A DNA stretch of 64,000 nucleotides, from positions 780 to 64,779 of the forward strand of contig DAIDGQ010000023.1 in assembly GCA_027452215.1 (NCBI GenBank). The letters run 5' to 3'. Below, one piece after another: positions 1-64,000 of the stretch. The DNA is from Granulicella sp. Lineage in GTDB: Bacteria > Acidobacteriota > Terriglobia > Terriglobales > Acidobacteriaceae. The notes under the pieces are model-generated. The model was not told the DNA's origin. It saw nothing but the letters and a program-made list of their open reading frames with translations, and did not search any database. How positions within the stretch are numbered: the stretch's first letter is position 1; every line of letters begins with the position of its first letter. The position numbers and the translations under genes were made by a program.

Positions 1-1219
1 GACCCTCGAACCACCAGTGGCCGAAGAGCTCGGCGTCGAACGGGGAGCAGAGGACGGGAGGGATGGAGTCGGTGAGGCCGGCCTGGAGGGCCTCCCAAAC
101 GAGATGGACGAAGTGGGAGGCGTGGGACTGGGTTCGCTCGGCGGCGGCCTGGGGGTTGTAGGGCTGCTTGTCGGCCATGTCGACTTTGGAGCCGGTGACG
201 GACCAGTAGCGATGACCACCGGGCCAGCGCTTTTTGTGGAAGTCGAGGTAGTTGCCGTCGCCGGGATAGCCGGAGTCACCGGACCAGACCTGGACTCCGG
301 TGCGGGGGTCGCGGGGGAAGACGGTGGTGGCGTAGCGCTTATCGTAGGGGCCATCGACGTAGTAGGGCTGGTAGAGGCGGCGGTAGTCGTTGAGGGTCAT
401 CGGCTCTTCGGATTCGGGAGCGATGTGGCCGCGGAGGAGGTCGTAGGGGGAGGCGATGCGGGCGGACTCTTCGACGAGGTGGGTGTCGACGAAGAAGAAG
501 TCGATGTCGGACTCGGAGAGGGCCTGCTCGACGCCGATGCGGTTGAAGCCGGGGGCGGCGGGAGAGCCGTCGGCGTTGGGGACGGGGTAGTTCCAGAAGC
601 CGGCGGGGCGGTAGCCGCACTCGGGTGCCCAGATGCCCTTGGGGTGTTTGCCGATGTGGCGGCGGTGAGTGGTGACGGCGGTGCGGACCTGGGCACGGAC
701 GCTTTCGTCGGTGCCGAGGAGGGGCATGTAGCCGTGGGTGGCACCGCAGGTGATGATCTCGATGAGGCCCTTGTCGTTGAAGTAGCGGAAGCCTTTGATG
801 ATGTCGCGGTCGAAGGACTCGAAGTCGCTGAGGGCGTCGGAGAAGTAGCGGTGCCAGAAGCGGGCGGTCTCGGCGTAGTGGGTTTCTCCGGTAGAGAGGA
901 AGTAGGCTTCGTCCTCGCGGGCGGCAACGATTTTGCGCTCGACGTACCGGGGGAAATCGGCTTTGAAGACAGGGTGGGCGAGCTGTTCGAGGAGGATGGG
1001 GGAGAGATTGAGGTTGCAGTTGAGGGCGATGCCGTCCTGCTCGAGATTGCGGAGGACGCGGAGCAGGGGGAGATAGGTCTCGGCGGCAGCCTCGTGGAGC
1101 CATTCGATGCCGTGGGGCCAGGTTCCGTGATTGACGACGTACGGAAGATGAGCGTGCAGGGTGAAGCTGAGAAAGCCGGCCGGCTTCGATTTGGAGGCTG
1201 CAGGGGTTGACGCGCTCAA
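1..1219 (-). CDS. GH57 family glycoside hydrolase / 1,4-alpha-glucan branching enzyme (DUF1957-type), 3' end runs off the window
   Basis: Not in the ORF track (no stop in window). My minus-strand translation from TTG at 1219 gives FTLHAHLPYV..HG..WLHEAAAETYLPLL at the N-terminus and PFDAELFGHWWFEG at the window edge, both hallmark GH57 branching-enzyme motifs. Confidence 0.9.
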   Translation of the reverse strand, partial: MSASTPAASKSKPAGFLSFTLHAHLPYVVNHGTWPHGIEWLHEAAAETYLPLLRVLRNLEQDGIALNCNLNLSPILLEQLAHPVFKADFPRYVERKIVAAREDEAYFLSTGETHYAETARFWHRYFSDALSDFESFDRDIIKGFRYFNDKGLIEIITCGATHGYMPLLGTDESVRAQVRTAVTTHRRHIGKHPKGIWAPECGYRPAGFWNYPVPNADGSPAAPGFNRIGVEQALSESDIDFFFVDTHLVEESARIASPYDLLRGHIAPESEEPMTLNDYRRLYQPYYVDGPYDKRYATTVFPRDPRTGVQVWSGDSGYPGDGNYLDFHKKRWPGGHRYWSVTGSKVDMADKQPYNPQAAAERTQSHASHFVHLVWEALQAGLTDSIPPVLCSPFDAELFGHWWFEG

Positions 1220-1454
1220 GGTAGGTATCCCTTCCGGGTGGTCGGTTAGCGGGCGTGAACTACGCGCGAAGCGGTTGGGAAGACGTGCGGACGGTCTAGT
1301 GGCTTTTGTAACAGATGATCTTACGTACGGTGATTTGGATGCTTACCTACGGTAGTTTGGATGCGAGTTCGAGCGAAAATGCTGCACCGCTTCGTCTGGT
1401 TAGAGGAAGCGGTGCAGGAGACAACAAGTTGGACGTGTTTGAGCGCGGTTGAGG

Positions 1455-2624
1455 TTACTGACGAGGCTGGAGGCCGGGCTGCTGGTTGTTGTACTGGCCG
1501 TTCTGGTTGTAGGGACCATTCTGGTTGTAAGGGCCGTTCTGGTTGTAGGGACCGTTCTGGTTGTACTGGCCGTTCTGGTTGTTGTAGGGGCCGTTCTGCT
1601 GATTGTAGGAACCGGCGGAGGCTGGTTCAGAGGTGGAGATGGTGACCGGGTTGGAGAGGTGGAAGCGGATGACGGTTTCAGAGGGGATCCGGACCTGCTG
1701 GCCGCGGGTGAAGCCCTGGACGGCGGCACCGCCACCTCCGCCGGCAGCGGCACCGATGGCGGCACCTTCGCCGCCTCCGAAGATTCCACCGAGGACGGCG
1801 CCAATGGCGGCGCCACCACCGATTTTTTCAATGGAGTTCACGCCGCGGCCTTTGCCTGCGACGGTGTAGGTGTCGGTGGAGATGGGGATGACGGTACCGT
1901 GACGACGGACGGCGTTGAGTTCGATGGCGAGGATGGAGCTTCCCTTGAAGTGGGTGGCGTCCTTAGCCTCGTCGACGACTCCGTGGACGGCGGCGCCGAC
2001 GGGGATGGCCATGAAACCGTTGGCATCGATCTCGCGGACGACGACACCGGTGAAGGTGGTGCCGGTCTGGGTGGTCTGGCTATCGAGGGTCTCGGTGATG
2101 CGGATGGGGATGTCGGTACCTGCGGGAAGGGTGACAGTACGGACGACGGGTGGGGGAGGAGCGGGAGCATTTTCAGAGGGTGGAGAGAGCGGCTGATGGT
2201 TGGCAATCTGCTGCTGCTCCTGGACGGAGGCGGGACGGGCGTAAGCGGGGTTGCTGGGCGAGGTGATGGTGGGAGCGACGGGCATGCCGGCGACGGTGAG
2301 GTTGTTGACGACCTCTTTGACTCCGGGGACGCGAGCGGCGTCCTGCGCGGCGACGGAGCGAGCGGTGTCATCGGATACGTTGCCGGAGAGAGTGGCGACT
2401 CCGGACTGGACGGCGACCTGGACGGGCTGCTGGCTGATGGAGGGATCGCCGGTGAGGGCGGCCTGGATGTTCTTGGTGAGCGTGGGGTCGTCTACTGACT
2501 TCGTGCAGCCGGCGGCGAAGAGCAGGGGCAGAACGGTGAGAGCGAGAGCGCTGGCGAAGGGACGCGATGTACGGAGGGTATTGGCCAGAGTGGACGGCGA
2601 GGAAACACGGGTGTTGATCGTCAT
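1455..2624 (-). CDS. BON-domain lipoprotein with C-terminal beta-rich domain and NQNG(P/Q)Y repeat tail
   Basis: Likely start MTINT at 2624. Lipobox-like FAAGC, BON pattern (DDPTLT..IQAAL..V.V.SGVATLSG.V..VPGVKEVVNNL), Gly-zipper GGGAAIGAVLGG. Confidence 0.85.
   Translation of the reverse strand: MTINTRVSSPSTLANTLRTSRPFASALALTVLPLLFAAGCTKSVDDPTLTKNIQAALTGDPSISQQPVQVAVQSGVATLSGNVSDDTARSVAAQDAARVPGVKEVVNNLTVAGMPVAPTITSPSNPAYARPASVQEQQQIANHQPLSPPSENAPAPPPPVVRTVTLPAGTDIPIRITETLDSQTTQTGTTFTGVVVREIDANGFMAIPVGAAVHGVVDEAKDATHFKGSSILAIELNAVRRHGTVIPISTDTYTVAGKGRGVNSIEKIGGGAAIGAVLGGIFGGGEGAAIGAAAGGGGGAAVQGFTRGQQVRIPSETVIRFHLSNPVTISTSEPASAGSYNQQNGPYNNQNGQYNQNGPYNQNGPYNQNGPYNQNGQYNNQQPGLQPRQ
1483..1607 (-). 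repeat. 18-bp tandem repeat encoding (Y)NQNG(P/Q)
   Basis: About 6-7 imperfect copies of ttctggttgta(g/c)..gcc/acc visible on the + strand. Confidence 0.9.
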
Positions 2625-2985
2625 GAAAAGCTCCAGAGAATTGGGGGCGTAACTGCAAAGTTGTCTGTACATGCAGGATAAACCCGGAAGCGGGGAAAAG
2701 GGTGGAACAGATTCGGCGATGATAGTACGACAGCCGGGTGAAGAATGGGTAGACGGAGGGGGGTGAAGGGTGGGTAGGCAGAGGGTAGACGCAACCCCGG
2801 AGGCGAGGGAGGCATCCACCTTGAGGACAGGGAAAGCGCGGGAGGATTGCGTGCTTCGGTTGCGTCGAAGGTGCAGTTGGTGTGCTTCGATGGTTGAGTC
2901 ATTGAAGGTTGAGTTGAAGGTTTTAGAAACAGGGCCCGGAAGAGTATTCTGAGGCAGCGTTTAAGAACAGGTAGAGGAGAGTGCA

Positions 2986-3411
2986 ATGGCAGAAAATGAG
3001 AGCGGTGCAGGCGGCTTTGGATGGTTTCTGGCAGGGCTGGGAATCGGAGCTTTGGTAGGGGTGCTGTATGCGCCGAAGTCGGGCAAGGAGACTCGCGACG
3101 AGCTGGTGGCCAGTGCTCTGGAAGCGAAGGATCGCGCGAACAAGCTGTATGAGCAGGGCGTGAACCAGGCTGGACAGTATGTAGAGCAGGGTAAGCAGGT
3201 CGCCGGCGAGTACGTGGACAAGGGTAAGCAGGTTGCCGGGGAGTATGTGGACCGCGGCAAGGAGTACTACGACAAGGGACGGACCCAGTGGACACAGTAT
3301 GTGGACAAGGGGAAGGACCTGATCCAGACGCAGGCGGAGGCAGCGAAGGCTGCTGTCGAGGCAGGCAAGGAAGCGTATGCCGCCAAGGCAAATGAGACTC
3401 CGGCCGCGTAG
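2986..3411 (+). CDS. YtxH-domain protein
   Basis: RBS GAGGAG; motif FLAGLGIGALVGVLYAPKSGKETR; 11-aa repeats GKQVAGEYVD. Confidence 0.9.
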   Translation: MAENESGAGGFGWFLAGLGIGALVGVLYAPKSGKETRDELVASALEAKDRANKLYEQGVNQAGQYVEQGKQVAGEYVDKGKQVAGEYVDRGKEYYDKGRTQWTQYVDKGKDLIQTQAEAAKAAVEAGKEAYAAKANETPAA

Positions 3412-3450
3412 GGTTTGGTTGCTGGAGATTTGATGTTGAAGTTGAGAGGC

Positions 3451-3477
3451 AAGGGCCGGTTGAACGCCGGCCCTTTG
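3451..3477 (+). terminator. Probable intrinsic terminator after the ytxH-like gene
   Basis: Stem AAGGGCCGG / CCGGCCCTT followed by a short T run. Confidence 0.6.
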
Positions 3478-3595
3478 TCACGTGTGCGATGCTTGCGGCG
3501 GTTGGCCCACGGGCGGAGATGTGCGGGGATGACTTGCGGAGAAGTGCAGGAAACGCACAAGATAGAGCGATACAGATTGTGGTGCGAAGAGGAGT

Positions 3596-4159
3596 ATGAC
3601 GATGCCAGTGCTTAGGGGCGCAGCGGTTTTGTTCTTTCAGGAGTCAGAGTTAACGCGGCATGACATTCACCTGGCGATGATCTTTCTGGCGATCATTGCG
3701 CTGGCGCTGGTGGTGCAGGCGGTGGGGGTGCTGGTCAGTGGAGCGTTTGCGGCGAAGCTGTTGCATCGCGTGGACGGGATCGCGGACATTGTGGAGAAGC
3801 GGACCGGGCCGATGCTGGATAAGACGAATCAGCTGCTGCATGAGCTGGCTCCGAAGGTGCAGAGCTTTTCGGAGAACGCGGAGCAGATCAGCTATACCGT
3901 TCGGACGAAGGTGGACGAGCTGGCGGTGACGGTGGGCGAGCTGAATGACACGGTGAGGGAGTTCAACGGGCGGACACGGGCGCAGGTGGTTCGCGTGGAC
4001 GGGATTGTGAGCGATGCCCTGGGAGCTACGGAAGAGATTTCGCAGACGGTGCAGAACGGGATCAAGGGACCGCTGCGGCAGATTGCCGGCGTGATTGCAG
4101 GGTTCAAGGCAGGGCTTGAGACGCTGATTGAGCGGTCGCCGTTTGGGCGCAGGGATTAG
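3596..4159 (+). CDS. DUF948/YoxC-like membrane-anchored coiled-coil protein
   Basis: RBS GAGGAG; one N-terminal TM helix then a helical heptad region; next to a YtxH gene, a common pairing. Confidence 0.65.
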   Translation: MTMPVLRGAAVLFFQESELTRHDIHLAMIFLAIIALALVVQAVGVLVSGAFAAKLLHRVDGIADIVEKRTGPMLDKTNQLLHELAPKVQSFSENAEQISYTVRTKVDELAVTVGELNDTVREFNGRTRAQVVRVDGIVSDALGATEEISQTVQNGIKGPLRQIAGVIAGFKAGLETLIERSPFGRRD

Positions 4160-4260
4160 GGTAGGGCAGGGATTAGGGTAGGGCAGGGATTAGGGTAGGG
4201 CAGGGATTAGGGATTAGGGAACAGGCATTAGGGAACAGGGAACAGGGATTAGGGATTAGG
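4151..4260 (+). repeat. G-run tandem repeat array: (AGGGATTAGGGTAGGGC)x3 then AGGGATT/AGGGAAC heptamers
   Basis: Read directly; more than 12 GGG tracts with 2-4 nt spacers, between two convergent genes. Confidence 0.9.
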
Positions 4261-4271
4261 AGAGCGTTGGG

Positions 4272-5396
4272 CTAGAGGATCCAGCCTCCACCGGCTACTT
4301 CGTCGGCCTGGTAGAAGACGGCGGATTGGCCGGGGGTGATGGCACGCTGGGGCTCGTCGAAGATGGCTTCGATCTGGTCGGGGGCGATGACGCGTAGGGT
4401 GGCGGGGGCTGGCTCGTGGCGGTGGCGGATCTTGATGGAGACGCGGATGGGCTCGGTGGGCTCGGGGATGGAGACCCAGTTCAGGCGGTTGGCCGTGAGC
4501 CTTGTGGAGAGGAGTTGGTCGTCGGTGCCCACTTCTACCTTGTGGGAGTCGGGGTGAATCTTAAGGACATAGAGCGGGTCTGGACTGCTGATGCCGAGGC
4601 CCTTGCGCTGGCCTACGGTGAAGCTGTGGATGCCTTCGTGGTGGCCGAGGACGGCGGTGGACCCGTCGGGTGATGTTGCGACGAGATCGCCGGAGGAGTC
4701 GGGGAGGGGCTGGCCCTGCTCGTCGAGATAGGCCTTGAGGAAGTCGGAGTAGCTTCCTCCGGGGATGAAGCAGATCTCCTGCGAGTCGGGCTTCTGGGCG
4801 AGGTCGAGGCCGTGGTTGGCGGCCATTTCGCGGACGGCTGGCTTCTGCATTTCGCCCAAGGGGAAGAGGGTGCGAGAGAGCTGGGCCTGGGTGAGACCGA
4901 AGAGGAAGTAGGTCTGGTCCTTGGAGCGGTCGGCGGGACGGGAGAGGACCCAGCGGTTGCGGACGGGGTCGAAGTGATTGCGGGCGTAGTGGCCGGTGGC
5001 GATACGCTCGGCGCCGATCTGGCGGGCGGTGAGGAGGAGCTGATCGAACTTGAGGTGGTTGTTGCAGAGGGTGCAGGGGATGGGGGTGCGGCCGGCGAGG
5101 TATTCGCTGACGAAGGGGCGGACTACCTCTTCCTCGAAGCGGTCCTGGGCGTTGACGAGGTAGTAGGGAATGTTGAGGTGTTCGGCTACGTGGCGGGCGT
5201 CGTAGACGTCGTCTATGGAACAGCAGCGGCCCTGGACGGTGGCGGGCATGCCTTCGCGGCCGGCGAGGCGGCGCTGGTTCCAGAGCTGGAGGGTGAGGCC
5301 GACGAGGGGATGGCCCTGGGCGTGGAGGAGTGCGGCGACGGCGGAGGAGTCGACTCCTCCGGACATGGCGACGGCGATGGTGTCCTGCTGAGACAT
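4272..5396 (-). CDS. mnmA: tRNA-specific 2-thiouridylase MnmA
   Basis: AMSGGVDSS PP-loop, TPIPCTLCN, ATGHYAR, KDQTYFL, DSQEICF, TPGQSAVFY. Confidence 0.97.
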   Translation of the reverse strand: MSQQDTIAVAMSGGVDSSAVAALLHAQGHPLVGLTLQLWNQRRLAGREGMPATVQGRCCSIDDVYDARHVAEHLNIPYYLVNAQDRFEEEVVRPFVSEYLAGRTPIPCTLCNNHLKFDQLLLTARQIGAERIATGHYARNHFDPVRNRWVLSRPADRSKDQTYFLFGLTQAQLSRTLFPLGEMQKPAVREMAANHGLDLAQKPDSQEICFIPGGSYSDFLKAYLDEQGQPLPDSSGDLVATSPDGSTAVLGHHEGIHSFTVGQRKGLGISSPDPLYVLKIHPDSHKVEVGTDDQLLSTRLTANRLNWVSIPEPTEPIRVSIKIRHRHEPAPATLRVIAPDQIEAIFDEPQRAITPGQSAVFYQADEVAGGGWIL

Positions 5397-5505
5397 AAAA
5401 ACGACCTAGTAAGATGATAGTCTCCGAGCAAGTTTGCGCGAAATGTTGCGAGGGAAAGACGCGAACTGGAGTCGGGCTGATTGAGAGCTGAGGGCTGGGT
5501 TTTGA

Positions 5506-6750
5506 ATGCCGAATAGACGCAAGGGCGCGATGGCGGGACGATGGGCGTTGCCGTTTCTGGGGATGGCGTGCGCGGTGGGAGTGGGATCGATTTATTACAA
5601 CCAGCCGCTGCTGCTGGTGATGGGGAAGACGTTTGGGCGGGATGCGCGGTCGATGGAACTGGTGGCGGTGGCGACGCAGCTGGGCTATGCGACGGGGATT
5701 CTTTGTTTTGTTCCGCTGGGGGATGTGGCGGAGCGGCGCGGGCTGATGATGCGGATGTATGGGGCGGTGTCGGTGGCGCTGCTGCTGGCGGCGTTGGCGC
5801 AGGGGCTGACGTGGATGATTGTGGCGAGTGTGCTGGTGGGGCTGATGGCGTCGGTGACGCATGTGGTGGTGCCGATGGCTCCGGATTTGGTGTCGCATGC
5901 GAAGCGGGGCAAGGCGATTGGGACGGTGATGACGGGGCTGCTGCTGGGGATCCTGCTGGCTCGTAGCTTTGCGGGATGGCTGGCGGGTTTTAGCGGCTGG
6001 CGGACGGTGTTTGTGGTGGCGGCGGTGTTGAACCTGGCGTTCGTTCCGATTATGTATCGAGCGATGCCGAGGATGGAGCCGAGGGATTCGCTGACGTATG
6101 GACAGGCGATGCGGTCGTTGTGGACGCTGCTGGTGTCGGAGCCTCTGCTGCGCGAGGCGGCGGTGCTGGGAGCGCTGAGCTTTGGGGCGTTCAACTGCTT
6201 CTGGACGACGCTGGCGTACCTGCTGGATTCGCACTATGGGATGGGGCCGGGTGTGGCGGGGACGTTTGGACTGGTGGGAGCGGCAGGGGCGTTGATTGCT
6301 CCGTTTGCGGGATGGCTGGCGGATAAGCGGGGGACGAGGTTTGTGGTGACGGTGGCGGGGGCGACGCTGACGGGGTCGTTTGTGTGGCTGTGGTGGACGG
6401 AGCGGTGGCATGTGTCGATGACGTGGCACATGGCGGCGCTGGTGGCGGGAGTGGTGATGCTGGACCTGGGACAGCAGATGATGCAGGTGGGGAATCAGAC
6501 TCGGATCTTCGGTCTGGGATCGCAGGTGCGGAGCCGGCTGAATACGATTTATATGACGATCTACTTTGCGGGCGGGGCGGCGGGGTCTGCGCTGGCGGGG
6601 TGGGCCTGGTGGCGGTGGGGATGGAATGGCGTGTGCATGCTGGCACTGGTGCTGATCAGCGCGATGGGGATTCGTCATGCGACGGGCTATAGCCGCTCGC
6701 ATGAAGAGGCTCGGGTGCATGTTCCGGCAGAGGAACGCGAGCCGGCGTAG
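5506..6750 (+). CDS. MFS transporter
   Basis: About 12 TM helices; YYNQPLL, PLGD..ERR, G.LAD++G motifs. Start may be ATG 5530. Confidence 0.9.
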   Translation: MPNRRKGAMAGRWALPFLGMACAVGVGSIYYNQPLLLVMGKTFGRDARSMELVAVATQLGYATGILCFVPLGDVAERRGLMMRMYGAVSVALLLAALAQGLTWMIVASVLVGLMASVTHVVVPMAPDLVSHAKRGKAIGTVMTGLLLGILLARSFAGWLAGFSGWRTVFVVAAVLNLAFVPIMYRAMPRMEPRDSLTYGQAMRSLWTLLVSEPLLREAAVLGALSFGAFNCFWTTLAYLLDSHYGMGPGVAGTFGLVGAAGALIAPFAGWLADKRGTRFVVTVAGATLTGSFVWLWWTERWHVSMTWHMAALVAGVVMLDLGQQMMQVGNQTRIFGLGSQVRSRLNTIYMTIYFAGGAAGSALAGWAWWRWGWNGVCMLALVLISAMGIRHATGYSRSHEEARVHVPAEEREPA

Positions 6751-6770
6751 TGGTTGGTGGGTGTGTGGGG

Positions 6771-7039
6771 AAAAAAGAGCGCCGCTTGTGGCGGCGCCGG
6801 GGGAGTGACACTGATGTTGTTGAAGTAACGATAGCGCTGGGGCGGAGGCAGCGCTTCGGCCAGGGGGATGGTTGTGGGTCAACCTTTTGATGCGTGTGGG
6901 GAGGGAGTTTGTTTGGGGCAAAAAGGAGCGCCGCTAGTGGCGGCGCCGGGGGAGTGACACTAATGTTGTTGAAGTAACGATAGCGCTGGGGGCGGGGTCG
7001 GCGCTTCGGCCGGGGGGATGGTTGTGGGTCAACCTTTTG
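6771..7039 (-). repeat. Two tandem ~118-bp copies (period ~149-150 bp) of a structured non-coding element, candidate sRNA
   Basis: Copies at 6771-6888 and 6920-7038. On the minus strand each ends in a GCGCCGC-loop-GCGGCGC hairpin plus a U-tract. Confidence 0.8.
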
Positions 7040-7066
7040 GTGGAGGGATTTGGGCTTGGAGCGGTG

Positions 7067-7096
7067 GGCCTGATGCCGCACGAGGGGCATCAGGCC
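7067..7096. terminator. Perfect 11-bp hairpin (terminator or REP-like) after the PQQ-like gene
   Basis: GGCCTGATGCC-8 nt-GGCATCAGGCC. Confidence 0.55.
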
Positions 7097-7119
7097 GGGG
7101 TGGGTTGGGTGCGGCGGAG

Positions 7120-10017
7120 TTATTGTACGGTGATGGTTTCGGCGGCGCTGACGGAGCCTCCGGTGCTGGGGTATCCGACGAGGACGATGTAGTGGGTGCC
7201 GCGGGGCAGCGTGAGGGGCTGGTGGATGGTGAGCGAGGGCGTGGCCTGGGTGTTGTTGATGAGGGCCTGGGCGACGTTATCGACGTAGATGCGAATGGCC
7301 GCGAGGGAGCCGGAGGCGGCGGTGGCACCGGCGAAGATGGTGACCGGGGAGGAGACCGTGGCGTTGCTGCCGGGGGAGCAGAAGATGGCTCCGGGGGAGC
7401 TGGGGAGACAGGTGGTGGAGGTCCCGGCGACGGTGAAGTTTTCGCTGGCAAGGACTGCTCCTCCGTTGCTCTGATAGCCGACGATGACGAGGCTGTGGGT
7501 TCCGGGAGCGGCGGTGACGGGCTGACTGATGACGAAGGAGCGAGAGGCGGAGGGGTTGTTGACGGTGAGGGCGGCTACGTTGTCGATGTAGGCGCGGATG
7601 GCGGCGAGGTTGCCGCTGCTGGCGGTGGCCGCGGCGGTGAGGGTGAGGGGTGAGGTGGCGGACGCGGCCGGCGAGGGAGAGCAGATGACGGCTCCGGCGG
7701 AGGCGGGCATGCAGAGGGGCGTGGTCGCGGAGGGAGCGGAGACGGTGAAGTTTTCGCTGGCGAGGACGGTTCCTCCGGTGGTCGTGTAGCCGACGACGAC
7801 GAGGTAGTGGGCTCCGGTCGTGGCGGGGAGGGCCTGGCTGAACTGGAAGGATTTGGTGACGGAGGGATTGTTTACGGTGAGGGCGGCGACGTTGTCGATG
7901 TAGACGCGGAGAGCTGCGAGATAGCCGCTGGAGGCTGTGGCTCCGGCGGTGATGGTGACGGGAGAGCTGGACGTGGCCTGTGGGGTGGGAGCGCAGATGA
8001 GAGCTCCGGGCGTGGAGGGGATGCAGCCTCCGGGAGACGTCACGGTGACGGTGGTGGAGTTGGAGACCTTGGTTGTCGCTCGGATGGCGGTGGCGGTGTA
8101 GGTGGTGGTGACGGTGGGGGAGACGGTCTGTGCGCCTCCGGCGGGGGGAAGGGTGTAGGTGGAGCCGTCGGAGCCGGTGAGGGTGAGCTGGGTGGTAGCG
8201 GTGGCGGTGACGTTGAGGCTGGAGGAAGAGCCGGAGGGGATGGTCGCGGGAGTCGCGTTGATGTTGACGGTGGGATAGGCGGTGAGTTGTCCGTAGGCTG
8301 TGACGGCGTTGACTCCGGCGACGTAGACGTGGCCGTTGGCGACGACGGGAGCGGAGAACTTGATGGCGACGGCGGCGGCGTCGCGGTTGTTGGGCGCCTG
8401 GGAGCTGTTGTAGAACTCGCTCTGGAGATTGGCGGGATCGTAGGCGTGGAGGATGGCGGGGCCGTTCTCGCGGGCGCTGGTGTCGAGTGCCCAGAGGATG
8501 GCGTTGGAGGTGCCGTTGGCGGAGATGACGGGAGTGGAGCCTGCTCCTCCGCAGTCGGAACAACCGAAGTTGATGGCGGTGGAGGTGGTGGGGGCGGAGG
8601 GGAACTGCTCGGTGACGGGATTGAGAGGCCAGGCGGTGAGGGGGCCACCTTCGCCGGCGAGATAGAGGGTGTTGTTGAAGAAAGTCATGCTAGTGCGGAG
8701 GGTGTTGCCGATGGAGAAGGTCTGGACGGAGGTGTTGTTGGTGGGGGTGTAGCCTCCGAGGTTGTCGCGGTTGAGGAGGTAGAGGGTTCCGGATTTGTCG
8801 GCGGTGAGGGTGAGGTGGGGGATGGGGCCGGACTGGGTGGGAAGGATGAGGCTGGAGCTGATGCCCATGTCGGTGTCGTCGGCGTCGAGGACGCTCTGAT
8901 CGGCGGGGGTGAAGTAGCTGGAGGGAGCGAGGGTGGAGCCGGTGAGGGAGAGAGAGAGGGCGCTGTCGCCGTAGTCGGAGCCACCGGAGTTGGCGTCGAA
9001 GGTGCCGTTGCCGGCGGCGAGGAAGATGTTGCCGGCGTCGTCGGAGGAGAGAGCGCCTCCGGCGAGCCAGATTCCACCCTGGGAGCCGTTGGGGCTGTCG
9101 GACCAGACTCCGGTTTGCTGGGCGATGTTGGAGGCGTCGTAGCTGATGACCCAGCCGTGGTAGTTGCCGAGGTCTCCGTGGGATGCCCAGGAGATGAAGA
9201 CGGAGGAGTGCGAGGGACCGTGGGGAGTGGCGGCGAGGAGCAGGCCGGCGCGCTGGTTGTTGAGGAGAGGATTGAAGGAGATGGTGGTTCCTCCATCCCC
9301 GGTGCCGGGAACGGAGGCCTGGATGAGGGTGGGGCCATTGAGCTTCTCGGAGCCGTCGAGGAGGCTGAGGGCGTGGAGGCGCTGGAAGAACTGCGGGGTT
9401 CCGGACTGGGACTTGGACTTGGCGACGACGTAGAGAGTGAGGGTGGAGGGATCGATGACGGGAGTTCCGGTGATGCCGATGTCGGGGTAGATGTCGCCGA
9501 CGTTGACGTCCTGATAGGAGACCCAGGTCTCGTTGGCTCCGAGGAGGGAGACGCGCCAGAGGTAGCCTTGAGCGGGGTTGTTGCCGTCGGCGTCGAAGGC
9601 GTAGACGTAGTCCTGCTCGGTGGCGACGAAGAGGACGTTGTGGACGGTGTTGTCGGGCAGGGTGAGGGCGGCGACGTAGAGAGGCTGCGCGTAGACGTGT
9701 CCGGCGACGGGAAGGCTGAAGAGCTTGCCGAAGGAGGAGGCGCTGACGTTTGAGGGAGTGAGGACGGTCTCCTGGCTTTGGATGCCGATGCGCGCGTTGG
9801 TGTATTGCTGCGTCGTTACGCTCTGGCTGAGGGCTGCGAGGGGCAGGAGGAACAGCAGCAGGAGGACGAGGCTGGGAGGGGGGAATGGGGTCCGAGGTGA
9901 TCGGTGGGATGCTGCGCTTTGAGAGCTGGAGAGTGAGGTAAGGGGCCCTGGGCACGCGTCGCGATTAGACGCAGTAAGTACTGCAGTGGGTGGAACCAGT
10001 AATGGGAGGATAGTCAT
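7120..10017 (-). CDS. Secreted PQQ-like beta-propeller protein with C-terminal Ig-like repeats
   Basis: Pattern ETVLTPSNV...FGKLFS.PV.G.VYAQPLYV, GITGTPVID, QRAGLLL, KFSAPVVANGHVYV. Three ~100-aa repeats (C.P...GA.IC.P...SP.T..A.ATA.SG.LAA.R.Y.DNV). Start uncertain. Confidence 0.8.
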   Translation of the reverse strand: MTILPLLVPPTAVLTASNRDACPGPLTSLSSSQSAASHRSPRTPFPPPSLVLLLLFLLPLAALSQSVTTQQYTNARIGIQSQETVLTPSNVSASSFGKLFSLPVAGHVYAQPLYVAALTLPDNTVHNVLFVATEQDYVYAFDADGNNPAQGYLWRVSLLGANETWVSYQDVNVGDIYPDIGITGTPVIDPSTLTLYVVAKSKSQSGTPQFFQRLHALSLLDGSEKLNGPTLIQASVPGTGDGGTTISFNPLLNNQRAGLLLAATPHGPSHSSVFISWASHGDLGNYHGWVISYDASNIAQQTGVWSDSPNGSQGGIWLAGGALSSDDAGNIFLAAGNGTFDANSGGSDYGDSALSLSLTGSTLAPSSYFTPADQSVLDADDTDMGISSSLILPTQSGPIPHLTLTADKSGTLYLLNRDNLGGYTPTNNTSVQTFSIGNTLRTSMTFFNNTLYLAGEGGPLTAWPLNPVTEQFPSAPTTSTAINFGCSDCGGAGSTPVISANGTSNAILWALDTSARENGPAILHAYDPANLQSEFYNSSQAPNNRDAAAVAIKFSAPVVANGHVYVAGVNAVTAYGQLTAYPTVNINATPATIPSGSSSSLNVTATATTQLTLTGSDGSTYTLPPAGGAQTVSPTVTTTYTATAIRATTKVSNSTTVTVTSPGGCIPSTPGALICAPTPQATSSSPVTITAGATASSGYLAALRVYIDNVAALTVNNPSVTKSFQFSQALPATTGAHYLVVVGYTTTGGTVLASENFTVSAPSATTPLCMPASAGAVICSPSPAASATSPLTLTAAATASSGNLAAIRAYIDNVAALTVNNPSASRSFVISQPVTAAPGTHSLVIVGYQSNGGAVLASENFTVAGTSTTCLPSSPGAIFCSPGSNATVSSPVTIFAGATAASGSLAAIRIYVDNVAQALINNTQATPSLTIHQPLTLPRGTHYIVLVGYPSTGGSVSAAETITVQ

Positions 10018-10311
10018 AGCCTTCGACAAAGTGAAACATTCCAAAACAGATGGGAGAGGCTATTCTTGGGCCTTATCCGAGCTGTGTCAATGGATGTTTT
10101 GGAGTGGTTCGAAAAATAAATTGAAGGCTAGAACGTTGGTAACGCACGAGTTGCATTTAATCGGAACTATAGTTTGGGAAAGTAACCTGATTTGTGGTTG
10201 TGGGTGGGTTGAAGGCGGTTTGGGCGTTCCGTCGGCGGGGAGACGACGGTACGCAGGGGTGTACATCAGGCCGCATGGGAGCGGTCGAGATTGTAGCGCC
10301 TGGTCAGGTGT

Positions 10312-10986
10312 TTAGAGGGAGGCGAGGACGTCGCGGGGGTCGGGGCGGACGCGGTGGTCGGCGTGGGCTTCGGCGAAGAGGATGCGGCCGGAGACGTGGC
10401 CGGCGGCGTCGCGAGTGGGCTGGAGGACGAAGGTGGCGGGGAGGGGGAGGCGCCAGGTGTCGTCGCCGTTGATGTAGGGGATGTTGACGAGGATGGAGCG
10501 GTAGTGGAGGCGGAGGGGTTCGGGGACGGTGTAGGTGATGCCGAAGGCGTCGGCGAGATGGGAGCCGGCGTCGGAGAGGACGGGGAAGGTGAGGTCGTGG
10601 TGCTGGACGGTGAAGTCGTTCTGGCGAGGGAGCTGGGGGGAGATGGCGACGAGGAGGGCGCCGCGGTCGCGGACGGCGGGGAAGGCGGATTGCCAGGCCT
10701 CGAGCTCGGTCATGCAGTAGGGACACCAGCGGCCGCGGAAGAAGTTGATGATGAGGGGGCCGACGCCGAGGAGATCGGAGGAGCGGATGAGTTTGCCGCT
10801 GATGGAGTCGGGGAGCGAGAAGGCGGGGGCCGGGGATCCGATGGGGAGGATGCGGTCTTCGATGCCGGTGGAGAAGAGCTGGTGGACGGCGTTGTCGGTG
10901 ATGGCGAGGCGGTCGGGCTGGACGAGGGCGCGAGTCTGGGTGGTGATGTTGTCGAGCCTGGCCTGGAGATCGGTGGAGTGCGGCAT
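10312..10986 (-). CDS. Peroxiredoxin-like AhpC/TSA family protein
   Basis: FFRGRWCPYC, LVAISPQ, LPLPATFV. Start MPHST is preceded by TACACT 7 nt upstream. Confidence 0.9.
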   Translation of the reverse strand: MPHSTDLQARLDNITTQTRALVQPDRLAITDNAVHQLFSTGIEDRILPIGSPAPAFSLPDSISGKLIRSSDLLGVGPLIINFFRGRWCPYCMTELEAWQSAFPAVRDRGALLVAISPQLPRQNDFTVQHHDLTFPVLSDAGSHLADAFGITYTVPEPLRLHYRSILVNIPYINGDDTWRLPLPATFVLQPTRDAAGHVSGRILFAEAHADHRVRPDPRDVLASL

Positions 10987-11215
10987 CCTAACCAGTGTAG
11001 AACCGGGGCGAGGTTTGGTTGGGCGGGATGGAGGATTTGTTGTGCGATCAATGGTGCGGCGCATTTAAGAGAAGAAGCCGGTGTGGACGGAGGACGGGCT
11101 GCATCCTAAGGAAGGGTACGGCCTGGATTGTGGACATGAAGTGTGTCGGGATCGACGAGCATACGGGCAACGATAGAATGGCAAAGTCAGATTCGAAGAG
11201 GCATCAAGGAGCAAC

Positions 11216-12010
11216 GTGAAGAGATTACTAGGGTTGGTGGTGAGTGTTGGAGTGGGGCTGGCAGGCTGCGGACCGATGGTGGCGCAGACGGGCGGCGGGG
11301 AGGCGGCACTGCCGAATGCTCCGACGCCAGAGGTGGCGACGAATGAAGATGTGACGGTGCGCGGGCTGCCGATGGCGGTGCTGCATGACCAGAAGGGAAT
11401 ATGGACGAGCCCGGCGCGGATTCGGACGAAGGATCTGATCTGGCTGGCTCCTCTGGCGGCGGGAGTGGGGGTGGGACTGGCGACGGACCACCATACGATG
11501 AGCACGGTGGTGTCGCAGGATCCGGGATTTAATAGCGCGAATGTGAATGTGTCGAACTCGCTGATTGGCGGGTTCATTGCGACTCCGGTGGTGATGTTTG
11601 GGGTGGGACATTTTGAGCACAACGAGAAGGCCAGGGAGACGGGGCTGCTGGGAGCAGAGGCTCTGGTGGATGGGGTGGCGGTGGAGCAGGGATTGAAGCT
11701 TGTGTTCTGGAGAGAGCGGCCGGCGCTGGATCATTCGCGAGGATTGTTCTGGCAGAGCGCGGCGGGATGGGACTCGTCGTTCCCGTCGTCGCATGCGACG
11801 CTGGCGTGGTCGGAGGCGGCTGTGATTGCGGAGGAGTACCGGTCGCCGTGGGTGCGGGCGGGCGTGTATACGCTGGCGACGGGAGTGAGCTTGACCCGGG
11901 TGCTGGGGCAGGAACATTTTCCGACGGATGTGCTGGTGGGAAGCGCGGCGGGATGGCTGGTGGGGCACTATGTGGCGAAGAGACATCATCGGCATGAGAT
12001 GGGGAGATAG
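11216..12010 (+). CDS. PAP2 family phosphatase
   Basis: K....RERP, SFPSSH, R....HFPTDV motifs; RBS AAGGAG. Confidence 0.9.
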   Translation: MKRLLGLVVSVGVGLAGCGPMVAQTGGGEAALPNAPTPEVATNEDVTVRGLPMAVLHDQKGIWTSPARIRTKDLIWLAPLAAGVGVGLATDHHTMSTVVSQDPGFNSANVNVSNSLIGGFIATPVVMFGVGHFEHNEKARETGLLGAEALVDGVAVEQGLKLVFWRERPALDHSRGLFWQSAAGWDSSFPSSHATLAWSEAAVIAEEYRSPWVRAGVYTLATGVSLTRVLGQEHFPTDVLVGSAAGWLVGHYVAKRHHRHEMGR

Positions 12011-12031
12011 ATTCGCAGCTAGAATGGCGGG

Positions 12032-13564
12032 ATGACTAGACGAGAGTGGACGCGGAGAGAGTTTGTGGCGGGGGCTTCGGCTGCGGCAATGGCTGTGGGC
12101 GGGCGCGGAGTGTGGGCGCAGAGTGCGGCGGTGGTGAATGCGGGGCTGGTGCGGACTCCGCTGGGTGCGCTGCGGGGTGAGGTGATTGAGGGAGTGAGGG
12201 TGTTCCGGGGTGTGCCGTTCGCGGAGGCTCCGGTGGGGAAGCTGCGGTTTCGGCCTCCTGTGAAGGTGAAGGCGTGGGGGGCGGAACGCAATGCGACGAC
12301 GTTTGCGAAGGCCGCGATGCAGGATGGGGATAAGGAGTTTGCGCAGAGCGAAGATTGTTTGTATCTGAATGTGTGGACTCCGGAGAATGCGGTGGGGCTG
12401 CCGGTGTTTGTGTGGATCCATGGAGGAGGGTTTACGGGGGGCGAGTCGTTTGCTCCGCTGTTCGATGGGACGGAGTTTGCGAAGGCCGGCGTGATTGTGG
12501 TGACGGTGGCTTATCGGCTGGGGGTGCTGGGATTTATGGATATGGGGCCGCTGCTGGGGGCGGAGTATGCGGGGTCAGGGAACAATGCGCTGCGGGATCT
12601 GATCTGCTCGCTGGAGTGGGTGCAGGAGAATATTTCGGCGTTTGGAGGGGATGCGAAACGGGTGACGGTGGGCGGTGAGTCGGCGGGGGCGAAGCTGACG
12701 GATATTTTGATGGGCGTGCCGGAGGCGCAGGGGTTGTTTGCGCAGATGATTTCGGAGAGCGGCGGGGCGGAGAGGGTGCTGCGTAAGGCGAGTGCGGAGG
12801 CTGTGGCGAAGGGGTTTGGGGAGGTGTGGGGTAAGGATGTGGCGGGGTTGAAGACGGCGTCGGCGGAGGAGTTGATTGCGGCGCAGGTGAAGTTTGTGGA
12901 GGGGTGGCCGCTGCATTTTCCGCTGAGGCCGGAGGTGGATGGAGGGATGCTGCGGAGGTTGCCGGTGGAGGCGATTGCGGCGGGGTCGGCGCGGGGGACG
13001 AGGCTGCTGATTGGGACGAATCGTGAGGAGAGTGCGATGTTTATTGGGCCGCACCCGGTGCATGATGCTACGGCGGAGGAGCTGGGGAATGTGTCGCTGG
13101 AGAGATTCGATGCGGTGTATGCGAGGTATAAGGCGCTGTATCCGGGGATGAGTGAGGAGTGGTTGCGGATACGGGCGGTGACGGCGGAGGAGTATTGGGT
13201 GCCGTCGGTGCGGGTGGCCGAGGCGCAGGTGAAGGGTGGAGGGAAGGCGTGGATGTACCGGCTGGATTTTGCTCCGACGAGCGGGCGGTACAAGGGGGAT
13301 GCTCATCACGGAGAGGATTTGGGGCTGGTGTGGGATAAGCCGAATTTGAAGATCGCGAATGCTGCGGAGGAGGCGGCGCTGGCGAGGCCGGTGCATGCGG
13401 CGTGGGTGGCGTTTATCAAGGGAGAGGCTCCGGGGGCGGAGGGGCTGCCGGTGTGGCCGGAGTACTCGTTGGAGCGCAGGGAGACGATGGTGCTGGATGT
13501 GGTGAGTAAGGTGGAGGTGCGGCCGATGGAGGCGGAGCTGCGGTTGTGGGATGGTGTGATTTAG
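12032..13564 (+). CDS. Type-B carboxylesterase, Tat-exported
   Basis: TRREFV Tat signal; SEDCLYLNVW, WIHGGGF, GESAG nucleophile motif. Confidence 0.95.
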   Translation: MTRREWTRREFVAGASAAAMAVGGRGVWAQSAAVVNAGLVRTPLGALRGEVIEGVRVFRGVPFAEAPVGKLRFRPPVKVKAWGAERNATTFAKAAMQDGDKEFAQSEDCLYLNVWTPENAVGLPVFVWIHGGGFTGGESFAPLFDGTEFAKAGVIVVTVAYRLGVLGFMDMGPLLGAEYAGSGNNALRDLICSLEWVQENISAFGGDAKRVTVGGESAGAKLTDILMGVPEAQGLFAQMISESGGAERVLRKASAEAVAKGFGEVWGKDVAGLKTASAEELIAAQVKFVEGWPLHFPLRPEVDGGMLRRLPVEAIAAGSARGTRLLIGTNREESAMFIGPHPVHDATAEELGNVSLERFDAVYARYKALYPGMSEEWLRIRAVTAEEYWVPSVRVAEAQVKGGGKAWMYRLDFAPTSGRYKGDAHHGEDLGLVWDKPNLKIANAAEEAALARPVHAAWVAFIKGEAPGAEGLPVWPEYSLERRETMVLDVVSKVEVRPMEAELRLWDGVI

Positions 13565-13578
13565 GGGCGTGGTGGGGG

Positions 13579-13875
13579 CTAATTGCGAGTTCGTCTGCCG
13601 TGGCGGATTTGGAGGATCACGATGAGCTTCGAGGCATCGTCGATGATGTAGAGGATCCGGTAGAAGTGGGGTTTGTTGCCGTAGACGAGTTGCCGGTGGG
13701 AAGGGGCTTCGGGGGTGACGGTTCCCATGCGCGGGGCGGATGTTAGCGAGCGGATGAGTTCTTCGAGTCGTTGAAACCAGCGTTCGGCACCGGCTGAATC
13801 CTGTGCGTGGATGTAGGCATAGAGGCTGTCGAGGTCGCGGGCGGCGCGTCTGGTGAAGCTAACGCGGTAAGGCAT
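13579..13875 (-). CDS. Type II toxin, RelE/ParE family
   Basis: Y.V.FT..A.RDL..L..YI, P.MG, YRILY.I, ILQIRHGRR; overlaps the antitoxin stop. Confidence 0.9.
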   Translation of the reverse strand: MPYRVSFTRRAARDLDSLYAYIHAQDSAGAERWFQRLEELIRSLTSAPRMGTVTPEAPSHRQLVYGNKPHFYRILYIIDDASKLIVILQIRHGRRTRN

Positions 13876-14149
13876 ATTTTTTGCGCAGTTCGGAGAAGAT
13901 TTTTTCGGCTGGGTAGGTGCGGCCAGCGGCGAGGTCTTCGAGGCCCTGGCGGAGGCCCTCGCGCTCGTCGGCTGCGGCGGCGATGTCGAGGAGGCGCTGG
14001 TAGGCGGCGGCGGATTGCACGACCGCCTCGGGCTTGCCGTTGACGGTGAGGATGATGGGGCGGCCGGTCTTCTTTAGCTGCTTGATGGATTTGACGGAGT
14101 TATTGCGGAAGGTGGTGAGGGGCTGGATGTCCTGGGTGATGTCGATCAT
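13859..14149 (-). CDS. Type II antitoxin, Phd/YefM family
   Basis: IQPLTTFR, PIILTVNGKPEAVV; RBS GGAGG; directly upstream of the toxin. Confidence 0.9.
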   Translation of the reverse strand: MIDITQDIQPLTTFRNNSVKSIKQLKKTGRPIILTVNGKPEAVVQSAAAYQRLLDIAAAADEREGLRQGLEDLAAGRTYPAEKIFSELRKKYALPR

Positions 14150-14219
14150 GGTCGGCCTCCGTGCAGGTAGTTTATCGTACCTTTTGAGGTATGGAGGGCG
14201 ATGGGGGAAAGCAATTTGG

Positions 14220-14495
14220 TCGTTGCGCCTGCGGCTTCACTCCGGCCTTCGGCAGAGCGGTAGGGCCGAAGGCCCGGTGGTTTTCCTGGGGCTGCGCCCC
14301 AGGCTGGTATATGTCGGGCCGCTGGCCCTGGGTGGGTGGGGGTTGGATTGAATTAGCAGCAGGTGAATCCCACCCGCGACCACGTGCTGTCTCGGAGGGG
14401 GTGCACGGCCTGACATCCTGCGAACCCACATCTCAGAGGCGAGATGTGGGGCACCCAGATTGGTGTTGAGTCAGATGTGGGCCACCCGCCCACCC
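14220..14495. repeat. Cluster of REP-like palindromic elements
   Basis: Hairpins GGGCC-GAA-GGCCC, CCTGGGGC..GCCCCAGG and CCCACATCTC..GAGATGTGGG followed by GCACCC; a partial second copy AGATGTGGGCCACCC. Confidence 0.65.
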
Positions 14496-14519
14496 GCCTG
14501 CTTGTCTTACACTGTGTGA

Positions 14520-15095
14520 ATGGATGCCATAACGAAAGTCGCGCTGGTTTGCGGAATTGGTCAGTTATTCGTCGGTGCCGCCTCAGTGGTCGCGATTTTT
14601 CGAGCCCCCATCGTAGCTCTAAATGCGCAAAAGAATCAGGAAGCGTCACAGGATAAGCAGAAGAGGCAACTTCAGCTCTTTCGTACTCTCATGACCTACC
14701 GCGCCACGCCGCTTGCGGTTCTCTTTGTGCAAGCATTGAACTCAATAGATCTTGAGTTCGATGCTAACAACGAACGTGACCGTGGGGTAAGAGAGGCGTG
14801 GACTGTCTTGTTGGACCATTTTACGAATGACAAGGAACAGCCAGACTTCGGGACCAAAAATCAAGAACTTATTATTAGATTACTTTCAAAGATGGGGTCT
14901 GCGCTCGGGTACAGTTTTGACGAAGTATACATACGCAGACATTCCTATTATCCAATCGCACATGGCTCAATTGAAGAGGAGCAGAACGAGCTACGCCGCC
15001 TGCTGCTCGAATTACTGAGAACAAATAGAAGACTCCCAGTCTCCGTGTTTGAAGAAAAGTTTCCTGACTTTCCTATCCACGCGAAGAAGGACTAG
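14520..15095 (+). CDS. Hypothetical protein with N-terminal TM helix (DUF6680-like)
   Basis: LFRTLMTYR, FVQALNSIDLEF, LGY.FD...I....Y.P..H pattern; visibly AT-richer than its neighbours. Confidence 0.7.
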   Translation: MDAITKVALVCGIGQLFVGAASVVAIFRAPIVALNAQKNQEASQDKQKRQLQLFRTLMTYRATPLAVLFVQALNSIDLEFDANNERDRGVREAWTVLLDHFTNDKEQPDFGTKNQELIIRLLSKMGSALGYSFDEVYIRRHSYYPIAHGSIEEEQNELRRLLLELLRTNRRLPVSVFEEKFPDFPIHAKKD

Positions 15096-15424
15096 CCAAG
15101 TCCGCAGTAGCGGGTTAGTTTCAGAATGATTCCAACTCCCTCGGGCTTTATGAGCGCGGCGTTTCCCTGCAAGATGTCTGCGCTCTGATATTTGAGGTCG
15201 GCTTGAATCGTGTAATCGCCTTTGATGTTAAGGATGCTTCCGATAGCTGGATTAAAATTATGCACGTCAATACGTGCGGTCAATCCACTCTCTGATTCGT
15301 TGTAATGCCCGGTATAGACATAGCCATTGTCCCCGCCGAGGACTCTTCCATTTACGAATACGACTGTCCCAGAATCATTCCCGGTAAGACCGACATATTG
15401 AACTATCCATAAGCCTTCGACCAT
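15092..15424 (-). CDS. Small beta-barrel protein, GrlR-like family
   Basis: MVEGLWIV.Y...G.VVF.NG.VLGGD.GY.Y.G.Y pattern; RBS GGAGA. Confidence 0.65.
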   Translation of the reverse strand: MVEGLWIVQYVGLTGNDSGTVVFVNGRVLGGDNGYVYTGHYNESESGLTARIDVHNFNPAIGSILNIKGDYTIQADLKYQSADILQGNAALIKPEGVGIILKLTRYCGLG

Positions 15425-15449
15425 GGGTTATCTCCCTGTCTTTACGAAA

Positions 15450-16835
15450 CTATCTCCCGAAGCGTTGGGTGTTGCCCATTTGGGACATTAGGCGTTGTTG
15501 CATTTTGTTGCCGCCAGAGCCCATGGTTTTGAACATTTTGCTCATTTGGGCGTGTTGCTTTAAGAGGTTGTTGACCTCCTGGACCGTGGTGCCGCTGCCC
15601 TGGGCGATGCGCTTGCGGCGGCTGCCGTTGATGATGGAGGAGTTGCGGCGCTCCTTGGCGGTCATGGAGTCGATGATGGTTTCTACTCGGGCGAATTGCT
15701 TTTCGTCGACGGAGCTGGCGGCCTGCTGCATGCCTGCGAAGGGGCCTACGGAGGGGAGCATCTTGAGGATCGATTGCATGCTGCCGAGCTTCTTGATCTG
15801 ACGGAGCTGGTCGCGGAAGTCTTCAAGGGAGAAGCCTTCGCCGGAGAGGGCTTTTTTGGCGAAGTCGGCGGCCTTGGATTTGTCGATTTTTTCGTCGGCG
15901 CGCTCTAGAAGCGTCGCAATATCTCCCATTCCCAAGATGCGGCCGACGATGCGGTCGGGGTGGAAGGCTTCGAAGGCGTCGGGCTTTTCGCCGGTGGCGA
16001 GGAACTTGATGGGCTGGCCGGTGATCTGGCGGATGGAGAGGGCGGCGCCGCCGCGGGAGTCGCCGTCCATTTTGGTGAGGATGGCGCCGGTGATGGCGAG
16101 TCTGTCGTTGAAGGCTTTGGCGGAGTTGACGGCGTCCTGGCCGGTCATGGCGTCGGCGACGAAGAGGATTTCGGTGGGGGAGAGGAGGGATTTGAGCTGG
16201 GCCATCTCGTCCATGAGGGCCTCGTCGATGCCGAGGCGGCCGGCGGTGTCGACGATGAGGACGTCGTTGGCGTAGTCGCGGGCTTCTTTGAAGGCGGCTT
16301 TGGCAAGGCGGAGGACGGCGGCGGTGTTGTTGTCGGTGGCGGGGTCGTACTTGCCTTCGTAGAGCTGGGCACCGACGGAGGCGGCGACGACTTTGAGTTG
16401 CTCGCGGGCGGCGGGACGGTAGACGTCGACGGAGACGAGCATGGGGCGGTGGCCACCCTTTTTGAGCCAGGCGGCGAGCTTGCCGGAGGTGGTGGTTTTG
16501 CCGGAGCCCTGGAGGCCGGCCATGAGGATGACGGAGGGAGGCTGGGAGGCGAATTTGAAGCGGGCGGTGTCGGTGCCGAGGGTGGTGATGAGCTCGTCGC
16601 GGACGATTTTGACGATCTGCTCGGCGGGAGAAAGGGAGGTGGCGACTTCGGAGCCGAGGGCTTTGGCGCGGATTTTTTCGATGAGGTCGCGGGTCACGTC
16701 GAGGTTGACGTCGGACTCGAGGAGGGCGACGCGGATCTCGCGGAGAGCTTCGGTGATGTTCTCGTCGGTGAGGGTGCCCTGGCCGCGGAGGGTCTTGAAG
16801 GAGCGCTGGAGTTTTTCGGAGAGGTTTTCAAACAT
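15450..16835 (-). CDS. ffh: Signal recognition particle protein Ffh
   Basis: MFENLS, GLQGSGKTT, DTAGR, TKMDGDSRGGAA, GRILGMGD; Met-rich M domain. Confidence 0.98.
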   Translation of the reverse strand: MFENLSEKLQRSFKTLRGQGTLTDENITEALREIRVALLESDVNLDVTRDLIEKIRAKALGSEVATSLSPAEQIVKIVRDELITTLGTDTARFKFASQPPSVILMAGLQGSGKTTTSGKLAAWLKKGGHRPMLVSVDVYRPAAREQLKVVAASVGAQLYEGKYDPATDNNTAAVLRLAKAAFKEARDYANDVLIVDTAGRLGIDEALMDEMAQLKSLLSPTEILFVADAMTGQDAVNSAKAFNDRLAITGAILTKMDGDSRGGAALSIRQITGQPIKFLATGEKPDAFEAFHPDRIVGRILGMGDIATLLERADEKIDKSKAADFAKKALSGEGFSLEDFRDQLRQIKKLGSMQSILKMLPSVGPFAGMQQAASSVDEKQFARVETIIDSMTAKERRNSSIINGSRRKRIAQGSGTTVQEVNNLLKQHAQMSKMFKTMGSGGNKMQQRLMSQMGNTQRFGR

Positions 16836-16994
16836 GGCTGGGTTAAGTTTAGCAGTGGTCCTGCGCGGACGGCGGGCGTGGGGGATGGGCGGCAGGCGCG
16901 GGGTGGGTGGTGAGTGGAGGTGGTGGCGAGGGGGATGCTGGCGAGGTGGATACGGGGGCTGGTGCTGCGGTGGGGGCGGCGAGAGAATCTAGGG

Positions 16995-18041
16995 ATGGGC
17001 CAGACGTCAGGGAGTGCGGGGAGTGGTGGAGCGGGACCGTCTCCGGCGGCGCGGGAGCACCTGACGGCGGGCGGCCATTCGATGCTGCGGGAGTATATGA
17101 CGCACCTTCGGGTGGAGAAGGGGCTGCGGCCGCTTAGCTGTGAGGCGTATCTGCGGGACCTGGAGATGTTTGCGGAGTTTCTGGAGGGTGGCGGCGGGGA
17201 TGGCGTTGGGGTGAAGACGTTCCTGAGCGCGGAACAGGGAGATGTGAGCGGGTTTATGCAGCACCTGCGGGAGCATGGGGTGCAGAGCCGGTCGATTGCG
17301 AGGAAGCTTAGTTGCGTGCGTGGGTTTTATAAGTGGCTGCTGATGGATAAGCGGGTGCGGCGGGATCCTACGGTGAATATTGAGTCGCCGTCGAGCTGGA
17401 AGGTGCTGCCGAAGTCGCTGGCGGAGAGTGAAGTTTCGGAGATGCTGGGGAAGACTGGGGCCGCTGCTCGGGCGGCGGATGCGAGTGGGGCGGCGCTGCG
17501 GGATCATGCGATGCTCGAGCTGCTGTATGCGGGAGGGCTGCGGGTGGGGGAGATTGTCGCGCTGCGGCAGGAGGATTTGCGACTGGAGACGGCGAGCGTG
17601 CAGGTGCGGGGCAAGGGCGATAAGGAGAGGATTGTGCCGATCGGGCGCAGCGCGGTGGAGGCGATTGAAAACTATGTGAAGCGCGGGCGGCCCGAGTTGG
17701 TGAGGGGTGCGGGGATGCAGCGGGCGCTGTTTGTGTCGGTGCGGGGACATGCGCTGACGACGCAGGCGGTTTGGCAGATGGTGCGGGGTGTGAATCGGCA
17801 GGCTAGCCCGCATAAGCTGCGGCATAGTATGGCTACGCATATGGTGGAGCATGGGGCGGACCTTCGTTCCGTGCAGACGATTTTGGGGCATGCCGATATT
17901 GCTACTACGCAGGTGTATACGCATCTGGCGATTGACCGGTTGAAGACGGTGCATCGGATGTGTCATCCGCGGGCCAGGAGGAGAGAGGGCTCAGGGCTTA
18001 GGGCCCAGGGGTCAGAGGGTGCGGTGGGGGTGGAGGCGTGA
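16995..18041 (+). CDS. xerD: Tyrosine recombinase XerD-like
   Basis: [63 protein letters not shown]. Confidence 0.88.
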
Positions 18042-19144
18042 GCGGGAGGAAGCGTCGCAGCAACGAGGAAGCTGCAGGTCTCTCCACTGCACTTCGCTCC
18101 GGTCGAGATGACAGAGATGTGGGGGTGCGCGAGAGCTCTGGTCAAGATGGCAAAGTTATTGAATTAGGCGAGCGGTTTCTTGCGATGATGCGGGATGAGC
18201 GGGGGGCTAGTGAACATACGCTGCGGGCTTACTCGCGGGAGGTGCGGGGGTTCGCGGAGTTTTTGACGGAGACGCTGGGGGACGGGGCGGCGATGTCGAG
18301 CGTGGAGCACACGCATATTCGCGCGTACATGGCTACGCTGATGGATCGCGGGCTGACGAAGGCTAGTGTGGCGCGGGCGCTGGCGGCGATTCGGAGCTGG
18401 TTCAAGTGGGCTGCCAAGGCGGGGTTGGTGGAGAGTAATCCGGCGCTGCTGGTGAGTACTCCGAAGCTGCCGAAACATCTGCCGAGAGTGCCGAGTATGG
18501 AGGAGGTGAATCGGGTGCTGGATTCGATGGGACAGGGATTAGGGATTAGGGAACAGGGATTAGGGAAAGACACTGTTCGCAACGATGAGACGGCGGGGAG
18601 CTGGCCGGAGCGGGAGCGGGTGATTTTTGAGTTGCTGTATGGGTGCGGGATTCGGAACTCGGAGTTGGTGGGGCTGGATGTGGATGCGATCTATTGGCGG
18701 GATGATGCGATTCGCGTGTTTGGGAAAGGGAAAAAGGAGCGGCTGGTGCCGTTGGGCGATGCTGCGGCCGAGGCCGTGAGGGCTTATCTTCCGTTGCGGC
18801 AGGCGAAGCTGGAGAGTGCGGGGTTGGGGAAGCTGGTGCATGAGGGGCCGCTGTTGATTCGGGTGCGCGTGGGTGTGGGGGCGAAGGGCGCGGCTCGGTT
18901 GACGACGCGGAGTGTGGGGAGGATTGTGAAGTCGATTGCGCTGAGTGGGGGGCTGGCGGCGGATGTGCATCCGCATACGCTGCGCCATGCGTTTGGGACG
19001 CACATGCTGGAAGAGGGAGCAGACCTGCGGGCGATCCAGGAGATGCTGGGGCATGAGCGGCTGAGCACGACGCAGCGGTATACGCAGCTGACGGTGGGAC
19101 AGGTGCAGAGGGTGTATGACGAGACCCACCCGCGAGCGAAGTAG
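18038..19144 (+). CDS. xerC: Tyrosine recombinase XerC-like
   Basis: [56 protein letters not shown] start overlaps the xerD stop; the true start could be later. Confidence 0.88.
18074..18112 (+). repeat. REP-like element inside or at the 5' end of xerC
   Basis: GCAGGTCTCTCCACTGCACTTCGCTCCGGTCGAGATGAC, translating as [13 protein letters not shown]; resembles a dispersed REP family as I recall it. Confidence 0.6.
18533..18566 (+). repeat. AGGGATT/AGGGAAC heptamer repeat in-frame within xerC
   Basis: CAGGGATTAGGGATTAGGGAACAGGGATTAGGGA encodes [11 protein letters not shown]; same unit as at 4151-4260. Confidence 0.85.
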
Positions 19145-19275
19145 GGACTGCGCGTCCAGCGGGGGGCTTCGCGTGGCGGTGTGGACTGCGTGGGCAGGTA
19201 CGGCTGCTTGGGCGGGACTGCTGCTGGTTGAGTGGGGGACTGCGTCTGGGGCTTCGCGCGGCGGGGTTGGCGGAG

Positions 19276-19599
19276 TTAGTAGCGAGGGATAGTGGGGTCG
19301 ATGAGACGGGACCAGGCGTCGATGCCTCCGGAGACGGATTGGGCCTTGTCGAAGCCTTGCTGACGGAGCCAGGCGGCGACGGAGAGAGAGCGGGCTCCGT
19401 GGTGGCAGAGGACGAGGATGGGGGCGTCTTCTTCGAGCTCCTGGTGGGCGCGGGCGGGGATTTCGTTCATGGGGATGAGGGTGGCGGAGGGGATATTCGC
19501 GGTGGCGTGCTCCCAGGGCTCGCGGACGTCGAGGAGGAGCGGAGGGTGCTCGGAGGCGAGGAGGGACTGGAGTTGGGCTACGGTGATTTCGAGGTCCAT
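19276..19599 (-). CDS. Rhodanese-like domain protein
   Basis: LLDVREPWE, CHHGARS, GGIDAWS..IDP.IPRY. Confidence 0.93.
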   Translation of the reverse strand: MDLEITVAQLQSLLASEHPPLLLDVREPWEHATANIPSATLIPMNEIPARAHQELEEDAPILVLCHHGARSLSVAAWLRQQGFDKAQSVSGGIDAWSRLIDPTIPRY

Positions 19600-19682
19600 A
19601 CGCTTAAGGATACAGGGGGAGCTACGGGGAGGGCGAGGGGCTTCGCGTGGAGGGCGATGGCTGGCGGGTAATAGAGGCGGGA

Positions 19683-21233
19683 TTAGCGGACCGCGGCTTC
19701 AAAGGGGAGGAAGAGGGTGAAGACGGTACCGTGGTGGGCGGGGGACTGGCTGCTGCGGACGCACAGGACGCCGCGATGGCGATGGACGATTTCTTTGCTG
19801 ACCCAGAGGCCGAGGCCGGTGCCGGTGACTCCCTTGGTGGTGAAGAAGGGGTTGAAGATTTTGGCCTGGGTTTGGGGGGACATGCCGGTGCCGATGTCTG
19901 CGATGGTGATGGTGACGCCGGTCTCATGGGAGGGCCAGTGGGTGGACTCCCGCTCGCGGACGAAGAGGGTACCACCGCTTGGCATGGAGTCGAGGGCGTT
20001 GCTGACGAGGTTGGAGAGGACCTGACGAATCTCTCCGTCGAAGCAGTGGACTTTGCGATGGGCGCGGCTGCGGCGATTGACGTGAACGCGCGAGTTGCCG
20101 ATGCGGCCCTGATAGATGGAGAGGACGGTGTCGAGGAGATCGGAGACGTCGATCTGCTGGGGGCTGCTGGCCTGGCGGTGAAAGCGGAGGGTCTGGCTGG
20201 TGATGGCGGCGGCGCGGCGAAGCTCGACTTCAGCGGTGTCGAGGTAGCGGCGTGACTCCTCGAAGGTGTCGGAGATCTGGGCGAGGTAGAGTAGGTTGGT
20301 GACGGCTTCGAGGGGGTTATTGATCTCGTGGGCGATGGAGCTGGCGAGGCGGCCGACGACGGCGAGCTTTTCGCTTTGGATGAGAGCGAGTTCGGCCTTG
20401 CGCTGCTGGGTGATTTCGAGAGAGGCGGCGCTGATGGCCTCAATGGAGCCGTCGGGAGCGTGGACGGGGAAGTAGCTGACGGTCCAGTAACGGTGCTCGT
20501 CGGGGTCGGTGACGAGGGATCCTTCGAGAGGATAGTTGATGACGGGCTGACCGGAGCGGACCTGGTCGAATAGCTCTTTGAGGCCCTGGATCGGAGCCAT
20601 TTCGGTGAGGGTGCGACCGACGATCTGCTCGGGTTTGAGGCCGAAGAAGGAGGCCTGGAGGTCGTTGAGACGGAGGTAGCGGTACTCGTCGACGTCGAAG
20701 AGCGCGAGGCCGATGGGAGCGGTTTGATAGATGGATTCGAGTTCGGCGTGCTGGCGTTCGGCCTCTGCGGTCTTGCGCTGGAGTGCTTCGAGGCTGAGCT
20801 TCTCAGAGGTGAAGTCGCGAAAGAAGATGATGATGCCGTCGTCGGTGGGATAGCTTTTGACTCGCAGCCAGACGTTGAGGGGGTCGGGGTAGAAGGCTTC
20901 GAACTCCGTACGAAGGCCTTCGTCCATGCTGCGGCGATAGTTTTCGACGTAGGGAGAGCCTTCGTAGACGGCTGCGGGAAAGGCTTCGTAGAGGTTTATG
21001 CCAGTGAGGTCGCGGCCCTGGGAGATGATCTCGCGGGCACGGCGATTGAGAAAGGTGAAGTGATACCCACGATCGAGGAAGATGATCGCATCGGTGGTGG
21101 CCTCAAAAAACTGCTCCATTTGCCGGAGGAGTAAAGCTGCTTCGCCATCCGTGCGGGTTAAATTTGTACGCAAGCAAAGTCCTTGGGAGAGATAGACAAG
21201 ACTGGCCGCAGGTATGCGATTCCTGGTGACCAA
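19683..21233 (-). CDS. PAS-domain sensor histidine kinase (no adjacent response regulator)
   Basis: Two PAS domains; SIAHEINNPL H-box, NLVSNA, D.GTG, FFTTK, GTGLGL. Start may be ATG 21119. Confidence 0.92.
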   Translation of the reverse strand: MVTRNRIPAASLVYLSQGLCLRTNLTRTDGEAALLLRQMEQFFEATTDAIIFLDRGYHFTFLNRRAREIISQGRDLTGINLYEAFPAAVYEGSPYVENYRRSMDEGLRTEFEAFYPDPLNVWLRVKSYPTDDGIIIFFRDFTSEKLSLEALQRKTAEAERQHAELESIYQTAPIGLALFDVDEYRYLRLNDLQASFFGLKPEQIVGRTLTEMAPIQGLKELFDQVRSGQPVINYPLEGSLVTDPDEHRYWTVSYFPVHAPDGSIEAISAASLEITQQRKAELALIQSEKLAVVGRLASSIAHEINNPLEAVTNLLYLAQISDTFEESRRYLDTAEVELRRAAAITSQTLRFHRQASSPQQIDVSDLLDTVLSIYQGRIGNSRVHVNRRSRAHRKVHCFDGEIRQVLSNLVSNALDSMPSGGTLFVRERESTHWPSHETGVTITIADIGTGMSPQTQAKIFNPFFTTKGVTGTGLGLWVSKEIVHRHRGVLCVRSSQSPAHHGTVFTLFLPFEAAVR

Positions 21234-21287
21234 TTTTGTGATGCCGACCGTGGACTTGAGGATGGCTTGAACGGAGCGGGAAAGTTG

Positions 21288-24287
<3,000 letters not shown>

Positions 24288-24377
24288 GGGAATTTCCTTT
24301 ATTGGGAGAGGGAGTGGCGCGCACGTGCGCCGAAAAGGGTGTGCGGAGGAGGCCGCAGGACGCTGGGGGAGCGTCGT

Positions 24378-24683
24378 TTAGCTGAGGCTGGAGGTGACGG
24401 CGTGGAGCGAGGCCGTGTGTTGCGCGGGCGGGCGCATGGTCCAGACGGCGGTGTGGAGCGCACGGTGGGCGGGGGCGAGCACGAAGGCTTCGGCGAGCGG
24501 AGGTGCGGCGTGTTGCGCGAGAGGCTTATTAGCGACGGCTGCGGCTGCGCTCTGAGAGAGCAGCATGCTGATGTAGCGGCCGCCGAGGGTGAGGTGTCCG
24601 GACCGCAGGCCGCTGGCATCTGCTGCGCTCAGGGACGAGAGCAGAAGGAGGAGGCAGGCGAGATGGCGAGGGCGCAGACGCAT
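24378..24683 (-). CDS. Small signal-peptide ORF directly upstream of secA (candidate SecM-like monitor)
   Basis: Basic n-region, hydrophobic LACLLLLLSSL, A-x-A site; WTMRPP near the C-terminus; TAACAT 9 nt before the ATG; 90 nt from the secA start. Confidence 0.55.
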   Translation of the reverse strand: MRLRPRHLACLLLLLSSLSAADASGLRSGHLTLGGRYISMLLSQSAAAAVANKPLAQHAAPPLAEAFVLAPAHRALHTAVWTMRPPAQHTASLHAVTSSLS

Positions 24684-24881
24684 GTGCTTTCTATGTTAAA
24701 CGAAATGTGGGGGGAATGGAGGGTTGATTGCGGTTTCGGGGCTGGGTGGGTTTGAGGTGGGTGCTTTGGCTTTCGAAATGCCGACTTTTGCGGGGATACT
24801 GGTCTGATTGGTAGATGCGCTTATGGATGCGGATGGACAGACGAACTCGCTGAGCTACTTTCAGAAGGTAGACTCATATCC

Positions 24882-25742
24882 ATGATTCGGCACCTTTGCG
24901 TCGCTGGTTTGCTGCTGACAACGATTGGATCGACCTCAAACCTGCGGGGACAGACCGGCCAGGCCATGGCCGCCATGCCTTCAGCGAGCCCGACGAAGCC
25001 GCCGATCGCGTGGGACACTGTCTCGATCCACAAGCATGATCCGAATGACACGAACATGCGCTGGGGTTCGACGCCGGATGGCATTGGCGCAAATGGCGTC
25101 ACTCTCCGAACACTGATCAGTCAGGCGTATGGCTTCTCCGCACTGGAGCTGCGTGATGATGAACTGATCGGGCTGCCCGGATGGGCGAAGGATGACCGAT
25201 ACGATGTTGCGGCCAAAGTAAGCTCGGACGACGTGCCAGCGTGGGAAAAAATTGACCACATGAGCATGGAAGAGACCATCCAGCATCTGCTGAGCCATGA
25301 GCCGACGCCCGACATGCTGATGATGCGCAGCCTTCTGGAGGAGCGGTTCGGCCTGAAGGTGCACTATGAGACAAGGACGGAGCCGGTCTATGAGTTGGTG
25401 GTGGACAAAGGCGGTCCGAAGCTGAAGCCTGCGGCGGACCCTAAGCACGGGAATATGAACTGGAACACCGGAGTGATGAAGGGGGATGGCATACCGATGC
25501 CGTTCCTGGCGATGCTGTTGAGTATGCCTCTGCAGCGCAGCGTAGTCGATCACACAGGCTTGGGTGGTCATTTCGATTTTGAGCTCCATTTCCTTCCAGA
25601 CAACACGCCACCGAGCACGGATAATAACGATCCAGACCTTTTTACAGCGGTTCGCGAGCAGCTCGGGTTGAGACTGAAGTCTTCGAGGGGACCCGTGATG
25701 GTGGTTGTGGTGGATAGCCTCCATGAGCCTTCGGGGAACTAG
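24882..25742 (+). CDS. TIGR03435-like secreted protein (acidobacterial soil-associated family)
   Basis: TLRTLISQAYG, G.P.W....RYDV.AK, LLEERFGLKVH.E, VVD.TGL.G.FDF.L, LFTAVREQLGLRL, P.P.GN end. Confidence 0.9.
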   Translation: MIRHLCVAGLLLTTIGSTSNLRGQTGQAMAAMPSASPTKPPIAWDTVSIHKHDPNDTNMRWGSTPDGIGANGVTLRTLISQAYGFSALELRDDELIGLPGWAKDDRYDVAAKVSSDDVPAWEKIDHMSMEETIQHLLSHEPTPDMLMMRSLLEERFGLKVHYETRTEPVYELVVDKGGPKLKPAADPKHGNMNWNTGVMKGDGIPMPFLAMLLSMPLQRSVVDHTGLGGHFDFELHFLPDNTPPSTDNNDPDLFTAVREQLGLRLKSSRGPVMVVVVDSLHEPSGN

Positions 25743-25871
25743 GTCTTGGAAGGCCCGCTTGGCGTCGGTAATCCTGATGTTTATTGAAAGCGTGGGGTGT
25801 GGGTGAGTTTGCGGGCGTTGGGTTTGGGGCTGGCTGCGAGGCAGGGATACCTGAGGAGCAACGGCTCTTTT

Positions 25872-26615
25872 TCAGGGAGTGTCGCCACGAATATAGAGGA
25901 CTGGATCCGTGCCCTTCACTCGCTGGGCCAGCCGTTCTGCCTCTTGTTTGCTTACTGGTTGAATGCTGATCGGAGAGGACAGGTAGAAGTCCATCTGCGA
26001 CTCTGCGGGTATCTCGACTACCGGTCTTGGCGTTACGACCGCCGCGGCTTCGACGGCTCCGGCTCCGAGGGCTGCGCCGCCGCCGAGGTCTTCAGCATCG
26101 CTCTGCGGCGTGACTCCACTTTTTGCGCTGCCTGCGATGACGGCTCCGGCAAGCGCTCCGATCACCGCGCCTCCTTCGACGTTCTTCAGGGTCGGTTTCG
26201 ATTTGCTCGTACCCTGCACTTTGAGCTGATAGGTGTAAAGGGGATAAGTTTCTCCGCCAAGATCCAGCGAGTCCAGTTGGAGAGTCAATTCGGGAGTTCC
26301 GCTCATCCTCCCGGCCTTCTTGTTGAGGAGGACTTCGCCGTGGATCGTTGCGCCGCGAGGAATCACGAGGACATGGTGGACGACCACGTCTTCGTTCACA
26401 TCGAAGGTCACTGGCATTTGATTTTTGGATCGCTTCGTACTCAGTGGCTGGTCTGTGATGACCCGTATCAACGTGTTTTCAAGAACCGTGACATGGGTTC
26501 CGGGAGTGCCATAGGACGGGACTGCGGTCTGCGGGGTCGGAGACTGCCCGACTGCTGTGCGCAGGAGAGAGAGCAGGAGAAGGACGCAAGCGAGATGGCG
26601 GTCACGGAGAGGCAT
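25872..26615 (-). CDS. Secreted hypothetical protein (beta-rich, TrbI/VirB10-like pattern, Gly-zipper)
   Basis: Signal peptide; VIPRGATIHGEV, GGAVIGALAGA, VEIPAES.M.F.L pattern also seen in the C-domain of the BON protein. Confidence 0.7.
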   Translation of the reverse strand: MPLRDRHLACVLLLLSLLRTAVGQSPTPQTAVPSYGTPGTHVTVLENTLIRVITDQPLSTKRSKNQMPVTFDVNEDVVVHHVLVIPRGATIHGEVLLNKKAGRMSGTPELTLQLDSLDLGGETYPLYTYQLKVQGTSKSKPTLKNVEGGAVIGALAGAVIAGSAKSGVTPQSDAEDLGGGAALGAGAVEAAAVVTPRPVVEIPAESQMDFYLSSPISIQPVSKQEAERLAQRVKGTDPVLYIRGDTP

Positions 26616-26741
26616 CCTTCTACAACTTATATGAACTCCAGTAGAAGTGGGGCATCCCATTCTGAGTTGTAGCGGGGGTTCCTGGATACGAGAGAGGTTT
26701 GCTCGAAGCGAATCAGGAGAAATTCAGCTAATCTATCGAGC

Positions 26742-28970
26742 ATGCAGACATTTAGCCGCTGGATTGGCGCATCGTTGTCGTTCGCTTTGGTGATGGGTTC
26801 GGTGGGATATGGGCAGGATAAGGCTGCTGCGGCTATTGCTCCTACTGCGGCTGTTGCGGCTCAGGGTGGCGGGGCGTTTCCTTCGAATGAGCAGATGCGG
26901 CATTACGGGGGGATGGGGAGTCCTCGGCTGTCGCCGGATGGGAGGCGGGTGCTGGTGCAGATTACGGACTCGACGGCGGAGGGGGCGAAGAGTCATCTGT
27001 GGGTGGCGGAGGTGGGAGGAGCGCAGGCTCGGCAGTTGACGTACTCTCCTGCGGCGGATAAGCGCGGCGAGCGTGCGGGTGAGTGGATGCCGGATGGGCA
27101 GAGTGTGCTGTTTCTGGCCAAGCGCGGGGAGCATACGGCGCTGTATCGGCTGCCGATGAATGGGGGCGAGGCGAAGGCGTTTGAGGTGAAGGTTCCGGTG
27201 ATGGCGGATGAGTCGAAGGTGAAGGGAGCGCTGCCTCCGGCGAAGGAGACTAAGGACGCGGAGAAGAGTGAGGAGACGGCCGGGGAGAAGAGTGAGCCGG
27301 TGGAGGCGGATGTGGCGGGGTATCGGATTGCGCCGGATGGGAAGACGGTGGCGCTGGTGGTGAGTGATCCTCAGACGCCGGGAGAGAAGAAAGCGAAGGA
27401 CGCGAAGGCGGATGCGGAGTGGGTGGATCATGGGCTTCATCGGACTCGGTTGTATTTGATGAGTGTGGATGCGAAAGGCGGGGAGGCTAAGGATGGGGAT
27501 GCTAAAGAGGGGGCTGCGGAGAAGCTGACGCTGGTGGGGGTTCCGGTGGATGTGCGGGGGGCGGCGTGGAGTGCGGATTCTACGAAGCTGGTGGTGGATG
27601 CGGAGGAGCCGAATGGGGTGGATGAGCTGGGGCCGGCGGGGAGTACGTGGGTGGTGACGGCGAGCGATGCGGCGCATCCGGTGAAGGTGGCGGAGATTCC
27701 GGCGACGGCGGAGAATGCGGTGTGGTCGAGAGATGGGCTGGGGGTGGTGTACCTGGCGCAGGCGAAGAGGGATGCTCCTCCGGGTTATGCGGATTTGTAT
27801 GAGTACACGCTGGCGACGAAGGCGGTGCGGGATTTGACGGATGGGTTTGAGGGATCGGTGGGGCATCAGCAGCCGATTGCGCTGGCGGATGGGGGCGTGG
27901 TGGAGGATGTGGAGATGGGGGTGGAGGCGGGGCTGATGCGGTACTCGGCTGCGGGGAAGGCGGAGGCGGTGAAGCTGCCGATTGCGGCGGTGGCAGCGGT
28001 GGCGACGAATGAGGCGCAGAGTGGCTGGGTGTTTGTGGGGAGCAGCGGGGGGAAGGAGACGGAGCTGCTGTATTCGCCGACGCTGGGGGGAGAGGTGAAG
28101 GTGCTGGCGACTCCGGCGCTGACTCCGAAGGGCGTGAGATCGGAGGCGCCGAAGAGAATTTCCTGGATGTCGGAGGGGCCGAGGGGAGAGAAGCTGAAGA
28201 TTGAGGGGATGCTGTATCTGCCTCCTGAGGCTGCGGCGGGGACGGCGAATGAGAAGGCTCCGCTGGTGGTGGAGGTGCATGGAGGACCCCTGGGATCGTA
28301 TGTGGATAGCTACTCTACGTTCACGGATTTCTTGTTGGGACAGGGGTGGGCGGTGCTGCGGACCAATCCTCGGGGAAGTACGGGACGGGGCGCGGCGTTT
28401 GCTGCGGCGAACAAGAACGATCTGGGTGGTGGGGACTATCGGGACATTATGGCGGGCGTGGACTATGTGCTGAAGACGGAGCCGATTGATGGCGATAAGC
28501 TGGCGCTGATGGGGTATAGCTATGGCGGCGAGATGGCCGCGTTTGTGGAGACGAAGACGACTCGGTTCAAGGCGATTGTGAGTGCGGCTCCGGTGATCGA
28601 TCAGAACAGCGAGTATGGGACGGAGAAGGGGAGCTGGTACGACCAGTGGTACTTTGGGAAGCCGTGGATGCATGAGGCGGATGCGTGGCGGCAGAGTCCG
28701 CTGTCGGGTGCGGATAAGGCGAAGACTCCGTTCATGCTGCTGCAGGGGGAGGACGATACGACGGACCCGCTGGGGCAGTCGCTGGAGATGTATCATGCGC
28801 TGCGGCAGATGGGCGTTCCGGTGGAGTTGATTACGTATCCGAGGGTGGACCATGGGCCGCTGGGTGGGGCGATCTATGGGAGCCCGTCGCCGGAGCCGTG
28901 GCATGGGTTCGATGCTCGGCAGAGGGTGGTGGAGTTTATTGGGAAGGGGTTTGGGAAGAGCAGCGAGTAG
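26742..28970 (+). CDS. S9 family peptidase (dipeptidyl aminopeptidase / acylaminoacyl peptidase)
   Basis: Signal peptide, SPDG propeller repeats, VHGGP, GYSYGG nucleophile, GEDD and DHG catalytic motifs. Confidence 0.95.
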   Translation: MQTFSRWIGASLSFALVMGSVGYGQDKAAAAIAPTAAVAAQGGGAFPSNEQMRHYGGMGSPRLSPDGRRVLVQITDSTAEGAKSHLWVAEVGGAQARQLTYSPAADKRGERAGEWMPDGQSVLFLAKRGEHTALYRLPMNGGEAKAFEVKVPVMADESKVKGALPPAKETKDAEKSEETAGEKSEPVEADVAGYRIAPDGKTVALVVSDPQTPGEKKAKDAKADAEWVDHGLHRTRLYLMSVDAKGGEAKDGDAKEGAAEKLTLVGVPVDVRGAAWSADSTKLVVDAEEPNGVDELGPAGSTWVVTASDAAHPVKVAEIPATAENAVWSRDGLGVVYLAQAKRDAPPGYADLYEYTLATKAVRDLTDGFEGSVGHQQPIALADGGVVEDVEMGVEAGLMRYSAAGKAEAVKLPIAAVAAVATNEAQSGWVFVGSSGGKETELLYSPTLGGEVKVLATPALTPKGVRSEAPKRISWMSEGPRGEKLKIEGMLYLPPEAAAGTANEKAPLVVEVHGGPLGSYVDSYSTFTDFLLGQGWAVLRTNPRGSTGRGAAFAAANKNDLGGGDYRDIMAGVDYVLKTEPIDGDKLALMGYSYGGEMAAFVETKTTRFKAIVSAAPVIDQNSEYGTEKGSWYDQWYFGKPWMHEADAWRQSPLSGADKAKTPFMLLQGEDDTTDPLGQSLEMYHALRQMGVPVELITYPRVDHGPLGGAIYGSPSPEPWHGFDARQRVVEFIGKGFGKSSE

Positions 28971-28973
28971 CTT

Positions 28974-29345
28974 CTAGCTTCTAGCTCCTAGCTTGGTTTC
29001 GTTGCGGCTGGCGTGGATGAGGAGCCCGGCGGCGGTTAGGAGGAGGGCGAGGGTGGGCACTGACCAGTTGAGGACGAGGCGGGCGGTGGAGGGGATAGCG
29101 GTGGAGATGGTGGAGGATTGGTAGGCGAAGGCTGCGGCTGCGGCGGCAGTGATGAGGCTGATGAGGGACATGATGCGCAGGGGGAGAGTGGCGCGGGCGA
29201 TGGCTCGTTGGCGGGCTCGGCGTTGGGAGCGGAGCCAGACGGCGGAGGCGGGTGGAGGGGTATGGTGGTGCGCGATGTCCGCGGCGAGAGACTGCAGGGC
29301 GTTGCGGAGAGCGATGTCGGTGGGGTTGTTGTGGGGGCTATTCAT
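28974..29345 (-). CDS. Two-TM membrane protein, putative anti-sigma factor
   Basis: Start overlaps the sigma stop (ATGA); PPASAVW.R motif; two hydrophobic helices. Confidence 0.6.
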   Translation of the reverse strand: MNSPHNNPTDIALRNALQSLAADIAHHHTPPPASAVWLRSQRRARQRAIARATLPLRIMSLISLITAAAAAAFAYQSSTISTAIPSTARLVLNWSVPTLALLLTAAGLLIHASRNETKLGARS

Positions 29346-29914
29346 TGGGGTGATCCGTTGGGGTTGAGGAGGGCTGCGGCTTTCTTGCGAGCGCGGTAGA
29401 GGAGCATGCGGACGCTGAGGGATTGGAGGCCGGTGGCAGCGGCGATTTCGTTGTGGCTCATGCCTTCGACGTAGGCGAGCCAGAGGAGTTCGCGCTCGCG
29501 GGGCTTGAGGGTCTGGAGGGCGGCGCGGACGTCGATGGAGGTGTCGAGGTTGGGGGAGTGGGTGGCGTTAGTGAGTTCATCGGGCTCGGGGAAGGGCTGG
29601 TGATCTTTGCGACGCCAGCGGTCGCGGACGAGGTTGGTGGCGATGCGGAAGAGATAGCGGCGGGTCTGGTCGGCGTCCATGGAGGGATGGGGGTGGGAGA
29701 GGAGACGGATGTAGGTTTCCTGGAGGAGGTCTTCTGCGAGATGGTGATGGCTGGTGACGGCGATGAGGTAGGCGAGGATGGGGCGGGAGGTGGCATCGTA
29801 GAGCAGTTGGAAGGCGGGCTCGGTCATGGGAGCGCTGGCCTTCGCGGCGGGAGAAGACGGGAGGGATTGGGCGCGGGAGAAGAGGCCGCGTGCCGGATCA
29901 TCCGCGAGGGTCAT
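29342..29914 (-). CDS. ECF RNA polymerase sigma factor
   Basis: AEDLLQETY, YLFRIATNLVRD, L.PRERELLWLAYVEGMS..EIA. Confidence 0.92.
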   Translation of the reverse strand: MTLADDPARGLFSRAQSLPSSPAAKASAPMTEPAFQLLYDATSRPILAYLIAVTSHHHLAEDLLQETYIRLLSHPHPSMDADQTRRYLFRIATNLVRDRWRRKDHQPFPEPDELTNATHSPNLDTSIDVRAALQTLKPRERELLWLAYVEGMSHNEIAAATGLQSLSVRMLLYRARKKAAALLNPNGSPQ

Positions 29915-30353
29915 GGCGGATAAGCCCGAGGGAGCGAGAGAGCCAGAGGCTGATGAAGGCGGCGATGAGAAAACCAACTCCAATGCCGAGAGCTCCTGTG
30001 CCGAAGATGAGAAGTTCGGCGCGGTCCGAGACCTTGAGGTGGTGAAGATACATGAGGGCGAGGCCGAAGGTGGAGAGGACGACGCCGGCTTGTATTCCGT
30101 TCAGGATACGCCGGTGAGGGGAGGTGGGTTCCGGGGTTTCGAGGGTGAGGGACTCGAGGAAGAGGCGGCCGGAGTTGTTGGCGGCGAGGGTGAGGAGAGC
30201 TTCGGTGGAGTCGATGTGCGCGAAGATTTGTTTCTGCACGGCGGCCTGGGCGCGGGTGGTGAGATAACGGCGCAGGGTGCCGAAGACGACCCAGAAGATC
30301 CAGCTGATAGTTAAGGCTACGACGACGTCGTCTAATACTCGACTGGTGTCCAT
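29898..30353 (-). CDS. Three-TM hypothetical membrane protein in the ECF operon
   Basis: Three hydrophobic segments; 3' end overlaps the sigma start. Confidence 0.7.
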   Translation of the reverse strand: MDTSRVLDDVVVALTISWIFWVVFGTLRRYLTTRAQAAVQKQIFAHIDSTEALLTLAANNSGRLFLESLTLETPEPTSPHRRILNGIQAGVVLSTFGLALMYLHHLKVSDRAELLIFGTGALGIGVGFLIAAFISLWLSRSLGLIRHDPRG

Positions 30354-30505
30354 GGAGAATTCCCGCTTTCGGAGTGCCTAATTTGTTCACTGTGTAGAAC
30401 GTGGCGGAGGGTGGGGTGGTTAACAGTGTGGAGGAATGTTTTGGTGGGAGAGAGGGAATTGAGTAGGATGAGCGTACCTGTGGAGGCTATGCGTTGCGGA
30501 AATCG

Positions 30506-31915
30506 ATGAAGGTGTACGGGCGGATCGTGGTGATGCGTTGGGTGATTGCTTTGGTGGCTCCGCTGACGATGGCTGGGCAGCAGGAGGCGTGGACGGTGAA
30601 GCCGGAGTGGGTGCGGGCGCATGAGGAGTTTTTGGCGAGTGACGTGATGCAGGGGCGGGGGAGTGCTACTCGCGATGAGCAGATTACGGCGACGTATGTG
30701 GCGAGTGAGTTTATGGCGTATGGGTTGAAGCCGGCACCGGGGATGTCGGGGTATGTCCAGAGCGCGGAGGTGGTGGCCCCGGTGCTGGATGGGCATGGAG
30801 TGTTGAGCGCGGGTACGGTGGAGATGAAGGAGGGGACGGAGTTTGAGGTGCTGATGTCACCGGGAGCGAGTGTGAGTGGGCCGCTGATGCGTGTGAAGGC
30901 TGAGGAGGTGAAGAAGGCTTCGGGCGCGAAGGGTGCGGTGATTGTGGTGACGGATATTCCGGCGGGAACGAGTGCGATGAGTCTGATGCGGGAGCTGCGG
31001 AGGTCGGGTGCGGCGATGGTGGTGCTGCCGGAGGATGAGTCGACGCGCGGGATGTTCACGATGTTTGGAGGGAAGACTCGGGTTCCGGTTCGGCTAAAGG
31101 ATGCGGCGGTGTCTCGGGGAAGTGTGACGATTGTGACGGCGGGTGTGGCCGCGATGAATAGGCTGGCTGGAGTGAAGGATGGAGAGACTGTGGCGCTGAC
31201 GCTGCACGAAGTTCCGCAGACGAAGGCTCGCGAGACGTTCAATGCGATTGGGTATCTGGAGGGGACGGAGCCTTCGAGTGGGACGATATTGCTGACGGCG
31301 CATCTGGATCATCTGGGCGTGGGGAGGCCGGTGAATGGCGACGCGATCTTCAATGGAGCGAATGATGACGCGGCAGGAACGACGGCGGTGCTGGAACTGG
31401 CGCATGCGCTGGGAGCAGGGCCGAGGCTGAAGCGGAATGTGCTGTTCGTCTGCTACGGGAGTGAAGAGGCGGGCGAGTTGGGATCGACTTATTTTGGCGA
31501 GCATCCTCCAGTCCCGCTTAAAAGTTTGGTGGCGAATCTGGAGTTTGAGATGATCGGCGCGCAAGACCCGAAGATGCCGAAGGGCGTGCTGCTGTTGACG
31601 GGATGGGAGCGGAGCAACCTGGGGCCGACGTTGAAGGCGCATGGAGCGCTGCTGGGGCCTGATCCTTATCCTGAAGAACATTTCTTTGAGCGGTCGGATA
31701 ATTATGCTCTGGCGCTGGACGGCGTGGTGGCGCATACGGCGGCGGGATGGGGAACGGTGCCGACGTATCATCAGCCGGACGATGATCTCGCGCATCTGGA
31801 TCTGCCGTTTATGACGGCGGCGATTCAGAGCCTGGTAGGGCCGGTGGAGTGGCTGGCGGATAGTGACTTCAAGCCGGAGTGGAATCCGGGGGGACAGCCT
31901 AAAGGCAGGGATTAG
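30506..31915 (+). CDS. M28 family metallopeptidase with PA-like insert
   Basis: AHLDHLG, GANDDAAG, SEEAG, ERSDNY, YHQPDD. Confidence 0.93.
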   Translation: MKVYGRIVVMRWVIALVAPLTMAGQQEAWTVKPEWVRAHEEFLASDVMQGRGSATRDEQITATYVASEFMAYGLKPAPGMSGYVQSAEVVAPVLDGHGVLSAGTVEMKEGTEFEVLMSPGASVSGPLMRVKAEEVKKASGAKGAVIVVTDIPAGTSAMSLMRELRRSGAAMVVLPEDESTRGMFTMFGGKTRVPVRLKDAAVSRGSVTIVTAGVAAMNRLAGVKDGETVALTLHEVPQTKARETFNAIGYLEGTEPSSGTILLTAHLDHLGVGRPVNGDAIFNGANDDAAGTTAVLELAHALGAGPRLKRNVLFVCYGSEEAGELGSTYFGEHPPVPLKSLVANLEFEMIGAQDPKMPKGVLLLTGWERSNLGPTLKAHGALLGPDPYPEEHFFERSDNYALALDGVVAHTAAGWGTVPTYHQPDDDLAHLDLPFMTAAIQSLVGPVEWLADSDFKPEWNPGGQPKGRD

Positions 31916-31925
31916 GGATTAGGGA
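31907..31925 (+). repeat. AGGGATT heptamer repeat overlapping the M28 stop codon
   Basis: AGGGATTAGGGATTAGGGA. Confidence 0.7.
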
Positions 31926-31987
31926 CTAGATATTTGGGATGCGGTTGAGGCGGGGCAGATAGTTCATTTCGAGGACTGAGGGGCTTG

Positions 31988-33331
31988 ATGGCTGCTACGA
32001 CCGAGGCGGGGATGAATACGTTTTTGCAGTCGGGTCTGCGGAAGGCGCGATGGCGGTTGTTGCCGTTGCTGTCGATCTGCTACCTGGTGGCGTATATGGA
32101 CCGCGCCAACATCAGCTTTGCGGCTAAGACGATGAATCGCGATCTGCATTTTTCTCCGCAGACGTATGGGCTGGGTGCGGGGTTATTTTTTCTGAGTTAT
32201 GCGTTATTGGAAGTGCCGTCGAATCGGCTGATGCTGCGGTTTGGTGCGAGGCGATGGCTCTCGCGGATCATGCTGACGTGGGGACTGATCGCTGGAGCGA
32301 TGGTGCTGGTGAGGTCGGTGCATGAGTTTTATGGTGCCCGGTTGCTGCTGGGATGCGCGGAGGCGGGGTATTTCCCGGGGGCGTTGTATTTTCTATCGCA
32401 GTGGTTTCCACGCGCGACTCGGGGGAGGGCGATCAGCTGGTTTTATGTCTCGCTGCCGATGAGCACGATTGTGATGGGCAGCCTGGCGGGGGCGCTGCTG
32501 GGGCTGGACGGAAGGCTGGGTCTACGAGGCTGGCAATGGATGTTCCTGGTGGAGGCGGCTCCTGCCGTGGTGCTGTCTGCTGTGATCTGGTTTGGGTTGC
32601 CGGACAATGTGGCGAGCGCGGGATGGTTGAGCAGAGAGGAACGGCAGGCAATCGCCGACGAGTTGGAGCGAGATTGCATGGTCGACGGAGAGATGAGCGA
32701 AGGAAAGATTTGGGATGCCCTGCGGAACCGTCGAGTCTGGGTGCTGGGCGTGGTGTATTTCTTTGAGCTGGGGATGGTTTATGCGATGACGTTTTCGCTA
32801 CCGATTGTGCTGGGGCAGAGTACGGGATGGAATGCGGCGCAGGTGGGATATTTGATTGCATGGACTGGCATTGCGGGCGCGGCACTGATGGTGGGTGGAG
32901 CGTGGATGTCGGACCGAAGCTTGCGGCCGCAGAGATATGTAGTGAGTGGATTTGTGTTGATTGGAGTGGGCGCGCTGGCTGCAGGATTGCACCTGAACGG
33001 ATGGAGCGGCGCGGGGGCTATGCTGTTTATGATGCTGAGCTTCTACTCAATCCAAGGGCCGATGCTGCGGGTGATGACGGCGATTGTGCCGGGGAAGGGT
33101 GCGGCTCTTGCGATTGCGTGTGCCAACATGTGTGGCATGGCGGGAGGCTTTGTTGGGCCCTATTGGATGGGGTGGATGCGTGAGGTTACGGGGGGATACG
33201 CCTTCGGCATCGGTGCCCTGTGCGTGCCGATGCTGCTGGCTGCAGTTCTTATGGCGTGGTTGATGCGGGCGGAGTCGCGGATTGCGACTTTGGGTGGAGT
33301 GAGTGCTTGCGAAGAAGAAGCGTTGGGGTAG
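31988..33331 (+). CDS. MFS transporter, anion:cation symporter (tartrate/phthalate-like) family
   Basis: AYMDRANISFA, EVPSN, AEAGYFPG, GWQWMFLVE. Confidence 0.92.
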   Translation: MAATTEAGMNTFLQSGLRKARWRLLPLLSICYLVAYMDRANISFAAKTMNRDLHFSPQTYGLGAGLFFLSYALLEVPSNRLMLRFGARRWLSRIMLTWGLIAGAMVLVRSVHEFYGARLLLGCAEAGYFPGALYFLSQWFPRATRGRAISWFYVSLPMSTIVMGSLAGALLGLDGRLGLRGWQWMFLVEAAPAVVLSAVIWFGLPDNVASAGWLSREERQAIADELERDCMVDGEMSEGKIWDALRNRRVWVLGVVYFFELGMVYAMTFSLPIVLGQSTGWNAAQVGYLIAWTGIAGAALMVGGAWMSDRSLRPQRYVVSGFVLIGVGALAAGLHLNGWSGAGAMLFMMLSFYSIQGPMLRVMTAIVPGKGAALAIACANMCGMAGGFVGPYWMGWMREVTGGYAFGIGALCVPMLLAAVLMAWLMRAESRIATLGGVSACEEEALG

Positions 33332-33416
33332 ATTTTGAGTGGGATTGCGTCGTTTGATCTCTGCGGGAATATGATCTGGCTGATGCGCCGCATCAGCCAG
33401 ACCTGCAACGGGGGTG

Positions 33417-34304
33417 CTAGTTCGCCGGGTTCGCGTCTCTGAAGGGCTTGGCGCCGTGGAAGAGGTAATGGTTGATATCGGGCCAGAACTCTTTGACGAC
33501 GAAGGAGGCGGCATCGATACCGATGTCGAGGCCCCACTGGCTTCCGGTGTTACCGAGGGAGCGCTCGGCGGAGGGATAGTACAGATTGGAGATGCCGGCG
33601 GAGGCTCCGGCGCCGAGGACTTCGCTGATGTTGAAGACTTCTTTGCCGGAGTCGGAACGTGTGACGACGGCGCGACTGAGGGCATAGCTGCTGCGCTTGA
33701 AGAAGCCGCCGTGGCCGAGGGTGTAGTAGCGGTTGTCCTGGTGGGCGATGGAGGGGACGATGGCTTCGACGAAGAAGTTTTCGCTGGTCTGGTCTACGAC
33801 CGCGTGCCAGAGATAGCGGCCGTAGGCGACGCCTCCGCTGCCGAATTCGGGATCTGCGTTCTCGTGGAGGCTCCAGCCAGCAAGGGCTAGAGGAATGAAG
33901 ATGGAGGAGTAGTCGAATGAGTCTTCGCTGGCGGTGACGAACTTGTCCTTCACCGATTCCCGAGGGAGTTTGACGTTCGCGCTGACGGAACGGAAGTTGG
34001 GAAGGATGCCGAGAATGCGGGTGGTCTGCTTGTCGGAATGGTCATCTACCGAGGGCTGGGGTGCCGGGGGGGCGGCCTGAGTTTGGTCGACGCTCGAGGA
34101 ACTTGCAGAGACGAACGAGTCGGTACTCGGCCCTGTAACGGAGTTGGTCTGGCTGGTGGAGAATGAGATGTTCTGCGCCGTGGTGCTGGCAGAAGTCTGA
34201 GGGCTCTCGGAGGTGGGTTGCTGTGCTTGCAAGAGGCACGAAGAAAGCGAGAGTAGAGTTGCAAGAATTGGTGTAGCCAGATGATTCAGTGATGGTCGGT
34301 GCAT
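33417..34304 (-). CDS. Secreted or membrane hypothetical protein
   Basis: Signal peptide; RILGILPNF, HQD.RYY, KEFWPDI motifs typical of an acidobacterial hypothetical family as I recall it. Confidence 0.8.
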   Translation of the reverse strand: MHRPSLNHLATPILATLLSLSSCLLQAQQPTSESPQTSASTTAQNISFSTSQTNSVTGPSTDSFVSASSSSVDQTQAAPPAPQPSVDDHSDKQTTRILGILPNFRSVSANVKLPRESVKDKFVTASEDSFDYSSIFIPLALAGWSLHENADPEFGSGGVAYGRYLWHAVVDQTSENFFVEAIVPSIAHQDNRYYTLGHGGFFKRSSYALSRAVVTRSDSGKEVFNISEVLGAGASAGISNLYYPSAERSLGNTGSQWGLDIGIDAASFVVKEFWPDINHYLFHGAKPFRDANPAN

Positions 34305-34599
34305 TATTTCCCTTGGGCGATTGCTTCTTTGTAGCTTTTTGGTAGAGAAACGAAGGGCGCCGGGTTGAATTTTCGGTCTTGGTGTTGATGAAGCGTTGCA
34401 ATGACTGCTGTTGTTCCCTGATTAGATGTACGGAGGCGCGCGACGATTCTGGCGACGAACATTTTCCTTCGAATCGAAGACATTTGAGGTCCTGGGTGGA
34501 TGGGTGAGGTGCGGCGAGATTATGCTGGGTGATGTTGAGTTTGCGCTTGTGCGAGCTGTCTAAGTGGGCGGCTGAGTGTGAGATGCGAGAAGGAGTGTT

Positions 34600-35991
34600 A
34601 TGAGCGAAGTGGCGGTCGGGTTTGCGAAGGAAAACGGCGAGCGGTTTGTTGAAGAGCTGAAGGAGTTGTTGCGGATTCCTTCTGTGTCGACTGCACCTGA
34701 GCATGTAGGGGATGTGCGGGCGGCGGCGGAGTTCGTCAAGGTGGGTCTGGAGACGGCGGGGATGGAGAATGTGCGGCTGATTGAGACTTCGACTAAAACG
34801 CGCAAGGGTCATCCGCTGGTGTATGCGGAGTGGCTGCACGCTGCGGGAAAACCGACGGTGCTGCTGTATGGGCACTATGATGTGCAGCCGGCAGAGCCGC
34901 TGGATGAATGGAAGTCGCCTCCGTTTGAGCCGGAGATTCGCGACGGAAATATTTACGCTCGCGGCGCGGTGGATGACAAGGGGCAGATGTGGATGCATGT
35001 GAAGGCGCTGGAGTCGTTGCTGAAGACGGATGGCAAGCTGCCGGTGAATGTGCGTGTGATCGTTGAGGGCGAAGAAGAGGTCGGAGGTGAAGGGATTGCT
35101 GCGTTTGTGCGCGAGCATGGGGACCAGTTGAAGGCCGATGCTGCGCTGGTTTCGGATACGGAGATGTTTGCTCCGGAGCTGCCGACGCTGTGCGTGGGGC
35201 TGCGAGGAATGATTTATACGGAGCTGGAGGCGAAGGGGGCGGCTACGGATCTGCATTCGGGAATGTATGGAGGGGCGGCCCCGAATCCGTTTGTGGCGCT
35301 GGCGCAGATGATTGCGCAGTTGAAACGCGAGGATGGGCATATTGCGATTCCTGGGTTCTACGACGGGATTGAGGAGCCGACGAAGGCGGAGTTGGAGGCG
35401 TGGCGGTCGCTGCCGTTTGATGAGGAGGAGTATCGGAAACACGAGGTGGGTTCGACGGAGTTGACGGGCGAGACGATGTTCAGTGTGCTGGAGCGGACGT
35501 GGTCGCGGCCGACGATGGATGTGCATGGGATGCCAGGCGGATTTATTGGCGCGGGAGCGAAGACGGTGATCCCGGCGAAGGCTACGGCGAAGATCAGCTT
35601 CAGGCTGGTTCCGGGGATGAAGCCGGAGGAGACGTTTGCGAAGTATAAGAAATTTGTGGAGGAGATTTGCCCGAAGGGAATCCAGGTGAAGGTGACGATG
35701 ATTCATTCGGGCGAACCGATTGTGGTGAGCACGGACAATGAATATGTTCGCGCGGCAACGGACGCGATGGCGAAGGTGTTTGGGAAAGAGACGGTGTTTG
35801 TGCGCGGCGGCGGGTCGATTCCGATTGTAGGAGACTTCGTGCGTGAGTTGGGGACTCCCACGGTGATGATGGGGTTTGGGTTGCCGGATGACAATCTGCA
35901 TGCTCCGAATGAGAAGTTTCATCTGGCGAATTTTCATCGCGGGATTGAATCGATTGTGCGGTTTCTGGATGGGGTGGGAGCGGGGCGTTGA
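34600..35991 (+). CDS. M20 family dipeptidase
   Basis: YGHYDVQP, ARGAVDDKGQ, EGEEE, DLHSG, HAPNE; RBS AAGGAG. Confidence 0.95.
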   Translation: MSEVAVGFAKENGERFVEELKELLRIPSVSTAPEHVGDVRAAAEFVKVGLETAGMENVRLIETSTKTRKGHPLVYAEWLHAAGKPTVLLYGHYDVQPAEPLDEWKSPPFEPEIRDGNIYARGAVDDKGQMWMHVKALESLLKTDGKLPVNVRVIVEGEEEVGGEGIAAFVREHGDQLKADAALVSDTEMFAPELPTLCVGLRGMIYTELEAKGAATDLHSGMYGGAAPNPFVALAQMIAQLKREDGHIAIPGFYDGIEEPTKAELEAWRSLPFDEEEYRKHEVGSTELTGETMFSVLERTWSRPTMDVHGMPGGFIGAGAKTVIPAKATAKISFRLVPGMKPEETFAKYKKFVEEICPKGIQVKVTMIHSGEPIVVSTDNEYVRAATDAMAKVFGKETVFVRGGGSIPIVGDFVRELGTPTVMMGFGLPDDNLHAPNEKFHLANFHRGIESIVRFLDGVGAGR

Positions 35992-36704
35992 TGTGGCGGC
36001 GCGAGTCGAAGGACGTTCCCCCGCTGGGGGGATATGTGCTCGCTGGTGGGAGAAGTTCGCGGATGGGGCGAGATAAAGCGCTGCTCCCTCTGGCTGGAAA
36101 GCCGTTAGTGGAACGTGCGGCGAGGAAGCTCCAAAGGCTGTGCGCGAAGGTGCGCGTGCTGAGTGGGAATTCTGAGCTGGCGGTGTATGCGCCGCTGGTG
36201 CGGGATAACTTCGCGGACAGCGGGCCGCTGGGAGGGATTGAGGCGGCGCTGCTGGACTCGGAGCTTGCGTGGAATTTGATACTGCCGGTGGACATGCCGT
36301 TTGTTCCGACACGGCTTTTGGAAGATTGGATTTACTTGGTGTTGCGGGAGCCGATCGGGGACGTTCGGGTCTCAATGTTGTTGGTGGGGGCGCAGGCTTA
36401 TCCGACGTTGTTGCTGATTCACTGGGAGATGAGGCCGTATCTTCGTGCGGACCTGGAGATGGGGCGGTTTAAGGTGGTTGCTTCGCTGGAATCGGCGGCG
36501 ATGGCGATTGCCGCTGAACGAGGGGGTCAGCCAGAGCGGGTGTTTCGGCGGGTGCAGTGCGACGATTTGGTTTCGCAGAGCGAGCGAAATGGGGGTGCGA
36601 TTTGGAAAGATGCGACGGGGGGGTGCTTGGATTGGTTCGCTAATTTGAATACTCCGGAAGAGTTTGCCGCGGCTGAGAGGCATGGAGAGGCGCTGGACGC
36701 GTAA
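35991..36704 (+). CDS. mobA: Molybdenum cofactor guanylyltransferase
   Basis: VLAGGRSSRMGRDKA, GPLGGI, VDMPF, NLNTPEE. Confidence 0.9.
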   Translation: MWRRESKDVPPLGGYVLAGGRSSRMGRDKALLPLAGKPLVERAARKLQRLCAKVRVLSGNSELAVYAPLVRDNFADSGPLGGIEAALLDSELAWNLILPVDMPFVPTRLLEDWIYLVLREPIGDVRVSMLLVGAQAYPTLLLIHWEMRPYLRADLEMGRFKVVASLESAAMAIAAERGGQPERVFRRVQCDDLVSQSERNGGAIWKDATGGCLDWFANLNTPEEFAAAERHGEALDA

Positions 36705-36796
36705 GTGAAGGCTGGGGCTGGGGAGGGGTGTGGGTCTGGAAGACGGATTGGGGAGGAAAGCCTTCTCCGGCTTGGTGCATCATAAGAAGAACCGTT

Positions 36797-37768
36797 ATGA
36801 GCGATGCTGAAAAGATTCCTGAGCCGATGGCGGCTACCGATGAGGAGCAGATTGAGAAGCCCCTGATTGAGGATGTGTCGGCGGATGTGGCCCCGGTTGT
36901 GCAGGAATTTATTACTGAGGCGACGGCGGCGAATGAAGCAGAGGGCGTGGCTGCTTCGGAGGAGTCTGCGTTTCAGGCGGGTGCGGGATTTGCGGCTGCG
37001 GCGTTTGCGAGCGAGGAGGTGGCGCCGTATATCGCGTTTGAGAATGTGTGTAAGTCGTTTGGGGAGTTTGTGGTGCTGAAGGACGTGAGCTTCTTTGTGA
37101 AGCCGGGAGAGACGTTGTGCATTCTGGGAAGAAGCGGTGTGGGGAAGTCGGTTTCTCTGCAAATATTGATGGGGTTTCTGAAGCCGGATAGTGGGACGGT
37201 GCTGGTGGCAGGGCAGGACATTGCGGGGTTGAGTGAGCGCGAGATGCAGGAGGTGCGGCGCAAGGTCACGATGGTGTTTCAGAATGGAGCGTTGTTTGAT
37301 TCGATTTCGGTGGGAGAGAACGTAGCGTTTCCCCTGAGGGAGCGCGGGAATATGGAGGAAGACCAGATTCTGCAGGTGGTGAAGGGGTTGCTGGAGATGG
37401 TGGGAGTGGCGGGGATGGAGAATATGTTGCCGTCGGATTTATCGACGGGGATGAAGCGGTCGGTGGCGATTGCGCGGGCGTTGGCTGCGCAGCCCATGGC
37501 GGTGCTGTATGACGAGCCGACGACGATGGTAGATCCTCTGATGGGGCACCTATTGGGGGACTTGATCCAACGGTTGAAGATGCAGATGCATCTTACGAGC
37601 ATCGTCGTAACGCACGACACGAGATTCGCAGAGAAGCTGGCAGACCGGCTGGTGTTTCTGCATGAAGGGACCGTTCGCTTTTTTGGGACGGTCGATGAAA
37701 TGCGCGCATCAGACGATACAGTACTACGGGAGTTCTTCTCGATGGATGAATTGGTGCTGCCGGTCTAA
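36797..37768 (+). CDS. ABC transporter ATP-binding protein (MlaF/Mkl-like)
   Basis: GRSGVGKS, FQNGALFDS, LSTGMKR, LYDEPT, VTHD; acidic N-terminal extension. Confidence 0.92.
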   Translation: MSDAEKIPEPMAATDEEQIEKPLIEDVSADVAPVVQEFITEATAANEAEGVAASEESAFQAGAGFAAAAFASEEVAPYIAFENVCKSFGEFVVLKDVSFFVKPGETLCILGRSGVGKSVSLQILMGFLKPDSGTVLVAGQDIAGLSEREMQEVRRKVTMVFQNGALFDSISVGENVAFPLRERGNMEEDQILQVVKGLLEMVGVAGMENMLPSDLSTGMKRSVAIARALAAQPMAVLYDEPTTMVDPLMGHLLGDLIQRLKMQMHLTSIVVTHDTRFAEKLADRLVFLHEGTVRFFGTVDEMRASDDTVLREFFSMDELVLPV

Positions 37769-37917
37769 CAACTTAAGTACCCAAAGAAGATGACGGGTCG
37801 GTAGTAAGTTGAAGACATACAAGGTAACAAGAATTCCCTGGGACGGAATAAACTAGAGGTACACCACAACCCTGCCATGAAGATGGCGCGTACGAACAAT
37901 CGGGATGAACTGAGACT

Positions 37918-39423
37918 ATGGCGAGCCTTGATTATTTGAAGCAAGCGGAGATCTCAAGCCAGCGGCGGCATCACGCCAGGGTAGTTGGTCATGAGCGTCT
38001 GCTTTCTCGCCCATCTTTCATGATTTCGGTCTGGGCGGGACTGGACTTCCTAAGTGCTTTGGTGGCTGGGTTCATCGCGATTCGAATCCGTCTGGAGCCG
38101 GCTGCGGAGTTGACGAGCCATACGGTCCTGGGACATTTAGAGAAGGCTGCACCTCTGACCTCGATCATCTACCTGCTGGTTTTCAGCGTGTACCTGGTGT
38201 TGTTTACGAGGCTGTATGGGTTGTACAGGTCGCCGGAGGGACGCAGCGGGCTGAATGAGCAGCGACTCACCTTCCAGGCAACGTTGACGGCAGGACTGAT
38301 GCTGTGTGGGACGCTATATGTGATGAAGGAGTATGCGGTATCGCGGATCGTGGTGGCGTTGACGATTGTGATTACGATGGCTTTTTTGATGATCCGTCGC
38401 GCGGTCGAGCGGAAGATGATGCAGCGGCGGTTTTTGCAGGGGCGCGAGACCCGCAATGTGATGATCGTCGGGCATGGACGAGTGGCCCATGCTCTGCGTA
38501 ATCATCTGCAGGCGCTGCCGCATATGGGGTTCCGGTTTATGGGGTTTGTGTCGCTGGAGGCAGCGGCGGGGGATTCGGAGAATTCGGAGATTATCGGTAA
38601 CGTGCGGAACTGCGTTGCTCTGGCGAGGTCGCTGTTTGTCGATGAGATTTATTTTTCGACACCGGCGGATAAGGGGACGGTGATTGGGGTGGTGGATGAG
38701 GCTCGCGAGCACGGTATCGAGGTGCGCGTGGTGCCGGATCTATATGATGGCCTGGCGTGGAATGCTCCGGTGGAGTTTATTGGACAGTTCCCGACGATTC
38801 CTCTGCATCAACGCGATTTTCCCCGGGGCGCATTCCTGATCAAGAGGGTGCTGGATGTCATGCTATCGACGCTGGCGCTGGTGGTGACTGCGCCGCTGAT
38901 GCTGGTGATTGCGTTGATGATACGGATGGATTCGCCGGGGCCGATTTTTTATCGAGCGGCTCGGATTGGGCGTAAGGGCAGGACCTTTACGTGCTTGAAG
39001 TTTCGGACGATGGTGGCGAATGCGGATAAGTTGAAGGACAGCCTGGCGCACAAGAATGAGCGAGATGGGATCCTGTTCAAGATGACGAACGACCCACGGA
39101 TCACGCGGGTGGGGAGCAGGCTGCGGAAGTATTCTCTGGATGAGTTGCCACAGTTCTTCAATGTGCTGATGGGGGACATGAGCCTGGTGGGTCCTCGGCC
39201 ACCGCTGGCGTCGGAGGTGGAGAAGTACGATCTGGCCCATCTGAAGAGACTGGATGTGCTACCTGGGATTACGGGGTTGTGGCAGGTGGAGGCCAGGCAG
39301 GATCCTTCGTTTGACAGCTATATTTCGCTGGACACGGCTTACGTAGAGAACTGGAATATTCTGCTGGATCTGCGCATTCTGGCTCGTACGATCGGTGTGG
39401 TTCTGGGCGGAACGGGGTCTTAG
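37918..39423 (+). CDS. Polyprenyl-phosphate sugar transferase (WcaJ/WbaP-like priming glycosyltransferase)
   Basis: KR.LD, KFRTM, DPRIT.VG..LRK.SLDELPQF.NV..GDMSLVGPRP, PGITGLWQV. Confidence 0.95.
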   Translation: MASLDYLKQAEISSQRRHHARVVGHERLLSRPSFMISVWAGLDFLSALVAGFIAIRIRLEPAAELTSHTVLGHLEKAAPLTSIIYLLVFSVYLVLFTRLYGLYRSPEGRSGLNEQRLTFQATLTAGLMLCGTLYVMKEYAVSRIVVALTIVITMAFLMIRRAVERKMMQRRFLQGRETRNVMIVGHGRVAHALRNHLQALPHMGFRFMGFVSLEAAAGDSENSEIIGNVRNCVALARSLFVDEIYFSTPADKGTVIGVVDEAREHGIEVRVVPDLYDGLAWNAPVEFIGQFPTIPLHQRDFPRGAFLIKRVLDVMLSTLALVVTAPLMLVIALMIRMDSPGPIFYRAARIGRKGRTFTCLKFRTMVANADKLKDSLAHKNERDGILFKMTNDPRITRVGSRLRKYSLDELPQFFNVLMGDMSLVGPRPPLASEVEKYDLAHLKRLDVLPGITGLWQVEARQDPSFDSYISLDTAYVENWNILLDLRILARTIGVVLGGTGS

Positions 39424-39483
39424 GGCGGGGCTGTCGGTTGAGCGGCAGGGTGAGGAGCGGGTGGGGCGCGGTAGACTGTAAGA

Positions 39484-41178
39484 GTGCGGATCGCGCTGGC
39501 TCAAATCAATCCAACAGTAGGGGACTTCTCGGGGAACCTGCGAAAGATCGCGGCGTTTGTCGAACAGGCGGCGGAGCGGGGCGCTGCGCTGGTGATGTTT
39601 CCTGAGTTGGCGACGTGTGGCTATCCTCCGGCGGATTTGTTGGAGAAGGAATCGTTTGTGCAGCGTGCAGAGGAGACGCTGGCGGCGGTTGCTTCGCTGA
39701 CGCAGGGAGGCGACCGTCCGGCGGTGCTGTGCGGTACTCCGATGCGGTGCGAGGGAGCTTCGGGCAAGCATGTTCGCAATGTTGCGGCGCTGATGGATGG
39801 AGGGGAGATTCGGTTTATGCAGCAGAAGATGCTGCTGCCGTTCTATGACGTGTTTGATGAGCAGAGGTATTTTGAGCCGGCTCGGCAGCAGGCTCTGACG
39901 GTGGTGGATGGGCAAGCTGTGGCGATCACGGTCTGCGAAGATGCATGGAATGACAAGATGTTCTGGCCGCGGCAGATGTACCCGGTGGATCCGGTGGAGG
40001 AGTTGATGCGGCAGTGGGCGGCGCTTCCACAGCCGTTGAGCGGGCATCGTTTGATTTTAAATATTTCAGCATCGCCGTTTTGCCATGGGAAGCTGGAGGT
40101 GCGGCAGAGGATGATTGGCGCGCTGGCGAAGCGGCATCGGGCGACGGTCGTGATGGTGAACCAGGTAGGGGCGAATGACAGCCTGATTTTTGATGGCGGA
40201 TCGTTTGCAGTGGGGCCGAGTGGCGAAGTGTTTGCGCAGGCGAGATGCTTTTCTGAGGAGTTGTTGATCGTCGAAACAGAGGGCGAGAAGGCCGGGGTTG
40301 CGGTAGCGACGGGAGAGGATTTGGGCACGGAGCGGACGTGGGATGCGCTGGTGCTGGGGACTCGGGATTACCTGGGAAAGTGCGGATTCAAAAAGGCGAT
40401 TGTGGGGTTGAGCGGGGGGATCGACTCGGCGCTGGTGGCGGCGATTGCGGTGGAGGCGCTGGGAGCGGAGAATGTGCAGGGAGTTGGGATGCCGAGTGAG
40501 TTCTCCTCGAGCGGATCGGTGACGGACGCTGAGAAGCTGGCGAAGAACCTGGGGATTGCGTTTTCGACGGTGCCGATCCGAGAGATTTATACGCAGTTTG
40601 AAACATCGCTGCAGCCGGTGTTTGCGGCTACGGGAGCGGGGACAAGCTTTGGGCTTGCGGAGGAGAACCTGCAGCCGAGAATTCGAGGAAGTCTGCTGAT
40701 GGCGCTGTCGAACAAGACGGGAGCGCTGGTGCTGACGACGGGGAATAAGAGCGAGATGGCGTGCGGGTATTGCACGCTGTACGGAGACATGGTGGGAGCG
40801 CTGGCAGTGATCGGCGACGTGTATAAGACGGAGGTGTACGCGCTTAGCCGGTGGGTGAATCGCGAGCGCGAGGTGATTCCGAATGACACGCTGACGAAGG
40901 CTCCGTCGGCTGAGTTGAGGCCGGGGCAGAAGGATACGGACTCGCTGCCGCCGTATGAGGTGCTCGATCCGATTTTGCGAGCGTATATCGAGGAGTACAG
41001 CTCTGCGGAGGAGATTGTGCGGACGCAGGGAGTGGAGTTGGAGTTGGTACGCAAGGTGATTCGGCTGGTGGAGCTGAGTGAGTACAAGCGGCAGCAGGCA
41101 GCTCCAGTGTTGAAGGTTTCGAGAAAGTCGTTTGGGATGGGAAGGCGATTTCCGATTGCGGCGCGGCGCGAGGTGTAG
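39484..41178 (+). CDS. nadE: Glutamine-dependent NAD+ synthetase
   Basis: N-terminal nitrilase domain (FPEL, CED.W) plus GLSGGIDSA, TTGNKSE, PSAEL.PGQKD. Confidence 0.96.
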   Translation: MRIALAQINPTVGDFSGNLRKIAAFVEQAAERGAALVMFPELATCGYPPADLLEKESFVQRAEETLAAVASLTQGGDRPAVLCGTPMRCEGASGKHVRNVAALMDGGEIRFMQQKMLLPFYDVFDEQRYFEPARQQALTVVDGQAVAITVCEDAWNDKMFWPRQMYPVDPVEELMRQWAALPQPLSGHRLILNISASPFCHGKLEVRQRMIGALAKRHRATVVMVNQVGANDSLIFDGGSFAVGPSGEVFAQARCFSEELLIVETEGEKAGVAVATGEDLGTERTWDALVLGTRDYLGKCGFKKAIVGLSGGIDSALVAAIAVEALGAENVQGVGMPSEFSSSGSVTDAEKLAKNLGIAFSTVPIREIYTQFETSLQPVFAATGAGTSFGLAEENLQPRIRGSLLMALSNKTGALVLTTGNKSEMACGYCTLYGDMVGALAVIGDVYKTEVYALSRWVNREREVIPNDTLTKAPSAELRPGQKDTDSLPPYEVLDPILRAYIEEYSSAEEIVRTQGVELELVRKVIRLVELSEYKRQQAAPVLKVSRKSFGMGRRFPIAARREV

Positions 41179-41252
41179 GTGGCCGGCCAGGGTTTGATTC
41201 GAGCAGTAGATCGTTAGTGAAGAAGGGTTTGATTTTGAAAGGGACAGAAAGC

Positions 41253-42275
41253 ATGAAGAAGATGATGTTGATGGTTGTGATGGCGATGGTTGGAGCAGGA
41301 GTTCTGGTGCGAGCGCAGGCACCTCCACAGATGTCGCCCGCAACGGCAGAGGCGGAGAAGGCAACCGCTCCGCAGGCGCCGACTCCCCCGGCTGTGCCGG
41401 TGAATCCGTTTCCCGCGGTGAACCCGAAGAACTTTACCTCGGACTACCCTACGGCGGCCGTGGTGAGTGAATTTCTGAAGACGGTCTGGGGCTATAACGA
41501 CAATTTGAGCTGGAGTGTGCAGGCGATCCAGAAAACGGTGGCGCCCGGTGTGGTGCGAGTGGTGGTGTTTGTCGCGAACAAGACGCAGCCGGGGAAGGTG
41601 AGCCGGAACGAATTTTTCATCACTCCTGATGGGAAGCATGCGATCGCGGATGCGGTGATTGATTTTGGAGCGAAGCCTTATGCCGATCGCCGGCAGACTC
41701 TGCAGGAGCAGGCCAATGGTCCGGCCGAGGGGGCTGCTGGTAAAGACTTTCTGATGGTGGAGTTTGGTGATTTGCTGAACGCGCAATCCAAGGAAGTTCA
41801 CGAGACGGTGCTGAAGCTGGAGAAGGATTTTCCGCAGGCTCGTGTGGTGTTTGAGAATCTTCCGGCGAGCGGCAATCCCTATGCTTTGCGTGCAGCTGCT
41901 GAGGGCGTGTGCGTGAGGAAAGCGAAGGGGGACGAGGCGTTTTATACCTATGCGCAGGCGGTCTTCAATAAGGAACAGGGGTTGACGGCGGCGACGCTTG
42001 ATTCAGTGCTGGATGCTGCGGTAACTGCTGCGGGTGGAGATCCGAAGGCAGTCGCGGTGTGTGCAGATTCGCAGGCAGCGAAGGATGATGTGAAGGCATC
42101 GGCTGCACTGGGCACTTCGGTTGGGGTAGATCAGTCGGCGGTGGTGGTGGTGAATGGGCGGGTGCTTCCGGCGGCGTCGTTCCCCTACGAGACGATCAAG
42201 CAGGTGGTGGCGTATCAGGCGCAGTTGGACGGCATTGCTGTGCATGTGCAGCCAACGCTTTCGACGTTGAAGTAA
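41253..42275 (+). CDS. DsbA/thioredoxin-like periplasmic protein lacking CxxC
   Basis: Signal peptide, FFITPDGKH, VEFGDL followed by LNAQS where QCPxC is expected; VVNGR end motif. Confidence 0.7.
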   Translation: MKKMMLMVVMAMVGAGVLVRAQAPPQMSPATAEAEKATAPQAPTPPAVPVNPFPAVNPKNFTSDYPTAAVVSEFLKTVWGYNDNLSWSVQAIQKTVAPGVVRVVVFVANKTQPGKVSRNEFFITPDGKHAIADAVIDFGAKPYADRRQTLQEQANGPAEGAAGKDFLMVEFGDLLNAQSKEVHETVLKLEKDFPQARVVFENLPASGNPYALRAAAEGVCVRKAKGDEAFYTYAQAVFNKEQGLTAATLDSVLDAAVTAAGGDPKAVAVCADSQAAKDDVKASAALGTSVGVDQSAVVVVNGRVLPAASFPYETIKQVVAYQAQLDGIAVHVQPTLSTLK

Positions 42276-42305
42276 GGGCTTGATGAGGCTGAAGGAGAGT
42301 CGATC

Positions 42306-43085
42306 GTGAAGATTACCGTGGTGTCTCCCCATAGTGGGGACGCGGCATTGGCGCTGGGTCTTGCGATTGAGGCGTGGCTGGCGGAGGGCCACTCCGTTGA
42401 GGTGGTGAGTTGCTTTACTCGGAGCGAGTTTGCTCCCTATTCGGATGCGGGGTCGTTGCATGCGAATGACCGGATGTCGTTTGTGACGGCGGTGCGGAGG
42501 AGAGAGGACGAGGCGTGGCGCAAGCAGCATGGTGCGTCCAGGTTGAAGCTGACGGACTTGAATCTGAAGGACGCTCCGATCCGCCTGCACTGCGGAAGGG
42601 AGAAGGTGTTCGGACGGCCTGCGGATACTTCGGAGAAGGTGGTATCGAAGATCCAGCGGGCGGTGGAGATGAGCAAGGCGGGGGCGATCGTGCTGCCGCT
42701 GGGACTCGACGGACATGTGGATCGTATCAGTGCGCGCGATGCTGCGATGCCAACGGATACGGCGGGGAGGGCGCTGGCGTTTTACGAAGAGCTTCCCTAC
42801 ATGGCGGGCGCTGAGGGGGAGAGAGCGGTGGAGGTAGCTCTTGGTCAGCTTCCGACTGGGTTGCAGGCGGAGTTGCAGCCGACCTTTGCCCGGGAACCAA
42901 GTGGGAGGGAAGACGTGATCGAGGCAGCGGTGCTGCGCAAGCGGCGGGTTGCGTGGTGCTACGACTCGCAGATCGATGAGAGGGTTACGGCGGAGATTGC
43001 AGAGTTCAGCAGACGCTACGGGGGGCGGGAGCGGCTGTGGGGGAATGCGGCGTGGCGTGCAGACGCGACGTTGGCGGCGAGGTAG
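42306..43085 (+). CDS. PIG-L/LmbE family deacetylase-like protein
   Basis: VVSPH..D, RR.ED, PLG..GHVD, FYEELPY, Y.SQ. Confidence 0.75.
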   Translation: MKITVVSPHSGDAALALGLAIEAWLAEGHSVEVVSCFTRSEFAPYSDAGSLHANDRMSFVTAVRRREDEAWRKQHGASRLKLTDLNLKDAPIRLHCGREKVFGRPADTSEKVVSKIQRAVEMSKAGAIVLPLGLDGHVDRISARDAAMPTDTAGRALAFYEELPYMAGAEGERAVEVALGQLPTGLQAELQPTFAREPSGREDVIEAAVLRKRRVAWCYDSQIDERVTAEIAEFSRRYGGRERLWGNAAWRADATLAAR

Positions 43086-43446
43086 GGAGCGGGGAGTGTC
43101 TGCCAAGGTGGACGGGGTTAGGTGGACCGTTTCGTTCCGTTACAGGGTGGCCCATCTTCTCAAGTTTTTCGCCCAGCGACCGATGAAGTCAGTACAAGGG
43201 CGTGTTGCATCCTGCATGTGCAGAACGCAACACGTGACCAACTGCTTTGTGCTGTGGTCGCGTACTGAAAGAGTTCATGGAGCGACTGCCGATATTTACC
43301 GATAGCAAGACGACGGGCGTGAGTGGGCGACGGTGGCAGGGTCACGAATCGCTCAACACATGCTGCAGGCTGAGGAACTCTTGGGAATGCCTGGTCATTT
43401 TGAGCACCTTCACGCAGCCATCGGGCATAGGAGAGACAACCTTTGG

Positions 43447-46400
43447 TTGAGGTGCCTGAGATGGAAACGGCGGTGTGGGGGTCGATGGAGACGGTGCCTG
43501 GCGAGCGTGGGAGTGGTGTTGTGCATGGGCATGGTCTGCGCATCCGGGGTGGCTCAGACTGCGAATGTTTTTTCTGGAACCACGGCGGTCGGTCAAACTT
43601 CTACGTCGATGAGCGTAGTTGTGACGATGGTCGCAGGGGGAACTGCTGGAGCACCTGTCGCGATGACACAGGGCCTGGCTAATTCTGATTTTGTGGTTGT
43701 GAGCGGAGGGTCTTGCTCAGCCGGCACCAGCTATAGCTCCGGACAGACGTGCACGGTGATGGTGCAATTCCAGCCGAAGTATCCGGGTACTCGAACTGGC
43801 GCGGTGGTGATGAAGACATCAGGCGGAAGCTTTATGGGGTCGACGCTGCTTGCCGGAGTTGGTGTGGGATCCTTGCCGGTGCTCGCGCCGGGTGCGATCA
43901 GCACAGTCGCTGGGGATGCGGATTGGATTTACCAGAGTGCGACGGATGGAGGATTGGCGACTTCTGCTCCGATCTTCCTGCCTACGGGCGTCGTCGCCGA
44001 CGCGATGGGGAACTTCTATATTGCGGATTCGCAGAACAACCGTATTCGTAAGGTGGACGTGAACAAACTGATCTCGACGGTGGCCGGTACGGGAACTCCT
44101 GGCTACGGAGGGGACGGGGGGCTGGCGATCAATGCGATGATCAACGTTCCGGCAGGGCTGGTGCTGGATGGCGCCGGTAATCTGTACTTTGCCGACAGTG
44201 GGAACCACATTGTTCGACGTATCGATGCATTTAGCGGAGTGATTACAACGGTGGCGGGAACTCCAGGGGTGCAGGGCTCTAGCGGCGACGGTGCTTCGGC
44301 TACGCAGGCGAAGCTCACCTTTCCCGAGGGCGTGGCTCTGGATGAGGCTGGGGACCTGTTGATTGCGGATACGGGGAATAACGAAATCCGAAAGGTCACT
44401 GCGACTGCGATTGGATTTGGAAATATAAGTAAGGTTGCTGGAACCGGAGCGGCGGGATTTAACGGCGATGGACAGGCGGCGACACTTGCGAGCTTGAATA
44501 GTCCTTGGAGCGTGGCGGTGGCTCAGGATGGGTCAATCTATATCGCTGATTTGACGAATAATCGCGTGCGCGAGGTGAACCTGTCAGGGATGATTTCGAC
44601 GGTTGCCGGTACGGGCCCTCGGGGATTTATGGGAGACGGCGGTCTCGCAACGCAGGCCGTGCTGGGCGAGCCTGCTGCTGTGGCGATCGATCCTGCTGGG
44701 GATCTCTATGTTGCCGACTCAGATAATAATCGTATTCGCGAGGTAAATGCGGCGACGGGTCTGATTGAGACCATCTGTGGAAACGCGAGCGAACAGTTCG
44801 CTGGCGATGGTGGACCGGCCAATCTTGCCAGCATGTATGGACCCTATGCTCTGTTCTTCGATCAGACGGGGAATCTATTTGTTGCGGATATGTTTCATAA
44901 CCGGATACGTCGGATCGACGCGTTGGCTGTCTCCTTGACGTACGCAACGATCAAGGTCGGGAACGTCTCCGCGCCGCAACCTGTGGTGCTTGTCGATGAT
45001 GGCAACGCTGATCTTATCTTGAGCCAGGCGACGATTGTGAATGCAGCGGAAGATGCGGGAACGACGACCTGTACGGCGGGAGCGGATATCCCGTCCGCCA
45101 CCACGTGCAGCATAGGCGCGTCGTTTGCTCCGAAGGTGATTGGAGATCCGGTTCTTGGTTCAATTGCGGTCAACTCGGTCGCAGGTACGACGGTGCCGTT
45201 GATTAGCCTTTCGGGACAAGTGCTTAGCATTACGCCGACGACCGTGGCGCTGACTTCGAGCGTGAATCCAAGCCTGGTGGGGGCGACGGTAAGGTTTACA
45301 GCGACGGTCAGCAATGGAGGCACGGCGCTGACGGGCACGATCGCTTTCTTTGATGGAGGTACACAGCTCTGTAGCGTGACGGTCGCGAATAGTGCGGCAG
45401 CGTGCAGCACGTCGGCGTTGACATTGGGGCAGCATAGCATTACGGCTGACTACTCGGGCGATGCGAACAATGCATCGAGTGTATCGGCCGTGCTGGTTCA
45501 AGTGGTCAAGCAAGCGCCTCTGCTGGTGCTAACGGTTGCACCGAATCCGACGGTCGTAACGACGAGCGTTACGCTGACGTTCGCGGCGACCGCACCGACG
45601 GGGACGCCGACGGGTTCGGTCACGTTTTATGATGGCGCCGTTGCACTTAGTTCGACCAACCTCTCGGGGTCGGGTGGTGCAGGTTACACCACGGCTCAGT
45701 TGAGTCCTGGGACGCATAGTCTTTCGGTACAGTATGCGGGGGACCTATCGAATGCATCGGGTCAGTCGAATGTAGTAAGCGAGGTGGTGCAGCAGGCGAC
45801 GACTGGAACGACACTGTCTTCGAGTAATGTGAGTGCGCCGGTGGGTTCTTTAGTGACCTTCACGGCTGCCGTTACCAGTACGAATGGGCCAGCGGCCACA
45901 GGGACGGTGCAGTTCAATGACGGCGGGACTTCGTTGGGAAGCAGCGCGGTCGGCAGTAATGGAACAGCGGTTTTATCGAGCGCGCTGCTTGCTCCGGGGG
46001 TGCATTCGATCGTCGCCGTCTATGGCGGAGATCAGGACGATGCTGGTAGTAGCTCGGCAGCCTTGGTTGAGACTATTCAACAGATTGCAACAGCAACGAC
46101 GGTGTCAGCGAACTTGAATCCTGTGTCTGCGGGAGCGATGCTGACGCTTACTGGATCCGTTACTGCCGTTGGCTCGTCAACGAATGGGGGCGTGATTAGT
46201 GGAGCGGTGATTTTTCGTGAAGGCCAAACTGTTCTCGGCACATCGGCGGTCGACGGCTTGGGTCACGCAACCGTCAACTTGAATACGCTGTCGGCAGGGT
46301 CTCACTCCATCGCGGCGTCGTATAGCGGCAACGTCAACTACGCAGCAAGTACTTCCGCAATTGTGATCGAGACGGTGCAGCCTACGGCAACGACGACGCT

Positions 46401-48894
46401 GCTGACCTCTGCGGCGACAACAACTCTGTCGGGACAGGCGGCGGTGTTCACGATCGCTGTGAGTAGTAGCACAGGTATTCCGGCTGGCAATGTCACGGTC
46501 AACGATGGCTCGGTGGGCATCGGACAGGTTCAACTGAATGCTCAAGGGATTGCGACGTTCACGAGCCTGCTGCTCTCTGCGGGAACACACTCGATCACGG
46601 CTGTCTACGATGGAAATGGAAACTATAATCCGAGCACATCCGGAGCGCTGCAGCATCTGGTTGTCCTGGCAACTCCTTCGTTGACCTTGAGTGGGCCGAG
46701 CACTCCGGTCAATGCTGGCTCTACCTTTGTCGCGATGGCCACGCTTAGTAGCAACGGTGTTACGCCGACGGGGGCGCTGACGCTACGTAATAACGGCATC
46801 GCGATAGCGACAGCGAGCGTCATGGGGAGTGGAACCTTTATCTTTCCGAACCTTAGCCTTGGCGTCGGGACATATCAGCTTACAGTGGCCTACAGCGGAG
46901 ATGCGAATAATGCGTCGGCCATCTCTTCGGCGTTACCGGTGACCGTCCAACTTACTCCAACGACGACTTCGCTTATAAGTAGCTCAAATCCAGTGACACT
47001 GAGCCAGAGCGTTAGCTTTACCGCGGTGACATCCGGTGGAGGGCCTGCTCCTACGGGTTTGATCAGATTTATGGATGGGAGTGTGGTTCTTGGCACATCC
47101 CCGATTGGTGCGAATGGAAGTGCAAGCCTAAACACCAGCACGCTGAGCTTTGGGATGCACTCTATCTCTGCGACTTATGAAGGTGATATCGACCATGCGC
47201 AGTCGACGTCCATTGTGTTGAGTGAGCGAGTTGTGCAAGCGGCCACAGAGGCGCTCAGTTCCAGCATGAATCCTTCCATATTTGGTGCGAGTGTGGTGTA
47301 CACGACCAAGGTAATGGGTGTAGGTTCCATCGTGCCTACGGGCACGGTTATCTATCGAGACGGATCAGTGGTGCTCGGGACGTCGGTTGTCGATGGGAGT
47401 GGCGTAGCCAGCTTGCAGAGTGCATCGCTGGTCGTAGGATCGCATACGATCTCTACCAGCTACAGCGGTGATACGAATTACTCTACTGCTTCATCAACGT
47501 TGACCCAAACAGTGCAGAGTGCAACGACGCAGATCACACTTATATCGAGCGCGAACCCGGCTATCTATGCGACGCCGCTGACATTCACTGCGACCGTTGT
47601 CGGAAATGGTGGAGTCGCGACAGGCTTGGTCACGTTCACCGATGATGGTGTGTCGATCGGCAGCGCTACGCTAAACTCCATCGGCATTGCGACCCTAACG
47701 CTCTCAACGCTCGCTCCTGGCGAACACGCAGTCGTTGCCAACTATGCGGGCGATAGCAATATCGGCGCGTCGAGTTCAACTCCACAGTTGGTGGGCGTGA
47801 AGCAGTTGACTTCGATTGCACTTACGTCAAGTGCAAACCCTGCCATGACACTTAGTTCGATTGTGCTTACCGCAACTGTGAGGAATGGTGGCGTTGGGGA
47901 GCCATCGGGGACTGTTATATTCACGGACGGATTTACCCAGTTAGGGACGACGTTGGTGAATGCAAATGGTGTTGCATCGATCACTGTTCCATCGCTCAGT
48001 GCGGGAAATCATTCTTTGTTGGCGAGTTATGGAGGAGATACTGAGGATTTTGCGAGCGCGTCGCAGGGTCTTGCACAGGGTGTGGAACTTCGCCCGACGA
48101 CGGTTGCGCTTACGAGTTCGAATACGGACCTGTCGAATCCGCAACAGGTTACCTTGATCTCCGAAGTGGGATGGACAGGCCCCACCGCTCCAACGGGTAC
48201 CGTGACCTTTGTAAGCGGCACACTGGTTCTTGGGAGTAGTCAGATCGATGCGATTGGTATAGCGACTCTCACCGTAATTCTTCAGCCGGGGACGGAGAGC
48301 GTGGTTGCAACGTATGGCGGCGATATCTCCTACGCGGGTTCGAATTCACTGGCGACAACGATCTCTGGAGGTGTGGCGACACAGTTCACGATTGAGATTA
48401 ATCCAATGAGTGTGACGTTCCCGACGACACAACACACTAGCATTGGTATCAATCTCACATCGTTGAAGGGCTTCTCGGATACGTTAGAGCTCGGTTGTCT
48501 GGGGCTCCCATTCGCCGCTACCTGCACGTTCAGTACGCCGCAGGTGGATTTGGCTGCGAATGGGAGTGCTTCGGTGCAGTTGGTGCTTGACACAGGGAAC
48601 CCGCTGGGCGCAGGGGCGGCTGCGAGACTCGAGGGTAGACAGTCGTCGGGAGTACTCCTTTGTATGCTGCCCTGCCTGCTGGGAGTCGGCTTTGGAGTGA
48701 GGCGGCGCAAGCTGAGAGCAGGTGCGTCCTTGCTGCTCTTAGGTCTGTTGGCAATGACAATTTCCGCAGTGGGCTGTTCTGGCCTGCACGTGAGTGGAAC
48801 TCCTCCGGGAACGTATACGTTCAAGGTTACGGCGTCCGGCAAGGGGAGTGGAACGACGTTATCGCAGCCGGTGACGCTGACGGTGACACCATGA
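43447..48894 (+). CDS. Large surface protein: NHL repeats plus ~10 bacterial Ig-like (group 3-type) repeats
   Basis: GDGG.A..A.L..P.G.A.D..G.LYIAD..N.RIR repeats, then T.L.SS.NP...F.DG...LG...G.HSI.A.Y.GD repeats. Start uncertain (TTG 43447 after AGGAGAG, or 43333). Confidence 0.92.
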   Translation: MRCLRWKRRCGGRWRRCLASVGVVLCMGMVCASGVAQTANVFSGTTAVGQTSTSMSVVVTMVAGGTAGAPVAMTQGLANSDFVVVSGGSCSAGTSYSSGQTCTVMVQFQPKYPGTRTGAVVMKTSGGSFMGSTLLAGVGVGSLPVLAPGAISTVAGDADWIYQSATDGGLATSAPIFLPTGVVADAMGNFYIADSQNNRIRKVDVNKLISTVAGTGTPGYGGDGGLAINAMINVPAGLVLDGAGNLYFADSGNHIVRRIDAFSGVITTVAGTPGVQGSSGDGASATQAKLTFPEGVALDEAGDLLIADTGNNEIRKVTATAIGFGNISKVAGTGAAGFNGDGQAATLASLNSPWSVAVAQDGSIYIADLTNNRVREVNLSGMISTVAGTGPRGFMGDGGLATQAVLGEPAAVAIDPAGDLYVADSDNNRIREVNAATGLIETICGNASEQFAGDGGPANLASMYGPYALFFDQTGNLFVADMFHNRIRRIDALAVSLTYATIKVGNVSAPQPVVLVDDGNADLILSQATIVNAAEDAGTTTCTAGADIPSATTCSIGASFAPKVIGDPVLGSIAVNSVAGTTVPLISLSGQVLSITPTTVALTSSVNPSLVGATVRFTATVSNGGTALTGTIAFFDGGTQLCSVTVANSAAACSTSALTLGQHSITADYSGDANNASSVSAVLVQVVKQAPLLVLTVAPNPTVVTTSVTLTFAATAPTGTPTGSVTFYDGAVALSSTNLSGSGGAGYTTAQLSPGTHSLSVQYAGDLSNASGQSNVVSEVVQQATTGTTLSSSNVSAPVGSLVTFTAAVTSTNGPAATGTVQFNDGGTSLGSSAVGSNGTAVLSSALLAPGVHSIVAVYGGDQDDAGSSSAALVETIQQIATATTVSANLNPVSAGAMLTLTGSVTAVGSSTNGGVISGAVIFREGQTVLGTSAVDGLGHATVNLNTLSAGSHSIAASYSGNVNYAASTSAIVIETVQPTATTTLLTSAATTTLSGQAAVFTIAVSSSTGIPAGNVTVNDGSVGIGQVQLNAQGIATFTSLLLSAGTHSITAVYDGNGNYNPSTSGALQHLVVLATPSLTLSGPSTPVNAGSTFVAMATLSSNGVTPTGALTLRNNGIAIATASVMGSGTFIFPNLSLGVGTYQLTVAYSGDANNASAISSALPVTVQLTPTTTSLISSSNPVTLSQSVSFTAVTSGGGPAPTGLIRFMDGSVVLGTSPIGANGSASLNTSTLSFGMHSISATYEGDIDHAQSTSIVLSERVVQAATEALSSSMNPSIFGASVVYTTKVMGVGSIVPTGTVIYRDGSVVLGTSVVDGSGVASLQSASLVVGSHTISTSYSGDTNYSTASSTLTQTVQSATTQITLISSANPAIYATPLTFTATVVGNGGVATGLVTFTDDGVSIGSATLNSIGIATLTLSTLAPGEHAVVANYAGDSNIGASSSTPQLVGVKQLTSIALTSSANPAMTLSSIVLTATVRNGGVGEPSGTVIFTDGFTQLGTTLVNANGVASITVPSLSAGNHSLLASYGGDTEDFASASQGLAQGVELRPTTVALTSSNTDLSNPQQVTLISEVGWTGPTAPTGTVTFVSGTLVLGSSQIDAIGIATLTVILQPGTESVVATYGGDISYAGSNSLATTISGGVATQFTIEINPMSVTFPTTQHTSIGINLTSLKGFSDTLELGCLGLPFAATCTFSTPQVDLAANGSASVQLVLDTGNPLGAGAAARLEGRQSSGVLLCMLPCLLGVGFGVRRRKLRAGASLLLLGLLAMTISAVGCSGLHVSGTPPGTYTFKVTASGKGSGTTLSQPVTLTVTP

Positions 48895-49499
48895 TGTCGA
48901 GCAAATGCCGGCGACGCTGCATTCGTCTTGTGGCTCTGTGCATGGCGGGATTGAATGTTTTATCCGGGGGGATGAGAGCTCAGAATATCGCCACGGCAAA
49001 GGGACCGGGCAGTTATATCGCTATTGGAGGAGAGGTCTCAGCCTTCCAGGCGGACTATGGGCGGAGGGTGATCTATGGTGGTGCGCTGTTTGCAGAGGTG
49101 AATCCTACCTGGCGTTATGGCCTTGAAGGGGAAGCACGATATCTCCGCCTTCATAGCTTTGAGAGTGTTACTGAGACGAACTACTTTGTGGGGCCGCGTG
49201 TCATGTTGAAGCCCGGTCCAATACGTCCCTTTATCAAGTTTCTAGTCGGAGCGGGAAAGATTACATTTCCCGCAGGGTACGCTCAGGGAACGTTCTTCAC
49301 CTATGCGCCGGGCGGTGGAGTGGATTATATTGCCGGGGACCGCCTGAGTATCCGTCTGATCGATTTCGAGTATCAGCTTTGGCCAAGCTTCTCTTCATAT
49401 GGTGAGCTTCGTCCCTACGGCATCAGCGCGGGTATGAGTATTCGCTTGAATCCTGTAGAGCACTACCCTAAGGACGCGAGCCGTTCACGTTGGCATTGA
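48891..49499 (+). CDS. Small outer-membrane beta-barrel protein
   Basis: ATG overlaps the upstream stop (ATGA); signal peptide; GLEGEARYL, RPFIKFLVG, YAPGGGVDY, DFEYQ.WP alternating beta-strands. Confidence 0.82.
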   Translation: MMSSKCRRRCIRLVALCMAGLNVLSGGMRAQNIATAKGPGSYIAIGGEVSAFQADYGRRVIYGGALFAEVNPTWRYGLEGEARYLRLHSFESVTETNYFVGPRVMLKPGPIRPFIKFLVGAGKITFPAGYAQGTFFTYAPGGGVDYIAGDRLSIRLIDFEYQLWPSFSSYGELRPYGISAGMSIRLNPVEHYPKDASRSRWH

Positions 49500-50757
49500 G
49501 TGACGTGGATGGCGGGAGGGCTGGACGGGAGACGCATGAGCGATGCGGGTGCTCCGATGTGCCACAGAGCGCTCTCCGATAGTCCATGCCGCACCTCCGG
49601 CTACGTTCGAAGGCAGCCACTGGAACAGATCCGTCTTGCTAACGCAATTGAGAATCGACCAGTTCTTTTGGAAGATATTGCTCCTTGCCCGCTAGCGATT
49701 GGAAGATTTAGAGTGCCGAGAAGTGCAGCGCGACCTCACGCTGCGTCGCCCATGCATGGCGGCGCAAGCCGGCCTTCATGCAGCCGTAGCTTGGGCGTTT
49801 GACGTGAAGGTAAAGATTCTTCGTGATCCTTTTGTGTCGAGGCTTATCGAAGCTGAAGCGACATTTCAGAATGAGACGTATGCTCAACCTTAGTTCGCAC
49901 GCTGGACTTGTTCCCGGACTTTGATGCTTAATCTCCGCCGAGATAGCCGTTCAGTAGGTTGTGTTTGCAGGTCATGTACGGCATATTCAGTTCGGCTCAC
50001 TGGATCAACTTAGGGGGCATTGGCACCCTGCATCAACCCGTAATGGCCTCCACGGGCGATTATTCGACCCTGAGGATGCATCTCTCGCGGTCCTCATTCT
50101 GCGGTATTCAGGCAATGTGTAACAGTCGGCCGCGGTCGTAGATGTCGAGTGAATATGACCCTCCTTGTGGTGCACGATAAGGTGCCCCCAAAGGCTGAAG
50201 GAGCACCGTCTTATTTCGGAGTCTGATAGATGTTTGATTCGCGGGATGCAGATATTTTTCTGAGCCTTTTCCTGATCCGAGTCCGACGGCTCGAACTGTT
50301 GCGGCAAGAAACGAATCCGTAAGATGATAGACATTCCACCGGTCGGGTAGCTTGACTGCCGTTAATTGGCCATCGCTCTGTTGTATGCAGCTGCTTCTCG
50401 ATGAGAGTTTGAGCCGCCAGTGTTTGTTGCTGCGCCGCTCCCGCCCCAGAACTAGCTGAATAGTTTGATCACGGAGAGTTGGGACACAGCGAAGGAGCGC
50501 TGCGGGGCGCTTCTAGTAGTTGGAGGAAAGCGTCGGCTCTGGGAGCGGCTTCGAGCTGCTCTGTGAATTGATTGCTCCGAGCCAATGTAATTTGTGAGCC
50601 TTTGAACGTGTTATTTGCGCCATGTTGCTAGTGAGCTATTATGAACATACTTTTGTCTCGTAAATTGTTTCAATATATGTGAATCGTCTGAATCTGAGTT
50701 CAGCATCTTCGCGTAAGATCGCGCAAGTCTCCCTAGTCCGAAATGTAAGGATGAGCA

Positions 50758-52077
50758 ATGAACAAGATCTCTAAAACTGTAGTAATTCTCTCTGTCTTGA
50801 TTGGTTATCAGCAGGCACATGCAGTACCAAGCTTTGCTCGGCAGACAGGTCTTTCCTGTAATGTCTGCCATAGTAACCCTCCCGAGCTAACGGCATTTGG
50901 CAGAGAGTTCAAATTGCGGGGATATGTTCTGAGCGATGTAACGCCTGCAGAAAAAGTAGGGAATGCGAAAGATTTAATCCTGTCGAAATATATTCCGTTG
51001 TCGTTCATGATTCTTGCTTCCGACACTGCATTTCAGGATGTCGTGCCGGGTACTCAAAATAGTGCTGCGGGATTTCCTCAGCAACTAAGTCTGTTTTTAG
51101 GCGGAGGACTGGCATCCCACTTCGGTGCACTAGCACAGGTCACCTATAGTCATTCGAGCGACATATTTGCGATGGATAACACGGATCTGCGCTACGCAAA
51201 TCAGACCACGCTGGGGGGGAAGGAACTGGATTACGGAATAACGCTGAACAATAATCCTGGTGTTGAGGATCTTTGGAATAGCACCCCTGTCTGGGGGTTT
51301 CCATGGATATCGTCCGAGTCTAGTGTTGGATCGATTGCATCGACCCTAATTGATGGAACGCTTGGGGCGGATGTCGTCGGGGCTGGTGGATACAGTATGT
51401 GGAATAACCATCTCTATACAGCGCTTACTGCGTATAGAAGTGAGCACGAGGGTGGGCCCGCTCCGATCGATGGACTCAATTACCAGTACAACATCAGTGG
51501 CGCTGCGCCTTACTGGCGTGCGGCGTGGCAGCAGTCCTGGGGAGCAAACTATTTAATGGTCGGGACTTATGGGTTGGCGGTCAATTCCCATCCTTTCTCG
51601 ATTACGGGACCGGTGGACCGCTATATTGACCCGTCCTTTGATTTTCAGTATGAGCGACCGTTTGGAGCGAACCTTCTTGATGCTCACGGAACCTGGATAC
51701 ACGAGAGCTCAAATCTGGGGGCTACGCTCGCCACGGGTGGAGCAAGCGTGGCACACCATAATCTGAATACATTCAAGCTCGATACCACCTACCACTGGTC
51801 GAGTAAGTACAGTGCCACAGGGGCTCTTTTCGCGACGACGGGAAGTGCAGATCCGTTACTCTATGCTTCAGCTCCCGTGACCGGGAGTGCGAACGGTAGC
51901 CCGAATACGGGCGGATATATTGCGCAGCTAGCTTATTGGCCAGTGCAGAATATCGACATCAGTGTCAATTACACGGGATACACGAAGTTCAATGGTGCGA
52001 CCACCAACTATGATGGCGCTAATCGAAATGCATCGGACAATAACACGGTGTACATGGCACTGTGGCTGATTTTCTAG
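50758..52077 (+). CDS. Cyc2-like fused monoheme cytochrome c / outer-membrane porin
   Basis: Signal peptide ending AHA, then VPSFARQTGLSCNVCH...PELTAFGREFKLRGY; the rest is aromatic-rich beta-strands ending in F. Confidence 0.85.
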   Translation: MNKISKTVVILSVLIGYQQAHAVPSFARQTGLSCNVCHSNPPELTAFGREFKLRGYVLSDVTPAEKVGNAKDLILSKYIPLSFMILASDTAFQDVVPGTQNSAAGFPQQLSLFLGGGLASHFGALAQVTYSHSSDIFAMDNTDLRYANQTTLGGKELDYGITLNNNPGVEDLWNSTPVWGFPWISSESSVGSIASTLIDGTLGADVVGAGGYSMWNNHLYTALTAYRSEHEGGPAPIDGLNYQYNISGAAPYWRAAWQQSWGANYLMVGTYGLAVNSHPFSITGPVDRYIDPSFDFQYERPFGANLLDAHGTWIHESSNLGATLATGGASVAHHNLNTFKLDTTYHWSSKYSATGALFATTGSADPLLYASAPVTGSANGSPNTGGYIAQLAYWPVQNIDISVNYTGYTKFNGATTNYDGANRNASDNNTVYMALWLIF

Positions 52078-52085
52078 GAGAACGT

Positions 52086-52640
52086 ATGGAGCAAGAACCC
52101 GCAGTACTGGAAGTCAATCCGAAGGAGACGATTGTCATCAACCGGCGATCGTTTTTTGGAGCTCTGCTAAGTATTGGAGCGGCTGGAATGGGAGCCATTC
52201 TTGCGGTGCCGGTGCTCCGCTATGTTCTTTATCCGCTCTATGCGAAATCGAGTAAGAATGCGTGGTCTCCGCTTGGAGATATTAGCGTCTTTTCGAACTT
52301 GTCTAAGCCTGTGATGAAGCCCCTTGACCTAAAGCAGGTCGATGGATGGCGCGAAGTAGACACGTCGCAAACGGTCTATGTGACCAAGACCGCGCAGGGT
52401 GATATGGGGGTGCTCTCAGCGATCTGCCCTCATATGGGTTGCACAATTGCATGGCATGAGGGGCAGGATGAGTTTTACTGCCCATGCCACGGGAGCGTAT
52501 TCAGTCCGGATGGGACGCATGTTTCTGGGCCATCACCGCGCGACATGGATCAACTTCCGCACAAAGTTGTTGACGGCAAACTGCTTGTCAATTTTGAGTA
52601 TTTTCGGGAGAACGTTCCCAACCAGGAAGTTTTGAGTTAG
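52086..52640 (+). CDS. Rieske 2Fe-2S subunit of a quinol:cytochrome c oxidoreductase
   Basis: RBS AGGAG; Tat motif RRSFF plus TM helix; CPHMGC and CPCHGS boxes; GPSPR. Confidence 0.95.
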   Translation: MEQEPAVLEVNPKETIVINRRSFFGALLSIGAAGMGAILAVPVLRYVLYPLYAKSSKNAWSPLGDISVFSNLSKPVMKPLDLKQVDGWREVDTSQTVYVTKTAQGDMGVLSAICPHMGCTIAWHEGQDEFYCPCHGSVFSPDGTHVSGPSPRDMDQLPHKVVDGKLLVNFEYFRENVPNQEVLS

Positions 52641-52648
52641 GTGGCGAT

Positions 52649-55324
52649 GTGGACGATCCAATGAAAAGTACACCTGACAAGAAGGCACCATCGGGCCTTT
52701 ATGGATGGTTCAATGAACGCACTGGCGTTCGGAGCCTGATGCATGCGTCGTTAGATGAGCCGATTCCGGGCGGTGCACGCCTGGCCTATATTTTCGGGTC
52801 GGGACTTATCTTTATTTTTATCTCGCAGGTAATTACGGGGCTGTGTCTTGCTCTGTATTATGTCCCGTCGGTAGAGTCGGCACATACCAGTGTGGCCTAT
52901 ATCACGAAGCAGGTTGCGGCCGGACAGTTTCTACGGAGTCTGCACTACTATGGCTCCAGCGCGATGATTATCGTGCTGTTTCTGCACTTTTTGCAGACGT
53001 TTATTTATGGATCGTTCAAAGGGCGGCGGGAATTGCTCTGGATTTCGGGTGCGTTTCTTTCCTTGCTGGTGCTGGGGATGGGGTTCACGGGATATCTGCT
53101 TCCGTGGGACCAGACCGCGTACTTTGCTACGGCCGTCGGAACGAACATTGTGGGGGAAGTTCCGTTCATCGGGCAATGGCTTACAGATATGCTACGCGGT
53201 GGGGATACGCTGGGGACGCTTACGCTGTCGCGTTTTTATGTAGCGCATGTTTTTCTGATTCCGGGGCTAATCTTTCTCTTTATAGGGACGCATATCGCAC
53301 TGTTCAGGAAGGCTGGACCGGCGGGGCCTATCAGCGAAGACCCAGTTCATCCGAAGCTACCACCAGAGAGTTTCTATCCTCGCCAGGTCATTATGGACAT
53401 GGCGTTTGCGCTACTGCTGATGGTGGGATTAGGGATTCTGGCTTACTTTCATCCGGTACAGTTGGGCCCAATCGCTGATCCGAGTGATCCCAAGTTTGTG
53501 CCGAGGCCTGAGTGGTACTACCTTCCAATGTTCGAGTGGCTGAAGTTCTGGTCAAGCCGGATGGAGGTCTTCGCTGTTGTTGTCATTCCTGCGATTCTGG
53601 CGCTGCTGTTTTTCCTGATACCCTTCTTGGATCGCAAGCTGGAACGGCGACCGTGGCGCAGGCCGATTCCTCTTCTGGCCGTCTCTATTGTTTTGGTTGG
53701 AATGATCTTCCTCGGGTTCAAGAGCCACCTGGATGATTTGCGCGATCATAGCGTTGCTGAGCAGTTGGCATTTCAGGAAAAGCAAGCGGAGGATTACACT
53801 AAGGCACCGTTCATTCCGAGTATGGAATCAGCGAGCGGGCAACCGCTTGCTTCGGGGCCGGTAGATCCGTTGGTGGCTCGGGGACGCGGGGTCTTCAATG
53901 CCAAGGGATGCTCCGGTTGCCATGGGCAGAATGGTACGGGCACTGCATTGGCTCCGAGTCTTGTTGGAGTCACTGCCAAGTATCCTTTGCCTCAGATTAC
54001 GGAACTGCTACATCATCCAAATCCGCGGATGCTGGCAGGCCATATGCCGTCGTTCGATATGCCTGCACCAGAGATGGCAGCACTGTTTAGCTATCTGAGC
54101 AGCCTTGGGACGAGCGCGGCGAATGTGCCCGCAGTTGCCTCGGTTCCAGAGAGTGCTCCGCAGGCGGAGGCTGGAGTTGGAGCGGGCCAGGATGGCGCGA
54201 CTCCGGCGATGGTACCTGCTGTGAAGATGTCGGCTCAAGCAACAGCGGGGGCAGAGATTTTTCAGAGTCACAGTTGTGTGGCGTGCCATGGAGCTGCAGG
54301 AGCCGGAACGGCTCGTGTGCCAGCGATGGCCGGGCTGATAGCGAAGAACTCGGATGCGCAGTTGATGCAGTTGGTGCAGTCTCCTAACGCGCGGATGAAA
54401 GCTGGGGGTATGCCACCGCTGGTGGCGACGCCGGCGGAAGTGCGCTCCGTGATTGCGTATCTTCGAACGCTGTCGCAGGGGAGCAACGCGAAACAACAGC
54501 CGATGTCACAAGGAGTGGGCGGGACAGATGCGTCTGCACAGAGCGACCTCTCGACTCCTTATGTTTCGCCGTCACAGCCAGCTTCTGCAGCGCCGTCGGC
54601 GAGCGCTGCCGCGCCGACTTCTGCACCGACTTCTGCGCCGACGGCACAGACGACCACGCAATCGGCGGCTACGAGTGCGTCGACGTTACCGGGACGTCAA
54701 TTGTTTTTGGAGAATGGCTGCCTTGCTTGTCATGGACGAGATGCTCGTGGGACACACTTTGCTCCTTCTTTGATAGGGATTACGAAGAGGTATCCTCCGA
54801 CGCAGCTGACGTACCTATTGCATCATCCGAGGAAGGAGATGACTGCGGGAGGTATGCCTGCGGTGACTCTGGATGACGCAAAGATGAAGCAATTGGTGGA
54901 CTATCTATCGAGCCTCGGAGTTGCGCCGCCGCCGGAAGTAACGGCCGCCGGGCATGCCGCGCAGCCCTCCGGCGGGCATTCTGCGAATACTGCAGGAGGA
55001 GGTGGTGCAACGACTGTGGCTGCGGCTCCTAAGCCTGCGCCTGTGGTTCCGCTTAGCGCTGATGCGATTCGAGGCAGGGTGATCTTCCAGCAAAACCGTT
55101 GCGAGACCTGCCATGGAATCGATGGTTTGCATGGAACGGTTGCGGCTCCAGGACTGGCTGGTATGGCGTCGGTGCTGCCTGCGGCGGTGCTGGATAATCT
55201 GCTGCAACACCACAGCACGCAGATGAAGAATGGCAACATGCCGCCGACGAATATGAGCGCTGCAAACAGGAAGGCGGTTGTTGCTTATATTCGCTCGATG
55301 CCTTCGCCGCCGGATACGCAGTAG
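52649..55324 (+). CDS. Cytochrome b (b6 + subunit IV-type) fused to four cytochrome c domains
   Basis: Four heme-b His residues, GFTGYLLPWDQ, PEWY; then CSGCH, CVACH, CLACH, CETCH, each with a downstream MP ligand. Start GTG 52649 or ATG 52661. Confidence 0.93.
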   Translation: MDDPMKSTPDKKAPSGLYGWFNERTGVRSLMHASLDEPIPGGARLAYIFGSGLIFIFISQVITGLCLALYYVPSVESAHTSVAYITKQVAAGQFLRSLHYYGSSAMIIVLFLHFLQTFIYGSFKGRRELLWISGAFLSLLVLGMGFTGYLLPWDQTAYFATAVGTNIVGEVPFIGQWLTDMLRGGDTLGTLTLSRFYVAHVFLIPGLIFLFIGTHIALFRKAGPAGPISEDPVHPKLPPESFYPRQVIMDMAFALLLMVGLGILAYFHPVQLGPIADPSDPKFVPRPEWYYLPMFEWLKFWSSRMEVFAVVVIPAILALLFFLIPFLDRKLERRPWRRPIPLLAVSIVLVGMIFLGFKSHLDDLRDHSVAEQLAFQEKQAEDYTKAPFIPSMESASGQPLASGPVDPLVARGRGVFNAKGCSGCHGQNGTGTALAPSLVGVTAKYPLPQITELLHHPNPRMLAGHMPSFDMPAPEMAALFSYLSSLGTSAANVPAVASVPESAPQAEAGVGAGQDGATPAMVPAVKMSAQATAGAEIFQSHSCVACHGAAGAGTARVPAMAGLIAKNSDAQLMQLVQSPNARMKAGGMPPLVATPAEVRSVIAYLRTLSQGSNAKQQPMSQGVGGTDASAQSDLSTPYVSPSQPASAAPSASAAAPTSAPTSAPTAQTTTQSAATSASTLPGRQLFLENGCLACHGRDARGTHFAPSLIGITKRYPPTQLTYLLHHPRKEMTAGGMPAVTLDDAKMKQLVDYLSSLGVAPPPEVTAAGHAAQPSGGHSANTAGGGGATTVAAAPKPAPVVPLSADAIRGRVIFQQNRCETCHGIDGLHGTVAAPGLAGMASVLPAAVLDNLLQHHSTQMKNGNMPPTNMSAANRKAVVAYIRSMPSPPDTQ

Positions 55325-55453
55325 TTAATTTGATTGTGCGTGCAGTGCAGGTTGTCGGAGGGAGAGGGGTGGGGCCTCTGGATTAGGTTTTATCCAGAGG
55401 CTGAATCTCCCGATGACGTCGGTGTTGTGGGGTGCAAGAGTGGATATCCCACG

Positions 55454-56755
55454 CTATATTGCCAAGTTTGCGGCTACGGACGCGCTAAGGGCGATCAAGG
55501 TTGCGTCGCTGCCAGGTGGGCCAACGAGTTGCAGACCTCCTGTCGGATTTTTTGGATCGGCGGATGGAAGCGTGACGACGGGGAGGCCTGCGAGGCTGAT
55601 GGGTGAAGTGTAGCGGAGGATCCGCGCTCGGGTCTGAGTGTGGTCGGCGCCAGCGATGAGGGCGGACATTGGAGCGCAGGGCAAGAGTAGGTAATCGAAG
55701 GACTGGAAGAGGGCCTGGGTCGTTGAGCGGAAGGCGTCGAGTTGGTGGTGGAGGCTTGTGAGCTCAGATGTGGCGATGGTGGAGCCCCAGGAGAGACGCT
55801 CGGCAATCATGGGTTCGAAATGATGGAAGTGCCCTTGGTGGAGGGCGGCTGCTTCGCTGGCCTGGATCGGCGCAAAGATCGACATCGCGTCGGCCCAGTA
55901 GGTGGCGTCGAAAGTGAATAGAGTTGCGTTGTGGGCTTGGAAGCGGGACTGCCAAAGCTGGAGAGTTACGCGGACGTCGGGGTCGCAGTCGTGTAGGAAG
56001 GACTGGTCGGGAGTGGCGATGCGGAGTCGATCTATGGCGGGAGCGGTTGCGATAGGGAGATCGAAGAGAGCGTGGCCGAGGAGGGGGCCGTCGGCGAGGT
56101 CGCGATAGAGCCAGCCGATGGTATCGAATGAGGACGCAAGATGGTAACCTCCGCGCCATATGTCGGGGGTGTTGAAGATGAGGGAAGAGCGATAGCCGGC
56201 GAGGCCGCAGAGAGCGGCAGGGGCGCGGACGGAGCCACCGGTGTCGGTCCCAATCGCGGCGAGGGCCGAGCCTTCCTGGACGGTGGCAGCGGCGCCGCTG
56301 GAGGAGCCACCGGTGAGGTGAGTTGAGTTAAGGGGCTGGAGGCAGTCGCCGAAGTTGCTGTTCTCGCCGGTGATGCCGTAGGCGAGTTGATGGAGATTTG
56401 TTTTACCGGTGATGATGGCTCCGGCAGAGCGAAGGCGAGCGGCGAGTGCGCTATCGGTGGTGGCGATGCCGTGGTGGTCCCGGTAAAACGTGGAACCGCA
56501 GGACGTGGAGAACCCGACGAGGTCAAAGCAGTCTTTGAGGGAGACGGGAATACCCCAGAGAGGTTGGTGGGCAATGCTTTTGCGGCGAAGATCGCTGGCT
56601 TCTTTGCGGGACCAGTCTAGATTTTGGGCAACGTAGACGTTGTGATGGAGGTTGCTATTAGCATGCTCGAGTGCGGTGTCCAATTCCGCGAGCGGGGTGG
56701 ATTTGTCGCTTAAATATCGCTGGCGGAGCGCGGTGATGGAAGAGGCAACGTGCAT
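55454..56755 (-). CDS. Amidase signature family protein
   Basis: GIPVSLKD, GKTNL, GGSSSGAAA, IGTDTGGSVRAPAALCG. Confidence 0.95.
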   Translation of the reverse strand: MHVASSITALRQRYLSDKSTPLAELDTALEHANSNLHHNVYVAQNLDWSRKEASDLRRKSIAHQPLWGIPVSLKDCFDLVGFSTSCGSTFYRDHHGIATTDSALAARLRSAGAIITGKTNLHQLAYGITGENSNFGDCLQPLNSTHLTGGSSSGAAATVQEGSALAAIGTDTGGSVRAPAALCGLAGYRSSLIFNTPDIWRGGYHLASSFDTIGWLYRDLADGPLLGHALFDLPIATAPAIDRLRIATPDQSFLHDCDPDVRVTLQLWQSRFQAHNATLFTFDATYWADAMSIFAPIQASEAAALHQGHFHHFEPMIAERLSWGSTIATSELTSLHHQLDAFRSTTQALFQSFDYLLLPCAPMSALIAGADHTQTRARILRYTSPISLAGLPVVTLPSADPKNPTGGLQLVGPPGSDATLIALSASVAANLAI

Positions 56756-56984
56756 AGCGGAATTTTACCGGGCCCGATCCTTTTCGCGGAACGGTGGAGA
56801 GGATTGCTTTGTGGGAGGAGCGTCGGCAATCGTTGCGGATAAACCGTTGCATTCGGAAGTTGACGTAGCCGCAGCCTCTTGCCGGGAGGTATAGAACCTA
56901 TATGCTTCGAAAGTGGATGAAGTTTCGCGTGGTAATTTGCGACGGCGCAGATGAAATGCGGGAGATTTCAGCTAGTATGGGCGG

Positions 56985-57863
56985 ATGAGACGTCCTCGTA
57001 CTCCTCTGGTGGCGCTTTTACTGCTGTGCGGGTCTGTGTGTTGCGCGGCAACTGGGGGTGAGTCGCGGCTTGTGCTGCATCGGTTGAGGCATGCGGCGAG
57101 CGATCTCGAGATTGGTGGCTCGCTGGAGGGGGTGCCGTATGGCGAGACGCGCTTTGTGTCCTATGAGGAACTGATGCGACTGCCGCAGGTGAGCGTCACA
57201 GTTTCTGACGACACGAACTTTGGTAAGACGGTGGAGATTAGCGGGGTCGAGTTAGAGAAGCTCCCGGGCGTGCTTGGTGCAAAGCGGGGTGCATCGATGG
57301 TGATTGCGCTCAGCGACGATAAGTATGCGGCGCATTATCCTGCGGCTTACTTGCACGCACATCATCCATTGCTTGTTCTCCGGGTGAACGGCAAGCAGCC
57401 AGCCAATTGGCCGCTCGGAGTGGATGGCGTGCCGATGGGGCCGTACATGGTTTCGCATGCGAGCTACACTCCTTCGTTCCGGGTGCTTTCGCATGAGGAT
57501 GAGGCGCAGGTGCCGTGGAGCGTGGTGCGGATGGATGTGCGTCGAGAGAGTGAGGTGTATGCGCCGATTGAGCCGCAGGGAGAGGCTGCTAGTGATCCTG
57601 TAGTGCAGCAGGGATATGTGATTGCGAAGCAGAGCTGCTTTCGATGCCACAGCCGGCTAGGGGAGGGAGGTTTAAAGTCGAATCGGCATTGGGGGGATTT
57701 GGCAGAGAAGGCGAAGAATGACCCGAAGTATTTCGACGCGTACGTAGTTGATCCGAAGAAGATAAATCCGAAGTCGGAGATGGCGGCGAGCCCTGAATAT
57801 GACGCGGCAACTTTGGGTGCGTTGCGGAGATATTTTGCAAGCTTTAGCGGGAGCACGCCATGA
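56985..57863 (+). CDS. Secreted protein with C-terminal monoheme cytochrome c
   Basis: Signal peptide; CFRCH with a distal Met (NPKSEM); N-domain unassigned. Confidence 0.8.
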   Translation: MRRPRTPLVALLLLCGSVCCAATGGESRLVLHRLRHAASDLEIGGSLEGVPYGETRFVSYEELMRLPQVSVTVSDDTNFGKTVEISGVELEKLPGVLGAKRGASMVIALSDDKYAAHYPAAYLHAHHPLLVLRVNGKQPANWPLGVDGVPMGPYMVSHASYTPSFRVLSHEDEAQVPWSVVRMDVRRESEVYAPIEPQGEAASDPVVQQGYVIAKQSCFRCHSRLGEGGLKSNRHWGDLAEKAKNDPKYFDAYVVDPKKINPKSEMAASPEYDAATLGALRRYFASFSGSTP

Positions 57864-58345
57864 TTGCGATACGGGTTTGCAAGATGCTGTTAGTAGCGTC
57901 GATCGCCTTCTTTTTCACGCTGGTGGTGTTGAACAATACTACGGACTTTGACTCGAACTACCAATTTGTGCGGCATGTGCTGATGATGGATTCGACGTTC
58001 CCAGGCAATCGGGGAATGTGGCGTGCGGTACGCGCTCCATGGATTCACTTGATGTTTTATGTGGGGATCATTGGCTGGGAGATATTGAATGTGGTCCTAG
58101 GCTGGTGGGGAGCGGCTGCACTGTTGCGTGGATTGGGCAAGTCTGAGGCTGAGTTCAGGAGAGCTAAACAGATCGGCGTGGTGGCGCTGACGTTGGGGAT
58201 GTTGCAGTGGTTCGTGGCTTTTTTGTGTATAGGTGCGGAGTGGTTTCTGATGTGGCAGTCGAAGCTTTGGAATGGGCAGGACGCCGCGTTCAGGATGTTC
58301 GCGGTTGAGGGCCTGGTATTGGTGGTCTTGCTGCTTCCGGAGTAG
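57860..58345 (+). CDS. DUF2165 family membrane protein
   Basis: NNTTDFDSNYQFVRHVLMMD, IG.EWFLMWQS..WNGQ..AFR; ATGA overlap with the upstream gene. Confidence 0.9.
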   Translation: MIAIRVCKMLLVASIAFFFTLVVLNNTTDFDSNYQFVRHVLMMDSTFPGNRGMWRAVRAPWIHLMFYVGIIGWEILNVVLGWWGAAALLRGLGKSEAEFRRAKQIGVVALTLGMLQWFVAFLCIGAEWFLMWQSKLWNGQDAAFRMFAVEGLVLVVLLLPE

Positions 58346-58404
58346 GCGTCAGTGACGTTCGTTCTGGTCGAGGTATTCAAGGAGCGTCCGGTCATATTAT
58401 CGAT

Positions 58405-60114
58405 ATGCGTAAGACTAAGTTGAATAGCGGCGGCTTCTTTGTAAACGACGAAGACCGGCAGATGCTGGTTCTAGGTTACCGGGGCACGCTGCAGCCGGAC
58501 CGTCATTCGTGCGGGGGTGAGAGCGAGGCAATTGCGAGTGACGGATCAGTTTGCGTGGGATCACCTCCGCAGATGGAGGGTCTGATTGCGCCGTTGCTCG
58601 TCGGAGCGCTGCATGGACTGGACCGTCGAGTGCCAAGTCGACATAGGGCTTTAGGCGGGGAGGCGATTTCTGTCGATGGCTTACTCGAACTGCTTCTGGA
58701 GCGACTACAAGGGATTTTGACGTTGCCAGTTGCAGCTTGCCTTGCACGAGGGGAGGCCTCGACGGCCGCGATAGAGCTCTCTCTTCGAGTTGAATTTCCG
58801 AGGCTTGCTCCGCTGTTGCAGCAAGCAGTTTCTGAGTGGGTGGCAGCAACGGCGACGTTTCACGAGCGGCTGCATCGGGACAGAACTCGGTTGGCGAGGT
58901 GGCTAGGTTTTGCAACCCTTCCCCCCGTGGAATCTGTGGCGGGGACTACCTCCGATACACATCCAGGTGGACATGGGGTGCTACGGGTTATTTTCAAAGG
59001 CGGCCGCAGCGTTTATTACAAGCCTCGCTCCATAAGCGGGGAGTGGCTCTGGCATCGGCTCTTGGAAATAATTGCCGAGATGGATCCAGCATTGCGTTTG
59101 CAAGCGGGAAGGGTGCTGGAGGGTAGCAGGCCGGATCGATATGGCTGGGCGGAATCTGTATTGGTGCGAGGACACGCAGATGGCCCCGCTGATGGGATTG
59201 GATACTGGCACGCTGCCGGTGCGATGTTGTGCCTGGCGCATCATGTCAGTCTGACGGACTTGCACCTTGGCAATGTGCTTGCTACAGCGAATGGTCCTGC
59301 CGTTACGGACGCAGAATGTCTTGGAGTGCCGCGCTTACACGATGTTTCTGGCCGCAGGCCTCCCCGCGAGAATGAGCCTGTCGCATGCTTCTTTGAGGCT
59401 CTGATGTGCACTGGGCTGCTTCTGGACCGAGGTGTTCGGGACGTGCCGGATGTATCGGGGCTGTTTGGATCTGGGGGACCGGTGTCGGACTTAGGGCTGC
59501 CGCAGTGGATTTTGGAGCCTGATGGACGTTGTCGCATGATGGTGGCACCGGCGGCACTTCTGGAGCATGGCAATGCCCCGAACAGGGTGTCTATGCTTGC
59601 GGTGTTGCCCGAGCTGTTGGCAGGATATCGTCACGCTGCAGGTGTACTGTTGCGCAGTCGGAAGGCGCTCATCTCAACGGGGTCTCGCTGGCGCTTCGTT
59701 CTCGAGAGGAATCATGCGCCCCGGATAGTGATTCGCGATACGTTCCGCTATAGCCTTTTGCTGAGTCGTTTCCTGGAGCCGAGGTATCTTCGCGCGGGAG
59801 GTGTGCGACAGAGCGATCTTCGCAGAGTTCTTGAATCGGATACCTCGGCGGCGTTTCCCAAAGCACTTTTGCGCGCAGAGGTGCATGCGCTGGAAAGGCT
59901 GCATATTCCGCGATTGATTGCATTGCCTGGCACTCGAACACTTGCAAGCGGGTCGGGGCGTGCCCTGGCCAGGAACTTTGCGGCCTGCACTCCGTCAGAG
60001 GAGGTCATTCGCCGAATGGAGGAGCTATCTGCGGAGTTGGTTGAGGCGGTCCATGTTCCAGCGCTTGTGTTGGCGATGCTCCGTTCGGGGGCTCGTTCGC
60101 AGCGAGATCACTGA
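58405..60114 (+). CDS. Stand-alone LanM-type dehydratase domain (DUF4135), no LanC cyclase domain
   Basis: SDTHPGG..V....F..G..VYYKPR, YGWAE.V, TDLHLGN, P.VTDAECL, RIVIRDT..Y; the protein stops at 569 aa. Confidence 0.85.
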   Translation: MRKTKLNSGGFFVNDEDRQMLVLGYRGTLQPDRHSCGGESEAIASDGSVCVGSPPQMEGLIAPLLVGALHGLDRRVPSRHRALGGEAISVDGLLELLLERLQGILTLPVAACLARGEASTAAIELSLRVEFPRLAPLLQQAVSEWVAATATFHERLHRDRTRLARWLGFATLPPVESVAGTTSDTHPGGHGVLRVIFKGGRSVYYKPRSISGEWLWHRLLEIIAEMDPALRLQAGRVLEGSRPDRYGWAESVLVRGHADGPADGIGYWHAAGAMLCLAHHVSLTDLHLGNVLATANGPAVTDAECLGVPRLHDVSGRRPPRENEPVACFFEALMCTGLLLDRGVRDVPDVSGLFGSGGPVSDLGLPQWILEPDGRCRMMVAPAALLEHGNAPNRVSMLAVLPELLAGYRHAAGVLLRSRKALISTGSRWRFVLERNHAPRIVIRDTFRYSLLLSRFLEPRYLRAGGVRQSDLRRVLESDTSAAFPKALLRAEVHALERLHIPRLIALPGTRTLASGSGRALARNFAACTPSEEVIRRMEELSAELVEAVHVPALVLAMLRSGARSQRDH

Positions 60115-60237
60115 GTCTGATTTTGCTCTTAACCATTTGCTTGTTGTGTGCGACTCTGGGTGCATGATAGGATGCAGCCACTCCTGTGGCGCATCTACAG
60201 GCTAATTACAACATTTCCAAGCATCGAAAGGAAGATT

Positions 60238-60441
60238 ATGACAAATCTTGAGCGTCTGCAGGGAGCTGGACTGATTGAAGTAAACCATCCTCTCACTACC
60301 GATGAAATCAGCAATATCAATCAATTGAGCTCTGCCGAAGTGGATGCGATTATTTCCGTACGCACTAAGCTTGGCGACGATTTCTTTACTCGTAAAGTAG
60401 AGGTTGGTGGATCCCATCGCATGGGGACGATGGTTTTTTGA
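60238..60441 (+). CDS. 67-aa peptide, candidate RiPP precursor or small partner protein
   Basis: RBS AAAGGAAG; MTNLERLQGAGLI...LSSAEVDAIISVRTKL...VEVGGSHRMGTMVF; no Cys. Confidence 0.8.
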   Translation: MTNLERLQGAGLIEVNHPLTTDEISNINQLSSAEVDAIISVRTKLGDDFFTRKVEVGGSHRMGTMVF

Positions 60442-60475
60442 GGCGATAGAAATCTGTTCCAAGGAGCGGTACTGA

Positions 60476-61228
60476 GTGACTGCAATTCAGGATAAAACTG
60501 AAATGACTACACAAAGCCAACGGCTTCGTAATGTTCTATCGCTCGCACAAAAGGGTCTTACATCACGGATTCAGGAGGTGTGGTTCCATCCGAGGTTCGG
60601 AGAGTTATATCCAGAGTTCTTATTCGCGATGTATGGCGTAACTGTTGCATCGGCTCCTGCGATGCGTCTCGCGGCGCGTTGCTGTGCCGAAGCAGGGACC
60701 TCTGACCCCCTGAACGAGTGGCTGCAAGAGTATTATCTGGAGCACGCTTCTGAAGAGGATGATCATGCGGACTGGCTTCTCAGCGATCTGCGTTCCCTTG
60801 GCGTGGCACGGGAACGCGTCCTTGAGCGGCTGCCTTATCCGAGTATTGCAGCGCTGGTTGGTTCGCAGTATTACTGGATGCAGCATGTTCATCCGGTCGC
60901 CTATCTTGGCTTCATCGCGGTACTGGAGGCCCCTACGCATATAGAGTTTTTGCGGGAGGTGTCAGAGCGAAGCGGCATTCCTTTGGCTAGTATGTCCTGC
61001 CATGCGAGGCATGCAGAGCTTGATCTTGGACATGTGGCTGAGTTTGATGCGACTCTGGATGCACTCCCGCTGACCCCAAAGCATCGGGATCTGATCACGG
61101 TAAGCGCGATTACGACCATTGGTCACATGGAGCGAGTATTTGTGGATATACTGGAACACTTCGAGCGCATCCGCAACCCGGTAAACGCCACCACGATTTT
61201 TACCTCTGGCGATACCGTTCTCGTTTGA
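60476..61228 (+). CDS. Heme-oxygenase-like diiron oxidase (iron-containing redox enzyme family)
   Basis: RBS AAGGAG; EHASEEDDH, LG.IAVLE and HAELD.GH metal-ligand motifs; all-helical character. Confidence 0.85.
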   Translation: MTAIQDKTEMTTQSQRLRNVLSLAQKGLTSRIQEVWFHPRFGELYPEFLFAMYGVTVASAPAMRLAARCCAEAGTSDPLNEWLQEYYLEHASEEDDHADWLLSDLRSLGVARERVLERLPYPSIAALVGSQYYWMQHVHPVAYLGFIAVLEAPTHIEFLREVSERSGIPLASMSCHARHAELDLGHVAEFDATLDALPLTPKHRDLITVSAITTIGHMERVFVDILEHFERIRNPVNATTIFTSGDTVLV

Positions 61229-61253
61229 TCCCGCGTTTGACTGAGTGTGATTA

Positions 61254-63668
61254 ATGTTGACCGCCATCCCAGGTAATCAGCTGCTTCACTATCGCCTGAT
61301 TCGAAAGATCGGCGAAGGCGGCATGGGTGTTGTCTTTGAGGCGGAGGATATCCGCTTGGGACGCACGGTGGCTATCAAGCTGTTACAGCCATCGATCTCA
61401 GAGAATCCGGAAGTGAGACAGCGCTTTCTGAGGGAGGCACGCGCGGCGTCGGCACTCGACCATCCAAACCTTTGCACGATCTATACAGTAGAGGAGATGT
61501 CGGACGGCTCACTTCTATTGGTGATGGCGTGCTATCGCGGTCAGACGCTGGCAGAGTTATTGCAAAAGGGCGGCGCATTGGATGCTGCGCGCATCCGGGA
61601 TGTTGGGCGGCAAACGGCTGCCGGGTTGCATGCGGCGCACATGTCAGGAATCGTCCATCGTGACATAAAGCCAGGGAACATATTCGTTCTCAATTCTGGC
61701 ACGGTAAAGATTCTTGATTTTGGTCTGTCGCGCGTGGCGGACCAGAGTCAGTTAACTGCGCCGCATCAAGTGATGGGTACGCTGGCCTATATGCCTCCAG
61801 AGCAACTTGCGGGGGATACGATCGACCATCGAGCGGATATATGGGCGCTGGGAGCGGTGCTTTACGAGATGGCGGCGGGGCATCCGCCATTTCAGCAGTC
61901 GACGACGGCGGCGATGATGGCAGCTATCACTGAGTGCCGTTACATCCCTTTGAACGATGTTCGACCGGATCTTCCGAAGTCTATCTTTTTAGCGGTTGAG
62001 CGAGCATTGCGTTTGGAGCGGCATGAGCGCCATTCTTCTGCGGCAGATCTGCTCAATTTACTGAATGAGGAGTTGGGCATAAATCCTGTAGAAGAGAATC
62101 AGTCAGCCAGACTGGCACCGACGGCGATGTTTGCCACTTCGGGATCAAGTGCGCATTCTGCTCCGACGGATATGGTAGTGCCGCGAGCCGGCAATAGCTC
62201 CAGGCTTTACGCAGGCCGAGAAGCGACGCCCCCCGGCACCGCGCAGCGCGGAGCCGGAATGTCTATCGCAGTGCTTCCATTGCGCAACATCAGTTCTGAT
62301 CCGGAGAACGAGTATTTCAGTGACGGGTTGACGGACGAATTGATCTCTTCATTGGGGACGCTGACTGGACTGCGAGTTGTGTCGCGTACATCGGCGTTTT
62401 CATTCAAGGGTACGACGCAGAATATTCGTGAGATCGGGGAGGCTCTCAACGTCGAGGTGATTCTTGAAGGCAGTGTGCGGCGCTCGGGAGCACGAGTCCG
62501 CGTCACTACTCAGCTTACGCAGGTGCGGCATGGCTTTCCTCTTTGGTCGGCGCGATTCGATAGAGAAATGTCCGACGTATTTGAGTTACAGGATGAGCTT
62601 GCATCGTCGGTGGTATCCGCCTTGCGGGATAAACTCGCAATGAACCTGGATGTCGCCGATCTGCAGATAAGGACGCCGATGCAGGCGGACGCGTATGAAG
62701 CCTACCTAAAAGGCCGCTATCACTGGAATCGAAGAAGTCCCGAAGATATTCAGCTTGCAGGTCGCTATTTTGAGCGGGCTTTGAAATTGGATCCGCAGTC
62801 CGCTGCGGCTCATGCAGGTATAGCTGATTTTTATTGTCTGCAGGGCACTTTTGGAGGGATGAATCCGCACGACGCGTGGGCGCTTGCGCGTTCTTCTGCG
62901 CGGCGAGCCGTTGCGCTCGATCCGGGGCTACCGGAAGGGCATCTGGCCCTCGCCTCCGTCTTCCATTTTTACGACTGGGATTGGGAGAAAGCCCGATATC
63001 ACATGGTGAAGGCCATCGAACTTCAGCCACAGCGTGGAGAGTCTTATTATCTCTATGCTGCGTATCTGATGACACAGGGCTTGCTGGAAGAAGCCCTTGA
63101 GCAGACGCATCGAGGGCTCGTTTGTGACCCACTTTCTACGCCGTTACTCGCTGAAGAGGCGCTAGTTCGAGCATACCTAGGGGATCACGACAGCAGCATT
63201 TTGCTGGCGCAGGCTGCACTCGCATCTGCGCCGCACTATGTTGAACTCTATTATGCCCTGGGCATTGCACAGAATCTTGCGGGCCGTCCGCATGAGGCGG
63301 TACAGACCTTCGAACGCGGTATCGAGCATAGTCATATGCCTATTTTTATGGGGTGGTTGGTGGAAGCGCATGTACAGAATGGTAATCCGGAAAAGGCTCA
63401 TACGGTGTTTGAGCAAATGTTGGAGCTTGCGAAAAGCGGGAATGCAATGCCGCTTCCACTTGCTATTGCCGCTGCGTCTCTCGGCGACGTTGAGCTTGCC
63501 TTTACATGGCTCGAGAAGGCAGTGGCGCAGCGGGATATCCTGGTCGCATATATTGCGGTGTTGCCCAGTGTAAGAAAGCTTCATGGCGAGCCGCGCTATC
63601 AAAGGTTGCTTGACCGAATGAACCTTCGACATCCTTCCACACAGCGGAGGCACCATGTTGCTCGGTAG
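61254..63668 (+). CDS. Ser/Thr protein kinase with TolB-N-like and TPR domains
   Basis: IGEGGMG.V, AIK, HRDIKPGN, DFGL, YMPPE; SIAVLPL.N.S.DPENEYFSDGLTDELI; TPR repeats. Confidence 0.95.
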   Translation: MLTAIPGNQLLHYRLIRKIGEGGMGVVFEAEDIRLGRTVAIKLLQPSISENPEVRQRFLREARAASALDHPNLCTIYTVEEMSDGSLLLVMACYRGQTLAELLQKGGALDAARIRDVGRQTAAGLHAAHMSGIVHRDIKPGNIFVLNSGTVKILDFGLSRVADQSQLTAPHQVMGTLAYMPPEQLAGDTIDHRADIWALGAVLYEMAAGHPPFQQSTTAAMMAAITECRYIPLNDVRPDLPKSIFLAVERALRLERHERHSSAADLLNLLNEELGINPVEENQSARLAPTAMFATSGSSAHSAPTDMVVPRAGNSSRLYAGREATPPGTAQRGAGMSIAVLPLRNISSDPENEYFSDGLTDELISSLGTLTGLRVVSRTSAFSFKGTTQNIREIGEALNVEVILEGSVRRSGARVRVTTQLTQVRHGFPLWSARFDREMSDVFELQDELASSVVSALRDKLAMNLDVADLQIRTPMQADAYEAYLKGRYHWNRRSPEDIQLAGRYFERALKLDPQSAAAHAGIADFYCLQGTFGGMNPHDAWALARSSARRAVALDPGLPEGHLALASVFHFYDWDWEKARYHMVKAIELQPQRGESYYLYAAYLMTQGLLEEALEQTHRGLVCDPLSTPLLAEEALVRAYLGDHDSSILLAQAALASAPHYVELYYALGIAQNLAGRPHEAVQTFERGIEHSHMPIFMGWLVEAHVQNGNPEKAHTVFEQMLELAKSGNAMPLPLAIAAASLGDVELAFTWLEKAVAQRDILVAYIAVLPSVRKLHGEPRYQRLLDRMNLRHPSTQRRHHVAR

Positions 63669-64000
63669 AGTAAGGTCCGTTTACGACGCGAGAACGCTCC
63701 AGCTGCAGAGCTATATTGCTTATGAGACTCTGCCTGTGCCACCCGCACACAATATGCAGGATGAGACAACCACATGGCCGATGCTCGCCAACAATATGTT
63801 TAATTGTTGTACGTCTGCGGCAGCTGGACATATGGTGCATCATTGGACGGCGGCAAATCAGCATGGCGTATTTCTCACGGACCAAGATATTATTCGAGCG
63901 CATGCCCAACTGACAGGGGACCATCTGATGAATTGCGTCTCAATGCTGGATGCGCTAAAGTTTTGGCGCAAGACCGGTATCGGCGATCACCGCATTCATT
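63655..64000 (+). CDS. Putative papain-like cysteine peptidase, 3' end runs off the window
   Basis: Not in the ORF track. RBS GGAGG at 63646-63650, ATG 63655, open to the window end: MLLGR....D.RTL.L..Y....LPVPP...WPMLANN..NCCTSAAAGH...LDALKFWRKTGIG. The family call is pattern recall. Confidence 0.6.
   Translation, partial: MLLGRVRSVYDARTLQLQSYIAYETLPVPPAHNMQDETTTWPMLANNMFNCCTSAAAGHMVHHWTAANQHGVFLTDQDIIRAHAQLTGDHLMNCVSMLDALKFWRKTGIGDHRIH

Follow-up and report, generated by a model that had tools for sequence, protein, structure and literature searches.

A Cyc2-type cytochrome-porin co-inherited with a Rieske/cytochrome b complex in Acidobacteriaceae, and its possible role in electron transfer to Fe(III)

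Homologs of Cyc2 are used in metagenomics as a marker of iron oxidation, and to our knowledge most of them belong to organisms that have never been shown to oxidise iron. The locus analysed here raises the question of what a Cyc2-type protein does, and in which direction it passes electrons, when its gene adjoins those of a Rieske/cytochrome b complex in a heterotroph. In the window, the stretch of 64,000 nucleotides that was analysed, three co-directional plus strand open reading frames, cyc2A, Rieske and cytb::c4, were confirmed at 50758-55324 (Table 1). Their coordinates bore out the three genes separated by 8-nt gaps described in an earlier note on this DNA, and the two gaps contain the Shine-Dalgarno-like sequences TAGGAGAACGTATG and TAGGTGGCGATGTG. 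The longest Rieske reading frame starts earlier, at GTG 52062; the ATG located 8 nt past the cyc2 stop and preceded by GGAG was taken as the start, and 8 nt is also the median gap over 42 loci. An imperfect palindrome upstream of cyc2A is, speculatively, a candidate operator. The upstream regions of 5-6 orthologs have a similar palindromic element in the corresponding position, and the L057 version is a perfect palindrome (ATGAGCA-N4-TGCTCAT). The palindrome was also the top-scoring site in the whole MAG, a result that is circular because the matrix was built from those same sites.

Table 1. Positions in the window of the features assigned to the cyc2A locus
Feature	Position	Strand	Basis or remarks
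Candidate operator, imperfect palindrome GTGAGCTATTATGAACAT	50631..50648	+	~110 nt upstream of the cyc2 start
cyc2A	50758..52077	+	439 aa; Cyc2-family fused monohaem cytochrome-porin
Cyc2 signature AVPSFARQT-GLS-CNVCH-SNP-PEL-TA-FG-RE-F-KLR-GY	50821..50925	+	Translation, family alignment
Rieske [2Fe-2S] subunit	52086..52640	+	ATG start
cytb::c4 (cytochrome b + four c domains)	52649..55324	+	891 aa
Cytochrome b core, b6-like N part + subunit-IV-like C part	52649..53743	+	Pfam, NCBIfam, residue positions
Class I cytochrome c domain 1	53876..54097	+	CSGCH at 421, Met466
Class I cytochrome c domain 2	54224..54493	+	CVACH at 543, Met588; preceded by a 42-aa Ala/Pro/Ser/Thr-rich linker
Class I cytochrome c domain 3	54701..54907	+	CLACH at 691, Met736; preceded by a 69-aa low-complexity linker
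Class I cytochrome c domain 4	55061..55324	+	CETCH at 818, Met864; preceded by a 51-aa linker

Membership of the Cyc2 family was judged after Keffer et al. 2021 (PMC8406198) by a signal peptide, a single N-terminal CxxCH, the motif AxPxFAR[Q/K][T/Y] before the haem site and PxL after it, a length of at least 365 aa and a barrel of ~16 strands resembling OprO/OprP. The translated N-terminus of Cyc2A reads MNKISKTVVILSVLIGYQQAHA followed by VPSFARQTGLSCNVCHSNPPELTAFGREFKLRGY, with a signal peptide at aa 1-22 that ends in AHA before V. The protein has one CxxCH only (CNVCH, aa 34-38), with AVPSFARQT at aa 22-30 and PEL at aa 42-44; the cytochrome signature covers aa 22-56 and the 16-strand barrel aa ~80-439. 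The N-terminal motif given in the earlier note was thus present, except that the spacer between CxxCH and PxL has 3 residues, not 4. With this spacer the P is the fourth residue after the His, in agreement with the wording of Keffer et al. Across 103 family members, whose overall identities span 32-87%, nine positions (Q29, C34, C37, H38, L44, G48, R49, F51 and K52) are invariant, and the signature is therefore not a chance match.

The AlphaFold2 model of Cyc2A (pLDDT 93.4, pTM 0.88) has 16 long strands and the C-terminus reads ...LWLIF, in line with the earlier description of a porin barrel ending in Phe. Foldseek searches with this model returned 16-strand porins, among which OprP (2o4v) ranked second and OprO (4rjw) twelfth. 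In a structure atlas, the model reached TM scores of 0.92-0.93 to clusters named 'cytochrome c family' and of 0.71 to Porin_O_P. No match to Cyc2A was found in Pfam, NCBIfam or the PDB sequences; pairwise comparison with the homolog of Acidiphilium cryptum gave an E value of 1e-72, and a Ralstonia homolog matched at E 1e-88. Ralstonia is one of the oversampled genera thinned from the Cyc2 set of Keffer et al. (PMC8406198), and Cyc2 homologs have been reported in Acetobacteraceae. Motif, length and predicted fold together support the assignment of Cyc2A to the Cyc2 family that the earlier note had made.

Cyc2A shares its signal peptide, its single N-terminal CxxCH, the AxPxFARQT/PxL signature, a length of ~440 aa and the 16-strand OprO/OprP-like barrel with the known Cyc2s, namely A. 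ferrooxidans Cyc2 in the rus operon, Mariprofundus Cyc2PV-1 and Leptospirillum Cyt572 (Keffer et al. 2021). However, known cyc2 genes adjoin genes of soluble carriers (cyc1, rusticyanin, HiPIP) and oxidases, none is reported to share an operon with a Rieske/cytochrome b complex of its own, and the host of the trio is a heterotrophic acidobacterium, unlike theirs. Homologs of the cyc2-cyc1 type in acidophilic and soil Proteobacteria align with Cyc2A over their full length (34-42% identity; tblastn E 6e-59 to 1e-88). Their partners are a small soluble c-type cytochrome or HiPIP without an adjacent Rieske/cytochrome b gene, in contrast to the trio: in Acidiphilium cryptum JF-5 (pACRY03) a c-type cytochrome gene follows cyc2, and Caballeronia has the order HiPIP, cyc2, cytochrome c. 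Acidiphilium reduces Fe(III) at low pH. A conduit of the MtrAB/PioAB/MtoAB type, in which a decahaem cytochrome sits in a 26-strand porin, was rejected, because Cyc2A is predicted to carry a single haem in a 16-strand porin and no protein of the module is multihaem.

Pfam searches of genes 2 and 3 found Rieske, Cytochrome_B, Cytochrom_B_C and four Cytochrom_C domains. The Rieske subunit (PF00355 at 8.9e-11; NCBIfam b6f/bc1 Rieske models matched below their cut-offs) has the Tat motif NRRSFF and a membrane anchor, and its cluster motifs, CPHMGC and CPCHGSVF, give the CxHxGC ... CxCH pattern alongside Tat export. The cytochrome b core matched Cytochrome_B (3.6e-47) and Cytochrom_B_C (2.1e-06), as well as the NCBIfam models of cytochrome b6 (3.7e-62) and ExtP (1.1e-56), both below cut-off. 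Its haem b ligands are His99/His113 and His200/His215, with a b6-like spacing of 14 residues between the two His of the second pair. Residues 287-290 form the Qo motif PEWY, and a haem ci cysteine is absent. The four His ligands and PEWY were invariant in 41 orthologs. All four c domains carry a CxxCH and a Met in GxMP, and thus supply the c-type acceptor of a bc1/b6f-type complex. These haem motifs and Met ligands were likewise invariant in 41 orthologs, in which the linkers vary freely, and the four CxxCH were kept in 45 of 49 orthologs, three of the other four being cut by contig ends. The distal domain 4 is the most conserved, with 28 invariant columns versus 11-17 in the others. The Pfam domains, cluster motifs, four His and PEWY support the view, already taken in the earlier note, that genes 2 and 3 encode a genuine Rieske/cytochrome b complex, here with a predicted c-type carrier fused to cytochrome b.

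Gene 3 resembles, by description and not by tree, the 'PEWY-cyt c' clade (Kao and Hunte 2014, PMC4122944), in which a PEWY cytochrome b bears a C-terminal class I cytochrome c and whose members occur in Acidobacteria, Planctomycetes, Nitrospira and Firmicutes carrying several bc complexes. Those fusions have a single C-terminal domain, whereas gene 3 has four on long linkers and an obligate linkage to Cyc2. Since such fusions are also found in Acidobacteria without Cyc2 (PMC4122944), the genes might merely be adjacent, with the Rieske/cytb::c4 complex feeding oxidases and Cyc2 acting independently. This is very improbable in view of the synteny survey that the earlier note had called for. A Cyc2 with 66% or more identity to Cyc2A was present in about 50 species-level genomes, and Rieske and cytb::c genes lie directly 3' of every such Cyc2 on a contig that extends far enough. 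The gaps have medians of 8 and ~14 nt and no conserved gene was found flanking the orthologous trios, which justifies at the gene level the earlier term 'self-contained conduit'. In addition, the trio-linked Cyc2s form one clade in the tree (SH-aLRT 99), and a second, independently organised Cyc2-Rieske/cytochrome b cluster occurs in the host and in other genomes. These results support a functional link among the three genes, which, as judged from their sequences, are one operon-like module of single evolutionary origin and strict co-inheritance.

The second cluster (type B), on contig C45 of the host genome, is larger and has the gene order Cyc2, cupredoxin, GltD-like flavoprotein, Rieske, cytochrome b6, subunit IV and octahaem c; its core resembles the NAD(P)-linked Rieske/cytochrome b complexes of the anammox bacterium Kuenenia (Kuste4569-4574). 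Type B and the trio both join a Cyc2 to a dedicated Rieske/cytochrome b complex in Acidobacteriota, and the type B Cyc2 is ~50% identical to Cyc2A. On the other hand, the trio has 3 genes instead of 8 and is without a cupredoxin, an NAD(P) flavoprotein or a multihaem c; its cytochrome b, 39.5% identical to that of type B, is fused to subunit IV and to four monohaem domains. An NAD(P)-linked complex of the anammox type was rejected for the trio, because the GltD/NfnB-like flavo-FeS subunit and multihaem c were absent from 50758-55324 and its flanks; in the host genome they were found only in the paralogous cluster on C45. Cyc2s linked to cupredoxin and NAD(P)-type Rieske/cytochrome b operons form the sister clade of the trio-linked Cyc2s. 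A single clade whose sister is also Rieske/cytochrome b-linked indicates that the linkage in this Cyc2 lineage is old and maintained. The trio was present in about 22 of 400 sampled Acidobacteriaceae species, and within the host's own genus 6 of the 8 further genomes sampled yielded no trio; this patchiness suggests an accessory trait.

The host MAG, from a bacterium of acid-mine-drainage soil, is 59% complete and contains four haem-copper oxidases and a separate housekeeping cluster (Rieske-cytb::c-dihaem c-caa3), in which an oxidase stands where the trio has its Cyc2. Because this third bc complex lies beside a caa3 oxidase, the complex of the trio appears to be dedicated. RuBisCO was found neither in this MAG nor in the cultured Acidipila rosea DSM 103428, which carries the trio as its only Cyc2 homolog. 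Taken together, the oxidases, the housekeeping cluster and the negative RuBisCO search agree with the heterotrophic host presumed earlier. Sequences matching parts of the trio at 99% identity or more were present in metagenomes and in two RNA libraries, all from mine drainage; the contigs of the RNA libraries may contain DNA and cannot prove a single transcript.

Our best reading, with a probability of about 0.4, is that the trio may form an energy-conserving route from menaquinol to soluble Fe(III). In the inner membrane, the dedicated Rieske/cytochrome b complex would oxidise menaquinol via a Q-cycle. The acceptor would be the four monohaem class I domains, held on flexible linkers of 42-69 residues from the cytochrome b C-terminus, and not a separate subunit or soluble carrier. 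This tether could ferry electrons over the periplasm to the single haem of the outer-membrane Cyc2-type porin, so that the most likely flow would be from quinol through Rieske, the c domains and Cyc2 to dissolved Fe(III). The module would then be a 'terminal Fe(III) reductase branch' of an otherwise aerobic heterotroph at low oxygen. That the c domains touch Cyc2, that the substrate is iron and that electrons run in this direction are inferences, and a reductase role of Cyc2 is so far a proposal. Somewhat doubtful is the strictest form, a minimal three-protein proton-motive branch over both membranes, with the c domains as a 'fishing line' direct to Cyc2 and true respiration of soluble Fe(III).

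The route to Fe(III) is favoured by the domains, motifs and fold, the synteny, the single clade, the invariant haem sites and the separate housekeeping complex, and also by the heterotrophic context, the near-identical pieces in mine drainage, the literature and thermodynamics. The absence of a soluble cytochrome gene from the module counts for it as well. The quinone of Acidobacteriaceae is menaquinone (about -75 mV), and Fe(III) dissolves in acidic iron-rich water, where its potential is very high (Fe3+/Fe2+ about +770 mV at low pH). Forward flow would therefore be strongly downhill and reverse flow very costly. Low-oxygen Fe(III) reduction has been reported in Acidobacteriaceae (Acidobacterium capsulatum, Acidicapsa) and Acidiphilium, and a bc1 complex and Cyc2-type cytochromes have been proposed for Fe(III) reduction in A. 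ferrooxidans (PMC8790237, PMC10715153). Against this route stand the patchy distribution of the trio in Acidobacteriaceae and the fact that many carriers are MAGs of peat or ordinary soils, in which Fe(III) dissolves less readily.

Also against it, the Cyc2s studied by experiment to date were all assayed as Fe(II) oxidases, and Fe(II) oxidation is the sole Cyc2 activity shown by experiment (Keffer et al. 2021, PMC8406198). The main rival is accordingly Fe(II) oxidation or electron uptake, in which Cyc2 would take electrons from dissolved Fe(II), as it does in the known iron oxidisers, and pass them through the tethered c domains to a haem-copper oxidase or backwards into the quinone pool; the oxidase branch may serve energy gain, lithoheterotrophy or Fe(II) detoxification. 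We regard it as rather unlikely. The organism is found in Fe(II)-rich mine drainage, its four haem-copper oxidases could receive the electrons, the sister Cyc2 clade is tied to cupredoxins as A. ferrooxidans Cyc2 is to rusticyanin, and iron oxidisers are thought to run bc1 complexes in reverse (PMC13741234). However, with RuBisCO found neither in the MAG nor in A. rosea there is no obvious need for reverse flow, and the uphill step from acid Fe(II) to menaquinone would be ~0.8 V, as estimated from established potentials. An oxidase sink also gives no evident reason for co-inheriting a dedicated quinol oxidase in all checkable loci.

The same wiring might instead serve a small soluble partner other than iron (humic or quinone shuttles, Mn, Cu, or sulfur or nitrogen oxyanions), or a safety valve or redox sensor of the quinone pool. 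Cyc2 homologs are widespread in heterotrophs without known iron metabolism (Ralstonia, Caballeronia, Paraburkholderia), and the peat and soil of many trio carriers are rich in humics. The extHIJKLMNOPQS cluster of Geobacter sulfurreducens, linked to selenite and tellurite reduction (PMC5877670), likewise unites an outer-membrane porin, the Rieske protein ExtO, the cytochrome b ExtP and c-type cytochromes in one conserved cluster, and the ExtP model gives the b-type part of gene 3 a score of 192 bits. As the curated cut-off is 290, gene 3 is not an ExtP equivalog; moreover, the ext cluster has 11 genes, and its porin ExtI lacks haem and works together with multihaem cytochromes and a rhodanese, unlike the trio. 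A non-iron partner is improbable, given the full conservation of the Cyc2 signature region, the iron-rich mine drainage that is the nearest sampled environment and the absence of positive evidence for another substrate.

Acidobacteriaceae rank with the most abundant bacteria in acidic soils, in peat and in mine drainage, and several isolates reduce Fe(III). The module links one lineage of Cyc2 to a complex that oxidises quinol and conserves energy, and through it these common heterotrophs may exchange respiratory electrons with iron in solution; not every Cyc2 match should be read as a sign of iron oxidation. Strict co-inheritance and the culturable carrier A. rosea DSM 103428 make the role of Cyc2 in heterotrophs, its running as a reductase and the carrier-free crossing of the periplasm directly testable. 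If the three-protein Fe(III) branch is real, the Cyc2 family would be shown to work physiologically as a reductase, and true iron respiration would have to be credited to the 'aerobic heterotrophic' Acidobacteriaceae that abound in acid soils, peat and mine drainage.

The window corresponds to positions 780-64779 of contig C23 in a metagenome-assembled genome (MAG) of 2.5 Mb that is 59% complete, and its proteins match Acidobacteriaceae records. The earlier note had described a Cyc2-like porin gene followed by two genes for a Rieske/cytochrome b complex, and its coordinates and description were correct: three plus-strand ORFs, designated cyc2A, Rieske and cytb::c, are separated by 8 nt at each junction, and a Shine-Dalgarno-like sequence lies immediately 3' of both stop codons. 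A scan for promoters and terminators revealed nothing exceeding the shuffled expectation. An imperfect palindrome upstream of cyc2A is common to several orthologous promoters and is perfect in one of them (ATGAGCA-N4-TGCTCAT). This element may be an operator; a PWM scan of the 59%-complete MAG for further copies yielded no convincing regulon.

Features of the three-gene module, its surroundings and the other cytochrome b clusters of the MAG (window coordinates unless a contig is named)
Feature	Position	Strand	Remarks
Gene 1, cyc2A	50758-52077	+	P0001, cytochrome-porin Cyc2A, 439 aa
Gene 2, Rieske	52086-52640	+	P0002; longest ORF starts at GTG 52062
Gene 3, cytb::c	52649-55324	+	P0003, 891 aa
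Left neighbour	43333-48894		1853-aa Ig-like/NHL protein; directly upstream of module
Right neighbour	55454-56755	-	amidase; convergent with module
Imperfect palindrome	50631-50648		GTGAGCTATTATGAACAT; ~110 nt upstream of cyc2A
Second Cyc2 cluster	contig C45:186000-196000 (L032:635-9437)	-	Cyc2 paralog, cupredoxin, GltD-like NAD(P) flavo-FeS protein, Rieske, cytochrome b6, subunit IV, 8-haem c, monohaem c
caa3-associated cluster	contig C37 (L140:6833-14838)	-	caa3 oxidase subunits, dihaem c, Rieske (CPCHGGAY), cytb::monohaem c

The protein of the left neighbour is of secreted type and combines 11 Big_3_5 Ig-like domains with NHL/teneurin-like repeats; its gene is followed by 1.9 kb without a recognisable gene. 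Positions 58405-63668 carry genes for a DUF4135 protein, a Haem_oxygenas_2 'iron-containing redox enzyme' and a Ser/Thr kinase with TPR repeats, in this order. DUF4135 is the N-domain of LanM-type dehydratases, but the protein here is without a cyclase domain; the group may be a peptide-modification cluster.

By published definition, Cyc2 proteins measure at least 365 aa, have one CxxCH with a PxL downstream, form a 16-strand porin resembling OprO/OprP and carry the motif AxPxFAR[Q/K][T/Y], which was termed unique to this family (Keffer et al. 2021, PMC8406198). In translation, P0001 begins with a signal peptide whose cleavage site reads AHA↓V and continues with AVPSFARQTGLSCNVCHSNPPELTAFGREFKLRGY; its C-terminus is ...LWLIF. 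As judged by the published criteria, it shows all of these motif, length and porin features. The Cyc2-like N-terminus reported in the earlier note was borne out, since the motif residues are present and are invariant in an alignment of 103 relatives whose overall identity is 32-87%; CxxCH and PxL are separated by three residues, not by four as had been written. The barrel claimed there was likewise recovered: the AlphaFold2 model (pLDDT 93.4, pTM 0.88) contains 16 long strands, and Foldseek matched it to 16-strand porins, among which OprP ranked second and OprO twelfth. The ESM-atlas neighbours at TM 0.92-0.93 were clusters labelled 'cytochrome c family', with sequences of Acidobacteriota and Pseudomonadota, and a Porin_O_P cluster was also near (TM 0.71). 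No match to P0001 was obtained in Pfam, NCBIfam or PDB sequences. Its family comprises 2815 representatives (50% clustering, E <= 0.001).

P0002 is a Rieske protein with the Tat motif NRRSFF and the cluster motifs CPHMGC and CPCHGSVF. The N-terminal cytochrome b of P0003 covers a b6-like N part and a subunit-IV-like C part, with the haem ligand pairs His99/His113 and His200/His215 (14 residues between the second pair, as in the b6 type) and PEWY at 287-290; the haem ci cysteine is absent from the sequence. The last membrane helix is followed by four domains of class I cytochrome c, with the haem motifs CSGCH, CVACH, CLACH and CETCH, all of which contain a GxMP methionine; the linkers between them, 42, 69 and 51 residues long, are rich in Ala, Pro, Ser and Thr. 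In 41 orthologs, the haem-binding Cys/His and Met ligands are invariant and the linkers vary freely; conservation is strongest in the distal c domain, where 28 columns are invariant, compared with 11-17 in the others. PEWY was found in 48 of 49 orthologs and four CxxCH motifs in 45, three of the remaining four being cut by contig ends.

When one genome per species was scanned for AVPSFARQT, at least 590 relatives emerged, and the top 80 were fetched. Among these, all loci with a Cyc2 of 66% or higher identity to P0001 (~50 species) have Rieske and cytb::c directly downstream, contig permitting; in one relative of 57% identity, from an Acidobacterium sp. MAG, the two genes lie just upstream. 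The median intergenic gaps in 42 loci were 8 nt and ~14 nt. When the flanks were compared with those of 50 other loci, no homolog of the window's flank ORFs was detected apart from the three genes, and no other gene recurred in more than seven loci. The three genes are conserved and obligately co-inherited. Because the trio is adjacent everywhere checkable and the flanks are unshared, it is a self-contained module in varying contexts, and at the gene level the earlier note was right to call it so.

Carriers include the cultured Acidipila rosea DSM 103428 (71%), a Granulicella MAG (90%), a Terracidiphilus MAG, and peat, palsa and soil MAGs. In a maximum-likelihood tree the module Cyc2s formed one clade (SH-aLRT 99). 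The sister clade (SH-aLRT 99) holds Cyc2s adjoining a cupredoxin, often then a GltD-like flavo-FeS protein, Rieske, cytochrome b6, subunit IV and an octahaem cytochrome. In a sample of 400 Acidobacteriaceae species, ~22 had a Cyc2 of the module clade and ~50 the sister type; within the genus, a module-clade Cyc2 was present in two of the eight other genomes sampled. At the level of the phylum, some Cyc2-like match was obtained in 113 of 401 genomes. Acidobacterial-looking Cyc2s also occurred in a record binned as Candidatus Limnocylindrales (Chloroflexota; DATLTU010000014.1, L104), at 0.09 changes per column from the Acidobacteriota MAG L105 in the tree, and in a record binned as Caldimonas (P0093, 73% identical to P0001). 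Mis-binning or recent transfer is the likely origin of both.

The GC content of the module was 0.505-0.53, compared with 0.598 genome-wide, and the GC skew of its region (46-54 kb) was far lower than that of the neighbouring 43 kb, with lower GC as well. This odd composition was seen in this MAG only and not in other carriers. Together with the patchy distribution, it suggests that the module is gained and lost as a unit. A search around the module for tRNA genes, Rfam families and flanking direct or inverted repeats found no marks of a mobile element. Over tens of kb in window 1-44000 the GC skew was +0.3 to +0.45, and long blocks of ~±0.3 occur genome-wide. This extreme strand asymmetry looks replication-linked, because its sign is the same for genes of either strand (e.g. 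the minus-strand amidase gene).

The best public sources of module DNA were mine-drainage metagenomes. Two rRNA-depleted mine-drainage RNA libraries contained contigs at least 99% identical inside all three genes. Two near-identical junction contigs from the RNA libraries were not counted as bridging, because they had fewer than ~31 letters on one side. A single 2985-nt contig from a mixed-culture RNA library, belonging to a relative with 91% identity, spans both junctions (cyc2 3' end, Rieske and most of cytb). These contigs, in which DNA carry-over is possible, which cannot show one transcript and whose uncovered parts carry no meaning, are compatible with expression and co-transcription but are not proof of them.

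The MAG has three cytochrome b genes, located in the module, the C45 cluster and the C37 cluster. The C45 cluster has the larger arrangement described above for the sister clade; its Cyc2 paralog is 50% identical to P0001, and its gene order is kept in at least eight other Acidobacteriota genomes. The C37 cluster is evidently the housekeeping respiratory chain; its cytochrome b has PKPDF in the normal PEWY position. The module cytochrome b shares ~42% identity with its housekeeping counterpart and 39.5% with that of C45 (N part). By sequence, the module encodes a distinct, dedicated Rieske/cytochrome b complex. Four haem-copper oxidases were found in the 59%-complete MAG; RuBisCO and cytochrome bd were not. 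In the Acidipila rosea genome (4.2 Mb), where the module occupies ~64.6-69 kb of NZ_SMGK01000001.1, the module Cyc2 is the only Cyc2 homolog, and a RuBisCO search gave no match; the title of the species description terms this organism an acidophilic chemoorganotroph.

In the mechanism that we propose, the Rieske/cytochrome b complex would oxidise menaquinol, and the four tethered c domains would pass the electrons across the periplasm to the porin haem, standing in for the soluble Cyc1, HiPIP or cupredoxin beside other cyc2 genes. Because its single haem lies inside a 16-strand pore, the porin would have a small solute as its reaction partner. A complex prediction for Cyc2A with c domain 4 scored 0.00, which counts neither for nor against binding. 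Acidobacteriaceae use menaquinone (~-0.07 V), and the potential of acid Fe(II) is ~+0.77 V. On these established potentials, electron flow from quinol to Fe(III) is favoured, because uphill flow from acid Fe(II) to menaquinone would be very costly; the forward route would be downhill at every step, and a Q-cycle would conserve energy. The same direction is favoured because the carriers look heterotrophic, with no apparent need of reverse electron flow, because the pH of these habitats allows Fe(III) to stay dissolved, and because the housekeeping cluster pairs a like complex with an oxidase, a slot that Cyc2 fills here. It is further favoured by published work: Fe(III) reduction occurs at low oxygen in Acidobacterium capsulatum, Acidicapsa and Acidiphilium, and in A. 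ferrooxidans it has been proposed to run through bc1 and Cyc2-type cytochromes (PMC8790237, PMC10715153). Counting against it, all Cyc2s assayed to date were assayed as Fe(II) oxidases (PMC8406198), so that Fe(II) oxidation feeding an oxidase is a serious rival, which we consider somewhat less likely than the favoured direction. A partner other than iron is more doubtful still; it is suggested by the Geobacter porin-Rieske-cytochrome b cluster extHIJKLMNOPQS, tied to selenite and tellurite reduction (PMC5877670), and by the 192 bits that the b-type part of P0003 scored on the ExtP model, a value below the cut-off.

Full-length P0001 homologs in named organisms are encoded on a plasmid/chromid of Ralstonia solanacearum (42%, 1e-88) and of Caballeronia (40%) and on pACRY03 of Acidiphilium cryptum JF-5 (34%, pairwise E 1e-72). 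In these, a small c-type cytochrome gene comes next after cyc2, and in Caballeronia a HiPIP gene precedes it; such soluble-carrier neighbours constitute the classical Cyc2 neighbourhood (PMC10715153). The homolog on plasmid 'unnamed1' of 'Acidithiobacillus ferrooxidans YQ-N3' (CP084173.1) was set aside as an Acidithiobacillus Cyc2, its gene order over 11 kb being that of pACRY03 (NC_009469.1). The agreement in gene order and replicon type around the Cyc2 homolog suggests either contamination of the culture by Acidiphilium or transfer of the plasmid.

The components of the module are all of known kinds, namely the Cyc2 family, Rieske/cytochrome b complexes and cytochrome b-cytochrome c fusions, which include a 'PEWY-cyt c' clade (PMC4122944). 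A literature search found no paper tying Cyc2 to Acidobacteriaceae or to an adjacent Rieske/cytochrome b complex; metagenome surveys do count unclassified MAGs of Acidobacteriota among the predicted iron oxidisers. The module is compact, strictly conserved and present in a culturable strain, and it bears on the meaning of Cyc2 matches in heterotrophs.

Follow-up and report, generated by a model that had tools for sequence, protein, structure and literature searches.

What does a LanM-type dehydratase without a cyclase do beside a peptide without cysteine, and what joins the two to an oxidase, a kinase and a peptidase? The question is posed by five genes, here A to E, at the end of a 64,000-nt stretch of Granulicella sp. 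DNA (the whole stretch analysed, called the window below), which an earlier note had put forward as an undescribed RiPP-like system. Below we ask whether the gene set is real, what its proteins are likely to do, and whether the dehydratase is its centre.

Layout of the locus

Open reading frames for five co-oriented genes, as had been proposed, were found on the + strand. Gene A (58405..60114) encodes a stand-alone LanM-type dehydratase of 569 aa (DUF4135, PF13575) without a LanC cyclase; gene B (60238..60441), inside a listed 97-aa ORF, encodes a Cys-free precursor-like peptide of 67 aa; gene C (60476..61228) encodes a heme-oxygenase-like diiron oxidase (HDO, PF14518), 250 aa when read from its GTG; gene D (61254..63668) encodes an 804-aa Hanks Ser/Thr kinase with a TPR domain (Pkinase and TPR families); and gene E (63655..64000), cut by the window end, encodes a Cys peptidase of predicted papain fold. 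The continuation past the window end gives E a full length of 254 aa and an end equivalent to position 64419 (locus L002:5435-6199). The gaps, given earlier as about 120, 34 and 25 nt and then a 14-nt overlap, measured 123 nt (A-B), 34 nt (B-C, or 61 nt with the ATG start of C discussed below) and 25 nt (C-D), with 14 nt shared by the end of D and the start of E. An AGGA lies 7 nt upstream of the ATG of B. A pattern scan marked a terminator-like hairpin and T-run that cover the final codons of gene B (60414..60443, +), but the evidence for a terminator is weak, since such sites are no more numerous in the region than expected from shuffling and the T-run is made of the Val-Phe-stop codons.

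Conservation and distribution of the cassette

Absence of conserved co-occurrence had been set beforehand as the result that would refute the proposal. Among loci of GTDB species representatives that extend 4.5 kb or more past the DUF4135 gene, the order A-B-C-D was kept in 41 of 41, with E also present in 39 of them, and five further metagenome loci have the same gene order. Identity of the DUF4135 enzyme across loci falls to ~31-33%, and the flanks of the cassette are different and unrelated from locus to locus. This recurrence of gene order is far beyond chance, and the five genes are a conserved operon of soil Acidobacteria. The D and E genes overlap in 38 of the 41 loci, and judging from the gene arrangement the translation of E is coupled to that of D and not to that of the peptide. 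In a departure from this layout, a Korobacteraceae variant carries a SAM methyltransferase in place of E, and one locus has a SocA/Panacea toxin-antitoxin-like pair inserted within the cassette. Distribution is patchy, with the cassette in 13 of the family's 219 high-quality genomes and in 11 of its 142 genera, and in none of the three complete genomes of the same genus.

A dehydratase without a cyclase

Pfam HMM searches upheld the DUF4135 and Haem_oxygenas_2 calls that had been made without them (PF13575, E 3e-53, for A; PF14518, E 4e-9, for C). A profile of the A family matches LicM2 (6st5, E 4e-25) and CylM (5dzt, E 5e-17), and the homology of A to these LanM enzymes takes in their entire N-terminal kinase/phospholyase domain. 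A is nonetheless very divergent in sequence: the nearest canonical LanM is found at E 2e-11 only, and TIGR03897 gives 166 bits, under its 304-bit cut-off, over model positions 88-506 of 932 only. A is also the least conserved, fastest-evolving gene of the set. Nine residues are invariant in its family (D184, H186, K206, D285, H287, N290, D302, R440 and T446), spaced as D252, H254, K274, D347, H349, N352, D364, R506 and T512 of CylM. By mutagenesis, CylM needs D347, H349, N352, D364 and K274 for phosphorylation, and D252, H254, R506 and T512 for phosphate elimination; the equivalents of all nine are kept in A, including the catalytic D, H and N of the DLHLGN motif that had been singled out before. 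From the invariance of these residues, A appears to be catalytically active.

What A lacks, by contrast with LanM, is the LanC cyclase domain: no Pfam match to LanC was found in A, which ends at 569 aa, and PF05147 occurs in none of its more than 100 homologue clusters (508-615 aa). Nor was LanC found elsewhere in five carrier genomes of 93-100% completeness, but this is a weak negative, because control genomes also gave no match and the genome of the window is only 59% complete. Cysteine is missing from peptide B of the window, as the earlier note had it, and from every Acidobacteriaceae-type peptide. With neither cyclase nor Cys, no lanthionine is expected to form on the Acidobacteriaceae peptides, and the judgement that the product cannot be a standard lanthipeptide stands. 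The setting differs from that of LanM too, gene A having genes for an HDO, a kinase and a papain-like peptidase as its companions.

There are published precedents for such a dehydratase. Excised LanM dehydratase domains work alone, and in the dehydrazoles a DUF4135 enzyme forms dehydro residues without rings (PMC10676384). The dehydrazole synthetase CcaM (LanMbC; PMC10676384) resembles A in its DUF4135 domain, in dehydro residues that are not turned into lanthionine and in belonging to a hybrid RiPP pathway. It differs in that its activity requires a zinc-free class III-type cyclase domain fused to it, and in working, leader-independently, with YcaO-made azoles, whereas A stands alone and has no YcaO.

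The peptide and its leader family

Peptide B consists of a leader domain (residues ~1-50; 60238-60387, +) and a tail of a kind that varies across the wider family (residues 51-67; 60388-60438, +). In Acidobacteriaceae-type loci it is 67-68 aa long and 58-88% identical, thus better conserved than A, and within Acidobacteriaceae leader and tail are equally conserved. The tail consensus of the DUF4135 branch is ...G-D-[S/G/A]-H-[R/H]-M-G-T-x-x-x. The idea that a tail Gly-Gly marks a cleavage site had to be dropped, the second Gly being Asp in most homologues. Alone in the tail, Gly63 and Thr64 (codons 60424..60429, +) never vary among the DUF4135-linked peptides (alignment A5), not even in the Korobacteraceae variant, whose peptide has one Cys and a tail ending ...VGTCF. 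We infer that Thr64 is a candidate dehydration site.

The leader is no orphan: NCBIfam already models the RiPP leader family to which it distantly belongs. The first ~45 residues of B align to two such models, NF045560 (aroma_sacti_dom) and NF045559 (StsA-related sactipeptide). Window B reaches only 22.4 bits (E 1e-4) with the former, whose cut-off is 30 bits, and relatives found by profile reach 30.4-37.1 bits, so that we call B a distant relative, not a member, of aroma_sacti_dom; several of these relatives also match NF045559. A profile search with B recovered at least 396 representative clusters with a common ~50-aa leader and other C-terminal tails (NCFL, GIVF, NFPV, ITHHH, VGTCF). With a conserved leader, a variable core and adjoining tailoring enzymes and peptidase, the family meets the criterion for a RiPP-type precursor. 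Unlike aroma-sacti and StsA peptides, B has no Cys and no radical-SAM/SPASM partner at its locus, and a radical-SAM maturase is absent from the window and from all 41 DUF4135-type loci; the names of the two models do not reflect the HDO and kinase context. The term 'aroma-sacti' was not found in the literature searched, and annotations of ten leader-family peptides, most on short metagenome contigs, held no useful names. No second peptide copy was found in the genome.

Oxidase, kinase and peptidase

Protein C scores 37.1 bits with PF14518 (cut-off 28.9 bits), and comparison with homologues makes the ATG at 60503 (241 aa) its likely start rather than the GTG. Across 22 sequences E94-x2-H97, E151 and H179-x3-D183-x2-H186 are invariant, giving three His and three carboxylates that we take to be metal ligands, by motif from the CADD/UndA literature and without superposition. 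The C-family profile finds 3dde (E 6e-16) and, weakly, AetD (E 0.004 over 39 residues). The model (pLDDT 90) is matched by Foldseek to 3dde (TM 0.73-0.79), TenA, UndA, CADD and HrmI. Thus C shares with the HDOs UndA, CADD, AetD and HrmI the HO-like helical fold and the ExxH...E...Hx3Dx2H set, but its closest solved relative is the uncharacterised Sden_3740 (3dde), and no characterised HDO is close. To our knowledge no HDO has been paired with an aroma-sacti-like leader-peptide family or with a kinase-TPR. Given its invariant ligand set C appears active, catalysis and substrate being at most inferred. Genetic precedent comes from VarO, an HO-like protein required for desaturation in the thiovarsolin RiPPs, where a side-chain double bond is formed (PMC6511847).

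The kinase with TPRs read earlier in D is supported by Pfam (PF00069 Pkinase, E 8e-51; TPR_END_plus above cut-off). The Hanks kinase domain spans residues 1-290 and is followed by a linker, a middle domain (~335-460) centred on an invariant AVLP motif, and the TPR region (~470-804). Invariant in D are K42, HRD-x-K-x2-N (135-142) and DFG (155-157) (alignment A6). No transmembrane segment is predicted. A complex prediction for residues 330-804 with peptide B scored 0.03, which speaks neither for nor against binding.

That the fifth ORF is a Cys peptidase, a guess at first, agrees with its AlphaFold model (pLDDT 84, pTM 0.84), for which Foldseek returns xylellain (3ois, E 4e-8) at the top and then cathepsins and papain; no Pfam or NCBIfam model matches E, Peptidase_C1 and C39 HMMs included. 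N46, C51, C52 and H180 are invariant, and C52 lies six residues past N46, as Cys25 does past Gln19 in papain. E is thus like the papain clan CA in fold and in its Asn/Gln-x5-Cys ... His arrangement. It departs from this family by a Cys-Cys doublet at the nucleophile position, by the lack of a pro-region and signal peptide and by Thr or Ser, 16 residues past the His, at the position of Asn175, and its identity to xylellain is only 12%. The invariant Cys/His pair makes E look active.

All six proteins are predicted to be soluble, and no exporter, immunity gene or signal peptide was found in or beside the cassette in annotated contexts. A gene for an FHA-GAF-PP2C protein lies within 10 kb of the cassette, at varying position, in 22 of the 41 loci; in the window, STAS and RsbW-like genes come after it. 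We considered this STAS/RsbW partner-switching pair as part of the system and rejected it because it is retained only in the two closest relatives.

A wider peptide, oxidase and kinase family

Of the earlier reading of a DUF4135 system, the domain assignments held, but not the place of DUF4135 at its heart: it is an add-on to a core of peptide, HDO and kinase-TPR. Wherever gene context was available, leader-family peptides adjoin the same HDO and kinase without DUF4135, sometimes with a B12 radical-SAM enzyme, and several loci hold peptide, HDO and kinase only. D is 38-39% identical over its full length to kinases of DUF4135-free loci; in one locus the kinase-TPR is swapped for a cyclase-STAND/AAA-TPR signalling protein. 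In the HDO tree a branch with 95/96 support sets off the DUF4135-linked HDOs as one group among HDOs of the three-gene type, consistent with a single recruitment of A into an older module. The DUF4135 cassette is thus an uncharacterised branch of a larger undescribed family; no description of the gene set was found in the literature searched (DUF4135, aroma-sacti, PF14518, HDO + RiPP, HO-like + kinase).

The accessory enzymes track tail type. DUF4135 occurs only with peptides bearing the invariant G-T near the C-terminus; the papain-like E accompanies the GDSHRMGT tail and the methyltransferase the VGTCF tail. The B12 radical-SAM enzyme (TIGR03975, 'RiPP maturation C-methyltransferase', E 5e-194) goes with Cys-aromatic tails (...NCFL and ...YCIF, loci L056 and L063); it also adjoins peptide P0142, and a related locus (L069) has the order peptide-HDO-kinase-radical-SAM. 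S53 and M28 peptidases stand beside DUF4135-free versions.

Interpretation and alternatives

We read the cassette as a cytoplasmic RiPP-like peptide-maturation pathway that yields a short, linear, dehydrated and oxidised peptide, a reading to which we give a probability of about 55%. No modification has been observed; the chemistry of each step, where the peptide is modified, the sequence of the steps and what D does are all inferred. The core of this Acidobacteriota family would be a 60-70-aa precursor with a helical leader of ~50 aa (aroma-sacti/StsA-like) and a short hydrophobic C-terminal tail, partnered by the HDO and the Hanks kinase fused to TPR. The branch seen in the window would have added two enzymes and altered the tail to its G-D-[S/G/A]-H-[R/H]-M-G-T-x-x-x form. 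A would phosphorylate Thr64 with ATP and eliminate the phosphate to leave dehydrobutyrine; C and O2 may then oxidise the tail (by desaturation, hydroxylation or oxidative decarboxylation), and E may remove the leader. D, often with a neighbouring FHA-GAF-PP2C phosphatase, would regulate the pathway or sense its peptide.

Several observations sit badly with a RiPP pathway: no exporter, immunity gene or signal peptide was found and the proteins look soluble; the kinase-TPR is in the invariant core with no obvious need for it in biosynthesis; the tail is conserved as much as the leader, when in most antibiotic RiPPs it is the less conserved part; E is coupled to D, not to the peptide, and lacks the papain Asn; A is the least conserved component; and the window peptide falls below the NCBIfam cut-off. 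Some of these points would suit an intracellular switch, which we consider possible but doubtful. Here the 67-aa protein would stay in the cell, its tail would be modified by the O2- and iron-dependent HDO (in this branch also by the ATP-dependent dehydratase and the protease), and the TPR part of the kinase would read the modified or unmodified tail. Ser/Thr phosphorylation would pass the signal to the FHA-GAF-PP2C phosphatase, with a STAS/anti-sigma partner-switching pair as a further recipient in some genomes, so that the module would report oxygen, iron, redox state or another cue. The soluble proteins without a detected exporter, the strongly conserved tail and the coupling of D to E fit this account, as do loci with nothing but peptide, HDO and kinase, a signalling protein within the invariant core that was once replaced by another (cyclase-AAA-TPR), and, where present, the phosphatase gene, with STAS and RsbW-like genes after it in the window. 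On the other side, a leader with variable tail, a radical-SAM RiPP maturase and varied peptidases are typical of RiPP biosynthesis; about half of the loci have no FHA-PP2C gene nearby, STAS/RsbW is shared by the two closest relatives alone, and evidence for peptide binding by the TPR domain is lacking.

We think a role of the cassette in defence against phage or stress very unlikely. In such a module infection would be detected by the kinase, proteins of the host or the phage would be the targets of protease and dehydratase, and the peptide would be a partner rather than a substrate. Its patchy distribution, the one inserted toxin-antitoxin-like pair, the mostly phage proteins among protein-language look-alikes of E and PADLOC matches of D to PD-T4-6 and mad6 would agree with defence. 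Those matches, however, are confined to the generic kinase domain, with none for proteins A, B, C, E and F; the genes around the examined loci serve mostly metabolism or housekeeping and form no evident defence island, and the leader family and its radical-SAM relatives point to peptide maturation. Least credible of all is that A is a decayed LanM remnant in a fortuitous neighbourhood. Its subthreshold TIGR03897 score and fast evolution might suggest decay, but conservation (more than 100 full-length clusters with nine invariant catalytic residues, synteny in 41 of 41 loci, and only a remote similarity to any canonical LanM) rules this out as far as sequence analysis can.

Significance

On the reading as a maturation pathway, this is a widely conserved case in which a LanM-type dehydratase has no cyclase and its partner peptide no Cys, which would extend the reach of the enzyme family beyond lanthipeptides, its activity being inferred. 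The case is one branch of a large unannotated family, with at least 396 peptide clusters and more than 300 HDO clusters, most of which carry the label 'hypothetical' or 'iron-containing redox enzyme'. Within the leader family a ribosomal peptide is constantly accompanied by an HDO; we know of almost no precedent for HDO chemistry on peptides, and the family therefore leads directly to new enzymology. Experiments are feasible because one carrier, Acidipila rosea DSM 103428, is in culture.

Acidobacteria are abundant and poorly understood soil bacteria, and the constant TPR kinase raises the possibility that they use modified peptides as intracellular or intercellular signals. As a tentative suggestion, which we would not favour at present, peptide, HDO and kinase-TPR may form a new phylum-wide class in which the HDO acts on the tail and a receptor-like kinase or cyclase reads the modified peptide. 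If true, bacteria would have a peptide-modification switch that depends on O2 and iron, and its signal would be diversified by add-ons that can replace one another: the cyclase-less LanM dehydratase, B12 radical-SAM enzymes, methyltransferases and assorted peptidases.

The cassette and its distribution

On the plus strand of the window (contig C23:780-64779, from a 2.5-Mb assembly that is 59% complete), five genes follow one another: a stand-alone LanM-type DUF4135 dehydratase (A, 58405-60114, 569 aa), a precursor-like peptide (B, 60238-60441, 67 aa, its ATG preceded at 7 nt by AGGA), a heme-oxygenase-like diiron oxidase or HDO (C, 60476-61228, 250 aa counted from GTG; homologue alignment suggests that the real start is the ATG at 60503), a Hanks Ser/Thr kinase with TPR domain (D, 61254-63668, 804 aa) and a papain-fold Cys peptidase (E, 254 aa). 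E begins at 63655 and ends past the window, at window-equivalent 64419 (L002:5435-6199; L002 is the remainder of the contig, and window coordinate = L002 + 58220). Gaps of 123, 34 and 25 nt and a 14-nt D/E overlap agree with the spacing reported in the earlier note, and its suggestion that these genes form one system is supported by their co-occurrence elsewhere: A-B-C-D kept the same order on one strand in all 41 loci whose sequence extends 4.5 kb or more beyond the 3' end of A, out of 46 from a scan of GTDB species representatives that included cultured Acidipila rosea DSM 103428. E was present in 39 of the 41 and the D/E overlap in 38 (start codons in the gap statistics are rule-based choices). 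A is less conserved than each of B, C, D and E. Five metagenome contexts likewise kept the A-B-C-D-E order amid unrelated flanks, with A identity falling from 64% to 39%. Within the family the cassette is patchy: 13 of 219 high-quality genomes and 11 of 142 genera carry it, and a search of three complete genomes from the same genus as the window did not find it.

The next plus-strand gene after E encodes an FHA-GAF-PP2C (SpoIIE-type) phosphatase (F, 565 aa), found within 10 kb in 22 of the 41 loci at variable position. On the opposite strand after F lie a STAS anti-sigma antagonist and an RsbW-like anti-sigma kinase, the three making a partner-switching set directly after the cassette (L002:6273-8966, window-equivalent 64493-67186, beyond the window end); among other carriers, just the two closest relatives also have the STAS/RsbW pair near the cassette. 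On the 5' side (56985-58345, same strand) lie a 292-aa ORF that weakly matches cytochrome c and a gene for a small membrane protein of the DUF2165 family; they end 59 nt before A and, in other genomes, are not conserved neighbours of the cassette. A 6-bp hairpin and T6 run span the last codons and stop of B (60414-60443), which could attenuate read-through into the enzyme genes; such sites are no commoner here than in shuffled sequence.

Some loci depart from the usual form. At L035:11600-14330, in one genome, a 2.7-kb insertion separates the dehydratase and peptide genes, carrying a SocA/Panacea antitoxin-domain gene and, overlapping it, a 157-aa ORF; the two resemble a toxin-antitoxin pair. 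In L048 (11669-12694 and 13644-14984) the peptide and HDO genes are joined by read-through of the peptide frame, with a kinase match that is partial, and at G284:C1:1119450-1121079 the DUF4135 gene is broken up over two frames that overlap; these copies are possibly decayed or mis-assembled, both being from long-read bins where indel errors are possible. One complete cassette (L051, contig CAZZXL010000057.1) sits in a bin labelled Acetobacteraceae (Pseudomonadota), with an HDO that groups with Korobacteraceae-type HDOs; either the bin is in error or the genes have left Acidobacteriota by transfer. Directly 3' of the cassette at L004:15149-18601, and the same in L005, genes for an NTP_transf_5 protein, two PqqD-like proteins, a 63-64-aa ORF and a 262-aa protein look like a second peptide cluster.

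Predicted activities of the cassette proteins

The earlier note had described A as a cyclase-less DUF4135 dehydratase, C as an HDO, D as a Hanks kinase with TPRs and E as Cys-peptidase-like, and profile and structure comparisons bore out all four. A matches PF13575 (E 3e-53) and has no LanC domain; its match to the LanM model TIGR03897 is confined to the N-terminal half (positions 88-506 of 932; 166 bits, cut-off 304). A 20-member A-family profile matched both LanM enzymes of known structure, LicM2 (E 4e-25) and CylM (E 5e-17). CylM requires D347, H349, N352, D364 and K274 for phosphorylation and D252, H254, R506 and T512 for phosphate elimination (PMC4550811). Because the corresponding residues (D285, H287, N290, D302, K206, D184, H186, R440 and T446) are invariant in the A family, in matching motifs at identical spacings, A looks competent for both half-reactions, as far as activity can be inferred from sequence. 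Stand-alone DUF4135 proteins of this kind (508-615 aa) form more than 100 clusters among the matches to A, nearly always from Acidobacteriaceae metagenome bins.

C passes the PF14518 (Haem_oxygenas_2) cut-off and has the invariant set E94-x2-H97, E151, H179-x3-D183-x2-H186, from which motif alone the metal ligands are assigned. It is modeled as a heme-oxygenase-like bundle (pLDDT 90), closest to the uncharacterised Sden_3740 (3dde), then TenA proteins, UndA, CADD and HrmI. D is an intact Hanks kinase (K42, HRD and DFG invariant) with a middle domain and a TPR domain. No family match was found for E, modeled as a papain-fold enzyme (pLDDT 84) with xylellain as first structural match (E 4e-8), then cathepsins. 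N46, C51, C52 and H180 are invariant in E; Thr or Ser stands at the position of papain Asn175. By protein-language features, the nearest Atlas clusters to E (L002:5435-6199) are unnamed, mostly tailed-phage proteins (scores 0.98), a minority having Peptidase_C1.

Acidobacteriaceae versions of B have 67, rarely 68, residues and, as noted earlier for the window, no Cys. Their leader is strongly conserved and the tail consensus is G-D-[S/G/A]-H-[R/H]-M-G-T plus three hydrophobic residues, the Gly-Gly of the window's B being Gly-Asp elsewhere. Three Korobacteraceae-type loci keep A, C, D and the leader, end the peptide in ...PFKPIDFVGTCF, and have a class I SAM methyltransferase replacing E. Since Gly63 and Thr64 are the only invariant tail residues across all DUF4135-linked peptides, Thr64 is the natural candidate for dehydration, by inference.

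A wider peptide-HDO-kinase family

Our main new result is that the leader is shared by a wider peptide family beyond DUF4135-linked cassettes. Exhaustive search with a B profile gave at least 396 representative clusters, almost all of 57-90 aa among the matches listed, with the first ~50 residues in common and differing tails (e.g., NCFL, NCFI, GIVF, SFIF, NFPV, ITHHH, HPDSFSY). Several relatives pass the cut-off of the NCBIfam aroma-sacti cluster domain, which the window's B matches only below cut-off, and also match the StsA-related sactipeptide precursor model. In the HDO-linked loci with visible context (about a dozen), the peptide gene adjoins a C-type HDO (35-45% identical to C), a D-type kinase-TPR is nearby (~39% identical over full length), and no DUF4135 gene was found. 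Peptide, HDO and kinase stand alone in L059-L062 and L066, and are followed by a B12 radical-SAM gene in L056 and L069, that of L056 scoring as 'RiPP maturation radical SAM C-methyltransferase' (TIGR03975, E 5e-194). L063 has radical-SAM, HDO and peptide with a convergent kinase; L070 has kinase, peptide and HDO, then an S53 peptidase and kinase-TPR; L058 has a cyclase-AAA-TPR protein instead of the kinase; L067 and L068 are cut by contig ends. Several loci are flanked by S53 or M28 peptidases. Two tandem leader-family genes (72 and 73 aa) precede the HDO gene at DUF4135-free L068:623-1113. The sole neighbour of another family member, P0142, on its short contig is a B12 radical-SAM gene.

At E below 1e-10 the HDO family comprises more than 300 clusters; those few whose source is named come from Bryobacteraceae and Terriglobia. 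In a maximum-likelihood tree, rooted at midpoint only, 22 DUF4135-linked HDOs fell behind one branch (support 95/96) among HDOs of the three-gene type, a placement that fits the dehydratase having joined an older peptide-HDO-kinase module only once.

Maturation pathway or intracellular switch

One leader, many tails and tail-dependent accessory enzymes are the pattern of RiPP biosynthesis, and we therefore favor a RiPP-type peptide maturation pathway, at a probability of roughly 0.55, on comparative sequence analysis alone and with modification, binding and expression all inferred. A would convert Thr64 to dehydrobutyrine, C would oxidise the C-terminal tail, E would remove the leader, and D, plus F where present, would regulate or sense. 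One guess at the HDO reaction, on the model of UndA, is that the free C-terminus is oxidatively decarboxylated. The predicted product is a short linear peptide that has been dehydrated and oxidised, excluding a lanthipeptide, in keeping with the earlier note's view that no standard one could form. Precedents exist in active excised LanM dehydratase domains and in dehydrazoles, whose ring-free dehydro residues are made by a DUF4135 enzyme (PMC10676384), and in thiovarsolins, whose desaturation requires HO-like VarO (PMC6511847).

The main rival, which we consider possible if less well placed, is that B never leaves the cell and serves there as a switch that the TPR kinase reads. No transporter was seen in or beside the cassette where neighbouring genes are annotated, all of the proteins look soluble (no convincing membrane segment in any of A-F), the tail of B is conserved in the cassette, a signalling protein belongs to the core, the three genes stand alone at some loci, and F is often adjacent; it is the variety of tails and accessory enzymes in the wider family that tips us toward maturation. 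The two are not mutually exclusive. A defence role has little support, and we think it very improbable.

No published description of this gene set was found in the literature searched. The component families are known and the logic of the cassette is that of a RiPP cluster; if D proves to read the modified peptide, this would be a new kind of signalling system.

Follow-up and report, generated by a model that had tools for sequence, protein, structure and literature searches.

The gene at positions 60,238 to 60,441 of the window (the whole stretch of 64,000 nucleotides of Granulicella sp. DNA that was analysed) most probably codes for the peptide that serves as substrate for a peptide-modifying cassette, one that occurs sporadically in soil Acidobacteria. 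Its product of 67 amino acids is read here, with somewhat better than even confidence, as a precursor of the RiPP type, the C-terminal tail of which would be the modified part and Thr64 the target of a dehydratase. This reading follows from a single N-terminal domain being joined to diverse tails that co-vary with dedicated maturases, and from the homology of that domain to the leader of a validated precursor. The general features of RiPP precursors were also found, namely co-conserved neighbors belonging to maturase families and a conserved recognition region followed by a distinct core region.

The reading frame extends on the forward strand from the ATG at 60,238 to the TGA ending at 60,441 and is preceded by the Shine-Dalgarno sequence AAAGGAAG (60,227–60,234, forward strand), read from the sequence. 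The AAGGA of this site lies 5–6 nt upstream of the ATG and a GAAAGG core was kept in seven of nine homologous loci, in agreement with the good ribosome binding site described in an earlier note on this DNA. When 5.8 billion proteins were searched by a word index, homologs were found in 37 clusters with 70–93% identity, nearly all of exactly 67 amino acids, and the named ones were all from MAGs of Acidobacteriaceae. Two members (P0026 and P0039, 73–75% identical to the peptide) carry the NCBI name 'aroma-sacti cluster domain-containing protein'. When the DNA of the gene was compared with the nine homologous loci, codon changes that were synonymous only outnumbered non-synonymous ones, with differences at the first, second and third codon positions of 15/8/39 against L001 and 15/7/43 against L032. 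Given the homologs of the same length, the third-position bias and the conserved core of the ribosome binding site, the gene can be regarded as real and under purifying selection. That it should be an open frame that arose by chance and has no function, lying in the gap between two genuine genes, as might be suspected of a frame that is short, without a Pfam match and overlapped by opposite-strand open reading frames, is vanishingly improbable and was ruled out by the 37 same-length homologs, by the bias of substitutions toward third codon positions and by a ribosome binding site, start and stop that are kept in genomes in which the flanks differ. A candidate attenuator at window positions 60,414–60,433 (a hairpin with a T-run over the last codons of the peptide) was rejected, as it was absent from the nine homologous loci, and the number of terminator-like hairpin sites in the region was not above that of shuffled sequence.

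The peptide can be divided into a helical, leader-like N-domain of the aroma-sacti/StsA-leader superfamily (residues 1–55; 60,238–60,402, forward strand), assigned from AlphaFold2, NF045560 and a profile search; a variable linker V-G-G-S, which is a candidate processing region (residues 56–59; 60,403–60,414, forward strand), delimited by alignment of 38 sequences; and the tail H-R-M-G-T-[MLV]-[IVAL]-[LFIV], the proposed modified part, likewise delimited by alignment (residues 60–67 with the stop codon; 60,415–60,441, forward strand). Using a 120-sequence alignment, AlphaFold2 confidently predicted a small compact helical domain for residues 1–55, with helices at 3–9, 21–29, 32–45 and 47–51 and pLDDT values of 94–98 for residues 1–40 and of 89 for residues 41–50; the tail was predicted with less confidence (pLDDT 64–71). 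The segment LSSAEVDAI, which had been singled out beforehand, lies inside the predicted helix 32–45. A Foldseek search of the PDB with the peptide model gave nothing at E ≤ 0.001, a wide VIA-align search gave a best Z of 3.3 and no informative match, which does not imply a novel fold, and the ESM Atlas returned the peptide's own family only. No signal sequence was found in the peptide.

In the alignment of the 38 sequences, columns 55–59 varied and both flanks were conserved. Residues R61, M62, G63 and T64 of the tail were invariant, H60 occurred in 37 of the sequences (Q in the remaining one), and the motif recurred in nine genome loci on comparison of the DNA. Thr64 is the sole invariant hydroxyl residue of the tail. 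The peptide itself has no cysteine and only one was found among the 37 homologs, at position 59. The tail SHRMGTMVF, proposed in the earlier note as the modified core, is indeed present, but the particular residues to which that note had given weight were not conserved: its Gly-Gly, taken as a processing site, is G-D or G-N in 34 of the 37 homologs (mostly G-D), its Ser59 is replaced variously in a position occupied by S, T, G, A or C, and its terminal Phe belongs to a position that varies between L, F, I and V. The alignments thus showed a conserved N-region and, distinct from it, a motif at the C-terminus that is conserved as well, which was the outcome that had been named in advance as supporting a precursor. 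As for the outcomes named as speaking against one, the tail proved to be conserved and not variable, and the N-region was, in partial agreement with the other, predicted to be a stable small domain, with the pLDDT of 94–98 given above.

A profile search against 1.84 billion representatives (E ≤ 1e-3, clusters at 50% identity) placed the N-domain in a superfamily of at least 218 clusters, mostly from Acidobacteriota and almost all with proteins of 57–90 amino acids that match profile positions 1 to about 46–57 only. Profile matches to the long repeat proteins P0114, P0135 and P0152 were discarded as spurious, being caused by repeats of the 'LTQADVDA.ISV' type. The tails of the superfamily are short, with a median of 17 amino acids past helix 3, and 82% of 144 end in F, L, I, V, Y or M (F alone accounting for 49%). 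Tail groups found include ...NCFL, ...VGIVF, ...AGILF, ...PHPDS.SY, ...HGMAY, ...ITHHH and ...RPNFPV.

The NCBIfam family NF045560 (aroma-sacti cluster domain) matched the peptide at residues 3–47 (profile positions 2–44 of 52) with 23.6 bits and an E-value of 4.4e-5, under its cut-off of 30, and NF045559 (StsA-related sactipeptide) matched the leader region with 13.3 bits (E 0.087), under its cut-off of 75. For all eight superfamily members tested, NF045560 was the best family (21–37 bits). Member P0104 scored above the cut-off (37.1 bits) and also matched the StsA family (34 bits, E 3e-8) at profile positions 1–50 of 87, and the leader half of the StsA profile was matched by P0056, P0191 and P0053 as well. 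StsA (of StsABC, Streptomyces sparsogenes) is an experimentally validated sactipeptide precursor (PMC10288494). As remote members of the superfamily match the leader half of StsA, the N-domain is judged by sequence comparison to be homologous to a proven RiPP leader, although the peptide falls below both NCBIfam cut-offs. The resemblance to aroma-sacti proteins that the earlier note had proposed is in this way real, if below the threshold for the window peptide; the actinobacterial setting it had named was not recovered, as the loci here belong to Acidobacteriota.

The peptide gene is surrounded by genes for probable modifying and regulatory proteins. A gene at 58,405–60,114 (forward strand), the stop of which is 123 nt 5′ of the peptide gene, encodes a stand-alone LanM-type dehydratase domain protein of 569 amino acids with the DUF4135 domain (PF13575, 181.6 bits). 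It matches the LanM family TIGR03897 at profile positions 88–506 of 932 only, no LanC cyclase domain was found in it, and all 11 homologs are about 540–570 amino acids long. The protein aligns to LicM2 (6st5), and the K of YKPR, D-x-H-x-x-N, D-x-E and R-x5-T were kept in 11 of 11 stand-alone homologs; these are the phosphorylation and the elimination residues, both of which are thus intact.

Immediately downstream of the peptide, at 60,476–61,228 (forward strand), is the gene for a heme-oxygenase-like di-metal oxidase (HDO) of 250 amino acids, matching PF14518 'iron-containing redox enzyme' with 37.1 bits, above the cut-off. Iron-redox enzymes had been named in the earlier note as neighbors of aroma-sacti proteins, and a neighbor of this kind was confirmed both here and in nearly every related locus examined. 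HDO matches PDB entry 3dde at E 2.3e-7, and in 38 sequences, three of them remote, E93/E94-x2-H97, E151 and D183-x2-H186 were invariant and H179 nearly so, which is the canonical HDO ligand set of three histidines and three carboxylates. In a single prediction, the complex of HDO with two Fe and the peptide scored 0.59, compared to 0.50 for the control, a difference that speaks neither for nor against binding. The longest open reading frame of HDO starts with the GTG at 60,476; most homologs start at the equivalent of the ATG at 60,503 (Met10), which may be the true start.

Next are the genes for a Hanks Ser/Thr kinase and a protease. The kinase (61,254–63,668, forward strand; 804 amino acids) has a central domain and C-terminal TPR repeats (Pkinase 173 bits, several TPR families); HRD, DFG and PPE motifs are found in its sequence, in which no hydrophobic membrane segment was seen. 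The gene of the protease overlaps the kinase stop by 14 nt and its 5′ part occupies 63,655–64,000 of the window (forward strand), the whole gene (L006:6435–7199) encoding 254 amino acids. The model of this protein (pLDDT 83) and Foldseek point to a papain-fold cysteine protease, with Xylellain (3ois) as the top match (E 1.5e-7, TM 0.63) followed by cathepsins, and N46-x5-C52, which has the papain spacing, and H180 were invariant in 44 sequences. One homolog of the protease carries the name of Acidipila rosea. An FHA-GAF-SpoIIE(PP2C) gene was observed directly 3′ of the protease gene (L006:7273–8970, corresponding to 64,493–66,190 of the extended window). The genes were also considered as a defense system, but PADLOC recognized nothing apart from the generic kinase domain and gave no match for the remaining five proteins, and this reading was rejected.

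The conservation of the cassette was analysed by tblastn in 21 loci, some on contigs of metagenomes and others in genomes of GTDB. The genes for DUF4135, peptide, HDO, kinase-TPR and protease occur in the same order in 10 of 10 loci with the HRMGT tail, the protease being present in all nine that are long enough to show its gene. The cassette of the window is flanked by a cytochrome bc complex, an amidase and DUF2165, and other HRMGT loci by glycoside hydrolases. HDO adjoins the peptide in 21 of 21 compared loci, and also in L046, and is followed by kinase-TPR in every locus of sufficient length except L043, where the kinase was not found by tblastn. At L043 a 1095-amino acid protein with an N-terminal zinc-ribbon motif (L043:10243–13530, reverse strand) is encoded next to the peptide and HDO genes. 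Peptide, HDO and kinase-TPR are in this way a recurring core across the superfamily, and many superfamily loci consist of these three only, without the protease. A gene for an FHA-GAF-PP2C phosphatase adjoins five of the ten HRMGT cassettes in varying position and orientation; its recurrence in such differing arrangements suggests a functional link of the phosphatase with the Hanks kinase.

The maturases were found to differ with the tails. The family TIGR03975 'RiPP maturation radical SAM C-methyltransferase' (646–686 bits) accompanies the ...NCFL, ...PPRKPR and ...HGLLE tails. A DUF4135 protein also accompanies the ...PHPDSVSY tail, and this protein was found only with the two tail groups that have Ser/Thr near the end (HRMGT... 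and ...PHPDS.S.). A number of further genes were observed at single loci. At L046 a 105-amino acid protein (5990–6307, forward strand) matching the NHLP-leader family TIGR03793 with 40.9 bits (cut-off 50.9) is encoded directly 5′ of the DUF4135 gene, in a cluster that also has an S8 peptidase and a Trp-halogenase-like flavoprotein. At L047 (4905–13532) the peptide has the tail ...ILPPRKPR, and its neighbors include a flavoprotein, a GoxA/LodA-like CTQ-dependent oxidase and a TIGR03975 radical SAM methyltransferase; this locus has no HDO, and its kinase-TPR gene overlaps an ECF sigma factor gene.

Of 201 genomes from the same family 11 contained the cassette, as did seven of the 401 genomes of the phylum sample, and the search did not detect it in two congeneric genomes that are 99–100% complete. 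Such patchy spread is typical of accessory biosynthetic cassettes. No transporter or immunity gene was found in the cassette, nor an ABC transporter (C39 peptidase/exporter), and no gene for a radical SAM sactisynthase or an RRE was found in it or among the neighboring genes.

From these data a route of maturation can be proposed. Residues 1–55 would act as the folded, leader-like recognition domain that is common to the large superfamily, and residues 60–67 (H-R-M-G-T-x-x-hydrophobic, with a free C-terminus) would be the part that is chemically modified. The stand-alone DUF4135 enzyme may phosphorylate Thr64 and eliminate the phosphate to give dehydrobutyrine, from which no lanthionine would be expected to form, as there is neither a cysteine nor a cyclase. 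HDO, the enzyme common to the superfamily, would oxidize the tail using O2. Its chemistry is proposed to involve the C-terminal residue or one close to it, as in an oxidative decarboxylation or a desaturation, because the tails of the superfamily have in common only their shortness and a hydrophobic or aromatic end; UndA and MftC offer chemical precedent for such reactions. Cleavage of the variable linker by the papain-fold protease would then give a peptide of about 8–10 residues. Kinase-TPR, together with the FHA-GAF-PP2C phosphatase where present, probably regulates or senses the system and would not take the core as its substrate. A general core-modifying kinase is ruled out by the many tails that have no Ser/Thr, and the regulatory or sensing role is suggested by the overlap with the ECF sigma factor gene at L047 and by the pairing with FHA-PP2C here.

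A number of features speak against the precursor reading. The predicted stable fold of the N-domain would fit an intact small protein equally well, and some long RiPP leaders do fold stably. The lack of a transporter or immunity gene in the cassette and of a signal sequence in the peptide, the complete lack of a protease at many superfamily loci, the NCBIfam match below the cut-off, and the Lys/Ala-rich N-terminal extension that some members possess, which is unusual for a leader, also count against it. No HDO is known from biochemical work to take a peptide with a leader as its substrate.

When compared to known systems, the peptide shares with StsA and the aroma-sacti proteins a homologous N-domain of about 50 amino acids, and in both cases small proteins with a short, variable C-terminal part have maturases adjacent to them. 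The window peptide however has no cysteine and no CxCxC/Gly core, the cassette is without the radical SAM sactisynthase and RRE, and the partners here are instead HDO, kinase-TPR, DUF4135 and a papain-fold protease. With class II lanthipeptides (LanA/LanM) it shares an ATP-dependent dehydratase domain of the LanM type beside a small peptide with a conserved Thr. It differs from these in having no LanC/class III cyclase domain, no cysteine and no LanT-type C39 transporter, in the Gly-Gly not being conserved and in having a single conserved Ser/Thr target. In the dehydrazoles, dehydration by DUF4135 only is carried out by CcaM, which needs its cyclase-like domain (PMC10676384), whereas the dehydratase of the window is without any cyclase-like domain.

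An HO-like protein encoded with a ribosomal peptide is also found in the thiovarsolin cluster, where deletion of varO removes the desaturation of an Arg side chain (PMC6511847); this tie of VarO to a RiPP, which is a genetic one, is mentioned in a review of HDOs (PMC13108848). The tail of the window peptide has an invariant Arg, but the cassette here has neither YcaO/TfuA nor a precursor with repeats, and the role of VarO is known from genetics only. As most tails of the superfamily have no Arg, its desaturation cannot be the reaction that the superfamily shares. The NHLP/Nif11 leaders (TIGR03793/TIGR03798) similarly join one conserved leader-sized domain to short cores of many kinds and to maturases of several classes, TIGR03975 among them, and often have kinase- or cyclase-type regulator genes nearby (matches of the TIGR03903/TIGR04510 type). 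There is however no sequence match to these leaders, and the present superfamily has far shorter cores, C-terminal in every case, with HDO as the recurrent partner. The RRNPP systems (PapR/PlcR, Phr/Rap), in which a TPR receptor binds the C-terminal oligopeptide of a small precursor, are alike in logic only, in that the active part of a small precursor is a short stretch at its C-terminus and a TPR signaling protein is encoded nearby. They differ in that no signal peptide or export route is present here, modifying enzymes are, the organisms are Gram-negative Acidobacteria, and the candidate receptor is a Hanks kinase and not an HTH regulator or phosphatase.

The main alternative, which is possible although doubtful, is that the product stays uncleaved and serves a cytoplasmic signaling module as a small regulator or adaptor, the N-domain and tail of which dock on the TPR region of the kinase. 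The tail might then be modified in place by HDO and DUF4135 and the signal reset by the FHA-PP2C phosphatase, making the cassette an O2-, iron- or redox-responsive switch with no natural-product pathway. TPR domains do bind C-terminal peptides; the docking on this TPR region is however purely putative. Kinase-TPR is the companion of the peptide throughout the superfamily, even in the absence of HDO (L047) or of any other enzyme (L010, L038 and L040), as a partner of this type would, but the tails diverge sharply between subfamilies and the kinase architecture stays constant. The overlap of the kinase gene with the ECF sigma factor gene, the FHA-GAF-PP2C gene beside half of the HRMGT cassettes and a kinase without a visible hydrophobic membrane segment would suit cytoplasmic signaling, as would the absence of a transporter and the existence of minimal triads without a protease. 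These peptides nevertheless occur repeatedly beside RiPP maturases (the TIGR03975 radical SAM enzyme and the LanM-type dehydratase), and here beside a protease also. The confidently predicted fold of the N-domain and the Lys/Ala-rich extensions of some members agree with an adaptor, and the homology of the same domain to the leader of StsA, a proven RiPP precursor, argues for the precursor reading.

It is unlikely, in our estimation, that peptide, HDO and kinase-TPR together form a hitherto unrecognized type of intracellular signaling circuit in which the oxidase, dependent on O2 and iron, rewrites the free C-terminal tail, with DUF4135 in the HRMGT subfamily also acting on the tail and the protease releasing it, the TPR region of the kinase reading it and FHA-PP2C resetting the signal. 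If such a circuit were to exist, RiPP chemistry would serve as a sensor and there would be no secreted natural product.

Slighter still is the probability that the peptide serves as a scaffold or carrier similar to the pearlins (TglA) or LysW, the tail end of which is made into a small molecule. HDO and DUF4135 would then convert the C-terminal residues, and the protease, the presence of which in the cassette agrees with this, would cut these off and possibly regenerate the scaffold; most superfamily loci, however, are without a protease. A scaffold would show the layout seen here, in which the conserved N-domain is large and the tail very short and always at the C-terminus. The small-molecule substrates of HDOs also favor it, as the substrates of the characterized enzymes UndA, BesC and SznF are small, being amino acids or fatty acids. 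HDOs have been reviewed as makers of noncanonical amino acids (PMC13108848). Against a scaffold, no PEARL, ATP-grasp or RimK-like ligase for reloading was found among the genes of the window or in the compared loci, and the five contiguous invariant residues of the tail favor a peptide product or a recognition motif of more than one residue.

A literature search on aroma-sacti proteins, on PF14518/HO-like proteins with RiPPs and on RiPP mining in Acidobacteria did not find the peptide-HDO-kinase-TPR system or the five-gene cassette described. What is already known is the N-domain, which is catalogued in NCBIfam, the existence of stand-alone or unusual DUF4135 dehydratases, and the genetic tie of VarO to a RiPP. 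Should the precursor reading hold, the cassette would represent an unstudied branch of ribosomal peptide chemistry in which a heme-oxygenase-like di-iron oxidase is a recurrent maturase, for which VarO (by genetics) was the sole peptide precedent found, and in which a LanM dehydratase works without a cyclase on a substrate free of cysteine. A linkage of the peptide to a Hanks kinase-TPR is also seen throughout the superfamily. The clusters, of which there are at least 218, offer natural variants of the tail for working out the action of HDO, and they come mostly from a phylum with few characterized natural products.

Some members of the superfamily were observed to have an unusual organization. 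Three with the ...PNFPV tail (L039:9890–10219, reverse strand; L042:9697–10107, forward strand; L044:9768–10115, forward strand) possess a long Lys/Ala/Pro-rich N-terminal extension before the domain, of the AKKAPAKK type and similar to histone H1, and an N-terminal Lys/Ala/Pro-rich extension was also seen in P0103, P0123, P0143, P0172 and P0182. P0050 and P0092 (122 amino acids) contain two units of N-domain and tail fused head to tail in one open reading frame, and could be either true tandem precursors or the product of read-through of adjacent genes. In P0154 (321 amino acids) a superfamily peptide with the tail ...HASHGMVY shares one open reading frame with a flavoprotein-like N-terminal part; the start of this gene is probably mis-called, which points to a flavoenzyme encoded directly upstream of the peptide.
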